From Azolla caroliniana (taxonomy: Eukaryota > Plantae > Polypodiophyta), in the NCBI GenBank assembly GCA_043228905.1, contig JBHGNT010000007.1, positions 7,006,001 to 7,070,000 on the forward strand: DNA of 64,000 bases, read 5' to 3'. The notes under the pieces were generated by a model. The model was not told the origin of the DNA, searched no databases, and saw only the letters and a program-made list of their open reading frames with translations. The position numbers and the translations under genes are program-made. Below, piece after piece: positions 1 through 64,000 of the stretch (positions are counted from its first letter, which is position 1; each line of letters opens with the position of its first letter).

Positions 1-3000
1 ACGACCACATGCTCGACTACATTCGAGAAGTTGAAACGCCGAAGGAAGTGTGGGCTACACCTTAAAGATCAAGGAGCTTTGTGATGCACTTGGCTCGATA
101 AACGTTAATGTGGATGATGATGAGATGGTGCAAATATGCCTCGGTGGCCTTGCACCACACCACGGTTCGGCGCGATGAAGACCATTGTACTAGCACCAGA
201 GAATCCTCCCTCTTTCTTCAATCTTCAATCCATGTTGTTGGTTGAAGAAAACCATATTCGAAAAAGGAGCAACGCCTCGGAAGGCCACATGCTCTACACG
301 CATTCGAACGGAGGAAGAGGACGCGACCGAGCAAAAGACCGATTCAGCCAAGGACGAGGCGGACGAGGTCCGACCTACAAACACAACTCCCAATTTCGGC
401 ATCAAGATAGAAGCCATCAAGGAACCTTCGGAAGAAGGAGAGCTTCCATTCCGGTTCGAGTCAACAAAACTCGATCGAATGCGGATATTGCGACAAAATC
501 AGTCACCACGAAGAAGAGTGCCGAAAGAAGATGCGTGAGTCGGCTTCCACTAGCCGACAACTCACCAATTACGCCACCAACTCCGACTATAAAGGTCATG
601 GCGGAATGTTTGTAATGAGACATAGAGCAAATTCTATGTTGGCCTCTACTTCGACTAATGCCTCCAATCCGGAAGATGTATGGTTCGTCGACTCCAGTGC
701 TTCAAACCATATGACGTCCCATCAAGAATGGTTCAAAGACCTTTGAGAGCCGTATCGACCTGGTTATGTCGAAACCGGAGATGACACCACTCATCCAATT
801 CGACATGTCGTCAATGTCCCATTCGGGAAAGAAGGTGAACAAACTTGCATAAAAAATGTCTTACATGTACCCACCACAACGAATAATTTTGTCTCGGTCG
901 GCCAAATTGTGGAGCAAGGGATGCAAGTTCGATTCAACCAAGGTGGTTGCTTCATCGAGAAGGAAGGTTAACTAATTGCTCGTGGTCGAAGGGAAGGCCG
1001 AATGTTTATCCTCGAAGCGAACGAGATAAAATCGACCATGTTTGCAAAGGGCCTCAAACCCAACACCGACATAGAGCTATGACATAAAAGAATCAACCAT
1101 ATCAATCTCAATAAACTCAAGGCGATGCAATCGAAAATAGTCGTCATTGGGCTCCCGAACTTCAAAGAGAAAGAGATTGAAGGAGTATGTGAAGCATGCC
1201 AATTCGGCAAGCAACATCGGTGCCCGTTCCCAAAGGAGTGGAATGTGAGTAAAGGCCTATTGGACATAGTCCACTCAAATGTGTGGGGACCGGCACAGAC
1301 GGCCACTTTGGAGGATGTCGGTACTATGTTACCTTGATTGACGACTTCTCTAGATACACATGGATCTTTCCCATGAGGATGAAGAGCGAAGTGTTTTTTC
1401 ACACTTCCAAAAATTCATAAGCGAAGTCGAAAAGACAACCGGGTGCCATGTATGATGTCTTCGGTCAGACGGAGGTAAGGAATACTTCTCAGATGCATTC
1501 ACGACATACCTTCTTCAAGAAGGAATTCAACGAGAATTCACTTGCCGACACACACCGCAACAGAATGGTGTAGCCGAACGCAAGAATCGACACATCCTCG
1601 AAGTAGCACGGACCATGCTCAACGAGAAGCATATGCCCAAATCATATTGCCAGGCAGAAGCTACAAATACCGCTGTCTACCTCATGAACCATTGCACAAC
1701 ATCCGGAGTGCATGAGGTCACCCCACACAAAAATACTATGGGAAGAAGTCAGATCTATCCCATGTAAGGATATTCGGCTCCATTGCATACGTGCACATTC
1801 TCGATGAGAAGCGGCAGAAGCTTGACCCAAAATCAGAGAAGTGCATCCTCGTGGGGTAGTCACTTGAACAAAAGGGGTACAAAGTGCTTCATTCAACCCA
1901 TCTACTCGGAAGGCTCGTGTAAGTCGGGATGTCGTCTTTGACGAATCGACATCATGGTACAAACCCAAGCCAAATCCTCCCGAACGACCTCGACAACATA
2001 GAAGACAATGATCAACTAAGGTCAATACTCGAAGAGAGTCCGACCTCAACCAGATTGAGCGGACCACAAGAGCCTCCAAGCAACCAAAGCATATCTCGGC
2101 CAAGTCCAAAGATGGACAAAGGGAAGGCAAAAATGTAGGAATATGAAGACAATCACTTCGACTCACTCACTCAATAGTGAGTTCGATGGCTTTGATGTGC
2201 CTCTTATGAGGTCACCTAGAGTTAAGAAAGCACTCACATTGGCAAATGAGAAACTCCGTCGCTCCACTCGAGAGAAGAATCCGGTTAGCCGATTTGGCTA
2301 CAACAACTATATGGCATATCATTATGCCTTTATGATGAAGGTAGCAGCAGTTCGTGAACCGGAGAGATTAGCCAAAGCCGCTAAAGATCTACGATGGGTC
2401 GAAGCAATGAACGAGGAGATGCAAGCTCTCAACAAGAATGAGACATGGGATCTTGTCTCTCAGTCACTGCACAAGAAGGGAATCGGTTGCAGATGGATAT
2501 ACAAAGTGAAGTATAATACTAATGGTTTCGTCAACCGCTAGAAAGCTCGACTCGTAACAAAGGGCTACGCACAAACACAGGGAGTCGACTATGAAGAGAC
2601 CTTTGCCCTGATGGCAAAGATGACAACCGTGCAGACTATGATAGCGCTTGTTGAAACGAAAGGGTGGCACCTCCACCAGATGCATGTCAAGAACGCCTTT
2701 CTTCAAGGCGAATTAGAAGAGGAGGTGTACATGGTACAACCACCCGGCTTCGAATCCAAAAATTCATTCGAAAGTCGTTTGCCAACTCAAGAAGCCTCTC
2801 TACTCCCTTCAAGCAAGCACCACGTGCTTGGCACTCAAAGATAAGACAATATCTTCATCGAATAAGCTTCTGAATGTCAAAATACGACAATTCTCTCTAT
2901 GTAAGAAGCGATTCCGAAAGTGTGATTGTCATCATCCTATACGTGGATGATCTAGTCATTGGAGGTGAGCATCTAGTCGACATCAACAAGGTCAAGTCCC

Positions 3001-4018
3001 TCCTCTCCAGCAAATTCGAGATGACGGACATGAAAGAGCTCCATTAATTCCTTGGCATTGAGGTAATCTGGACTCCAACCAAAATAATGATCTCTCAACG
3101 ACACTCCATCCTCAACTTGTTGTACAAGTTCGGGATGATCGAGTGCAAATTTGTGGCAACCCTTCTCGATCGAAACCTCAAACTGGATGCCGACTCCGGC
3201 ACCACAGAGTGTGAGCCGACTTAGTATCGACAACTGATCGGGAGCCTCATTTACCTCACGATTACTCGACCCGACCTGAGCTATTCGGTCGGTCTCCTTA
3301 GCCAATTCATGCAAACTCCACGAGATATCCATTTGGATTGTGTTAAGCGAGTGCTACGATATGTGAATGGAATGATGAACTATGGCATTCTCTATAAGTC
3401 GGTCACGCCAATTCAATTCGAAGGGTACATAGATGCCGACTAGGCTGGCTACAAATCCGATCGACGATCAACCTCTGGTTTCGTCTTGTCCCTCAAAAGT
3501 GGAGCCATCTCTTGGAGTAGCAAGAAGCAACCAACTGTCGCTCTTTCGAGCACAGAGGCCGAATACAAGGGCGCGGCGATGGTTGCATGTGAAGCCATAT
3601 GGCTCAAGAGGATATTGAAGGATCTGGGCGTTCCCGTCAAAGATCAGATTCCCCTTTACTGCGACAACATGAGGAATATTCATTTGGCTCTGAACCCGGT
3701 GTTCCACGCATGCATGAATCATATCGAAGTGCAATATCACTTCATTCGAGAGCGTGTTAAGACTGGAGATGTCGACCTTCAACACATCAACACGAATATT
3801 TAGACAACCGATATCTTCACCAAAGCCCTAGGACTAACAAGCTTCGGCAAGTCATGTCAAACTTTGGATTGATGATCCCTGACTTGCCAAGCTTGAGGGG
3901 GAGTATGTCCGAACCGGGTATCAGTCGAAGCGAACACCGAACAGAGAGAACCGAATACTGTTCAAATCGGGTACCAGTTGAAGCGGACAAGCCGACCAAA
4001 GTTGAGCTTGAGGAGGCA
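1..4018 (+). mobile_element. Decayed Ty1/copia LTR retrotransposon, internal gag-pol region (5' part outside window)
   Basis: Fragmented ORFs carry protease WFVDSSASNHM, integrase CEACQFGK and QQNGVAERKNR, RT WIYKVK and YVDD, and RNase [21 protein letters not shown], in copia order. There are many stops and frameshifts. PPT-like gcttgaggaggca lies just before 4019. Confidence 0.95.
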
Positions 4019-4326
4019 TGTTGAGAATCAAGCTCAACCTAGCCTATTGTGTGAACACACCCTTGAGAGTGTATGAACACTCAAAGGTCAATAGTCACAT
4101 CACTACTCTTTACACATTAATTATGTGTCATAGAATCATATTCTATGACACATAACTAATGAGTTTCCACATTCCCCATGACTCATGAGCTTCGGTAGTT
4201 ACTGAAGAGAGAGAGTGACTATGTAAAGCACTCTTCTCCTACTTTGTAATATGTTGGTTAATCTCCTTTGTAATATACAATCTTCTTGTGTATTTTCTAT
4301 TATCGATCTTGTGTTCCTCTCCTCTC

Positions 4327-4393
<67 letters not shown>

Positions 4394-4400
4394 ACACACA
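4019..4400 (+). repeat. 3' LTR of the decayed copia (right end approximate; ends in (CT)n(CA)n microsatellite)
   Basis: Starts TGTTGAGAATCAAGCTCAAC directly after the PPT, nearly identical to the first 20 nt of the intact copia LTR at 41606. The end cannot be fixed because the 5' LTR is outside the window. Confidence 0.6.
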
Positions 4401-4529
4401 TCTCTAACCTATTCTGCTGCACAAGAATCACTATCGATTCTTTACATGTTCAAAAGCAAGCTCATCAAGTCTATGTGCAAGATATAAACTTCAAGATAAA
4501 GAATCTGCTTTTCCTTATTGTGTTTTAGG

Positions 4530-5148
4530 CCATTATGTAATCTTGAAATAAAAAAGAGTGAGAAACTATGCCTAATGAGCTTGCCTTTTATTTTGAACTC
4601 GACCATTCTAAAAGTATGTAAGTTTTTCTAATCACTATATACTACGATTTCATGAGATACTTCTAAACATTGATGTCATTGCTCAAAGGAATTAACAATA
4701 GCCAAGAGTTCTTTATCATGAACGTCATAGTTGATCTTAGTATCGTTGAAATTTTGTGAGTGAAAAAATACTATATGCAATTGTCCACCGTCTCCTAACT
4801 ATTATAGGACACTCCCAACAACAAAATCCAATGCATAAACTTCAATTGGAAATGGTATACTTAAATCAACATAAGCTAGAATAAGTGAAGATGTAAATGC
4901 TCATTTAAGATTGATAAATGTTTCTTTTTTGCCTCGGTAGACCAAACAAATGGTTAATTTTTCCATTTACGTTGTATAAGAGGTAAAGCAATCCTCATGT
5001 ATTTGCGATACAAATTCGCAAATCCTAAACAACATTGGACATTCCACATAGAACATGGGGATCGCCAATCTAGAATAGTTTGAACTTGAATTGGATCTTG
5101 AGATACCATTACATGAAGTGACATAGCCCAAGAATTCTACATGGTTCC
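4530..5148 (-). mobile_element. Decayed Ty3/gypsy RT-RNase H fragment
   Basis: Minus-strand translation gives VEFLGYV (RT C-terminal part, ~5120-5140) and KINYDVHDKELLAIVNS (gypsy RNase H, ~4690-4740). Confidence 0.75.
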
Positions 5149-5399
5149 TAGCAATGGGCATGGTTTCGGCTCAAACTGAACTGAATCGTTAAGCCATGGT
5201 TTAATGATTTATTAGTTCCAAAAAATTTAATCGTTTGGATTTTTTATAAACGGTTCGGTTTGGTTCTAAAACTCGGGTTTATAGGTTTATAAGTTTGGTT
5301 TAAAGGTTTATAGGTTAACTTTTTTTTTACCTTAATAGTTTATTAGTTTAATGGTTTAATTAATGGTTTTTTATTGATTTAAGTAATTGAACTTAAATG

Positions 5400-5548
5400 T
5401 TGATACCATGGCGGTGGTACGGGACACCGATCAAGGCTCGAGCTAGTCTTGATCCCTTCGTTTGGCGTGGTCGAGTGGATCAACACCCTTCGTTGTCTCT
5501 CTTTTTCTTTACTATCTATCATTTATTTCCTTATTTCATGCTTACATT
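5400..5548 (+). repeat. LTR fragment of the chromovirus family at 31783-40511
   Basis: gggacaccgatcaaggctcgag...gatcccttcg...gtggatcaacaccct...atgcttacatt is the reverse complement of about 31800-31935. Confidence 0.75.
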
Positions 5549-6296
5549 CGAAAGAATCTCTAACATTTGAACCTGAATGTTTCGTCCAAATCACAAATCT
5601 CTTTAAATAGGTTTCACGTTGAAATGAATGAAGAACACTTGGTGCACATCCGTGATCATGGAATGTATGCAAGCTATATGTCCTCTTATGAGTCCAAATG
5701 TATACATAATATAGTTCATAATTACAATGGTTTGCGGTACCATGTTCCTTAAGGTCATGGGTTTGTGATTAAGATGAAACATTATGGCAATCATGACATA
5801 AACAACAAAAACTCAACAAAACGGATGCACAATGCATACTAATTTTTAATATATAAAACTGTCTCTAAGGGATAAAAAACTACAATGAGACCAAGTTCAA
5901 AAAAACATATACTATCAACAAATAAAAGGTAAAAGTTAAAACAATGTCTCACTCTAGATGAATTAGAGTATCTAATAAAACAAGAACAAAAAGTATCCCC
6001 AAAAACTCAATGGACATAGTTGCAACTAACGAAGGTAGTGATGCCCACAATGTTGGGTTATTGCACACAAAGGTGTTGATGGAGGAAGCAAAGCGGGTCA
6101 AAATCATGCTCTCAAGGTTGAACTCTACATTCACTTTAATTCCGAAAATAGACATACACATAAAGTGTGTGGCTAGATAGTTCCAATCCATTGCTCAAAC
6201 ATAACATATAAATCACATCCATTAACCTCTAATATATTCTCCATTTATGATAACAAGTGGTGATCCAAACATCCTAGTCCTTCCTCATGTGTCCAT

Positions 6297-6710
6297 TGAA
6301 TTTAGTTGTGTTGGCTTAGAGTATGATCCGGAGGGTTAATGTGTACAAGGACGAGTCAGAGAATAATATTATAATTAGAAGCATAATTATTAGTTAGGAA
6401 ATATTATAGGAATGGACGGATTCGAATAGTTGTACCGATCTGGATCCACACCGATCGATAGCCAGTAGCCGGTCCGACACCGTTTTGTATTTCCTACCAG
6501 ATGCCTATAAATGGATCTAGAATCGATGTAAATGAGGAACAGAAGTAATATGAGATTAGTGTCCGGTTTTAATTCTATTGTGTCTCTGTGTACTTGCCGT
6601 TATGCACTTCAATTGTTAATCTTACGCTTTGTTATAACTAATTTGTTGTGTCTTAACAATTCGGAACGTAACCGGAATTAGTCGGATCGGAATTGGATAG
6701 CCAGATAACA
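6297..6710 (+). mobile_element. Solo LTR, 414 bp
   Basis: TG...CA termini flanked by a perfect 5-bp TSD, TCCAT (6292-6296 and 6711-6715). Internal TATA-like cctataaat at ~6505 gives the orientation. Confidence 0.75.
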
Positions 6711-6862
6711 TCCATCCCTGTGGTGAAGTGTTCCGGAAAGGACACCTATGTTTGAGGCTAAGGCCAACCCAAAGTAAAAAAAAGAAACATTTATGGAAGA
6801 AAACAATAAATATATAAGGAACTAAGACTAGCCTTGGAAAAAATGCATCCCAATGCAAAAAC

Positions 6863-7713
6863 TGTTGAAGAAGAGAACATTTGAATGGGTTCCAAGGGGT
6901 GCACGAACCTTCTAAGAGCGTGTTTAACAAACAAGTGTGCGTGTGTGTGTGTGTGTGTGTGGATTTGACCGCTTCTTGCTCACACCTACCCAACATAGTA
7001 GTAACACGAGTTCAACAAATATTGAGACTAACAAATATTTGTACAACAAATACTAGATTGAAAACAACACAAGTTTGATTACAACAAGAAAGCCTTTTTA
7101 ACATAGGGTATATAACAGTAAGATCATAAAAGAAAGGAGAAATGATCTAGGAGGAAGTCTTTGAGTTTCGGTGACCTCATCTTTTGTCATCGTGGATTTC
7201 CATTCCCTCATCCACGTCTTCCTCCTATTGGAGTGACTCCTTTGTTCAACTCTTCCAACGATGAAAACCCTAAAAAAATATCCCAACGATGGATAAGAAG
7301 AAGAAGAAGTGTACCCCACTAACCCTAAGATAACCCAAGTACGAAGCGAGCCCAATCCCCACTCTCACGCCCCCACAAGAAAACCCTCAAAGATCGAAGA
7401 GAAGATGAAGAAGAAAACTTCTCCCAATAGCACCCAAGAACCCAAAATGCTTTGGCTCCCAAAACCCATTGAACCCCAAACAAAATAAGCCCTCCCCTCC
7501 CCTTTACATAGTGAGAGAAGAGGCTCATTCCCACCCCTTTTGATCGAAATGCAAGTGCCAAGTTTCAAACCTTGTACCCTCTCCCGGCCTTAACCATTAG
7601 GCTACTAACCTTTTATTATTGTAGCATTCTTTTAATACAAACATATCTTATGGTTGGCCCTTCTCCCTCCCTTTTCTTCTTAATCCTCCGTTGAAACTCG
7701 CCACGTCACGACG
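6863..7713 (-). repeat. Probable old LTR-derived sequence, boundaries uncertain
   Basis: Architecture resembles the LTRs at 49920 and 53954: (GT)n, aaaccctaa, (GAA)n, pyrimidine tract and a tcacgac end. No TSD was found. Confidence 0.3.
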
Positions 7714-7776
7714 CCGATGCTCAAGAGCACAATCCACTGAAAAAACCAAAGTAGATGGAGCAACAATGCTCACGAT

Positions 7777-7980
7777 CATAAGCAATATATTGAATCGATA
7801 TGCGGATTACTTGGGTTCGGCACGGGATTGGTGATGCCACCTTGGCGAAGGAAGGATGCATGCATGCATCCGATGGATGGGATGGGAATGCTTATGAACA
7901 TAAGCAATAACGAATCGATATGCGGATTATTCAAGTTTGATACAAATCTAGTGATGCCAGCTTGGTGAAGGGAAGGGGTA
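7777..7980. repeat. Diverged ~122-bp tandem duplication
   Basis: cataagcaata...gaatcgatatgcggatta...gtgatgcca.cttgg.gaagg occurs at 7777 and 7899. Confidence 0.75.
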
Positions 7981-7986
7981 AGTGAT

Positions 7987-8380
7987 GGGCTCAATTGTAG
8001 GGCTAGAGGATGCAATGGATGGGCTTTGTGGGTAGGAATCGGCAACGGTTCGATTTCAACTTAACCGCTTTGGCCTTGTCCAAACCTGAACCGAACCAGT
8101 TCCTAAACCGGTTTAGCCAAGCTGATTAAGCCTTAACCAGCGTGGTAACAAGTTTAGGTTTAACCAGTTTGAGCAATCCCGAGCTCGGGCTCAATTGTAG
8201 GGCTAGAGGATGCAATGGATGGGCTTTGTGGGTAGGAATCGGCAACAGTTCGATTTCAACTTAACCGCTTTGGCCTTGTCCAAACCTGAACCGAACCAGT
8301 TCCTAAACCGGTTTAGCCAAGCCGATTAAGCCTTAACCGGCGTGGTAACAAGTTTAGGTTTAACCAGTTTGAGCAATCCC
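7987..8380. repeat. Near-perfect 200-bp tandem duplication containing hAT/MITE-like cggttcg/cgaaccg motifs
   Basis: gggctcaattgtaggg...gagcaatccc at 7987 and 8187, with about 3 mismatches. Confidence 0.9.
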
Positions 8381-8440
8381 AAACCGAGCTCAAACCGATT
8401 AAGGATGCTCAAGCCTAAACCGAACCGTCAAACCTCAAAA

Positions 8441-8549
8441 GTGTGTGTGTGTGTGTGTGTGTTTTGGGGCCGAGGGTAGGAACTGGAATTTTGTAAAAAC
8501 TCAGACGAAAGGGAAGGAAGTAAAGACGCTGTCTGTCTGTCTGTCTGTG

Positions 8550-8587
<38 letters not shown>
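8441..8587. repeat. (GT)n, (CTGT)n and (GA)n microsatellites in the MYB promoter/5' region
   Basis: Simple repeats are directly visible. A telo-box (ttagggttt) lies at ~8658. Confidence 0.85.
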
Positions 8588-8589
<2 letters not shown>

Positions 8590-10368
8590 ATCCATCCATC
8601 CATAGACAGATATTTTGCTCTTCTTTGTTCTCCTCTATCCATCCATCTCTCTGTTTTTTAGGGTTTACTTGGACATACAGAGAAGAAAGAAAGAAAGAAA
8701 GAAAGACGCAGAGCGCGCTCCCTCCCTCCCCTTTTTCTGGCTTCCATGGCGACCTTCCTGCATCCCAAATGGTCCTACCACACCTCTCTCGACGCGAATT
8801 AAGACCCCCCCCCCCCCAAATTCCCCTCCGTGTCGTGATCCCACCCCATCTTCCGTTTTGTTTCCGATCGGTGGAATTTAGACAGTATCTGCGTCTACTT
8901 CTATTCTTCTTCCCTTCTTCCCTTCCCCTTTTGACCATTCAAATATTCAGAGATCAGTGAGAATCTCCTTTGTTTTTCTTATGTTCACTCATCTGTAACA
9001 AGAGGCTACCTCCCGCTTTTTCCTAATGATTGATCATTCTGACATCGGAGATCTTTTGTGCTTTTCTTGTGAGTAACTCTTAAGAGTTTAACGTTTTTCT
9101 TCCGGGCTTACGCATGATTGCTCCTCAGTCCATCCGATATTTTCGGTGCTTTTGTATGAATTGCTTATTCATCAGAGCGCAGCGATTTTCATTGCTTTCC
9201 TATGTGATTGCTCATCAGAAAAAAAGACTTTTCGGGGCTTTTTTATGACTAATTATCAACAAATAGGGATTTATTCCGTGCCTTTGTACGTTTCTTCATC
9301 AGCAATCAGACATTTGATGAAGTAGCTGAAGCGTTGATGCCATGTTGTAGATAGCAAAACGATAATTTTGGCTCAGAAGATTACAATCAGGTATGAATCT
9401 GCTTTTTTACCTGAAGATTGTAGAAGAATAGCATGCAGCTCTTGAAATCTCTGACAAAATGATTGTATTGATCGTAGCCTGTATCTTTAGAGGAGTATGG
9501 ACAGAATGAATCATATTTTTGCTGATGAGCTCAATAGTGTTTGAAATCCTTAATTTTCTGGTTCTAAATTTGAACAGTCCACGGGAATAGCATACATATT
9601 TGCTTTGGATGACAAGAATTTCTGGGATTTTCTTACACTTAGAAATGAGTATGGATAGCCTAACTTACAGTTGTACTAACAAAAATATTCATGCTTAAAT
9701 GTTTACTTTCTGATAATTGTTATTTGAAGAGTTTTGAGGAATAGTATGCAGTTTTGCCTCAGAAGGCATGCATTTGTATATTTGATTATGTACAGGAATG
9801 ATAAACACAATGGGGTTTTACTCATACTTGAACTTGAGAGACGGACATGTTAGAGAAAGATATGTTTGTGTTCACCCAGCTTAAATCTTTAGGTTACTAT
9901 GGATAGCATAAAATGATAACGGTTCTTCTGAAGAATGTAAACACGTTTATGAGTCTATATTTCCTTGGTTCTTTTTTTCTATACTGTAAGTGTATTGTAG
10001 AGGTTGGTGCTCATTGCCGGCTGAATGCATGTGGAAATATGTCTTAATATCTTTTGATGGAATGTTTAATTCACTGCATGAATTTATGATTTAGCATAAC
10101 ATAGATAGCTTAAATGACATTTCTGCTTGAATGTATGAAGAAAGACATGTTTTGAGGAACTTTTGTCTCACTACTGTTTTGGCTATATGCATGTAGTTAT
10201 TGTTTGTTTGCATACTTATAGAGTGTGTTTTCACGTTTGTACACATTATTGACTGATAGTAATATTTGTTTCCTGAAATTCAGATAATGCTTATGTTTAT
10301 AACTCAGGTCTCTCTGCCCATATTTGCAGGTGAATTTCAGTACTATTTTTCTATTGTTGTGCTGTGAA

Positions 10369-11873
10369 ATGAGTACAATATCTCCAAGCCCATCGACAAC
10401 ATCATCTACCAGTAGCCCTGAGTCTCCATCAGATGCTCCATACAGTGCAGAAGATTCAGATATATGGACAAGACATCAAGAAAATCTCTTTGAGAATGCA
10501 TTATCTGTTCACGATCTAGATATTCCAGAGCGATGGGAAAATATTGCGGCTTTGGTTCCAGGTAAAGATGCATGCGCAGTTAAGAGACACTATGAGTTGT
10601 TGGTGGAGGATGTGAAGAACATTGATTTAGGAATTATAAATCTCCCTGCATATCCAAAATCAGTAGAAAATAGATTAGATTGTTCTGCTGAGAGCTCTTA
10701 TGTAAAGAATGGCGTGGTGGGCGATGGATCTTCTAATGGATCTAGTGGAAACAGTGGCGGTGGAAAGGTTGGGAACAATAAAGCATCAGATCAAGAAAGG
10801 AAGAAGGGGATACCTTGGACAGAGGAGGAACACAGGTGAATCTTCCTTTCTCTTTCCTTGTGTTGTGTGCATGTTGTGATACTTTAATTTGGTTTCATAT
10901 GCTATTCTATCCTTATTGTTACATCAGAGTTCTGGGTTTCCATAGTTCTAACGGCTCTTTCCGTATCTCATATATCTTAGGTATTTAAACAGGGCTAATG
11001 TCTGTGAATGGCATTTAATGGAACAAGAGTACACTTTTCTTGCATTGAAGGAGTGATGTCTATTCACATGAATACATGCATGCATGATGTATGTATGTAT
11101 GTATATATGCATGTATTTGTTATAGCATCAATATATAAAAGGTTTGATATGTTTTATAAACTCTCCAAACATGGACGTCACATTTATATTTAGTTAACTT
11201 GGACATTAAAGTGGAGAAGAACCAGATAGAAGCGATTGGAGAAAGGAATGTATTCCTGTGTAGAATAACCACATTTGGTTGACTTCCAACACATGAATAT
11301 TTGAAGCACATATTTGCGAGTATTAAAACTGTATATTTTTTTTTGTTATGACCTTTGATTGTTAGAACGTTTATTTAGAAGCCGAATAAACATCATTGAC
11401 TATATTGAATGTACAATTATGGAGCACCCTTATAAGTCACTGGGATGGGCACTTAGGGCTGGGCTTTTGTGTTCCCTTTGGATAACTGGTAGAAATGCAG
11501 CTAATCTTCAACATGAAATCATCATTTCCGTTATTGCTAGTTAACTACAGTCATCAAAGTTTTTGTATTTTTACATGCTATTTTCTTGTGTTGTTTAAAA
11601 GTCTGAACTAGCATTCATGAGTATAATGTTTACATTATCTTAAACTGACATGATGTGGTCACTGATTACTGTTATTTCATGTGATGTACAAGGCTATTCT
11701 TGCTAGGGTTGGACAAGTTTGGAAAGGGAGATTGGCGAAATATCTCTAGAAATTTAGTTGTTTCAAGAACTCCAACGCAAGTTGCAAGCCATGCCCAGAA
11801 GTATTTCATTCGACTCAATTCTTTAAACAAGGAGAGGAGGAGATCAAGCATTCATGACATCACAAGTGTTTAA
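10369..11873 (+). CDS. DIVARICATA-like two-repeat MYB/SANT transcription factor (SHAQKYF class), 215 aa, 2 coding exons
   Basis: Exon 10369-10835: MSTISP...[13 protein letters not shown]...[12 protein letters not shown]...HYELLVEDV...[15 protein letters not shown]. Intron is GT..AG. Exon 11693-11873: [41 protein letters not shown]...[12 protein letters not shown]. Total 648 nt, in frame. A probable 5'UTR intron lies at 9391-10329. Confidence 0.92.
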
Positions 11874-13473
11874 TAATAGATATGGCAATGTGAATCAGTT
11901 TGAAGCCTTAAGTAGCATGGTTATTTGAATGGAGAAAATTTGAGTAAGGATGAGGAGAAGATCAAAGCATTGAAGGATGACATCACAAGTGTTCTAAAAA
12001 TAATGAGTATGAGAATCATTCAAGTGAGTGTCCAATCGCCTAATGGTTGGAAGGCTGCCCCTTTCTATTGGTACATAAAGTCTGCATTGATTACTAGAGA
12101 TCTTTCTTTCACCGAGATCTTTGATAGGTGGAATTCCTTTGGTATATTTGGTTCCTCGATTTACCACATCGCAACAAATTTTACTTGCGCATCTCATGAT
12201 AAGCTACAAGTCTATAGTGCATATTCAGGAAAACAGGGACCTTGTTTGGTATAATGTTTGAACTTGCCAACTGGGAAATTTGATAAAAGTGCGCAAAATT
12301 CTGATGGGAAATATGTTTAACCGGACACCAAATTGCTACAGACCGGTAGTACTTCAAGAAAAGATTCTGGAATCAGTAGCCTCATTCACTTGCCGGTTAG
12401 AAATAGCGATGAAGGGAATTGAAAATTTAAAATTCCTTGATGTTTATCTGCCCATGTGTATGAAAGACAAATTGTATTCTTATCACTTAATTGAAGTCTA
12501 CTGTAATATTCCTCATGTTAACGTATAATTTATATACCCCAATTGTAAGGAGGTATATTGCATTGTGTGATAACTACTTTTGGTGATGTAAAAAAATATT
12601 CAGATCATAGACCCTTATCATTGAGGTGAATGACTGGTATCAATCTTTTCAACTCCAGTGATATTGGAGCTTTTAGGTAAAGTCTACATCTTGAAGAATA
12701 CTACTTCTTAGTTTGTAAGCTAACATGGTGCAAATTGTGTAATTAGATACTTTAGGTATTGGTCATTATCGGAGCATGCCTAACATTAAACATCTCTAAC
12801 TTTGTTCCCTTTTTATGGAATCATCAATGTATAAACCCACGCATACTAAATTTCCAGCCCCAACTTGAATGAGCATAAAGAGTGACCTAAATATATGTAG
12901 AGCCTAATGACCTTGTGACACCAACTTTAATCATAAAATTATTTTCTATGCTACATATAATCCCAAGTTGACAATTCTTGAACAAATGAAACATTCAACA
13001 ATATCAAAACATTCTTTCTACACATGTTAGCGATAGCTATTTGCTAATGGCACATATTGATTGGTAAAGAGCAATGAGAGATATCATAGGAATTTTTGGG
13101 AATGCCCAAGGATAGTTTGTTTGAATGAAATGTTTGCTTGAATGCCCTTTGCGTTTTTGTAGATAAGGATGGAAAGAATCATTGTCAGAATTCTAAGGAT
13201 ACCTTTGGGCTACAATGGCACCAAAAAACTAAGATGAGCTTAGATCATTGGTAAATTTAAGGTGATAGTTGAATGGTGAAGCCAAAAAACAAGCATGGAT
13301 GGTAGAATAGTGCTTGCTCCTAAATCACATTCTTCACACATCTTTGGTCTATTTCTTATATTGTTTGGAAGTATTTCAACATTGGAGAAAAGAGATTGGT
13401 ATTGCTATGACGTAGATTTTCTACAACATTCAACTCAATAGATTCTACATATTGTAGTAACAATTTCCAAAAT

Positions 13474-13681
13474 ATTGTGGTAATTGCAAACAAGTATGAC
13501 ACCGTTCCCTAATATAGTCGAGTCTTGTCAAGCACATGTGAAAGCCTAGAATGTACGCAGGTTGTATATTTATTATGTTGAAGTAAAAATTGTGGTAAAT
13601 TCTAACAAGTATGAAATTGTTCCCAAATGGTCAAGTCTTGTCAAGTGTAAATGAAAGCCTAGAATCTATATAGGTTGTATA
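13474..13681. repeat. Diverged ~115-bp tandem duplication
   Basis: attgtggtaa...aacaagtatga...agtcttgtcaag...tgaaagcctagaat...aggttgtata at 13474 and 13589. Confidence 0.8.
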
Positions 13682-16296
13682 CATTCTGCCGGAGTACATT
13701 TAGAGTGTTGCTTTATCTCAAAGACGATATGTCCTACTTTATTGAACTCAGATGTTCAACAAAGGAGGGAGAAGACAAGCTTCCAAGCTTACTTTTTTGA
13801 ATTACATTGAACAACAATGGAGGAGACAAACTCAAGCGTAAAGATCTATCAACTTGGGGAGATCTGTGGAATGAGAATGCCTACATCAAGAAACCAAAAT
13901 GTGCCGCCTATTAGAACTAGAATTTAGCTAGAGGAAGTTAATCTATCCTATATTCATGTTAGAAGGTCCTTGCCTTGAATGCCTAACAAGTTGTGTATTG
14001 AGAGGAGGCTCGGGAAATCCCATCCCCACCCTTTTACACCAAGGCACTTGACAAGATTTGGAATACTAATTGGTCCACTACCAATGGAGTTATAGGTTCA
14101 AATAAATTTTATGCCCCAATACTGTCCCCCCAAATAGGATGTGTCCTAGATGTGGGGCCAAGCTAGATACCCTTTTTCATTTGTTCTCCTCACCTATTAG
14201 AATTACATACAAACAATATCTATGAGTTATGTGATAGATATTTAGCAAAACTATTGACAAGGTAGGGGACACACATTGCGACAATAGTTCAAGTCAATTA
14301 TCTACACGCGTGCTTTGCAAAGTAATGTCTCAAAATCTTCAAATGAACAAACATGTAAATATTGGCTTAAATACACTAGGACAAACAAGCATAATGATGA
14401 GATGACACGAGTGAGGGAAAATTCCGTGAACAACTTGGGTTATTTTGTGTCAATATGATAAGGTGGTATATCAAAATTCAAAAGGTTGCCCATTGCATCA
14501 CATGATAAAGGTTATGTGCTTTATCGTGGTTGACACGTACCATACTTTTTGTTGTTGCTATCATGGTTGAAATGCTAGAAGATAAACATGAATTGATTAG
14601 GATCATGTGTTGACAACGACAAAATAATACACATACCTTACATGGTGAATTCTCGCTCCCTTTTTCTTCTTCGATTAAACAAAAATAGGTGGAAATTCTG
14701 TGGATAGTGACTATTCACACATTTTGGTACGTTGATGGCATCTAGGCAACTACGTTTAACTTGACATCTAAACCTTCAATATAATGCAATGTGTGAATTA
14801 TAATTCTTAATTGTCCCACAGTAGGGCCACTAACTGCCAAGGTTCTACTCATTGTTCCATGGTCTTGATGTTGCACTAATGCACTTGTTGATTAACATCA
14901 AAACCAATGCTTCCATCAAGGCAACATGTCATTGCTTACCATTGATTAAATAATATGGCATTGAACGTTAATTAAGTAATGCATCACTAACTATTCCATG
15001 CAAGGCTAATGACATAATGTATCACACATGATTTAGTTCAATGTTAAATTGGTCAATGATCTATAACTTTAAACCAACAACGTAACATGCGATTTTAGAT
15101 AATGAAGGCATTCGATTCTTGGCATTTCCGGATGAGAGCAAAGCAGAAAGTGCCAGCCCTGCACGTTGACAAAGAATACCGTGAAAAGGAGATCCACAAG
15201 TGTGTGCAGAGTCTTTTTGACAAGACAAAAGAACGGGAGTTGGGATGGAAAACAAATAAAGAAAAAAAGAGTAAGAAAAAGAAGGATTGGTACATACATA
15301 CACATATACATACATGATACATACATACATACATACGGATACGTATGTACACAAAATACGTATACGCCTAGATATTAGAAGGATATTTTTGACACATTTT
15401 GAAGAGTACTACCGTTTGGTGAAGACGATCCCCTCTTCCCTTCCCTTTTCCTTTTCCTTTTCCTTTTCCTTTCTGTCTTTCCTTTCAGAAATCCTTCCAT
15501 TCCATTTCTACAGTTAAATAAAAGTTACATTTTGATTTGCAGGTAAGGTTGATTTCTGCTTCTAATGGTTTCAAGAGTTGGGTCGTTCATGACTTTTATC
15601 TTTTCTTTGATTATGATTCTTCGCTTTGTTTTCTTTTCCACGTTATATTTTTTGCCCATTTTCTGTCTGTCTGCCTGCTGTTGCCATGTTAGCCCCAAAT
15701 TTGTTGATTGCAAGAGTTTGAAGACCCCAATTCATATCTATCTATTGAATCAATAATGCACTGAGGACGATTGAAAACAATAAGATCCCATTTGATCTAT
15801 GCAGGATTTGGATAAATTCTGTGGTCAATTCATCCACCCCCTTGATTCCTCAATTTACTCGTGCTATTCTTTTATATAGGCAAAAATATCATCTCTTCTC
15901 TCTCCTATGAGGTTTGTTTGAACAAGGGGCATTCTGGGAATTAATCGAAACTTGGAGTATTCCAGGAAATAATGATTTGGGGAACCTAAACTCACTTGGG
16001 TGAGTGATGGATGATGATCTCAAATGACATGAGCATGGGACATTATAGAGAGATTTGAATACATAATCTTAACATCATTGGCATATACAAAACTAAGTGT
16101 TTTCCATCTTTTGCCTAAGGATTCCATCATTACATCACATCATGTCTTTTTCTGGTGTTAAAACAAACATATTTGGTCTTACTTCGAACCTGAAGAAGGG
16201 GGACAAGTTCACGAGGAAGAGAAGAGAAGAGAAGAGAAGACACACACGGGTTAGTCGGGACTGGTTCTAGGATCTCTTTCATAAAGAGAAACGAAA

Positions 16297-18162
16297 ATGA
16301 GCAAATCCACTACATCTCCTAAGGGTGATGAAATAAAGAGTAACCATACTGGAGGACCATCGAGTCGTCATTTCGCTATATATGATGTGAAAGGGACAAA
16401 GGCACAAATACGAAACATATTTGATGCTTGTGAGCGAGGTGACCACAAGGCAGTCATGAGTTATGCAAAGGAAAAGAACTTCGATATTGAAGCCAAGGTA
16501 TCATCATGATTCCACACGAAATGTCCTCTCTCAAATCATAAGAATTAAATCAACAACAACAAAAAAACATTGTTCTCGATAGGGAAGAAAACAACTTAAC
16601 CCACATAACTTACCTCGTTCACATTATGTTTAACTATATGGTGGAACACAGTGCACACATCTAATCCATGAAAAACATAACAAGCCTACCTAAATTGTAA
16701 AGTGATCAATAAACTATAATGGCAAGATAGCTATGACTTTTCATAATCACCCCACTCCAAATGTATGTAAAGGTCAATGCACTCACAACTAGGGGGATGC
16801 GAGCATATTTCATCACAACAAATTAGATTAAAAAATTAGTAAGATGGAGTATTTACATTTAGGGTTTAAGGTTTAAGGGATTTAAATGTGAATATGAAGA
16901 ACTAGATATATATCTATCTAATATCCACATGAGACTAAATGCAATCTATGATTGAGAGAATGTGCGTGAGTATGTGTTTTAGGATTTACATTCCATAGTT
17001 GAGATATATCCAACTTTTTTACGAAGTGGATACTTTTGTTGCATACTTCATGCAAGAATATATGCTCAAATGTTCTTTGAGGTGGTGTTCCATCCTAATG
17101 GCATGCAAATTTTGGTAAACTTAAAAAATCCATAATACATCTTTATTAAATAACATTGGAGATTGACATTTGGATTTGTTTAGGATCGATATGGAAGAAC
17201 CGCACTAATTTGGGCTGCTGATTGTGGGCATTTTCATATTTGTGAATCCATTATTAGGCTAAATGCTAACATTAATACAACAGATTCACACACGGGCAGG
17301 TATGTTATTTAATTTGCATCTTCATTACACGTCTCCGAGGTTAGTACATGAGGGAAAACTCTCATATACATAGGTGAATGTTTCCTCTTCCTTTAATGCC
17401 CCTAACTTTTTGTTGTTTCTCCAAATGTCCTTGGATCAACCCCGAATGAAGAGGAAAATGGGATGGAGTAACCACATAATTAAGAGGGAAGGGTGTGAGT
17501 TGATCTTATAGCACTTCAAATTGATCCAAACTAGGGTTGACCAAGGACATTTGGCGAAATAATGAAAACCTAGGGTATTTCGAAGTTTGCTCCTAATTTG
17601 TTTTATTTTATTTTATTTTATTGGGGGAGGGGGGGTGCTGGGGAATTCTACAAAAACATGTTAATCCAATATATGGTCAGGTGTGCAATACATTGGGCTG
17701 CTAGAACAGGAAGCTTACCAATTGTCCGTATCCTTGAATAAAAGAGAGTTTTCTTGTTCTCAATGTTTATTTTATTTAAAGAACTTGTCACGCTAAGACA
17801 TGTTAAACTCTAGTGCAACACCTCCAAAGGAATAACAAAGGCTAAAAGCAAAATAGGAAGGTTCTTTTTATGAATGTGTGCTACCATTCCATGTATCTAC
17901 TCCTTAATGTGTGTAATTCTCAGGCTTACTCATCCAATATGGTGCAAATATGAATAAAGAAGATAAGTATGGGCTAACACCTTTATACCTTGCCAAGTCA
18001 AGAGGTGTGGAAGGTGAAGAGGTATTTCAATACTTACTATCCGAAGGAGCCCCATACAATGAACTTAAGTCTTTCAGTGTTTCTGTGATTGAGGATCAAA
18101 TCCGTGCTGAGATGGCTGCACTTGAGGATAGTGGTAGTCAAGAGAAAAAGCAATTAGAGTGA
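16297..18162 (+). CDS. Small ankyrin-repeat protein, 200 aa, 4 exons
   Basis: Exons 16297-16497, 17184-17299, 17681-17727 and 17924-18162, all GT-AG, 603 nt in frame. Ankyrin motifs: IFDACERGD, DRYGRTALIWAADCGH, TGRCAIHWAARTGSLPIVRLLIQYGAN, DKYGLTPLYLA. Confidence 0.88.
17395..17579. mobile_element. MITE-like foldback in ankyrin intron 2
   Basis: ~40-bp imperfect inverted repeats: cccta...tttctccaaatgtccttggatcaaccc and gggttgaccaaggacatttggcgaaa...taggg. No clear TSD. Confidence 0.6.
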
Positions 18163-20263
18163 AATAAATAATTAAGTATTTACATATATCTCTTTGTGTG
18201 TGTGGAAAAACCTATCTTTGTTCATGAAGAGTTTAATTACACCTACTTACCATGATAAGTTATTTACATTGAAGGGATGCTTTGTGTAGAGAAATCTTGG
18301 ATTCACATTAAAGAAAATAATGGAAATGTTTCTACCGAATCCTTAACATCTAAACATTGAAATAAATTGAACCTTTCGTTAAAAACACCCCAAAATTTCG
18401 AAACTTTTGCAAAAAAAAAAACAAATGATGGTGGTCACTACAACCCAAATGGTTCCTTTATGTCAACAAATATCAAGATTATATAAGACAAAAGGGAGAT
18501 GACGTCATAATACATGAGTTGAAATAGAATTTGGTTATTCTTTGTTAGTGGATATATACTCAAATTCATATAATCCAAAACACAAACTCAGACTAGGAAA
18601 CTTGCTACACATCTCAAAGGATATCAAACGTCATCTAAATGATCTCTTCATATATTAATTCTAGCTGTACGAAACAAGTATAGTGACATAATCATTCATA
18701 GCTTTCCTAACAAAATAGAAGTATGCATGATGCATATGAAATGTGCAAATGATCCAATTTGCATCATGCATCATGTTCTATATCATATCCAAGTTGCGTA
18801 TGAAATGGACACCCTTTTTCCTTCTTCATTGACGCAAGGAAGAACAATACCACCTTGTATTACATTATACTTATAGAACACTCTCACTCTAAAGAGAAGA
18901 TTTAAGCTGTATATGATAAGCAGCTCTGGGCTAGCAACACAACGGTCTGTAATGTTCTCACATTAAACAATATCGGTACTTCCAACTAAATGCAAGGATG
19001 TGGTCAATTAGCTCTAGAAATACTTTTCAATCCAACCAAAATTGCATTGAACATAGAAGGCATTGGAAACTCAAGGTAAAAATAGGATTTCGTAATGTGG
19101 GGACAGCTAAGATCATTTCTCGCCACATTAAAGATTTTCCAGAAGGTCTTAATTACCCTAAACCATGCACAAAGTTAACTCAATGCTGAGAATTGTACCA
19201 AAAGCCATTTTAACTACTCAACTTTTGATATCAATATTTAAACCTTACAGATGTTACAAATGCCCCACACATCATTGGATAGTACTTCAAACACAAAGTT
19301 GAAGGGCACAAGGAGAATTCAGTGCATGTCCTGACTGCCATTATAAATCCCTCGTTCTATAACCTGACCATTTCATTAAAAAACACATTGATTTCAGTCA
19401 CACAGTCAGCAAAAAAATAGCACACATGTTCTAAAAGGACATGGAAGCACAGAGTAAATACATATTTATAACTTCATTTCCATAATCATCTTCTCTAGAG
19501 ACATGGCGTTCATGATTTCATTTGATTCTATCCATACAAATACATGTGCTTTACAATCATTAATACAATGTAACAAATGCAATTTTTTCATACAAAGACT
19601 AGCTCATTAAATGAGTTTTTACTCTGAAGCACTTATTGATCTGCAATCATCGAGTACAAGGCCAGAATTGTACAAACGAATTTTTAAAGGGGAATTTCCA
19701 ACATACTTATGTTCTCACAATGATGCTCTTTAACAAAATTTGAGAAATAGATTGTGCTTGATGACATAGAAGGGAATGTATGTATACCACATAGGTCAGA
19801 ATAGATCCCCGAATCTAATGAAGGAAAATGTACTTGAATAATGCAATACAACTGACCAGTTGAGGTTGTGAAACAATGGTCACCACCGGATATGCATGTA
19901 AAATTTCATTCACCAGGCTCTCAAAACTGAAATTTGAGAAAAGTGCTTACATGATTGAAAATAGTGGAGAAATTTGCGTGAAAATCCTTCCACTTGTCAT
20001 CTCAAGAAAGCAACCAACCACTATAAGCAAAAAACAATTATATGCCCCCCTCCCCCCACACACAACAGGGTAACAGTTATATGGTCATTCATCCTGTTGT
20101 GATCTAATCAATCAAATCTCTCCTCGCCATTTCAAGAGAAACTTTTAATTCCTTTACAACAAAAATGGCCTCACCTCTCATAATTTTCTACAATCATCTT
20201 TACATATTACACCCATGAGGAGGTGGATGAACCGTCTTTCTTGATTAATCAACTTACATAGCA

Positions 20264-29802
<9,539 letters not shown>

Positions 29803-29821
29803 GGCTGTGTAGAAGAGAGAG

Positions 29822-30309
29822 GGGGAAACGAACCAATTTCTTGAGAGAGAGAGAGAAAGAGAAAGAGAAGAAGAGGAAGAGGAAGAAAGGGGAGAAAATG
29901 AAGCAGAAAAAGTTAGGAAAAGATGAAGAAAGACAGGAATGGGAGGGGGGGATTGAGAGACGACGGTTCGATGCAGAAGAAAAGAGTTTCGGCGAAGATG
30001 GAGATTTTGTACAGGAGAAGAAGAAAGGAAAGGAAAGGAAAGGAAAGGAAAGGAGGAGATGAGCGATGGCGATCTCTGCAGGGGGGAGCAGAAAGGAAGG
30101 GGGAAAGAAGAAGAAGAAGAAAGTATGTACCTTTTCTCCTCCTCCTCTTCTTCTTCTTCTTCTTCTTCTTCTTCTTCTCCTTCTCTTTCTCTTTCTTTTC
30201 TCTCTCTTTCTCCTCCAAGCCCTATTTTGTAAATTACAAAAAATGTTTTTTTATTATTATTCATTTTTCTTTGTTTTGTTTCTATTTAAATATGTATATG
30301 TATCACCAT

Positions 30310-30352
<43 letters not shown>
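29822..30352. repeat. GA/CT/CTT/GT microsatellite-rich CUL1 5'UTR-promoter
   Basis: (GA)n, (GGAAA)n, (CTT)n and (GT)~20 are visible directly upstream of the CUL1 ATG. Confidence 0.8.
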
Positions 30353-30353
<1 letters not shown>

Positions 30354-30361
30354 GTGTGGGG

Positions 30362-31140
30362 ATTTCCTCTAGTGACAATTTACTTGCTTTCTGGCCCCCT
30401 AGATTCGACTCGAGTGACTTGGGGGCGAAACCATACTTGCAGGAGAACACCAACCGAAGATGCCCCCGCCCCGCCCCCTCCTCACTGTAGCATGTAATCT
30501 ATGAATGCCCAAGCGTATAAACCTGCAGGTGTGGAAGACAAAAAAAAAAGCAGGTGGAGCGGAATTTCCTCTTGTGATAGTTTGCTTGCTTTCTAGAGGT
30601 TCGACTTGAGTGACCTAGGGCAAGACCAAACTTGCATGGGGACATCGACCGAAGATGCCCCTTGCCCCCTCACCATCTTCGTAGCATGTAATCTATGAAT
30701 GCCCAAGTGTATAAACCTGCAAGCGTGGAAGACAAAAAAAAAAGCAGGTGGAGCGAAATTTCCTCTAGTGATAGTTTGCTTGCTTTCTAGAGGTTCGACT
30801 TTAGTGACCTAGGGCAAGACCAGACTTGAGTGACCTAGGGCAAGACCAGACTTGCATGGGGACATCGACCGGAGATGCCCCTTGCCCCCTCCTCACCATC
30901 TTCGTAGCATGTAATCTATGAATGCCCAAGCGTAGCAAGCATGGAAGACAAAAAAAGAGAGCAGGTGGAGCGAAATTTCCTCTAGTGATAGTTTGCTTGC
31001 TTTCTAGAGGTTCGACTTGAATGACCTAGTGCGAGACCAAACTTGCAGGGCCTAGCCCCTCCTCACCATCTTCGTAGCATGTAGTCTATGAATGCCCAAG
31101 CGTGTAAATTTGCAGGCATGGAATACAAAAAAAAAGGGGG
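30362..31140. repeat. Tandem array of four ~200-bp units upstream of CUL1
   Basis: Units begin atttcctct.gtga at 30362, 30564, 30758 and 30975. Each has gtagcatgta.tctatgaatgcccaag and an A-run near its end. Confidence 0.92.
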
Positions 31141-32946
31141 TGTAGGGGGAGCACAGATATTCTATTTGTCATCATCATAAATGACTTATGAGACTAAAAA
31201 TGAAACATTTTCACTGTACATATGCGGAGTTCAAAAACTTATTAGTGTCCTCCGATGCATCCCAATGCCCCATCTCACATTGTGGGTGTGCGCGTCCGTT
31301 CAATACCCTTGTGGTAAATCTATGAGAATTGAAGGCACATTTTGCAATAAAGAGAGATCGATAAATAGATTCTATTATCGTCTTCGGATGTCAAATATGA
31401 CCTATGAGACCAAAAATATTACATTTCACGTGAGTTACATGTGAAAGTGAGTAGCACTCTCAACGTTCAAGAACTTTACCAATGAATGTTGCAATTAAGA
31501 GTGCAGATTGTAGTTGTGAGAGAAAGTCATGCAAGGATTGGCCTTGGTCGAAGATGTGTGGAAAGCACGCTCGAATATGATCAAAGGTAGAGAGAGCATT
31601 GTATCAAAGTGTAATACTCTGACTCTCAAGCTTGTTTAGGGCAAAGTGTGCACAATCAACCACTCTCGTCACTTGATATGCCCCAACGCCCCATCTCACA
31701 TTGTAATGCATGTGAGCTACGTCGCATGGAACCAATGGTTCGAATGTCAAACAATGGGATGGGCTCTAACATGTGTCGATGTTGTTAAAGCTAGATCCTA
31801 ATGTAAGCATATGATAAGGATATAAGAGATAGAAAACAAAGGAGTGATAGAAAGGAGGGTGTCGATCCACCCGACCACCCTCGAGCGAAGGGATCGAAAC
31901 GGACTTGAGCCTTGATCGGCGTCCCACACCACCGTTGTGGCGTTGAGTCGTACCTGGTACTGACGCGCTCGCCACAAGAGTTTGATCACAATGAGTTTAG
32001 AGTCTCGACGTAGTCAAGAGATGTCAAATGAGGATAGCTAGGCCTCATATTTATAGCCAAACCTAAGGCCCCTTGGCAAGTTCACACTTGACCTTAATGG
32101 GTTATCTCAATCCCAAGGATTCGAAGTAATCCTTCCCTTCTTTACACTCTCGTTTAACCCTCACACTTTATCCACGTGTATAGAATACTATGGTGTACAA
32201 TCTTACCACAAGATATTATATGGTCATGCCCGTAACATACTCCCCCCCTTTTTAAAACATTGCACTCTTGCAATGGAAAGTTAGGGAAGTTAGTTTTAAG
32301 AGTATTTTCTCATTCCCATGTAGCATCTTGTATAAACTTATTCATCCATTTAATTTTAAAGTCTTCGATTATTTTAGAATGCAAATTTTTTGTTTTAACA
32401 TTGAGAATTATTTCTGGTAGATGTGGTTTAGAATATAATTCTTTAGAAGTAACCAAAGTTTCGGTTGTGACTGTACCGTTTTTATATTATATCGTGCAAT
32501 ATGCAACATATCTTGCATATCCCGAAGAAAGGTTTGTGTACTTCGCAACTCATCATGATGTATATTAACATCAATCGGGGCTCGTGGCGAAAAACCATAC
32601 ATCAACATAAAAGAACTATATCGTGTCCATGTATGTTTGGAGTTGTTATAAGCAAACTCCAAATTTGGGAGATAACGTTTCCATTTTGTTGGCTTTGCAC
32701 CAATGTATGCTTGAAGCATGTCCTCAATAATTTGATTTACTCGTTTTGTCTATCCATCAGATTGAGGATGATCCGTGGAGCTCATGCTCAATGTAGTTTC
32801 TATCTTTGTAAAGACTTGCGTCCAAAAGTCGCTAGTAAACTCTAGATCTTCATCACTCACGATATCCATGGGTAACCCGTAAAAACGAAATAACTCATCA
32901 ACGAATTGGTAAGCCAATTCAGGAGTTGTTATCGTGGTCTTAGTAG

Positions 32947-34289
32947 CAATAAATCTAACCATTTTAGTTAGTCTATCAACCACAACCCATATGACATCAT
33001 GGCCTTTTTGGGTGCGAGGAAGGTTAACAATAAAATCCATGGATATACTTTCCCACTTATTGTTGGGAATTTCCAAGGGATGTAAAAGTTCAGTGGCTTT
33101 AAGTCGCTCGACTTTGTTAACTTGACATTGGTGACATTTAGTCACATAGCTATGTATATCAAGATGCATCTTAGCCCAATAGAATTGAGTGGAAATGAGA
33201 ACGAGTGTGTGATGTATTCCAGGGTGCCCTCCTAAGGGTGCATCATGGCATTAAAAAAGAATTCTCTTTTTGACCTCATGCACATCTGGAACACAAACCT
33301 TCCCATTACGGTAGAGCAAACCGTTAGCAATGTTGAAGGATTCCTTCGAGGTTGTGGTGATGTCTGTTCCAAACTCAACTCTTGCCCAGTATTTTCCAAA
33401 ATAACTGTCATCAAGATACTTTCCTCAAAGGTGATAATAAAGATCTAATGTTATTTCAGTGAAGCTAAGCATGTTAACTTCACGGATGCGACTCGGTGCA
33501 TTGGCGATAGTGTTCATGGAACCTTTACGATATTGTATGGAAAAATCAGAGTCTTGGATGAGATCTGTCCATCGTGCCTTATGACCTTTAAGGTCTTGTT
33601 GGTCACAAAAATATTTCAATAAATCTTGCCATTTTAGTTAGTCTATCAACCACAACCCATATGACATCATGGCCTTTTTGGGTGCGAGGAAGGTTAACAA
33701 TAAAATCCATGGATATACTTTCCCACTTATTGTTGGGAATTTCCAAGGGATGTAAAAGTCCAGTGGCTTTAAGTCGCTCGACTTTGTTAACTTGACATTG
33801 GTGACATTTAGTCACATAGCTATGTATATCAAGATGCATCTTAGCCCAATAGAATTGAGTGGAAATGAGAACGAGTGTGTGATGTATTCCAGGGTGCCCT
33901 CCTAAGGGTGCATCATGGCATTAAAAAAGAATTCCCTTTTTGACCTCATGCAAATCTGGAACACAAACCTTCCCATTACGGTAGAGCAAACCGTTAGCAA
34001 TGTCGAAGGATTCCTTCGAGGTTGTGGTGATGTCTGTTCCAAACTCAACCCTTGCCCATTATTTTCCAAAATAACTGTCATTAAGATACTTTCCTCGAAG
34101 GTGATAATAAAGATCTAATGTTATTTCAGTGAAGCTAAGCATGTTAACTTCACGGATGCGACTCGATGCATTGGCGATAGTGTTCATGGAACCTTTACGA
34201 TATTGTATGGAAAAATCAGAGTCTTGGATGAGATCTGTCCATCGTGCCTTATGAACTTTAAGGTCTTGTTGGTCACAAAAATATTTCAA
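32947..34289. repeat. 670-bp tandem duplication within chromovirus pol (RH-INT junction)
   Basis: Sequence recurs at offset 670 (attttagtta at 32961 and 33631; ggtcacaaaaatatttcaa at 33601 and 34271). The ORF MHLDIHSYVTKCHQC is duplicated. Confidence 0.95.
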
Positions 34290-36291
34290 GGATTCGTGGT
34301 CCGTAGTTACCACAAAACAATTTCCATAAAAATAATGGCGCCATGACTTAAGCACATGAATAGTTACAAATAATTCCTTTTCTTGAACGGTGTATTGACA
34401 TTGAGCATAATCAAGTTTCTTACTCTCAAATGATATTGGTTTACCATCTTGATATAGGATGACACCTAAAGCATAATCACTTGCGTTGCTTTTAACTGCA
34501 AAGGCTTTGAAGGATCTCGTAAAAGGAGTGAAAGAGCCTTGCACACCAGGTTCTTGAGTTCCTTAAAGGCGAGGTCTAGTGTAGCATTCCATACAATTGG
34601 TTTTGTAGACTTACCCATTTGACCTTTTAGAAGATAAATAAACCACGTCGTCAATTGAGAGTAATTGCAAAGAGATTTTCGCAAAAACCCGACAAAACCA
34701 AGGAATGATCGAACTTCTCGAATATTTCTTAGAGTGGGCCAAAGTTGGACTTTCTTGATGCGAAACGAGTGAATTTCAACCACTCATTCAGTTATGAGAT
34801 ATCCAAGATAAGTAATTGATTTCTTGAAGAACTCGCATTTTGAGATCTTCACATAGAATTGCTTGCCATGCAATGTTTGTAAAACAAGGGGACATGTTTA
34901 ACATGTTCTTCTAATGTACAACTATAGACTAGAATATCATCCAAGAAAATAACGATAAATTTTCCAAGTTGTTCTCGGAAAATGTTATTCATTTCTTGTT
35001 GAAATGTGGCCAGAGCATTGGTCAAACCGAAAGGCATGACCAAAACCTCATAATGGCCATAGTGTGTACGAAATGCCATTTTAGGAACATCTTCCTCACT
35101 TATACAAATTTGATGGTAGCATGTACGAATATCAAGTTTCATAAAATATCGAGCTCCTTGGAGAGGATCAATTAGATCATCAACCCGGGGCAATGGATAT
35201 AAATTCTTGATCGTCACTTTATTCAAGCATCGGTAATTAATACACATACGCCATGTGCCCTCTGTCTTTTTTACCAAGAGAACAGGTGCACCCCATGGAG
35301 ATTTACTATAACGTATATAACCCATTCGTAAATAGTCCTTGAGTTGCTTAAATACCTCATCCTCTTCGAATCGACTTAAGCGATACAGAGGTATACTTAT
35401 TGGTGTAACACCAGGTACAAGATCTATATGATGGTCTATATTACGTTTAGGAGGTAACCCATGTGGTAATTCACTCGAAAATACATCACGAAAATCATTT
35501 AAGATTTCATTGAGTTGTTGTTGTTCAAAATATGATAAATGACCTGAGACACTATCGATATTATAAACATGAATGTTTGGATAAAGTACACAATAAAATA
35601 AAGAAAAACAAGATAACTCAAATATTGATGGAGAGGAAACAATTGAAAGAGATTGTTTTTTAACACATTTAATCAATTGAGTACAAAAGTAATTGAATGG
35701 TGAACCCAATCAATAGATAAAGACGAGCTTTTATTAAAAAACCAGCGATAACCCAGTATTACATAAGTGGTACAAAGATTCATTACATGGAAATCTATTT
35801 CACCTACATAAGTATCAATAGAAATTCCTAATGAATGAATCGCCCCGTTGATGTATTGTACTGTTCCATCAGCCAAGTGCACCTTATAGGTGTGATCACT
35901 TATGGTGGGCTAGATTCCCCATATATGAACCAAATTATTATTCACAAAGTTATGTGAGCTTCCCGAATCAAATAAGAATTGTATGGGAGATACATTGATA
36001 TACATGTTTGCATGTAGTAAATCATTGGGTTCCAATACATAGTGAGGAAAGAACATTTACAACTACTTAAATGATGTGTATAGACCTCAAGGACATCAAG
36101 AATATGACCTTTGTGGTCTGCAACTATTATTTGTTGTCGTGCTCTTTTCATTGGAGCTTCTGACATTGCTCTTTTGTATGACCCTTCTTTTTGCAGAACA
36201 CGCAAAAAGGATTTTGTCGCTTATAATCACGATCCATGAATTCATTGGGTGTCTTGCGTTTCTCAGCGAATTGCGACTATTTAGTCACGGG

Positions 36292-36448
36292 CATAGTTCT
36301 AGCCATATGTCCCATTTGTGCAAGATACTCAAACGCCAATATTCGTATCATACTCATACGTGAAAAGGCTTCGAGTATGATTGAAATCCATACGCGGTAC
36401 ATAGATATATACATATGGTGTATATATATATATATAGTGCGTGCGTGC

Positions 36449-36490
<42 letters not shown>

Positions 36491-36872
36491 CCAAAAGAGA
36501 GAGAGAAAGAGAGAGCGTGTGTGGTCTAGAGAGAGAAGCCCTGTTTTGCATGTGTGAGGAGACAATGGTTTGAGTGTATGTCTAGACTCTAGAAAGAGAG
36601 AGAGAGGAGCTATGGGGTTTGTCTATGTGAGGGAGTGTGAATATTAGATATCTAGATTTTGTAGAGAGAGAAGATATGTCAGTTCTCATGTGAGAGAGAG
36701 GGTGTGTGTGTGTCAAACGTCACTTCTATTTGCAAAGAATTATGAATATCAGAAATAAAAAACCCCAAAAAAATTAAAAAAAGCCAAACGAATATCACGT
36801 ATCATACACGTACGTTTGCAAATGTTCGTGTACGTCCAGTAAATTGGACGTACACGAATATTAGGAACTATG
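36292..36872. mobile_element. hAT-superfamily MITE (581 bp) inserted in chromovirus gag
   Basis: Perfect 8-bp TSD GTCACGGG (36284-36291 and 36873-36880). TIR CATAGTTC/GAACTATG. Removing it rejoins gag: KPKAPVTK*SQFAEKRK...CVFCKKKGHTKEQC. Confidence 0.88.
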
Positions 36873-38803
36873 GTCACGGGTGCTTTAGGTTTGTTACGGT
36901 TCTTCTTCAAAGTGCATTGATAACGAAGAAATATTTCAATGGCCTCTTCGAAGGATTTTGGATCCTTATTGTGCACTATCTAGTGATAGTCCGAATTGGG
37001 GATGCCATTTACAAAACAAGTTATCAACCAATTGTCCCCTTCTAGACCCGATTTTTGAATTTGGGTTCTAGCATGGTGAATATAATCTTCTAGCGAGGAA
37101 AACATCCACCTAGAGAGATTCATTAAAGCTTGTGTTGCCTCAATTCGAGATAGAGGTTGCAAAATTTGACCCTTGAAAACTGTGACAAAGTTTGTCTACG
37201 TATCGGGTAAATTCCCCGTAGTGTGGAGCCCACGCCACCAGGCAAGCGGCCTTACCCCCTAGTTCTCGACTGACATATGCAATCTTCGTACTATCTGGCT
37301 TGGGATAGAGCTCAAAATGAGACTCCCATCGGCCCAACCATGTGCAGCTTGCTTCTTCAGTTCTTTCATTTTTTTCTCTCGTAAATGGCTTTATGACAAA
37401 TGATGGTTCACCTTGACACTCATCGGGTCTATTGGTATCACGTTGTACACTAGAACACGTTCCTCAAGAGCACTATGAGATTGTCGAAGTTTGAAAATCT
37501 CGTGCAAGGTAGAATTAAGGAAATTTTGCATTTGTAAAAAATATGACTCAATGGGGATTGGCTTAAGAGGATTCCCTTGAATTCCTTTCGCTTGGGCGGA
37601 TGCCATTAGGTCGTTATTATGAGCTATTGAATGATAATTTCTAGCAAAGAAATAGGATAAGGTCAGACAAATAATCATAACATCATGTCATGATGTAAAC
37701 ATATCATGGGCAAACATTAATCAATATCATGATCTCATGTCAATACCCCTCTAGATGTATGAGATGAGGTTCAAGATCAGGTTACTATGGTAACACAAAG
37801 GTGTTTTAAAAACCATGGGGGTCACAAATGAATGTCTTTCCATTATCTCTATATCGATTTTTTCATGGCGGCTCCACGAGGCTCAACCATGTATGCTCGC
37901 ATCATGAATAGTTTATACCCGAAAAAATGTTAACTATAAACTATGTCTTTGTGCCCATCCATGTGGTTTTGGCTCTTTAAGTCCAATTACGAGGATCCTG
38001 AAGTGCACTTACACCTAAAGTCTAAACATGTTTTATAGTCATATCTATCAATAATGTTATATGGTCTTGGTCATATTTGAACTTGAGACCTCGAAAACAA
38101 AAACATTAAACACTTGTCAAGCTAACCAAATGGTTTGCTCCTTTTGAATATTTAATATTTATGCGTATGAGAGATATGCGAAGGCATTTGCCCATATATG
38201 TTTTTTAAAAGAAAACATACCAACTATGTTGGTATGTTACCCAACATCAAGTTTCATCATTACAATGGCATACCATAAGGAGCAACCTAATGGTCAAGCC
38301 AACAATAGCCAACATTTCGTAGTAGGCCCACGTGGCCCATCACATGGTTACGTCATTACAGGTGCCTTTCTTAATGATGATCTCATGGTGGCATCATAAC
38401 CATGTAACGAGTGAGGGATGTTGGATGCGTATGTCATAAGGGCGACCTCACATGAAACTCTAACATCATTGTGGCCATGCTTGTTTCGTTGTTATGCATC
38501 ACGAAATTGAGGTGACCAACAGGGATAACAAAAAAAAAAGTTGTAAAAGGATAGTGACTATGCCATTCTCACAAAAATGTGAGAACGGCCATGAAGATCC
38601 TTCCCCGAAAGACAACCATCGATCAATTAACATAACGTAACAAATTTCTAATATACACACATATATGTTCATGACATGTATACAATTAAATACGTATACA
38701 TGTAATCACATATGTATATATAAAAGAATCATTAACCAAACATAAACCAATCAATGATGCAAACGAGATACATAATTGAGGCATATAGTCGCTACACACA
38801 CGC

Positions 38804-39700
38804 TGTCGTGAAGATTCCGGGCCATGGTGAGAAACCGGGGTATATCGGAAGAATCAGCGTGGTGGAACATGTGCACGCACCCTTGTACAAATGGTGTAGG
38901 TGATAGGGGTGCCTTTATGGCACCAAGCAGGAGTTAGGTCGGGGTAGAGAATCCCATGTAAATCGAGATTTATCCCACATTGTAATGCATCCCTCTCCTT
39001 GTTCTATAAAAGGAAGGGTCCCTTGTAGAGGGGTTGCCCATTTTGAGTTAGGAGGGTATACCATTAGATTTAGGGCTAGGCAGTTTTCTCTTATTCTTAT
39101 CGTTTTAGGGTTTCATTTTGGTAGCTTTCTTCTTCTTCTTCATTTTCTTATTTTTTGTTAGGGTTTCTTGGAGGTCTTCTCCTTCGTCGTCGTGTGGGTT
39201 GAGTCTTCATGTTGTTTAGGGTTTAGTCCGGTTAGGAGCTCGTATTCCTAAAGGGGTTTAGGCTTCTGCCCTGTCTCCTGTGCAAGACCCCACTCGGCGC
39301 GACAAGCCCGAGAGCTCCCCGACCAGCGGCTTGGCAACAGGCTGCTGTTGTAACCTAACGTACCTTGGTCCGGCTCGAAGCCGGGGTTGTATCTTACTCT
39401 TGTAATTATATATATAAGGTTGTGCATACTCATGTCTCTGTTGGTGTTGGGTGCGTTTCTTCCCTTTTGTTTCTTGTACATAAGAGGCATGTGTGGAGTC
39501 GGTGTTGTGTGCGTGCTCTCTCTCTCTCTCCCTCTCTCGTGTTCAATAGCCTCCGGTATGTGACCAGAATCATTCTGGTTTGTGCCACAACCAGTGCAAC
39601 CAGTACCGGAGAGGGTCGGTCTCCCGACATCCGTCTCTTCCTCGTCCGAGACCCCCGTGGTCCCGCCCCTTTCGACACACACTCACAGATCGTCGCGACA
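38804..39700 (+). mobile_element. Solo LTR related to the gag-only Trp-primed element, inserted in the chromovirus 5'UTR
   Basis: TGTCGTGAAG...CGCGACA termini. Body matches the reverse complement of 49920-50711 (gggttgcccattttg, caagacccc.ctcggcgc, gagctccccgacc.gcggcttggca, taccttggtccggctcga). 4-bp TSD ACGC/ATGC. Confidence 0.88.
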
Positions 39701-41605
39701 ATGCAACATCCAAAAAGACAAGAGTGAATTTAATACGCAATCAAGGTATTCACCTCTTGTGCATACGACACAAATCACATATTAAATACATAGAAATTGA
39801 GGTATTGACCTCATACGCACACATAACATATGTATGTGAATGTAATACGCAATTGAGGTATTGCCCTCATACGCATACGACACAAATCACATATCAATTA
39901 TATGTCAATTGAGGTACACATATGATTGATAGAAAAAAGATTAAGAAAGGAATACTGAAGTCCGTTTGTTGATGCCTTTATGGATCAATCTCAACTACAC
40001 ATCGATCGATCGCCATCCAACAAAAAAAACATTAGAAAATACACTCTAATACCAATTGTTAAAGCTATATCCTAATGTAAGCATATGATAAGGATATAAG
40101 AGATAGATAGAAAAGAAAGGAGAGAGAAAGAATGGTGTCGATCCACCCGACCAGCCCCCAAGCGAAGGGATCGAGACGGACTCGAGCCTCGATTGGTGTC
40201 CCATACCACCGTCGTGGTGTCGAGTTGTACCTGGTACTGGCGCACTCGCTACAAGAGTTTGATCACCATGAGTTTAGAGTCTCGACGTAGTCAAAAGATG
40301 TCAAATAAGGGTAGCTAGGCCTCATATTTATAACCAGACCTAAGGCCCCATGCAAGTTCACACTTGACCTTAATGGGTTGTCTCAATCCCAAGTATTAAA
40401 AGTAATCATTCCCTTCTTTACACTCTTGTTTAACCCTCACATTTTATCCACATGTATGGAATACTACGGTACAATCTTACCATGGGATATTATATGGTCA
40501 TGCCCATAACATATGTGTACAATTTTCCCCATTCCGCAAAGAATATGGTTTCGTAATTAATTGCAACTTATGTAGTATAATGTGTGAAGCGTGAAACTCC
40601 ACATTTTTCCCACGTCATGAAGCATTGGCATTGCAAAAAGGCATCATTTATAGAGGAATCTAATGATGCATCATGAAGCAAGTGTGTTGCATCTCATCTA
40701 CCAAACCATTTTTCCATATCTTACATCCAATGGAACACAAAATTTTGCTTTTATGCATCTTTTCGATCTTTTTGCTTGTTTCCCATGCAATTCTAGGAAG
40801 TCAATGCGAGGGACTTTTTTGAACCTTAAGCATTTATCCAAATCTTTCCGTGGCCATGATCCCCATTATTTAGAGAGAGAGAGTCCATTATTTAGAGATC
40901 GTGTTATCTAGATATTATTGTTTGCTTTAATTGATAATATAGCTAAAACCATGCCATTGAGGTTAAGTTTTAATATGGACAAGCTCGTACTATCTAAAGC
41001 ACTAGGAAATTTTGGTTGATACTAAATGTCTAACCAAATATGAGAACAAAGGTAATGTGTGTAGCCTCTTAAGCAACCCTACTAGTGTCAATATCTCAGC
41101 CTATTTGAGATAAACTTTGATATAGGGTGTAATCTTGTGTAAATAATTTGTTTACCAGAAGACTTAGGGCTGGTCTAATCAAAGGGATTCAAAAATTGTC
41201 TTTGCTACAACAATTATGGACAAAGAAATACTTTGAATGTTTGGCTAGCTCACTAAAGTACACCTTATGTAAGAAATATTCTGAGTTACACAGGATTTGG
41301 GTTTCATAAAGTTGTCCTTGTAGTGGAAGGCACTTAGGACGGTTAACTTTGCTAAAAATTGGAGTTGCATAGCAATGGTTGCCCAAAGATTCTACCTCTT
41401 AAAATATACGTGTGTAGGAACTCAATCTTAGATAGAGATAATATACTATTTTGTAACAAAACCTTGATATGTACCCCGGAAAAACGAGGATTACAACTTC
41501 ATGCGTGCATGTTGTCAATAGTGGCACGACCTCTTAGATGTTTGTGATCAATTATGATTCAATATACATTCGACATGTTTGAGATTGTTCGGGTGACCAC
41601 AAGAG

Positions 41606-44600
41606 TGTTGAGAAGCAAGCTCAACATGGTATGTGATGCTTATGAGAAATAAGCTATAGTAGCTATTTAGCTACTAGTGAACAAAAAGGTAAAACAGCTA
41701 TTTAGCTAGTGACAGCTAATTAGCTAGTGAACAACTATTTAGCGACTGACAGCTAATTAGCTACTGGCAGCTAATTAGCTGCATGTGTAATAACTTATGA
41801 CTTAGGTAAAAGTAAGTGAGAGTGAATAGGAAGTAAGTAGTAAGGAAAAAACAGAGAATAGTGAGTAGAGAACTCTGAGAGAGAGTGAGAGACCAGAAGA
41901 CTGACGAGAGCAAGTTGAGCTCTACATGTAATAGAAGAAAACCATTTTGCTACTACAGAGGTAAGTCCCCTTTCCTTTCTCTGTCTGTTTAGAGCACGCT
42001 AACGATCCAGCACACTACGATCCGCCGCGCACATAAGAAGAGCCCGAGTGCCTTCTTCACGTTTTCTTAACATGGTATCAGAGCAGAGTAGCTCGTAAGG
42101 AAGAGTATAGCAGTGCCTTAATCTGAGAAAGTTATTTCTCTGGTTGCTGATCAGAAATCAGAAAGTTACTTGTTGAAGTAACTAAAGCAAAACCCTGGTT
42201 TTTTGGGAGGAAAAAAATGGCTGCAGAGAATGTAGGCCAAATGGTCACAGAGAAATTAGATAAAAACAATTTCCCGGCGTGGAAATTCAGAATGACAAAC
42301 TTTCTGATGGGGAAAGGATACTGGGATTACATTGAAGGAGACCTAGAAGAGGCTCCAGAGATCCCAGAAGAGAATGCAACAGCTGCACATATTAAGGCAT
42401 TTAAAGATTGGAATCAAGGGGCAAGGAAAGTAATGCATTGGCTATCACTCAGCATCTCAGATTCAATGCTTGGGCATATACAAGATGCTATGCTCCCAAA
42501 AGAAGCTTGGGACAACTTGGTAAAACTGTTTGCTGTGAACACAAAGGCTAGAAAGCTCCAGTTAAAGACTGAGCTAAATACCTTGGAGAAAGGTAAGATG
42601 TCAATAAATGAATATGCCCTAAAAATCAAGAGTATATGTGAATCACTTGCTTCTATCAATGTGAAGATAGAAGATGATGACAAAGTGGAAATATGCTTAA
42701 GAGGCTTAGGACCTCAATACAAGAGTTTTAAAACTTCTATGCTCACAAGGGATAGTATCCCAAGTTTTTCAGATCTGGTCTCAATGCTTGTGGTAGAGGA
42801 AAGGAATCAGATGGATGATGCAAATAAAGGAAACTCAGAGAACGAGGGGCAAGCCCTCTATAATAATGCCGGAAGAGGCCGAGGAAGAGGCCATGGAAGA
42901 TTTGGCTCAGGAAGAACCAATAATAATGGCTTTCAAGGAAGAGGACAACAAGCTCATAGAGGAGGAAACAACAACAGAGGCAGGGGGAGCAACCGAGGTA
43001 GAGGTAAGCAAACTTATGTAAATGATGATGGCTGCTGGTATTGTGGTAAACCAGGCCATACACAGGCTGAATGTTACAAGAAACAAAATGATGAGAAAAG
43101 AGGAAAAGGACAACAGAGTAACTATGCCTCTACTAGTGAAGATTGTGAAAAGGAAGGTGTTTTTGTAGTGCAACATGAGATAGCAGCAGTGGCTGAAAGC
43201 TCACAGAAATGTAATGAAGAGTTTACGTGGTATGTAGACTCGGGGGCATCTAACCATATGACTGGACATGCAAATTGGTTTGAGAGTTTAAGAGAACCAA
43301 AGGTTCCTGGTTATGTACAAACAGGTGATGACACAACTCACCAAATAAAACATGTTGGAGATATCCCATTGTGGGAAGAAAGAGGAAAAACCAAGTATAT
43401 GTTGAATGTGATGCATGTTCCAAACCTTGCTAAGAATCTGATTTCTGTTGGACAGATAGTAGAGCAAGGTATGCAAGTGAAGTTTAAGCAAAGTGGATGC
43501 TATATAGAAAAGAATGGGAAGCTCATTGCAAAAGGGAAGAGACAAGGAAGAATGTTTATCTTGGATGTAGAAATGCCCAAACATATTTCAGCCATGTTTG
43601 CAAATGGAACGAGTGTAATCTCAGATGTGGAAATGTGGCATAAAAGGATTGGCCATATAAGTATGCAAACATTAAAGAATATGTTGAGAAAAGATGCAGT
43701 GGCTGGACTGCCAAACTTGAAAAAGTGTGAAATGGGAAAAGTATGTGAAGCATGTCAATATGGTAAGCAAAACAGGTTGCCATTCCCTCATGAGAGACAT
43801 GTAAGCAAAAATCTGTTGGATTTGGTACATACAGATGTATGGGGACCAACAAAGAATGCATCTATTGGTGGATGCAGATTTTATGTTACATTTATTGATG
43901 ATTGTTCACGGAAGACATGGGTGTACTTCATGAAGGAGAAAAGTGAAGTATTTGACTGTTTTCGTAAGTTTAAATGCATGGTAGAAAAGCAGGCTGGTAC
44001 AAGGATAAAATGTTTGAGATCTGATGGAGGAGGAGAGTATTTCTCAAATGAATTTTCTGATTTTTTGTGTAATCAGGGAATAAGAAGACAGTTCACATGC
44101 CGATATACCCCACAACAAAATGGAGTTGCTGAGAGGAAAAACAGAACTTTGGTGAACATAGCAAGGGCAATGATGACTGAGAAGAACATGCCATTATACT
44201 ATTGGGCAGAAGCTGTAAATACAGCAAATTACATTTTAAATAGATGTATTACATCAGGAGTACATGAGGCAACTCCTGAAGAGTGTTTTTATGGCAGGAA
44301 GCCTAGCTTACAACACTTGAAAGTGTTTGGATGCCTTGCATATGTACATGTGCCTGCAGAAGTAAGAAGTAAGTTGGATCCAAAGGCAGAAAAATGTATC
44401 TTTGTGGGATATTCAGAAGAACAAAAAGGGTACAGATGTTATAACCCTGTGACTAAAAAGATTGTGACAAGTCGAGATGTGATATTTGATGAGTTGGCTA
44501 GTTGGTACAGCCCAAAACAGAATCCAGAGACTGATGAAGACAATGAGATTGAAGACAAAGACAAATCTGAAAACGTAGAAGACTGCCATAGAGATGGAAG

Positions 44601-47052
44601 CAAGATTGGACAGCAAAGTCCAACATCAACAGAATGTTCTGGACCATCAAAAAGCTCAGATGGTAAATCTGATTCAAATTCTTGGAGTGGAAAAAGTGGA
44701 GGACACAAAAAATGTGATGATAAAAAAGGAAAACAGAAAATGCCAGAGTATGAAATCCCGGATGATCTATCAAAAAACATGGAAGATGAAGATTCAGATA
44801 TGTCTTTGGATGATTTCCTTGGAATACAGGAAATGAAAATCCCTGGTATGGAAAAGGCAATAAAGAATGCAAATCAGAAACTGAGAAGATCAGATAGAGA
44901 GAAAAAGACTGTGGAAAGATTTGGGTATGATACATACATGGCTATGCATTATGCATACATGTCTAAGGTGGTACAGATCCCTGATCCAAACAGCTTCGAA
45001 GAAGCAAAATCTGAGAAGAAATGGATGGATGCAATGCAAGAAGAGATTGATGCATTGGCTGAGAACAAAACGTGGGATTTAGTGAAGTTACCAAAAGAGA
45101 AAAATGTGGTAGGCTGCAAATGGGTCTACAAGACAAAGCATGACTCCAATGGGAATGTAAGTAGACATAAAGCAAGATTGGTTGCAAAAGGATATGCTCA
45201 GATGCAAGGGATTGATTATGATGAGACTTTTGCACCGGTTGCAAAGATGGCAACCTTGAGAACACTACTTGTTGTAGGAGCAGCCAGAAAATGGATTTTG
45301 CATCACATGGATGTAAAAAATGCTTTTTTACATGGTAACTTGGAAGAAGAAGTGTATATGAGTCAACCACCAGGTTTTGAAGATAAGAAACAACCTGATT
45401 ATGTATGTAAGCTGAAAAAAGCTCTCTATGGACTGAAACAGGCACCAAGAGCATGGCACAGAGAACTTTCAGATTCTCTGAAAAATCTTGGTTTCAAAAT
45501 GTCAAAAGCTGATCCTTCTTTGTATGTAAAAAGTGAAAATGATTGCATTGTTATTATTCTGATTTATGTGGATGATTTGATTATTGGAGGAGATTCCGTG
45601 GATGAAATAAGAAAGTTGAAAAAAAATCTGGAAATGCAGTTTCATATGAAAGATTTGGGAGATCTGAGATATTTTCTTGGTATTGAAATCATCAGATCTG
45701 AAAGTGGTATATGTATGTTGCAAAAACAGTATGCAACAACTATGTTGAAAAAGTATGGTATGCTTGGATGCAAACCTATTGCTGTACCACTTGATAAAAA
45801 CTGCAAGTTGAGGGCTGATTTGGGAGCCAAGATAGAAGATGTAAACATGTACAGGTCTATGGTGGGCAGCCTTATTTATTTGACTATAACAAGACCTGAT
45901 TTGAGCTATGCTGTTGGATTAGTCAGCCAGTTTATGCAACAGCCAACAAAGCCACATTTGGACTGCATCAGAAGGATTCTGAGGTATGTAAAAGCAACTC
46001 AGAACTTTGGACTATTTTACAGGGCTGATCTAGACATAAATCTGGAAGGATATACAGATGCTGATTGGGCTGGAAGCCAAACAGACAGGAGATCCACAAG
46101 TGGATACATGTTTACCCTGGGAAGTGCAGGAATTTCATGGAGTAGCAAGAAACAGGCTACTGTTGCATTGTCCAGTACAGAAGCTGAGTATAGAGGGGCT
46201 GCAATAGCCACATGTGAAGAAGTATGGATCAGAAGACTGCTTGCTGATCTGGGAGTATATATAGATGGTGCTGTCACAATCTGGTGTGACAATATGAGCA
46301 GCATTCAGCTTGCAAAGAACCCAGTGTTCCATGCAAGAACAAAGCACATTGAGGTGCATTATCACTTTGTTAGAGAAAAAGTGATGGAAGGTGAAGTTGA
46401 TCTGGTGTATGTGAATACAAGCCAGCAGGTTGCTGATATTCTCACAAAGGGATTGAGTGTGGAAAAGCATACACAGTTTCGGAACATGATGGGAGTTGTA
46501 AACATTGATGAGATGGCTAAAAAGCAAAATGGAAAAGAAGATTGAAGAGAACCTCAAGCAAGAATAAGTTGAGCTTGAGGGGGAGTGTTGAGAAGCAAGC
46601 TCAACATGGTATGTGATGCTTATGAGAAATAAGCTATAGTAGCTATTTAGCTACTAGTGAACAAAAAGGTAAAACAGCTATTTAGCTAGTGACAGCTAAT
46701 TAGCTAGTGAACAGCTATTTAGCGACTGACAGCTAATTAGCTACTGGCAGCTAATTAGCTGCATGTGTAATAACTTATGACTTAGGTAAAAGTAAGTGAG
46801 AGTGAATAGGAAGTAAGTAGTAAGGAAAAAACAGAGAATAGTGAGTAGAGAACTCTGAGAGAGAGTGAGAGACCAGAAGACTGACGAGAGCAAGTTGAGC
46901 TCTACATGTAATAGAAGAAAACCATTTTGCTACTACAGAGGTAAGTCCCCTTTCCTTTCTCTGTCTGTTTAGAGCACGCTAACGATCCAGCACACTACGA
47001 TCCGCCGCGCACATAAGAAGAGCCCGAGTGCCTTCTTCACGTTTTCTTAACA
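41606..47052 (+). mobile_element. Intact, very recent Ty1/copia LTR retrotransposon (5447 bp)
   Basis: LTRs 41606-42072 and 46586-47052 (467 bp; one mismatch, 41734 A vs 46714 G). TSD AAGAG. PBS TGGTATCAGAGC at 42073-42084; PPT ttgagggggag at 46575-46585. Single uninterrupted ORF. Confidence 0.98.
42217..46545 (+). CDS. Copia Gag-Pol polyprotein (1442 aa): Gag/CCHC, protease, integrase, RT, RNase H
   Basis: CWYCGKPGHTQAEC; WYVDSGASNHM; WHKRIGH...CEACQYGK; HTDVWGP, RSDGGGEY, QNGVAERKNR; ARLVAKG, MDVKNAFLHG, YVDD; YTDADWAG, SSTEAEY, RTKHIEVHYHF. Confidence 0.98.
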   Translation: MAAENVGQMVTEKLDKNNFPAWKFRMTNFLMGKGYWDYIEGDLEEAPEIPEENATAAHIKAFKDWNQGARKVMHWLSLSISDSMLGHIQDAMLPKEAWDNLVKLFAVNTKARKLQLKTELNTLEKGKMSINEYALKIKSICESLASINVKIEDDDKVEICLRGLGPQYKSFKTSMLTRDSIPSFSDLVSMLVVEERNQMDDANKGNSENEGQALYNNAGRGRGRGHGRFGSGRTNNNGFQGRGQQAHRGGNNNRGRGSNRGRGKQTYVNDDGCWYCGKPGHTQAECYKKQNDEKRGKGQQSNYASTSEDCEKEGVFVVQHEIAAVAESSQKCNEEFTWYVDSGASNHMTGHANWFESLREPKVPGYVQTGDDTTHQIKHVGDIPLWEERGKTKYMLNVMHVPNLAKNLISVGQIVEQGMQVKFKQSGCYIEKNGKLIAKGKRQGRMFILDVEMPKHISAMFANGTSVISDVEMWHKRIGHISMQTLKNMLRKDAVAGLPNLKKCEMGKVCEACQYGKQNRLPFPHERHVSKNLLDLVHTDVWGPTKNASIGGCRFYVTFIDDCSRKTWVYFMKEKSEVFDCFRKFKCMVEKQAGTRIKCLRSDGGGEYFSNEFSDFLCNQGIRRQFTCRYTPQQNGVAERKNRTLVNIARAMMTEKNMPLYYWAEAVNTANYILNRCITSGVHEATPEECFYGRKPSLQHLKVFGCLAYVHVPAEVRSKLDPKAEKCIFVGYSEEQKGYRCYNPVTKKIVTSRDVIFDELASWYSPKQNPETDEDNEIEDKDKSENVEDCHRDGSKIGQQSPTSTECSGPSKSSDGKSDSNSWSGKSGGHKKCDDKKGKQKMPEYEIPDDLSKNMEDEDSDMSLDDFLGIQEMKIPGMEKAIKNANQKLRRSDREKKTVERFGYDTYMAMHYAYMSKVVQIPDPNSFEEAKSEKKWMDAMQEEIDALAENKTWDLVKLPKEKNVVGCKWVYKTKHDSNGNVSRHKARLVAKGYAQMQGIDYDETFAPVAKMATLRTLLVVGAARKWILHHMDVKNAFLHGNLEEEVYMSQPPGFEDKKQPDYVCKLKKALYGLKQAPRAWHRELSDSLKNLGFKMSKADPSLYVKSENDCIVIILIYVDDLIIGGDSVDEIRKLKKNLEMQFHMKDLGDLRYFLGIEIIRSESGICMLQKQYATTMLKKYGMLGCKPIAVPLDKNCKLRADLGAKIEDVNMYRSMVGSLIYLTITRPDLSYAVGLVSQFMQQPTKPHLDCIRRILRYVKATQNFGLFYRADLDINLEGYTDADWAGSQTDRRSTSGYMFTLGSAGISWSSKKQATVALSSTEAEYRGAAIATCEEVWIRRLLADLGVYIDGAVTIWCDNMSSIQLAKNPVFHARTKHIEVHYHFVREKVMEGEVDLVYVNTSQQVADILTKGLSVEKHTQFRNMMGVVNIDEMAKKQNGKED

Positions 47053-48698
47053 AAGAGAAGTGCATATAATAGAGCGATTTTCTACCAAATGGAAACCATG
47101 TTTCATATACCTCTTATATATTATCAAATTTGGGAACCTTTATCTACTTTGCCTATTCTTGCACATTATTCTAAAATTGGTGGCAAATGAGCAATGTAAA
47201 GACTGATTATTAATAACCAAAATTCAATCCTCACGACAAAGACTAATGATGTTTATGATAAGTTGATTGAAGATGGAGCTTCATTATGTTGGCATAAAAG
47301 GCCAACTCCTTCCACTTTGTATCCGTACTAGTGTGAACACGTCCAATAGTGAGGGCTTCAGTATATAAGCCCTAACCTAACGTTGTAATATGTGTTGCTT
47401 GATCATCTTGTATCTTGAGTCTCTGAGTGAGAGAAAAACAGAGAATAACGAGAATCACCATTGAAGCTTAACTTCTTGTCTATCTACTCCTTTAGCTACA
47501 TATGTGTGTAAGGTGTTTGTTGTGCATAACCGACAGGTTCTCAAATGTTCTTCCGCGCATATCTGCTCACAAGTGGTATCAAAGCGAACCTGCTACTCGG
47601 CAACAACAAAACAACAAAGACAAGTTAGATGCAATTCGACACAACGAAAAACCCGTTATGATGTCAGCTGAAGAGCGGAGATAATTAGACGAAATTGCAC
47701 GCTCCACCATCCGAATGCATTTGGCCGAGAATGTCTACTTCAGTATGGCCAAGGAGACGACAACCTTCTCATTATGGGAGAAGTTGCAAGTAGTGTACGA
47801 AAAGAAGTCCTCCTCGCCGAAACTCATATTGATTCGACAACTATTCAATATGAAGATAAGAGAGTCAGATCCTGAAACCTCCCACATCAACACCTTCAAT
47901 CGGGTGTTGTCTGAACTATCCTCCCAAGGGATTAACTTCGAAGAAGAAATGAAAGCCCTTGCCCTCTTGTCGAGCTTGCCAACGAATTGGGAGGTATTCT
48001 ACACGACATTTGCCAACAACTGTTGTCGTGAAGAAAACCGTCCCCAGGCGCAAACCGTGTATAGCATGCATGAACCGGCCCTTACACGTGGGCACGCCCC
48101 TTGTTGTATAGTAGATAGGTAGGCACAAAAGTCGAATCCTAGGTAGCAATATTCTATAGGGAGAATCGAAGAGTATCTCTCTCCGAAAGGACATAGAATT
48201 AACGTGATGTAAACGGGTCAACGACCTCCCTCCTTGAGCTATAAAAGAGAGGGAGACGGGGAGAGCAGGGGGGGCGCTTGAGAGGACGAAGTGTTGTCGG
48301 ACTGGGACTCCATAGCTTTCTTTTGCGCAGGTTCTCGAGAGGCTGATTCTGCTCCGTGGAACACCCGTGTGCTTCCGGTAGAATCTCCATCTTGCTCCCT
48401 TGTGTGCGTGGGTGATCAGGCGTCGGCATTCATCTCGTCGACATGATCGGCTGTAACCGTTTGAGTCGTCTGCATACATATATTTATATACATACACTAG
48501 TGTTCTTATACTGTATCTCCTGCTCCACTCGTGTCTCCTGTGTTGTTGGGCCGCGTTCCCGTGCGCTTCTTTGTCTATACGTGTGTGAGCGTGTCTCTCT
48601 CTCTCTCTCTCTCCCTTTTCTCACCTATTCCTCGGTCCAAGACCCAGGTGGTCCCGCCTTGTTCTGCACGCACGCGTGTAACAACGCAACATCTCTTT

Positions 48699-48716
48699 TG
48701 GTGAACCCGACGTGAA
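48699..48716 (+). promoter_or_regulatory. Primer-binding site complementary to tRNA-Trp 3' end
   Basis: Reverse complement TTCACGTCGGGTTCACCA matches the 3' end of plant cytosolic tRNA-Trp(CCA), from memory. An identical site lies at 53932-53949 on the minus strand. Confidence 0.8.
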
Positions 48717-51085
48717 CAGGCGGCAGAGGAGTAGAAGATGAGGGGGTCGGACCTCGCAGAAACCATGGCTTCGGCTGTGGACCGTATAGTGAGTGCGCGC
48801 GAAGGCACCAACGCCCTTGATAGGGCTATCGAGGCGGTTGTCGGTACGATTGACCGGTTTAGTGGGAAGGATGCCACGAACTACTTGGCGTCCTACCGGG
48901 CTGAGATGGTAATGAGGGACATTCCGGAAGAGAGGCGTCTAGCCGGATTCCCTCGAGTGGCGATGCCGGGCATCCATACGGAGGTGCTCGAGGTACGGGC
49001 CGAGAGCCGGACCTGGGAGGAGTTCGAAGGTCGGCTCCTTGAAAAATACGGGCTTGAAGACGCGCTTCGACTTTCGAAGCGGGACTTCATGGAGTGGGTG
49101 GAGACCCCTGACACAGGAAGGAACGCGTCGGTGCTCCTCCGGGAGTTTGAGGAACGCTTCGCGCGCCTCTCGGTGCTTGACCGGACCATTCTGGACACAA
49201 GTCGTGTCCTATTGTCTGTTAAGTCAGTTGACGAGCGGGATCGGGAGCAAGTAGGCCTCCTATTGGAGACTGATGACGGGCTAACGGCCGACTGGGCTGT
49301 GGTGAAGAGGGTTTGTGGCCGTTTTGACAAACGACGGGAATGGGTTGACAAAGGATCGACAGGGGCGGGCTCTGTCGCAGCAAGGAAGCTCGAGCCAACA
49401 CCACCAACGCGAAGGGAAGAGACCCGAGATTGGCTCGAGACCGGATCGGCTTCGACCGGCATGGTCAAGGGCTCGAACGGGGGAGCAGCTCTGGAGGAAC
49501 AGACACAGATGGTAAAGGATCTCCAGATCGCCCAGGCACGGAGGGATGGTGGCGAACAAGCCCGTGACCGACGACCTCTGGCTGGAAGCAGGTGCATGTG
49601 GTGTGACGCGGTTGGCCACATCCGGAAGGACTGCGGGGACTTCGCCGAGGTGTTGAGAAGCAACGTGGTGTACCTGTGGAACGGTCGGGTGCACGCCAGT
49701 GAGACTCGAAGGGCCTTGGACTTGAACGTCGGGCGAGGAGGTATGGAAAGGCTAATGGAGGAGGCAGCGGCTCGTCACGCGGAGACCATCCACTACTCGA
49801 CGTCAGCTGGTATTCAGGCCGGAGGTGGGGAGGCCCCGAAGACGAACAAAGCCGGGTTCTGGCCGACGATGCTAGAAGGCCTCGCCGACGCACGACTAAG
49901 GAAAGAAGAGGCGGACCGTTGTCGCGTTGTTATGCGCGTGCGTGGAGAAAGGCGGGACCACGGGGGTCTTGGACTAGGGAGTGACGGAGCGTAGGAAGTC
50001 GCGCTTCACCGTTTCCGGGGGATCCCAGAAGAACACCGGAAGCTACCGAAGGGAGAGAGAGAGAGAGAGGGAGCGCGCGCTTAACACCGACTCACGCACA
50101 CACACGCACACACACACACACATGCCGACCCTACTCACGCCCTTATGTACAAGAAACGCAGGAAAGGGGAAGCACCCGACACCAACAAAGATGCGAATAT
50201 ACACAGACAGATGCAACGTATATATATATATATATATATATATAAAAGGAAGAATACATTCCCGGCGTCGAGCCGGACCAAGGTAGGTTACAGTAGTCGT
50301 CAGCTGCCAAGCCGCCGGTCGGGGAGCTCACGGGCTCGTTGCGCCGAGCGGGGTCTTGCGCAGGAGATGAGCAGAAGCAAACCCTAAACAAACACGAAGG
50401 GGGAGAAGAAGAAGAAGAAGAAGAAGAAGAAGAAGAAGAAGAAGAAGAAGAAGAAACTAACTCTAAACCTAACGGTATACCCTCTAATGCAAAATGGGCA
50501 ACCCTTTCACAAAGGGCGTTCCCTTCCTTTTATAGAACAAGGAGAGGGATGCGTTACAATGTGGGATAAATCCCGACTTACATATTCTTCGACGCCATAA
50601 AGGCGCCCTCGATATTCACACTAAATGTACATGGGTGCGTACACACACTGCAACCCTCCGATGTAGCCAATGTTTCTCGGTTTCTGCCTCTGGCCGAAAT
50701 TCTTCACGACATCCGCCCCCACCTAACTGCACGTCCACCGGTACGTGCCAAATATGGTTGAAGGGTGAGAGATTTCGGCCGGTGAGAAATCGGTCTCCCG
50801 TGATCCGCATCTCGGCTCGCTGCCGGTTCGATCCGTCGGCTTCGAGTCTTCCTTCGCGCTTGCCTCCCCGTAGGCTCGTTCGACCCGTTGATGGGCCCTC
50901 TGCCGCGATCTTCGTAGTACGCGTACTTCCGTTGGCCCTTGTTCGGCCGTATGAACGCCCCGCTTCCCGCCGTAGGCCCGATGTCCTCCGCTTGAGGCAT
51001 GCCCGTAGTGGCCTGCTTGGCCTCCGTTGATCATTCGCGTCGTCCTGATTCCCGTCCCTTGTCGTTTCGCGTTGCCCTCGTCCTC

Positions 51086-52205
51086 TCGCCGCCACCTTCC
51101 TTCTCCATGGTCTTACATCGCTGCGTCGGCTCGAACCGCCATGGTCTCCGGAACGGTGTGGAGGATCCCTTTCCGACCTGATCGTGCATCGCCGCCCACC
51201 CGCATACCGGCGTCCTTTGCATCCAAGGAACACCCCGTAGCAGCCCGCTTGGCCCTTCCCGTCTTCATGCTGCTGAAGTAGGTCCTGAGACTTCCGCTTG
51301 CTGTCGTCCCCTCACCCCCACCAGTTTGTCACCCCGGGCTTGCCGTGTCAGTCTTCGCTACTTCGACGGAGCTCCCAAGATCTACGACGCGAGTGTGGAG
51401 GATCCTCCTCCGGCCTCTCTTGCCATCCCTTGACTTCGACCTTGTGCAGTCCACTAGGCACTTGTCACCTTGTTCCCGGCACCTCCCTTGTGCCGTCTTC
51501 TGCTTCCTTCGTTCGGCCCCGCCCGCGCCGAACACCGTCCCGTAGTCACGCTTCGATCCAGCCCGCAATGGCCACTTGCGAGACCCTTGTTCTGTCCCAG
51601 GAGTGCCTTTCCGGCCTGACACACCTCCCCGTGTTTGCCCCTACCGGCTCCTTCCGAAACCTCGTATCGTCGAGTCCCGTTCCCTGCCGCCACCGTCCTT
51701 CTCCATCGGTCTTACGTTGCCGCGTTGGCCGATCAGCCGAGGTCTCCGGATCGGATTGAGGGTCCCATAGGACCGGACTCCGTTTCTATGCTTGCCGAAA
51801 TTCGGGTGTCTTCTGTTTGAGTCCCTCCCGGACTCTCCTCGTGTCTTCCGCATAGTCTGGTCCCGTTTCCCGTCGCCACCTTCCTTCTCCCTCGGTCTTA
51901 CGTTGCCACGTTGGCCGAACAACCGGAGTCTCCGGTTAAGTGTGGGGATCCCGTAGGACCGGACTTCCTTACGCCCATTGCCTTCGTCACCTCGCCGCCA
52001 CCGTCAGTATCTTGGTCTTACGTCGACCGCGTTGCCGACTGCCGAAGTCTCTAGAACCGGTGTGAAGGATCCTCCGTAGGCCTCCAATTTGTAGCCCTTG
52101 CCTTCGTCACCTCGCCGCCACCGTCAGTATCTTGGTCTTACGTCGACCGCGTTGCCGACTACCGAAGTCTCTAGAACCGGTGTGAAGGATCCTCCGTAGG
52201 CCTCC
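51086..52205. repeat. Five-copy internal repeat in the gag-only element (last two copies a near-perfect 120-bp tandem)
   Basis: cgccacc.tc...ggtcttac.t.g...cgt.g...gtctc recurs at ~51090, 51688, 51874, 51996 and 52116. Confidence 0.8.
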
Positions 52206-53305
52206 GATTCATATTCCCGACCCTGTCCGGGGTCGTCCCTTTCCACATGCTGAGAGGGCGGTTTACTCCGCACCCTCTCCCGTGTTACCGTCGTACCGTG
52301 TCCTCGGCCTCTTCGTAGGCCTGCTGCTCTCTTCCTCCCTCCCAGAATGGTCATCCGGGAGTTCGCTCCGCCCGGTTCTCGCTCGGGTCCGTTCGTCCTT
52401 CCATCTCTCGACCTTCGCCCGATCGGTCTTTCTCCCCATGTAAAAGAGGGCGGCTCGTCCCGCACCCTCTTCCGTTTTGGCACTTTCATGTCGAATCTGG
52501 CCCCGATCGAACAATCCACGATCGGATCACGCTCCACCCGTATCGGAATACCGATTTCCTCGTGCCGCTTCCGTCCTCGGCCTCCTCGCAGGCAGTTTCC
52601 CATCCGACTTCGCTGGCATCGTGCCAGGACTCCTCGGTACCGTCATCCATCTCCTCGGTCTTGCATGGGCATACGGGCCTGAATGCCGAGTTCTCCGGAA
52701 TTGGGTCCGCGGGCTTTCGTTCGCTCCTTCCCCGTATCGTCTCGTCGGTGATTCTTGGCCTTTCGCCGCCGCCTTCCTCTGCTTGGGACTCACGTGGGCA
52801 CTCGGGCCCGACTGCCATCGTCTCGGGAGCAAGTGTGGGAAGACACAAAGAATCGCCCGTCCGATTTACGCCCTTGTCCGTAGCCACCGGCTCTCCGTGG
52901 TCGGCGGTCGTCTTCTTACCGATAGCGCAAGCCCCGTCCGGGCTTGCTTCTCCAATGACCGGGATCTCGGGCTGACACGCCCGAAACCGCTGGTCCCAAC
53001 GTTCCGGTTCCGCGATCGGTATCTCGGCCTCGTCCTTGGCCGTTCTATCTCTGCAAGTCGAGAGGGCGTTTTGTTCCGCACCCTCTCCCGTGGTACCGAT
53101 CTTCCGTCGTCGCGTGGGGCAAGTCCGTCTCCTCAGTCTTGGCTTGCGGCCTTGATCTTTCCTCTTCCTCGAGCATCGCCTCGAGAGCTGCGTACGCCTC
53201 CGCAATCCTGGCCCCAACACCGATCCTTGCCAACTCCCTTTTCCATTCGGCTTCTTCCCGCTGTGATGGCACGCCGTCGCGCCCCTTCCTCTTAGCCTTC
53301 TCGGC

Positions 53306-53887
53306 TCACTCGTTGTCTAGCCGTTGGCACACCCTTCCGACCTTCGACCAGTCCTCCGTAAGCCCATTCGCCCCGTCATCATCTTCGAGCTCAATCCCGA
53401 TGGCCTCCTGTTCCGCTCGGTCGATCGACCTGACGAACAATAGGACCTTGTCCGCCCCCACCAAACCTTGTTCCCGCTCCGGGAGCCGAGCAAGCCATCG
53501 CTCGAACTCTCGGAACGCCTTCGTCGCGCCCCGGTGGGTCTTTGCCGATGCTACCCATTGGTCGAAATCATGTCGTCCCTGGCTCTTCCGCCGTCCTCTG
53601 TATGCCTTCAGGAGCGCCTCCTCGAAGGCCTCCCACAAACCATGAGCCTCACGGAGCTCCTTTACTTCCGCATGCATCCGGACAACTACGACCCAACAGA
53701 AGAACTCCAACCTTAACGCCTCGTCTACGCCACACTCCTCCATTTCCGCGTTGTAGGCTTCCAAGTAAGATGGGACTTTGTCCCTGTTGAAACGGCCGAC
53801 TCTTTCGACCACTCGCTCAACCGCTTGTTGCGCTGCTTCTCGCCTTATCACCACTCGTGCTGACTCCAACACCACTTCGGCCACCAT
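53306..53887 (-). CDS. Gag capsid-like N-terminal ORF of the gag-only element (continues past a stop into an acidic low-complexity tail)
   Basis: Aligns by eye to the middle element's Gag. RFNRDKVPSYLEAYNAEM vs RFSGKDATNYLASYRAEM; VLLFVRSIDRAEQEAIGIELEDDDGANGLTEDWSKVGRVCQRLD vs VLLSVKSVDERDREQVGLLLETDDGLTADWAVVKRVCGRFD. Confidence 0.75.
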   Translation of the reverse strand: MVAEVVLESARVVIRREAAQQAVERVVERVGRFNRDKVPSYLEAYNAEMEECGVDEALRLEFFCWVVVVRMHAEVKELREAHGLWEAFEEALLKAYRGRRKSQGRHDFDQWVASAKTHRGATKAFREFERWLARLPEREQGLVGADKVLLFVRSIDRAEQEAIGIELEDDDGANGLTEDWSKVGRVCQRLDNE

Positions 53888-54253
53888 CTCCGCAAGGTCG
53901 TCGTCTTCGACTCCATCCTCCCTTGCCGCCTTTCACGTCGGGTTCACCAAAGATGTCGCGTTGTTACGCGCGTGCGTGGAGAAAGGCGGGACCACGGGGG
54001 TCTTGGACTAGGGAGTGACGGAGCGTAGGAAGTCGCGCTTCACCGTTTCCGGGGGATCCTAGAAGAACACCGAAAGCTACCGAAGGGAGAGAGAGAGAGA
54101 GAGGGAGCGCGCGCTTAACACCGACTCACACACACACACGCACACACACACACACACATGCCGACCCTACTCACGCCCTTATGTACAGGAAATGCAAGAA
54201 AGGGGAAGCACCCGACACCAACAGAGACGCGAATATACACAGATAGACGCAAC

Positions 54254-54294
<41 letters not shown>

Positions 54295-55685
54295 GAAGAA
54301 TACATTCCCGGCGTCGAGCCGGACCAAGGTAGGTTACAGTAGTCGTCAGCTGCCAAGCCGCCGGTCGGGGAGCTCACGGGCTCGTTGCGCCGAGCGGGGT
54401 CTTGCGCAGGAGATGAGCAGAAGCAAACCCTAAACAAACACAAAGGGGGAGAAGAAGAAGAAGAAGAAGAAGAAGAAGAAGAAGAAACTAACTCTAAACC
54501 TAACGGTATACCCTCTAATGCAAAATGGGCAACCCTTTCACAAAGGGCGTTCCCTTCCTTTTATAGAACAAGGAGAGGGATGCGTTACAATGTGTGATAA
54601 ATCCCGACTTACATATTCTTCGACGCCATAAAGGCGCCCTCGATATTCACACTAAATGTACATGGGTGCGTACACACACTGCAACCCGCCGATGTAGCCA
54701 ATGTTTCTCGGTTTCCGCCTCTGGCCGAAATTCTTCATGACACCGCGCGGAAAAACGAGTCTGGGAGGTAACCGGGTGGAGTGACCCGGTGGAAGAAAAG
54801 ACGGGCTTTGTCGAAGCCGCTTGTCAAAACTACGAGGCTCTGGTGGAGGACAAGCGGGTAGAAAAAACCGGAGGGGCCGAACCCTCGCAACGATATGAAA
54901 CTTGATTCAGGCAAAGGCGGAATGAGGCCGGTGTAACCGGCGCCCAGGATAATCCCAAGAAGGGCGGGTACTAGCTGGGCACAGAAATCGAAAGATCCAT
55001 GGACCTGCGAAAGGTCCTGGAAGAACGAATCCTTGACAGCAAGGTGGAACTGTCGCTGAGGGAAGTGCTCGGGATCGCTAAGAAGGAGTTCCACGACTCC
55101 ATCGTAGACTTGGTGAAGAGGAAGAGGCTGTCGACGGAGTCAGAACCGGAGAAGCCGGTGGAGGTGTGGACGACGCACATAGAGGACATGGCGTTGGAAG
55201 ACGAGTTGGCAGAGAGCCACTATTCGCGGCCGCACTGGGCCAGAGCGACCACGGAGACCTCCGTGAAGATCGGAGATGTTCATGAACCGGTGGTGGCGTT
55301 GGTGGACCACGGTTCAGAAATCAATTTGATGTCCATGGACTTCTACAAGAAGGGGAAATGACCGATCAACACCAAGCACGGGTGGACAACGGGCAGCGAC
55401 GCGTGCCACCGAAGAACTGCATGGAGCCTGCCCGAATGTACGAGTAAAGATCGGCGATGTCGAGATTGACCAGCACTTCTTCGTGCAGGAGACGTCCTCA
55501 CATCCGGTTATACTAGGAGAACCGTACATCACGGCAGCACGGATGGAGACCAAGGTGTTGGACAACAGCTCGGCCTATGCAAGGGTCAAGAGCCAAGATG
55601 GGCGTCACTTGGTCCAGTTCCTGACGGTGAGACCGAACCATGAGCGGAACCGCGAGACCCTCGGGGGCGAAAGCTGAGAGGATTT

Positions 55686-58600
55686 TTAGAGAGGGCTATC
55701 AAGGCGTGGGGCTACGATAGTCTGGACACTCCGGGAAAACCCCACAAGTGTACGATAGCGAAGAAGACCTGTACTATAAGTAGGAAATTTTGGTTCTCTG
55801 ACAACGGAGGGTGTACGATAGTCGACATCGTTGGCTGGAAGAAGAAAAGGGCGGAGGAGCGACTTCGGGCATGTGGTATCCTCGGCCTTGGAGAGGAAAT
55901 CAACGGAGCCGTGGAGGCGGTCTCTTTCGACGATACCTTGGGGGAGCTGCGAGAGGTAGTCGGAGGAGTCCTTAAAGAGGACCGGACGATTCCGGTATGT
56001 TCGGAAAGGATGTACGAAGTCATCGCGGACTTCAGTAGAGGGCTCGAGTCGGATCGGACAGCCCGGGTGGACACGAGGTACAAGACTGTGGACCGGAAGG
56101 TGAGGCCAGTCGCGGCTCCCTTGTCGGAGGGCAGCGAGTTGCGAATAAAGGGGGTTGCGTCGGACCCGAGTTTACAAAATCTGGCACGCATAAGACACAC
56201 GTTCACCGACATAACGCTACGTGAGCTCAAAATCGGTGGGGGCGGCTTCCTACTGCTGGCGGAAGAGGACCGGTTTCGGGGAATGCTCGGAAGGCACGGG
56301 AAGGCTTTCGCATTCTCACTGGAGGGGATCGGGTGCATAGACCCGACAGTCGTGGAACCGATGGTGATATTCATGGTGCTGCATGTGCCGTGGAGTCTCA
56401 AACCGATTCCAGTACCCAGAGCTCACATCCCGAAGTTGATGGAGCTGTTAAAGCGGAAGGTCGAGATGGGCATCCTCGAACCGTCGAGTGCCCCATACTT
56501 GAATCGGTGGTTTACTGTGCCAAAGAAGAACAGCACGCTGCGCTTTATTCAAGACCTGTAGCCGGTCAACAAGGTGACCATTTGAAACGCAGGAATCAGA
56601 CCGACAATAGACGAGTTCGCGGAGGCCTTCGCCGGAAGGTCGATTTACTCGGTCAGTGATCTCTACTCGGGGTACGATCAGTTCCAGCTAGCCATAGAGA
56701 GCAGAGACATCATGACAATGCGAACTCCTCTCGGTCTAGTACGGATGTGTACCCTACCGCAAGGAGGGACGAACTCGGTGGCTCACATGGTGAACGCAAT
56801 GAACAAGGTGCTGAGGGATTGTATCCTGGACATCACCATGTCGTTTTTGGACGACGTCCCGATCAAGGGATGCTCGGTGGAGGAAAAGGACGAGACGATT
56901 GGACCGGACGGGTGCCGGAAATTCGTGGCGACGCACATCGATGACTGCGAGAAGGTGCTGTAGAGGTTAGAGGGCGCGAGGCTCACCTTCTCCAGGGAAA
57001 AATCGACCTTCGGGCAATCAGAGATCATGGTCGTCGGACACCTATGCGAGTCGTACGGCCGGAAACCGTCTCCTGCTAAGGTAGAGGCCATCTCCGCGAT
57101 GAAGCATGACTGTAGCTCGGTCACGGAGGTTCAGAGGTTCTTGGGAGCATGTGCGTTCTACCACATATGGATCCCGCATTACGCCCACGTCGCGGAGCCG
57201 TTATACGGGTTGCTGAAAAAGGGGCGAAAATTCGAGCGGAGAGACGAGCATACAGAGTCTGTCCGAAAGATGAAGGAAGCACTTGCCGCAACTCCGGCAC
57301 TCCGAAAGGCTATCTACGGAAAGGACACTCCAATTTACGTAACGGTAGACACGAGTCCGACTGGGATTGGATGGGTCGTCAACCAAGAGGACGAAGACGG
57401 CATGCATTTCCTGATCCGGTTCGGCGCGAAGGTCCTCAGTGAGCGACAACGAGGATACGCCCAGGTTAAACGCGAGCTCTAGGGTATCGTTTCGGCGGTA
57501 AAGGCAGATAAAGACTACCTGATCGGGACAGAGGTAATTATCGAGATGGACTGCCTGCCAATTCTTGGCATGGTTTCCGGATGCGCGACGCCGAACCTGG
57601 CAATGCTCAGGTGGATAGCATACATCAAGTCCTTGAATCCGGAAATACGACACATTTCTGGGAAAGACAATGCCATGGCCGACATGCTTTCAAGGGTGAG
57701 GTTCAAAAACGAGGGCGGCATGGTTTCGGAGGACGAGGAAGTCGGCATGGACTTCTTCGAGGCGGCTTACGTAACAACCGGCAGGGAATGCACTTCAATG
57801 CTTAACGATTTCGACGAGAGCAAGTACAACGGGGAGTGGCTGCAGATCGGCGGGTTCCTGAAAACAATGACACCGGACGCGGCATGGACAAAGGATGAGG
57901 CCAACCGGATTCGGAAGAAAGCGTACTGATTCTTTCTCCGAGACGGGTACATATGGAAGCACCCGAAGAAGAGGAACGACATCCCACTCCGAGTGGTGGC
58001 GAAGAAGGAGGAACAGGAGGATTTGCTGGCGGCGTACCACGATAATCCTTGGGCTGGACACCGTGGAACATGGGCCATGTTCGAAAAGCTAAAGGGGAAG
58101 TACTGGTGGCCGGGACTATACCGGGACGTGCATCGGTTCGTGACGACTTGCGAAAGCTGTCAAGTGCACTCCATGATCCGACACTGGGACGAGCTTCACC
58201 CGACCTATCCTCCGACCGTCCACTTCAAGTGGATGGTGGATTTGGCGACGATGCCAATGGGGGTAGGATAAATGCGGTATCTGGTGCTGGCTCGGGAGGA
58301 TCTAACGAACCAGGTTGAAGGCCGAGCCCTGCAGAACAAGACGACTGCAGCCGTGTGCTGGTTTTTGATTGAGGACGTGGTATGTCAATATGGGTGCGTA
58401 GGGAAGATCGTGGCTGACCGTGGTGAGTTGGACGCAGAAGAGGCCGAAGAGCTGTTCGACAAGCTAGGAGTCAAACTTTCGCTCACCACAACGTACAATC
58501 CGGAGGCAAACGGGAAGGTAGAGTGTGGACATGGGCCGATTGTCAAAGCGCTAGTACGGGCGTGCGGAGGCCAAGTCGGGAACTGGCCACGACTGCTACC

Positions 58601-59138
58601 TTATGCCTTGTGGGCGGACCGGACTACGCACAGTTCGATAACCGGGTTCATGCCGGCAGAGCTTATGTTCGGACAGAAGCCGATCATGCCAACAGAGCGA
58701 ACGATCTCCTTGTGGGCCACGGTGGACTGGAGGGATGAGATGAGCCAGGAGGAATTGTTGGCGGCGCGGATTCGACAGCTCAAGCGGAGGCTGGAGGACG
58801 TAGAGCGAGCCGCGGAGAAACTTCGAGTAGCGAGGATAAGGAACAAAGCCCGATTCGACCGAACACACCGGCTTCGGCCAAGGAAGATCGAGGAAGGCGA
58901 CTGGGTGCTAGTCTACAATAGCAGCCTCGACAATCAGCACAAGGCCACGCGGAAGTTTGCGAGGAGGTGGTTCGGGCCTTACGTAGTAACAGGCGCCAAC
59001 GACAATGGGACGTACCATCTCGTGGAGCTCGACGGTACGAGAATGGTGATACTGATAGCGGGGAAGAGGATCAAAGCATTCAAGAAACGACACGATGGTG
59101 AGCCGGAGCTAGGAGGCATGGACAACAACGACGAGTAG
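55686..59138 (+). pseudogene. RT-RNase H-integrase ORF of the Trp-primed gypsy, in the -1 frame relative to gag-PR, several stops
   Basis: The frame is open 55686-56558 and continues in ORF pieces at 56712, 57027, 57546, 57993 and 58272-59138, broken by single stops. Confidence 0.85.
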
Positions 59139-62100
59139 CCCGAGGCGGAGGACGAACCGGTAAACGAGGAATAAAAGCAAGGACCGGTTTTCTCCAGTAG
59201 GAACCCAATTCTGGCGCATACCGGTGGATGCGCGGTTAGGTGGGGGCGGATGTCGTGAAGAAAACCGTCCCCAAGCGCAAACCGTGTATAGCGTGCGTGA
59301 ACTGGCCCTTTCACGTGGGCACGCCCCTTGTTGTATAGTAGATAGGTAGGCACAAAAGTCGAATCCTAGGTAGCAATATTCTATAGGGAGAATCGAGGAG
59401 TATCTCTCTCCGAAAGGACAGAGAATTAATGTGATGTAAACGGGTCAACGGCCTCCCTCCTTGAGCTATAAAAGAGAGGGAGACGGGGAGAGCAGGGGGG
59501 GCGCTTGAGAGGACGAAGTGTTGTCGGACTGGGACCGAGCTCTTCTTCTCTGTCGTTCTCCATAGCTTTCTTTTGCGCAGGTTCTCGAGAGGCTGATCCT
59601 GCTCCGTGGAACGCCTGTGTGCGTCCGGTAGAATCTCCATCTTGCTCCCTTGTGTGCGTGGGTGATCAGGCGTCGATATCCATCTCGCTGACCTGATCGG
59701 CTGTAACCGTTCGAGTCGTCTGCATACATATATTTATATACATACACTAGTGTTCTTATACTCTATCTCCTGTGTTGTTGGGCCGCATTCCCGTGTGCTT
59801 CTTTGTCTATACGTGTGTGAGCGTGTCTCTCTCTCTCTCTCTTTTCTCACCTATTCCTCGGTCCAAGACCCCGGTGGTCCTACCTTGTTCTCCACGCACG
59901 CGCGTAACAACGCGACACCGTTCGATCCTAAATTTAGATGAGATGATCGGCCAAGTCCTCACTGAGGATATTCGGCAAAAATCAATGGGACTCACCATCG
60001 ACGAATATGCAGAAGCCCACCACTTGATTAAGTTGATCAACTGACCGAGTAAATCGAAAGAACAAATTGACAGAATTGGTTGACATAATAGTCAATCGAA
60101 AACAAGGGGAGACTGACAATGGTCGAAGTCGAGAACCAATCGACTAGGCGACTTTTGCACCACTTCAAAAAACTTGGTCATAATTTTTTTGATTGTTGGT
60201 CGATCAAGAGGAAAGAGAGTAGTCGGTGATCTGAGCGGAATTGAGGACGGTCTAACTTGAACCACTCTCTAGTCGGCAACCAAGTCAATGTTGCCGACAC
60301 CCGATCGGGAGAAATTTTCTCCTTGTAGGACTCAATGATCGACGAAGTCCTCTACAATGCACAAGATGCACATACGTGGTTGTTGGACTCTGATGCGACA
60401 TTTCACGTAACCCCAAACATCGAATGGTTTTCTAACTATTCAGTTGAAGCCAACGACATAGTTCGACTAGGCAATGTGCAGGAGTGCAAACTTGCAGGAA
60501 TTGGTGAAGTACCAATTCAATTGTCAAATGGCAACACGATAGTCCTACACAAAGTTCAACATGTACCCGCATTGAAAAAAGAGTCTGGTCTCCATTGGCA
60601 TGTTAGCCAAAGACGGGTACAGAATGACTCTGAGTGAGTCGACATGGATGATCAACCGTGGAAACCTGAAGATAGGAAGTGGGCACAAGTACAACAACTT
60701 GTACCTAATGATGGTGATCAATCTAGAAGGGGTTGTGAACGTAGCTGAAAAGACTGACCCGAACCTATGGCATGGCCGACTCAGCCATATGTCTCAAGCC
60801 GGCCTATATCGGCTAATGGCGGTTGGCTACATTCCTAAACTCCAAGCAAAGACGGACTTATGCGAGCATTGTGGATATGGGAAATAGACCCGAAGTCCGC
60901 ACTCTCTCCATTACGAAATGGTACGATAACCCCTAGAGCTCGTGCACATATATATTTGTGGGCTTATGTCTAAGAGATCACTAGGAGGCTCCTGGTACTT
61001 CATCACATTTGTAGATAATTGTACACGGAAAGTTTGGGCCTATTCGATTAGGTCGAAAGATGAAGCGCTCGAGGTCTTCACTCGGTGGATAACTGAAGTG
61101 GAGAACCGGTCATGATACAGAGTGAAGACACTCCGATCTGACAATGGAGGAGAATACACCTCCTGAGCCTTCAAACAGTACTTGTCTGACAAAGGGATCC
61201 GGAATCAAAAGATTGTTCCATACACACCCATGCAAAATGGAGTGGCTGAACAAATCAACAAAAAAATCCAATAGAGTGATGACAATGCTCCAATAAGTTG
61301 GACTGAAGTTGGATTTCTGGGCCGAAGCATTGCAGACGGAAGTATATTTGATCAACCTGTCACCGTCGAAAGCAATCAGGCTCGAAGTGCCATAGGCAAT
61401 ATGGTCAGGAAAACGACCGACCTACGATAGGCTTCGTATATTCGGATGTGAAGCCTACACATTCATCCCCAGGGAGAAAAGGACCAAGTTGGCACCCCAT
61501 GCAACAAAATGCATATTTCTCGGTTATGGAACCGATGGGGAATTCAGTTACAGGCTATGGGACCCAGAGAATTGGAAATTGATTAAGAGTAGTGACATAG
61601 TCTTCAATGAAGACTCTATTCGCTCTGCGAGGAAAAAACAGAAGATAGTTGGTAAGAAGGTCTCCTTCAAAGTCAATAGAGACATCGTAGAAAGACCGAC
61701 CCACCGGGCCGAATCAGAGATTCGACAAACAGTTGAACTCGACCAAGCCAACAACACACTCACTGGCTCCAAATCGGTAGGAGGTTCACTAATCGAACAC
61801 AAAGACAAGGACATCAAAGACAAAGCAAAATCGACAAGAGTTGAAAAAGGTAAAGTCAACAAGGTGTGACCCAACAACAACAAAGTCGACTCGGCTGACA
61901 AACAAGCCAAGGGCCAAAGCCGAAAGGAGTCAGCTAAGACTCCTACCTTCAAGTCACTCGATCTCAAAGCAGGAGAGGATGACATGACATCAATGATCTC
62001 CTATTACAAGGGCGAGTCATCCGAAAGGACTCCTGACATAAGTGATTCAACAAATGTCGGTCGGCTGAAAGAGACAATCGAAGGATCCGAACTGATCATT

Positions 62101-62168
62101 ATGACAGTTAGAAGATCTGGACAAAATCGAAGGCCGATAGAGTTCTATCAACCGGGCTTGACTACGTC

Positions 62169-62187
62169 AACCCTAAACCCTAAACCC
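62169..62187 (+). repeat. Short interstitial telomeric sequence (CCCTAAA)2.5 at a deletion junction
   Basis: aaccctaaaccctaaaccc sits between PGLDYV and GVDYDEIFSPVVK of the old copia. Confidence 0.75.
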
Positions 62188-64000
62188 ACATGGAGTCGAC
62201 TATGACGAGATATTTTCTCCAGTAGTCAAGATGACCACCCCTCGACTCCTACTCGAGGTCGTGGCGACAGAAGACCTATAGTTGGAGGAACTAGACGTCA
62301 AGACGACTTTCCTACACGGAGATCTGGAAGAAGACATTTACATGTCTCAATCGGTAGGCTTCACGGTGACAGTGGAAGAAAGTAACCTCGTATGTCGTTT
62401 GAAGAAAAGCCTTTATGGCTTAAAACAAGCACCGAGGATGTGGTACCAGAAGTTTGGCTCCTACATCCAACAGCTCGGCTACAACTGGTCTGACTTCGAC
62501 CCATGCCTATATACTAGCAACTGATCGACGAGTCCCAGATCTATTTGATCCTATACGTCGACAACATGCTAATTGCATGGAGTAATCAAGTTGAGATCGG
62601 AAAGCTAAAGCAGAGTCTTCATGACAAGTTTGCGATGAAAGAACTTGGACAAACCCGACATATACTAGGCATACGATAGAGCGAAATCAGAAGACAAAGA
62701 CTCTTCAACTCTCCCAGTCTGACTACATCCGAAAGATGCTGAGACGCTTCAACATGGGAAATTCCAAGCCAACACTTTCTCCTTTGACGGACAAGGAGAA
62801 AGAGCTTAATGGAAAGATACCCTACGCATCGGCCGTAGAAAGTATCATGTACGCGATGCTAGCGACTAGACCCGACCTTGCCTATGTCGTAGGGGTCGTC
62901 AGATGGTACATGTCAAACCCAGGATGAAAGCATTGGGAGGTCGTCAAGCACATCTTCAAGTACCTCAGAGGGACCGAAGATGCACAATTGACTTTCAGAT
63001 CGGCAAACCTGACCGAAGTCAAAGGCTACACCGACTCCAATTACGCCGGGAATTCGGACAATCAGAAGTTGACATCATGCTATGTTTTCACCTATGGCAC
63101 CAACGCTATATCATGGAGGTTGAAGCTTCAAGAGTGCATGGCCTTGTCGACCATAGAGGCCAAGTACATAACATCATCAGAGGCAACGAAGGAAGCAATA
63201 TGGTTGTACCGACTGTCAACCGACTTCTTAGCAACAAGTCGAATTGACCATCTAGCGTCGACCATCTACTACGACTCACAAAGTGCAATACACCTCATCA
63301 ATAATTATGTCTATCATGCGAAGACAAAGCATATTGAGGTGCGATATCATCATATCGGAGAACTTGTAACCGAGAAGAAGCTCGAAGTCTAGAAGATCGA
63401 CACCGAGGTGAACATTGTCAATTGCCTGACAAAGTCACTCCCAAATCAATGTGTCGGAGCATTTAGGACAAAGATGGGACTATGACAAGAGATCAAGTAG
63501 AAGAAAGACGAATAAGGAGCATAAGGTAAGTCGAAGATCTTACCGATTCAAAGAGCCGAACCGGATGACTAGCCGAATCAGGCTAGATACCAACTTTATC
63601 TCTGCGGACTCGGCTATGTGCCGAACGACTTGTAACCATAATTTTAGATTGAAATTGTAATCTAGGTTTACGAGGGAGATAACCCCATACAATTGCAATT
63701 AGAATGCGCAGTTCTTTTACGGGGGAGTTTGTTGACATAAAAGGTTGACTCCTTCCACCTTGTATCCTTACTAGTGTGAACAGGTCCAATAGTTAGGGCT
63801 TGAGTATATAAGCCCAAACCTAACTTTGTAATACATGTTGCTTGATCATCTTGTATCATGAGTCTCCGAGTGAGAGAAACACGGAGAATAATGAGGATCA
63901 CCATTGAAGCTTAACTTCATGTCTATCTATTCTTTTAGCTACATATCCGTGTAAGTTGTTTGTTGTGCATAACTGATAGGTCCTCAAATGTTCTTCCACG

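Follow-up and report, generated by a model that had tools for sequence, protein, structure and literature searches.

The innermost of three nested LTR retrotransposons in the window (the whole 64,000-nt stretch of DNA analyzed) is a pol-less element of an old clade. It encodes nothing but a capsid-type Gag that carries an acidic tail, and the enzymes that copy and insert it (reverse transcriptase and integrase) very probably come from the Phygy-like gypsy family into which it has inserted. We refer to such elements as satellites and to the gypsy family as their helper.

Architecture of the nested elements

The three-level nest was confirmed: an outer copia contains a gypsy (the middle element; 48024 to 59917, plus strand), which contains the inner element (54742 to 49920, minus strand). 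Pfam places gag_2 of the outer copia before the nested insert and PR, INT, and RVT_2 after it. The middle gypsy is 7067 bp long once the insert is subtracted and has LTRs of 668 and 667 nt (K2P 0.047), while the inner element is 4823 bp long, with LTRs of 789 and 792 nt (K2P 0.021). Judged by these LTR divergences, the host gypsy inserted before the inner element did. A separate young copia (41603 to 47052) ends ~235 bp short of the outer copia and is not inside it. The features are as follows.

48024..48691, plus: 5' LTR of the middle (helper-type) gypsy; left flank CTGT
48699..48716, plus: middle PBS, 18 nt, same sequence as the inner PBS
48738..49919, plus: 5' part of helper gag, capsid domain and CCHC knuckle (49593-49634)
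49920..50711, minus: inner 3' LTR; flank CCGT
50712..50724, minus: inner PPT, same sequence as the middle PPT
50729..50748, minus: inner pre-PPT hairpin (predicted), 8 pairs, palindrome ACCGGT in the loop region
50760..52485, minus: inner non-coding 3' region, degenerate ~120-190-nt repeats from tail-coding units
52489..52548, minus: C-terminal segment of inner Gag, Trp/Arg-rich
52549..53305, minus: tail of inner Gag, acidic, low-complexity; frameshift near 53100 in the window copy
52609..52629, minus: candidate FFAT-like motif SWHDASE, preceded by an acidic tract
53306..53932, minus: inner Gag, N-terminal helix and two-lobed capsid domain
53932..53949, minus: inner PBS
53954..54010, minus: 57-nt shared LTR end, two covarying hairpins (predicted)
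53954..54742, minus: inner 5' LTR; flank CCGC
54743..55689, plus: 3' part of helper gag, DUF4100 region and protease motif DHGSE (55305)
55680-55686, plus: candidate -1 slippery site GGATTTT, before a stop
55690..59138, plus: helper pol with RT, RNase H, and integrase; interrupted by six premature stops (range 56559-58269)
59214..59233, plus: middle pre-PPT hairpin (predicted), compensatory changes relative to the inner hairpin
59238..59250, plus: middle PPT
59251..59917, plus: middle 3' LTR; right flank CCGT

The inner element encodes a diverged Gag

A preliminary description of this DNA expected no PR, RT, RH, or INT in an HMM scan of the inner interior (50712 to 53953). Indeed, no Pfam family was detected there at E ≤ 1 in any of the six frames; the same scan of the middle element found RT, RNase H, integrase, and DUF4100. 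Pol remnants, which would have spoken against a satellite, were found neither by Pfam in six frames nor by tblastn or tblastx. The tblastn match of the helper pol frame to the inner element was confined to the stretch adjacent to the PPT, and four satellite tails compared with the helper interior by tblastx returned only PPT-anchored sum-statistic chains, which we judged to be noise.

As described earlier, the inner Gag is homologous to helper Gag but far diverged, with 39% identity in the capsid part (201 aa, E = 3e-32). A zinc knuckle and a protease are absent from it. The window copy is broken three times, at ~53907 near the start, by a stop at 53306-53308, and by the frameshift near 53100. 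Of the acidic, repeat-rich region proposed in place of pol, the acidic part is a coding tail that ends at 52489 (20% D+E in 53097-52489), and the distal 1.77 kb is non-coding (15, 11, and 6 stops across the three sense frames). In the subfamily of the window copy, the ORF thus spans ~480 aa and is followed by a final ~1.8 kb of non-coding repeat, the stops of which are common to the sister contig L001. The Trp/Arg-rich Gag end was found likewise in L001, P0075, and P0083. In P0089, short repeats are visible by eye; self-blastp reports no internal repeat.

The predicted inner capsid fold matched dArc1 best (Z 9.9, rmsd 12.3, 157 aligned), followed by an Arc lobe (Z 9.2, rmsd 1.8, 64 aligned) and by Ty3, copia, and PNMA2 capsids, at a model pTM of 0.51 and with all Foldseek E-values >0.1. 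Predicted structure and language-model features, the two sources for this assignment, support an Arc/Ty3-type capsid. A PDB sequence search with a mixed Gag profile yielded a single irrelevant match (E 0.31), and a complex prediction for the helper and satellite capsid domains, run without alignments, gave no answer (score 0.00).

Satellites form a diverged clade with a selected Gag

Satellite elements have a high copy number, and the 22 related contigs are short metagenome assemblies of this high-copy repeat, possibly collapsed or chimeric. None of them matched pol beyond the PPT-adjacent stretch, which itself matched the helper pol frame in tblastn at 1 of the 22 loci. Thus, the same-LTR sisters with pol that could have overturned the preliminary description were not seen, with only four contigs spanning PBS to PPT. 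These four pol-less loci are L001 (same family; lacking internal 506-856), L006, L007, and L012, the last three with Gags 58%, 53%, and 52% identical to the inner Gag, and they come from subfamilies that are 52-93% identical. L012 is a single 1419-aa ORF with no Pfam family, and both L012 and L006 have uninterrupted ORFs ending close to the PPT. The PBS of L007 is decayed. Furthermore, a knuckle, protease, or DUF4100 motif was found in 0 of 25 inner-type proteins running 100+ aa past the capsid domain, and the tails are homologous among satellite subfamilies but not to helper Gag-PR.

In the Gag tree (45 of 108 rows, LG+G4; a quick search of all 108 agrees, and both warn of long branches), a 99/97 branch sets the inner-type Gags apart, and the helpers are supported at 100/100. 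Together, they are split by a 100/100 branch from named moss, liverwort, and fern Gags. The other inner-type rows were called pol-less from protein features alone. The satellite subfamilies are more diverged among themselves than the helpers are. Instead of the single helper/parasite pair proposed earlier, we find a satellite clade and a helper clade in a many-to-many relation.

Purifying selection acts on the inner-type Gag (dN/dS with a median of 0.30 and a range of 0.13-0.65; 120 pairs of 16 sequences, with 7 of the 22 loci left out as too short), which speaks against neutral evolution of the inner gag; for many of the pairs dS is close to saturation, and the close pairs gave 0.45-0.65. An IMG/VR scan returned 14 pattern matches and no relatives. 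One sequencing run, which we guessed to be RNA, contained 44 scattered contigs.

Shared ends and target sites connect satellite and helper

The shared parts reported for the inner and middle elements were recovered by blastn. The last 57 nt of the LTR (reported as ~55 bp) show 88-89% identity (E = 4e-17), PBS and leader 91% over 35 nt, with an identical 18-nt PBS, and the stretch ending in the PPT (reported as ~40 nt) 84% over 49 nt. The first 12 LTR nt agree at 12/12 positions in the 3' LTRs, with one mismatch in the inner 5' LTR. The LTR bodies, reported as unrelated, are so for the most part, except for one shared 33-nt TATA-like patch (local score 35 versus 23.4 ± 2.9 for shuffles; 0/100 shuffles as high). 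L006 was left out when LTR bodies were compared, as what lies upstream in this contig is flank and not LTR. The 18-nt PBS of both elements we take to be a match to tRNA-Trp, in agreement with the Phygy table. ARAGORN detected no tRNA in the window, a literature search for the PBS motif gave unrelated primers only among the matches listed, and Rfam had 0 matches at E ≤ 1 in 48000-60000.

The alignments (7 and 13 rows) show that the ends common to satellite and helper have three predicted covarying hairpins. The pre-PPT hairpin is 98% paired with 2 covarying pairs (2/500 shuffles as high), and the LTR-end hairpins are 92% paired with 3 covarying pairs (0-1/500 as high), in a shuffle control that ignores relatedness; for the pre-PPT stem, the covarying-pair count was matched in 80/500 shuffles.

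Both elements have 4-bp, CG-centered target duplications, which the preliminary description had not noted. CG-centered sites were seen in 4/4 satellite and 3/3 helper insertions (7/7), at a background CG frequency of 0.03-0.08; the middle copy in the window is among the three helper sites, though one flank is CTGT. The count leaves out LTR ends matched in reverse, a single L002 match whose continuation is unlike an LTR, and six LTR starts located behind a PPT. The empty-site joint skips 4827 nt (4823 + 4) in 3/3 DNA runs. A 5-bp duplication was ruled out, since both flanks and this joint fit 4 bp. The NCGN target motif appears to be a lineage-specific integrase footprint linking satellite to helper.

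The helper is a Phygy-like gypsy

The helper has the gypsy domain order, and no chromodomain, second RNase H, or extra ORF was found. Several helper subfamilies exist (55-90% Gag identity), and 12 of 16 helper-type proteins have the knuckle. Proteins of Physcomitrium, Riccia, Calypogeia, Adiantum, and Ceratopteris belong to the same Gag family; in the Gag tree, helper Gag groups with this DUF4100-type family, though not inside the clade that the named moss Gags form. In the sections of Neumann et al. (2019, PMC6317226) considered here, the REXdb non-chromovirus Phygy has a 4-bp NCGN target duplication peculiar to it, a Trp PBS in 81% of cases, and complete elements of 7656-9968 bp, from Physcomitrella only, while the Selgy PBS is Ala. 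Of the earlier link from Trp priming to Phygy or Selgy, the Phygy half is borne out by the target duplication and would fit a Trp PBS, and the Selgy half falls away with its Ala primer. The helper resembles Phygy in its 4-bp NCGN duplication and the absence of an extra domain, and its putative Trp PBS would agree; its 7067 bp are slightly below the Phygy range, which itself comes from one moss. Target motif and domain order suggest a Phygy-like gypsy.

Proposed mobilization and alternatives

From these sequence comparisons, we infer trans-mobilization of the inner element by helper enzymes. The satellite would be transcribed from its own LTR promoter, and its Gag would co-assemble with helper Gag and Gag-Pol, Pol presumably entering the particle solely as the frameshift product fused to helper Gag. 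The basic/Trp-rich C-terminus of satellite Gag may favor its own RNA in cis. Helper RT would prime on the common tRNA and PPT, and helper integrase would recognize the common LTR tips and cut at NCGN. Any helper-clade member could serve, the surrounding gypsy copy being a landing site only.

It is very improbable that the inner element arose recently by internal deletion from an unsampled autonomous family carrying the same LTR and Gag. The related contigs are short, and among the read ends at the PPT junction is helper-like 3' sequence of no assignable LTR type, as such an origin would allow; but all four complete interiors, from subfamilies 52-93% identical, lack pol, the L012 and L006 ORFs run uninterrupted to near the PPT, the tails resemble each other and not helper Gag-PR, and none of the 25 inner-type proteins has the knuckle, protease, or DUF4100 motif. 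Since at least five diverged subfamilies fall into one clade and four PBS-PPT contigs are pol-less, a deletion derivative does not account for the element. We also consider it quite unlikely that the satellite is a mutualist supplying a capsid protein that the helper uses too. The helpers retain their own complete Gag with knuckle, satellite Gag lacks this RNA-binding knuckle and is only 39% identical, and cis-preference could explain selection on the capsid domain without helper benefit, even if that selection fits mutualism as already proposed for wheat Quinta/Cereba (in the parts of PMC11302176 considered).

Possible, if doubtful, is the use of helper enzymes by a satellite whose Gag builds a separate particle or modifies helper capsids in a restriction-like manner, with no mosaic. 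Both capsid lobes are kept, and the satellite subfamilies have diverged more among themselves than the helpers, which suits this reading; yet Pol is apparently made only downstream of helper Gag-protease, by a putative frameshift, so that the enzymes must enter with helper Gag. We favor trans-mobilization through co-assembly with helper Gag.

For the Physcomitrium proteins A9U5V9/A9TUY0 and P0236, a single origin with the inner-type satellites was rejected (p-AU 1.5e-26). Tentatively, and as a rather unlikely combination, we suggest that capsid-only satellites of the same redesign have at least two origins among Phygy-type gypsies, one here and one in Physcomitrium, and that the pre-PPT hairpin is a kissing loop between satellite and helper RNA for co-packaging. 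The redesign comprises loss of knuckle and protease, an acidic spacer, a basic, Trp-rich C-terminus, and, in two subfamilies, a putative FFAT-like ER tether. The proposed kissing loop contains the palindromic ACCGGU. If true, this would be a satellite-virus-like system in plant genomes with a compact packaging signal.

The putative NCGN footprint and the covarying end hairpins would tie satellite to helper despite diverged LTR bodies, and they yield a short set of candidate cis signals (~170 nt) for a gypsy lineage that has been little studied. Because satellites are abundant and have no Pfam match, domain-based annotation of seed-free plant genomes would overlook them or take them for host genes. 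A selected Gag without zinc knuckle raises the question of how RNA is picked for packaging.

Comparison with known systems

An autonomous/non-autonomous partnership is already published for RLG_Quinta/RLG_Cereba of wheat (Heuberger et al. 2024, PMC11302176); this and the two papers below are compared on the sections considered here. Like the inner element, Quinta is a non-autonomous gypsy, with nothing but Gag and an unknown domain, whose PBS, PPT, and LTR termini match its helper. Its Gag is conserved in protein and barely in DNA, and it is 28-35 My old with divergent Gag lineages, comparable to the situation here. In contrast, the Quinta partnership is centromeric (CRM) and belongs to grasses, whereas the lineage of the inner element is Phygy-like. 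Identical PBS and conserved LTR termini and PPT are common to both systems, but not a strongly conserved second LTR half: Quinta shares the 3' LTR half from the TATA box, the inner and middle elements only the 57 nt and the 33-nt TATA patch. The satellites here further differ in having at least five subfamilies, tails of 250-1200 aa that are acidic and then basic/Trp-rich, and an NCGN target motif that appears to connect the partners.

TR-GAG elements (Chaparro et al. 2015, PMC4350172) likewise have LTRs, PBS, PPT, and a single gag ORF without PR/RT/RH/INT and are multicopy. However, they are generally <4 kb with 5-bp target duplications and match Pfam UBN2/Retrotrans_gag, in contrast to 4823 bp, 4 bp, and 0 Pfam families for the inner element. 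TR-GAG1 retains the zinc knuckle, with no helper found, whereas the inner Gag has no knuckle and its helper lineage is identifiable. In sugar beet (Maiwald et al. 2026, PMC13570524), 29 of 115 non-autonomous LTR families have GAG/PROT, and Gag-retaining families >4 kb occur as here. Helper links of such elements are mostly untraceable, with only 30 of the 115 families assigned to a helper; for the inner element, the link is provided by its ends, their structure, and the target motif. Relative to the portions of these sources considered, lineage, knuckle loss, unshared promoter half, and structured cis map are new, together with a possible independent parallel in moss, and a capsid-only partnership in a Phygy-like lineage of seed-free plants is apparently previously undescribed.

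A nested pair of elements with matched ends

The two elements lie at the following window positions:
48024-59917, plus strand: middle element, a helper-type gypsy nested in a decayed copia
54742-49920, minus strand: inner element, a pol-less satellite of 4823 bp within the middle gypsy

Both elements are flanked by 4-bp duplications with one mismatch (middle, CTGT/CCGT; inner, CCGT/CCGC), in contrast to the 5-bp AAGAG target site duplication (TSD) of the young copia at 41603-47052. Helper copies without the insert were detected in 3/3 DNA runs; in these, position 49914 was joined to 54742, skipping 4827 nt (4823 + 4). LTR divergence was lower in the inner (0.021) than in the middle element (0.047), in agreement with the nesting, which requires the inner element to be younger.

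As claimed in the preliminary description, the two elements have few parts in common, mainly the LTR start, LTR end, primer binding site (PBS) and polypurine tract (PPT) region. By blastn, these comprise the first 12 nt and last 57 nt (88-89%) of the LTR, 35 nt of PBS with leader (91%) and 49 nt ending in the PPT (84%). The LTR bodies, described as unrelated, are so over most of their length, but after removal of ends and microsatellites they share a single 33-nt TATA-like patch (score 35 versus 23.4+/-2.9 in shuffles, 0/100 as high). In the same comparison, a helper-type LTR from the related contig L018 scored 385 against the middle LTR. Between the two Gags, homologous but far diverged, the capsid parts show 39% identity over 201 aa.

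Directly before the PPT, both elements can form an 8-pair hairpin (inner, GCACGT/ACGTGC; middle, GCGCAT/ATGCGC). Across the 7 rows compared, 98% of cells pair (14-57% in slid controls) and 2 pairs covary. For two hairpins at the LTR end, a comparison of 13 rows gave 92% pairing and 3 covarying pairs. In shuffles, whose statistics ignore the relatedness of the rows, the pre-PPT covariation score was matched in 2/500 and the pair count in 80/500, and the LTR-end values in 0-1/500 (score and pairing) and 13/500 (pair count). Rfam gave no match. The pre-PPT hairpin contains an ACCGGT palindrome similar to retroviral dimerisation loops; because 3/7 rows alter the palindrome, a role in dimerisation is a lead only.

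Several neighbours were also annotated. The young copia has LTRs 99.8% identical and an uninterrupted 1464-aa gag-pol ORF (42151-46545), and stops ~235 bp short of the outer copia. A decayed gypsy (31782-40513, minus strand; RT 34852-35709, integrase 32753-33250) carries 458-nt repeats at 31782 and 40056 (89%) and a 670-nt tandem duplication at 32947-34289 (98%). An old LTR remnant at 38956-39416, 81-87% like parts of the inner-element LTR, sits in a decayed gypsy nest apart from that of the pair. Pfam revealed a multi-exon cullin gene (about 20684-29790, minus strand), whose exons mark the source as a eukaryote with introns, and gave no match to the ORF 10303-10839, which we take to resemble a plant MYB (SANT) exon.

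The inner element belongs to a clade of pol-less elements

In the middle element, Pfam recognised RT, RNase H, integrase and DUF4100; the six-frame translation of the inner interior matched no family at E<=1. A tblastn search with helper pol as query returned only the PPT-adjacent stretch that the two elements share. Thus, the predicted absence of PR, RT, RH and INT was confirmed. The proposal that an acidic, repeat-rich region replaces pol needs correction: in this subfamily coding ends at 52489, the stop of a Gag ORF of about 480 aa that ends likewise in L001 (a sister contig) and the relatives P0075 and P0083. The distal 1.77 kb consists of degenerate repeats; its sense frames contain 15, 11 and 6 stops, several of which recur in L001. 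In the window copy, the inner gag is interrupted three times: near 53907, at 53306 and near 53100.

We collected 81 near-length and 8 longer inner-type Gags, 38 helper-type Gags and 22 loci. Four of the 22 loci (L001, L006, L007 and L012) span PBS to PPT and none of these contains pol, so that sister copies with pol, named earlier as a refuting case, were absent among them; the remaining loci are partial. L012 is a single 1419-aa ORF whose capsid domain is 52% identical to that of the window's inner Gag; L006, likewise one ORF, has about 630 aa and a capsid domain 58% identical to it. Inner-type Gags comprise an N-terminal helix, the capsid, an acidic spacer of variable length and a basic, Trp-rich end. 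A CCHC knuckle, protease or DUF4100 motif was found in 0/25 inner-type proteins long enough to judge; 12/16 helper-type proteins have the knuckle. Pairwise dN/dS of the inner-type Gag, already suggested as a check, had a median of 0.30 (range 0.13-0.65; 120 pairs, 7/22 loci excluded as short), with dS often near saturation.

In the capsid tree, a 99/97 branch set apart the 17 inner-type rows and a 100/100 branch the 8 helper rows, and a further 100/100 branch parted both, with four unlabelled rows, from named moss, liverwort and fern Gags. The careful tree used 45/108 rows (188/296 proteins had been excluded for covering <150 profile positions) and agreed with a quick tree of all 108; both gave long-branch warnings. 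At least five satellite subfamilies were resolved. All named Gag relatives belong to seed-free plants (Physcomitrium, Riccia, Calypogeia, Adiantum and Ceratopteris) and several sequencing runs that contain the elements bear a leaf metagenome label, which makes a seed-free land plant the likely host. The absence of pol from the four complete loci, the long ORFs of L012 and L006 and the separate 99/97 clade make it very improbable that the inner element is a deletion derivative. By its sequence relationships, it is a member of a clade of pol-less elements.

An AlphaFold model of the inner-type Gag (pLDDT 74, pTM 0.51) matched dArc1 (Z 9.9, rmsd 12.3, 157 aligned), Arc lobes (Z 9.2, rmsd 1.8, 64 aligned) and the Ty1, copia, Ty3 and PEG10 capsids. 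Foldseek ranked the same folds first, with E above 0.1. Language-model neighbours of residues 1-260 of the relative P0089 were Retrotrans_gag clusters (0.92).

Three Physcomitrium predicted proteins, P0236, P0248 (A9U5V9) and P0287 (A9TUY0), are moss-type Gags with capsid and acidic tail but without knuckle; P0236 also has an aromatic basic end. They fall in a different Gag clade from the satellites, and a single clade with these was rejected (p-AU 1.5e-26, for a group picked after the first tree). A parallel origin in moss is a lead only.

Target sites and abundance

Insertion sites, loci included, were CG-centred in 4/4 satellite and 3/3 helper cases; the window as a whole has a CG frequency of 0.034, and the middle element one of 0.084. 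The available text of PMC6317226 (Neumann et al. 2019) calls the NCGN target motif peculiar to Phygy, a non-chromovirus gypsy lineage, and reports that, of 186 Phygy elements, 100% have a 4-bp TSD and 81% a Trp PBS. The earlier tie of Trp priming to Phygy/Selgy-like elements therefore holds for Phygy, but not for Selgy, whose PBS is given there as Ala. Helper-type LTRs lie in or beside satellite LTR ends at CG-centred sites (L018 163-830 and L011 846-892), so that, with the window, the two classes are nested in each other in both directions. A solo LTR of a satellite subfamily (L003 33-735), with ACGG on both sides, is tandemly repeated in its contig.

Across the inner interior (50972-53575), contig depths added up to 34,000-106,000, 9,800-25,700 and 10,000-22,800 in three runs, and the depth of a unique flank contig was 21.8, 11.2 and 8.2; since overlapping short contigs inflate summed depth, which is no copy number, we take it to show only that copies number in the hundreds to thousands. 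Helper pol bins were roughly three to four times deeper than the inner interior. One of the three runs has a different organism label, and therefore the family is present in at least two labelled organisms.

Proposed mechanism and comparison with known systems

The satellite would be transcribed from its own LTR and its Gag translated. Because pol sits behind the helper Gag-protease, this Gag would enter particles holding helper Gag-Pol; a candidate -1 slippery site lies at 55680 in helper gag-pol. Priming would use the common PBS and PPT, and helper integrase would insert the satellite at NCGN. The basic, Trp-rich end of the knuckle-less Gag is a candidate RNA selector. The window copy and five retrieved proteins, which represent two subfamilies, carry a WHDAxE motif after an acidic tract; W2 and H3 occur, separately, in Arabidopsis VAP ligands according to the available part of PMC3261905. 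Because several FFAT consensus positions differ, WHDAxE is a candidate FFAT-like motif only. Another FFAT-like candidate, DFFEAAY after an acidic tract, lies in the helper RNase H-integrase linker (57740-57770).

The earlier reading of a satellite and its helper was largely right. Our literature search, including the available text of PMC6317226 and PMC6911290, retrieved no account of non-autonomous partners of the Phygy type; such families may stand unnamed in subscription papers, in Repbase/Dfam libraries or in supplements, most of which it did not reach. The TR-GAGs, as outlined in the accessible part of PMC4350172, are the broader class. A system of this type exists in wheat, Quinta/Cereba: according to the portion of PMC11302176 consulted, Quinta encodes a divergent Gag plus an unknown domain, its PBS, PPT and LTR termini match Cereba, and the pair is 28-35 My old. 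In comparison with Quinta as portrayed there, the satellite described here is of another lineage, does not have the promoter half of the LTR in common with its helper, has a Gag without knuckle (the portion consulted does not give the knuckle state of Quinta), has radiated into many subfamilies with interiors of 2-4.3 kb, and is tied to its helper by a target motif.

What the first reader, a model, noticed from the sequence alone, without database searches (positions are those of the whole stretch)
59214..59233. Co-varying pre-PPT hairpin with a palindromic ACCGGT loop, shared by helper and gag-only element
Seen: the middle element has GCGCAT-accggtgg-ATGCGC (59214-59233). The inner element has GCACGT-accggtgg-ACGTGC (50729-50748, minus strand). 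Four substitutions form two fully compensatory pairs, the loop is invariant, and both hairpins sit the same distance before the identical PPT. Established: self-complementary hexamer loops drive kissing-loop dimerisation in retroviruses (HIV-1 DIS). Inference: a 3'-located dimerisation/packaging signal that could let the parasite RNA heterodimerise with helper RNA, or a plus-strand priming structure. Caveat: the changes are at CpG-type sites.
Basis: partly seen in the sequence, partly recalled or inferred. Interest (0 to 1): 0.72.

Follow-up and report, generated by a model that had tools for sequence, protein, structure and literature searches.

The report
Conserved hairpin beside retrotransposon second-strand primer
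A family of plant jumping genes and its parasites keep a small hairpin at a fixed distance before the site where their second DNA strand starts, and it likely helps define that start rather than pairing two RNA genomes together.

Summary
The hairpin is real and the CpG-decay caveat fails, but the kissing-loop reading is weak. Both elements are Phygy-type Ty3/gypsy retrotransposons (4-bp NCGN target duplications, Trp-type PBS). In 72 dereplicated relatives picked only by PPT and LTR start, the stem is 96% paired (0 of 500 shuffles as high). There are three lineage-fixed stem states, but only two independent compensatory events. Two distant elements found by integrase alone (57-60% identity) keep the hairpin (19/22 nt) better than the PPT (9/15). 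They root both compensations as CpG gains, not decay. The loop is not invariant: ACCGGTGG occurs in 40 of 72, position 1 is A/G/T, and the distant loop is ACCGGAGG. What is conserved is N-CCGG-W-GG, predicted to close partly on itself. The stem ends 17-19 nt before the LTR, while the linker upstream takes indels. In this clade a longer helix also pairs the 3'UTR with the U3 start and co-varies (swap test p≤5e-5 in non-autonomous families; no effect within autonomous ones). Best reading: a cis element likely acting in plus-strand priming (0.4). Rivals are a Gag zinc-knuckle binding site (0.25) and dimerisation (0.12). No function was tested.

The parts
59214..59233 (+). Pre-PPT hairpin of the middle (pol-bearing) element, state GCGCAT/ATGCGC, apex ACCGGTGG
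59234..59250 (+). Spacer plus PPT, 17 nt from stem end to LTR start
59181..59197 (+). Left arm of predicted long helix P1 (3'UTR motif); also holds a second ACCGGT (59183) predicted to pair with the hairpin's palindrome in an alternative fold
59256..59270 (+). Right arm of P1 (start of U3); in plus-strand RNA it can instead pair with the PPT
59251..59917 (+). 3' LTR of middle element, followed by TSD CCGT (59918-59921)
48024..48691 (+). 5' LTR of middle element, preceded by TSD CTGT (48020-48023); 29 mismatches in 644 aligned positions against the 3' LTR
48699..48716 (+). PBS of middle element (tRNA-Trp type; the match to Trp is recalled, Phygy = 81% tRNA-Trp)
48738..49915 (+). gag of middle element with one CCHC zinc knuckle (about 49593-49634), interrupted by the inner element
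54747..59138 (+). Broken gag-pol remainder: RT, RNase H and integrase fragments
50729..50748 (-). Pre-PPT hairpin of the inner (pol-less) element, state GCACGT/ACGTGC
50712..50728 (-). Spacer plus PPT of inner element, 17 nt
50765..50793 (-). Left arm of P1 in the inner element (9 perfect pairs GGCCGAAAT/ATTTCGGCC plus outer helices)
50677..50707 (-). Right arm of P1 in the inner element (U3 start)
49920..50711 (-). 3' LTR of inner element; TSD ACGG at 49916-49919 (minus strand)
53954..54742 (-). 5' LTR of inner element; TSD GCGG at 54743-54746 (minus strand); 16 mismatches in 777 aligned positions against the 3' LTR
53932..53949 (-). PBS of inner element, same core as the middle element
53306..53932 (-). 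Truncated gag (208 aa, 39% identical to the middle gag over 200 aa, no CCHC); no pol similarity anywhere in the inner element

Best explanation
This is a conserved, co-varying hairpin that Phygy-type retrotransposons and their pol-less derivatives keep 17-19 nt before the 3' LTR, and it likely works in plus-strand priming by fixing the upstream boundary of the PPT primer. Shown: its conservation, the compensations, the fixed spacing and the variable outer loop bases. Inferred mechanism: reverse transcriptase copying the RNA would meet the stem just after the PPT and pause or be positioned there. After RNase H nicking, the same hairpin would refold in the minus-strand DNA and strip off the RNA 5' of the PPT. 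In this clade the P1 helix (3'UTR with the U3 start) would do the same on the other side, leaving a PPT RNA/DNA hybrid bracketed by two helices. The conserved N-CCGG-W-GG apex is predicted to be a protein contact (RT or Gag) rather than a dimer seed. Pol-less elements would keep the hairpin because any RNA copied by helper RT needs it in cis.
For: Stem 96.3% paired in 60 distinct rows, shuffled mean 93.3%, 0 of 500 as high; slid controls 13-61%. Spacing is 17 nt in 57 and 18 nt in 12 of 69 scored copies, and 18 and 19 nt in L122/L123, while the linker upstream of the hairpin carries many indels (alignment A2). It is conserved better than the PPT in a distant lineage found by protein only: 19/22 against 9/15. 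In minus-strand DNA, P1 has probability over 0.5 in 28 of 35 autonomous and 33 of 37 non-autonomous copies, against 12 of 35 and 33 of 37 in plus RNA; mean hairpin probability is 0.71-0.75 in DNA. Sequences directly upstream of the PPT matter for plus-strand priming in retroviruses and Ty1 (PMC10085805, passages). Confidence that it is a selected structured cis element of some kind: about 0.85.
Against: No functional data. Only two independent lineage-level compensations exist in the hairpin (tree; outgroup); the pair-count measure was reached by 29 of 500 shuffles and the pair-type measure by 233 of 500. A polymerase-to-RNase H ruler is not supported by the nearest studied enzyme: Ty3 RT spacing is about 13 bp (PMC5371799, passages). 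PMC3616985 argues RNA structure at a PPT is unlikely to modulate priming (passages). In the middle element's 125-nt context the plus-RNA fold loses the hairpin to an alternative pairing. P1 is not seen in L122/L123 (z 0.0 and 0.7), and RNAalifold recovers it in neither class. Most loci come from one series of assemblies, so they are not independent hosts.
Confidence: 0.4

Rival explanations
1. The hairpin is a Gag zinc-knuckle binding site (3' packaging or chaperone-loading signal). The helper's CCHC knuckle would bind the exposed guanines of the GGUG/GGAG apex, and knuckle-less parasites would keep it to enter helper particles.
For: The only tolerated change in the 3' loop is GGUG to GGAG, and HIV-1 NC binds GGAG- or GGUG-containing loops (PMC3759924, passages). 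The middle gag has a CCHC and the inner element has none. Ty3 UTRs are needed for packaging (PMC11381356, passages). Sequence conservation beyond what pairing needs suggests a protein contact.
Against: A packaging signal does not need fixed spacing to the PPT, yet spacing is 17-19 nt. In the MFE the last G of GGNG is paired. GG-rich loops are common.
Confidence: 0.25
2. The hairpin is a kissing-loop dimer initiation site. The CCGG core would pair between two RNAs and allow helper-parasite heterodimers.
For: CCGG is kept at 69-72 of 74 per position. Opening the loop costs only about 1.5 kcal/mol, and unconstrained loop-loop duplexes give -9.7 (ACCGGU) and -10.3 (GCCGGU). The Ty3 dimer site is a palindrome in a hairpin apex, and Ty1 uses kissing loops (PMC5454406, abstract).
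Against: The outer pair does not co-vary: TCCGG in 11 and GCCGG in 7 of 72, with A at position 6 on A, G and T backgrounds. Distant elements are ACCGGA (-7.1), TCCGGT gives -6.3, and CC is 88-91% paired in the window hairpins. The extended MID+INN heterodimer gains only about 2 kcal/mol against about 10 for homodimers. The Ty1 and Ty3 sites are at the 5' end, and Ty3 3' RNA did not dimerise without tRNA.
Confidence: 0.12
3. The hairpin is an RNA-level signal of another kind (nuclear export, stability or termination next to the pol stop), the apex of a 3' rod comparable to retroviral transport elements (comparison recalled, not tested).
For: In non-autonomous families the hairpin caps a roughly 110-nt rod whose arms co-vary: cognate -25.1 against foreign -21.5 kcal/mol, p≤5e-5; p=0.0014 at n=10 after dereplication.
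Against: The rod is absent in L122/L123, there is no cognate advantage within autonomous copies (p=0.95), and A-C outnumbers G-U about 2:1 in P1.
Confidence: 0.13
4. The pairing is not selected. Inverted repeats are homogenised by fold-back templated mutation during reverse transcription, and the sequence is conserved only by common descent.
For: Only two lineage-level events. L047 shows a chance 'compensation' from two CpG decays.
Against: Conservation exceeds that of the PPT across 57-60% integrase identity. Bulges and mismatches persist in P1. Adjacent 3'UTR and LTR sequence diverges freely.
Confidence: 0.08

Closest known systems
Phygy lineage of non-chromovirus Ty3/gypsy LTR retrotransposons (Neumann et al. 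2019, PMC6317226)
   Same: 4-bp NCGN TSD, Trp-type PBS, no chromodomain hit, compact pol running almost to the PPT; named integrase relatives are from Riccia and Ceratopteris.
   Different: No pre-PPT hairpin or non-autonomous derivative appears in the passages and table row read. No RT tree against REXdb was possible.
T-box/U-box upstream of the PPT (SIV, MLV, CaMV, Ty1; TCTT of Tf1-type elements)
   Same: A conserved cis sequence immediately 5' of the PPT, tied to plus-strand priming.
   Different: Those are short pyrimidine runs. This is a 20-nt hairpin with compensatory changes, plus a clade-specific long helix.
HIV-1 DIS, Ty3 DS/PAL6, Ty1 SL1a-SL3a kissing loops
   Same: A palindrome in a hairpin apex.
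   Different: 3' rather than 5' location; the hexamer palindrome is not conserved; the apex is predicted to be partly self-paired. DIS features are recalled.
HIV-1 psi SL2/SL3 (GGUG/GGAG loops bound by NC)
   Same: The apex alternates between GGUG and GGAG, and the helper Gag has a CCHC.
   Different: 3' location, a single knuckle, and GGNG is not the predicted tetraloop; no binding data.
TR-GAG non-autonomous elements (Chaparro et al. 2015, PMC4350172)
   Same: LTRs, PBS, PPT, a gag-only ORF, no pol.
   Different: The inner element is 4.8 kb (TR-GAG under 4 kb), gypsy-derived, with a 4-bp TSD and a truncated gag lacking the knuckle. The paper found no significant leader structure in TR-GAG1.

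Membership tests
Phygy Ty3/gypsy | 4-bp NCGN target site duplication | tested here: met
   CTGT/CCGT and GCGG/ACGG in the window, each with one mismatch; NCGN follows the LTR end in the related loci not followed by a PBS; definition
Phygy Ty3/gypsy | tRNA-Trp PBS | tested here: inconclusive
   PBS TGGTGAACCCGACGTGAA present in both elements; the match to tRNA-Trp is recalled, as no tool gave the tRNA
Phygy Ty3/gypsy | RT-RNase H-integrase order, no chromodomain, no extra ORF before the PPT | tested here: met
   Pfam hits in that order, none for a chromodomain; integrase match ends about 100 nt before the PPT
Phygy Ty3/gypsy | RT/RH/INT phylogeny with reference Phygy elements | not testable with these tools
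   No REXdb sequences held
Kissing-loop dimer initiation site (DIS type) | Conserved or co-varying self-complementary hexamer | tested here: not met
   40 of 72 ACCGGTGG; TCCGGT family; ACCGGA in distant elements
Kissing-loop dimer initiation site (DIS type) | Palindrome exposed in the loop | tested here: inconclusive
   CC 88-91% paired by prediction, but the open form is only about 1.5 kcal/mol higher
Kissing-loop dimer initiation site (DIS type) | Location in the 5' leader or gag start | tested here: not met
   Directly before the 3' PPT; Ty3 and Ty1 sites are 5'
Kissing-loop dimer initiation site (DIS type) | RNA dimers in vitro, lost in loop mutants | not testable with these tools
   Bench test
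NC-binding psi hairpin (SL2/SL3 type) | GGNG at a hairpin apex | tested here: met
   GGUG or GGAG in the family-level states; tetraloop register not the MFE
NC-binding psi hairpin (SL2/SL3 type) | Specific binding by the CCHC knuckle; needed for packaging | not testable with these tools
   Bench test
PPT-upstream priming element (T-box type) | Fixed position abutting the PPT | tested here: met
   17-19 nt from stem end to LTR
PPT-upstream priming element (T-box type) | T-rich run directly 5' of the PPT | tested here: not met
   Only TT/TTT within the tract; the element is a GC-rich hairpin
TR-GAG | gag only, no pol | tested here: met
   0 of 33 N-class loci with at least 300 nt upstream have integrase there
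TR-GAG | Under 4 kb, 5-bp TSD | tested here: not met
   4823 nt, 4-bp TSD
Any Rfam family | Covariance-model match | tested here: not met
   0 matches at E≤1 in 48000-60000

The most novel reading that the evidence does not exclude
Phygy retrotransposons define their plus-strand primer by folding of the minus-strand cDNA. A lineage-wide hairpin on one side and a co-varying 3'UTR-U3 helix on the other bracket the PPT hybrid, so the primer is chosen by template structure and a purine-poor PPT (GGTGGGGGCGGA) suffices; parasitic elements have extended this scaffold to about 110 nt.
Probability: 0.2. Interest if true: 0.75.

Novelty: new variant of a known kind. Interest (0 to 1): 0.52.

Why it matters
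How LTR retroelements pick exactly one plus-strand primer, and which cis signals parasites must keep to use helper proteins, are open questions in plants. A 20-nt hairpin that outlasts the PPT sequence across distant Phygy lineages, with natural compensatory variants in hand, gives a small target that can be mutated directly, and a diagnostic motif for finding pol-less Phygy derivatives. The 3' kissing-loop heterodimer idea, which would have been the more striking claim, is weakened by the family data.

Tried and rejected
No host genome is held. Rfam: 0 matches. Loop pairing with the LTR (5'-3' cyclisation): no complement better than shuffles in 16 of 16 complete LTRs, z -0.8 to +2.1; rejected. 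A specific anti-PPT upstream strand: not above shuffles (z<-2 in 6 of 35 and 0 of 37); rejected as a composition effect. Polymerase-RNase H ruler: Ty3 spacing is about 13 bp; not adopted. RNAalifold did not recover P1; register shifts between families may explain this, but it is a negative. One swap-test control was itself weakly significant (upstream region against right arm, N class, p=0.0095, effect 0.9 against 3.6 kcal/mol); the other three were not. No RNA holder was listed, so expression is untested. Viral-contig scans gave only chance matches; L124 was a weak hit and was not used. Earlier findings: none. Pairing of the hairpin with the primer tRNA could not be tested because no tool supplied a plant tRNA-Trp. 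Two primary papers on PPT-upstream elements were not held.

Full report
Observation. Both hairpins are present as described, each ending 17 nt before a 3' LTR. The two elements share a 50-nt block with five differences, four of them forming two compensatory pairs (p about 3e-4 for random placement, post hoc). ViennaRNA does not leave the 8-nt loop open: it bulges the first base, pairs CC with GG and leaves GGU. Stability alone is unremarkable (z -1.8 and -1.7).

Anatomy. The middle element runs 48024-59917 (LTR mismatch 29 of 644), with a PBS, a gag with one CCHC and a pol broken into fragments that hit RT, RNase H and integrase profiles. The inner element (49920-54742, minus strand; LTR mismatch 16 of 777) sits in that gag. 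It has a 208-aa gag 39% identical to the middle one, no knuckle and no pol similarity. Target duplications are 4-bp NCGN, which PMC6317226 gives as the mark of Phygy, with 81% tRNA-Trp PBS (passages and one supplement row). Named integrase relatives are from Riccia and Ceratopteris, so the host is probably a non-seed plant (inference). That the middle family is the helper of the inner one is not shown.

Family sample. 110 loci plus the two window copies passed an LTR-start filter and 10 failed, one of them (L086) a true element with a deleted LTR start. 77 distinct 125-nt domains remained. I dropped 5 whose upstream part looks truncated or replaced (L045, L072, L091, L109, L112; the first four lack the hairpin), leaving 72. 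These split by LTR start into class A (35; integrase upstream in 28 of 30 with at least 300 nt) and class N (37; 0 of 33). A tree of LTR sequence outside the arms (63 of the 72 rows were long enough) separates the classes at 99/99, apart from L065.

The stem. Class A is GCGCAT/ATGCGC in 22 of 35, and all 15 departures are CpG decays. Class N is GCACAT/ATGTGC in 26 of 37 and GCACGT/ACGTGC in 2 of 37; those two, the inner element and L019, form a clade (100/99). Pair counts on 60 distinct rows give 96.3% paired against 93.3% shuffled (0 of 500) and covariation score 0.181 against 0.124 (0 of 500). Only 3 pairs changed on both sides (29 of 500 shuffles reach that), and one of them (L047) is a double CpG decay. 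Relatedness inflates such counts.

Distant relatives. An integrase profile found two contigs, L122 and L123, from one assembly filed as a cyanobacterial genome; they are evidently misbinned retroelement DNA (57-60% identity). Right after the pol stop they carry GCACAT-ACCGGAGG-ATGTGC, then a different PPT and LTR. Identity to the window is 19/22 for the hairpin, 9/15 for the PPT and 13-17/30 for the LTR start (L122). By parsimony this roots GCACAT/ATGTGC as ancestral, so both compensations are A>G plus T>C gains of CpG, opposite to methyl-deamination. This rests on two non-independent outgroup contigs.

The loop. ACCGGTGG occurs in 40 of 72, GCCGG in 7 and TCCGG in 11. Over 74 rows position 1 is A 56, T 11, G 7, and position 6 is T 70, A 4. 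Contigs of four runs (three organism labels) show A>G at 59220 in 9-34% of depth (depth is not copy number). Positions 1 and 6 do not co-vary, so the conserved motif is N-CCGG-W-GG. L042, L097 and L107 change the closing U to A and keep pairing by moving the bulge, which favours the partly closed apex. Loop-loop duplexes run from -10.3 to -3.6 kcal/mol among natural variants, and the extended heterodimer of the two window hairpins gains only about 2 kcal/mol (these calculations do not model kissing geometry). A CCGG-only kiss is not excluded.

Spacing. From stem end to LTR is 17 nt in 57 and 18 nt in 12 of 69 scored copies, and 18-19 nt in the distant pair, whereas the linker upstream varies in length. 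This is the main reason to tie the hairpin to the PPT.

A larger structure. A 3'UTR motif 30-55 nt upstream is complementary to the U3 start. At LTR positions 13-14 the pairs are mostly T-A in class A (28 and 35 of 35) and A-T in class N (36 of 37 each); position 15 is G-C in class A but A-T 19 or G-C 13 in class N (alignment fitted for complementarity). The alignment-free swap test gives -23.7 and -21.6 kcal/mol within classes against -17.9 and -17.0 across them. Within class N, cognate arms beat foreign ones (-25.1 against -21.5, p≤5e-5; p=0.0014 at n=10); within class A there is no effect (p=0.95). One of four controls was weakly positive (p=0.0095). Against it: RNAalifold finds P1 in neither class, and for class A it proposes a rival fold in which an upstream RCCGGT pairs with the hairpin's palindrome and the PPT pairs with U3; that is also the predicted fold of the middle copy. 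L122/L123 lack P1. P1 is predicted more consistently in minus-strand DNA (28 of 35 and 33 of 37) than in plus RNA (12 of 35 and 33 of 37), and A-C exceeds G-U about 2:1 (1.3-1.6 in shuffles). This leans towards the cDNA but does not decide it.

Mechanism. Shown: conservation, compensation, spacing and loop variation. Inferred: a role in generating or bounding the plus-strand primer (0.40), by analogy with PPT-upstream elements (PMC10085805, passages). A simple ruler is not supported (Ty3 about 13 bp; PMC5371799, passages), and PMC3616985 doubts that RNA structure at PPTs affects priming (passages). Rivals: a Gag-knuckle site, since the apex alternates GGUG/GGAG, the loops HIV NC binds (PMC3759924, passages) (0.25); an RNA export or stability signal (0.13); a kissing-loop dimer (0.12; PMC11381356 passages; PMC5454406 abstract); unselected pairing (0.08).

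Novelty. No Rfam match. Full-text searches on PPT stem-loops, Phygy, TR-GAG and Physcomitrella listed no paper whose title or abstract start describes this element. I read only passages of the papers named here and of PMC4350172 and PMC6088434, and the library lacks most subscription journals. No earlier finding of this scan matched.

Verdict. A real, deeply conserved cis hairpin of Phygy-type elements, a new variant among PPT-flanking signals. Interest 0.52.

Noticed in passing
window 59859-59917, 48635-48691, 49920-49975 (-) and 14 related loci: The last ~55 nt of the LTR are conserved across both classes: a GACC-CC(C/G)GT-GGTC hairpin and a terminal hairpin that co-varies (CGCGT/ACGCG; CGAGG/CCTCG in L055 and L070; CGCGA/TCGCG in L014), resembling a U5-IR stem (name recalled). 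The first shares the motif CCSGTGG with the pre-PPT apex.
   Followed up: partly
L004, L024, L055, L070: PPT-LTR-PBS in one run: tandem elements sharing an LTR, or collapsed assemblies.
   Followed up: no
window 38805-39706: Solo LTR related to the inner element's family, flanked by ACGC/ATGC (NCGN with one CpG decay).
   Followed up: partly
L122, L123: Phygy-type retrotransposon contigs filed in a cyanobacterial genome assembly; probable eukaryotic contamination of that bin.
   Followed up: partly
window 51050-52210 (-): The inner element's long non-coding region holds degenerate 120-190-nt repeats (D17, D18), GC-rich and strongly strand-skewed.
   Followed up: no
window 41603-47052 and 47287-48019 / 59922-64000: An apparently intact copia element (1464-aa ORF, LTRs 99.8% identical), and a second copia element whose gag the middle gypsy element interrupts (LTR at 47287 and 63730).
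   Followed up: no
L122:572-609, L123:2013-2050, L104: A lower stem pairs the 5' flank of the hairpin with the first bases of the PPT, using different sequences in each lineage; not significant as a general anti-PPT in the shuffle test.
   Followed up: partly
window 59235-59255: Summed contig depth rises about 50-fold from the family-specific 3'UTR to the hairpin-PPT block in X1 and at least that much in the other three runs, consistent with many families sharing the block (depth is not copy number).
   Followed up: no
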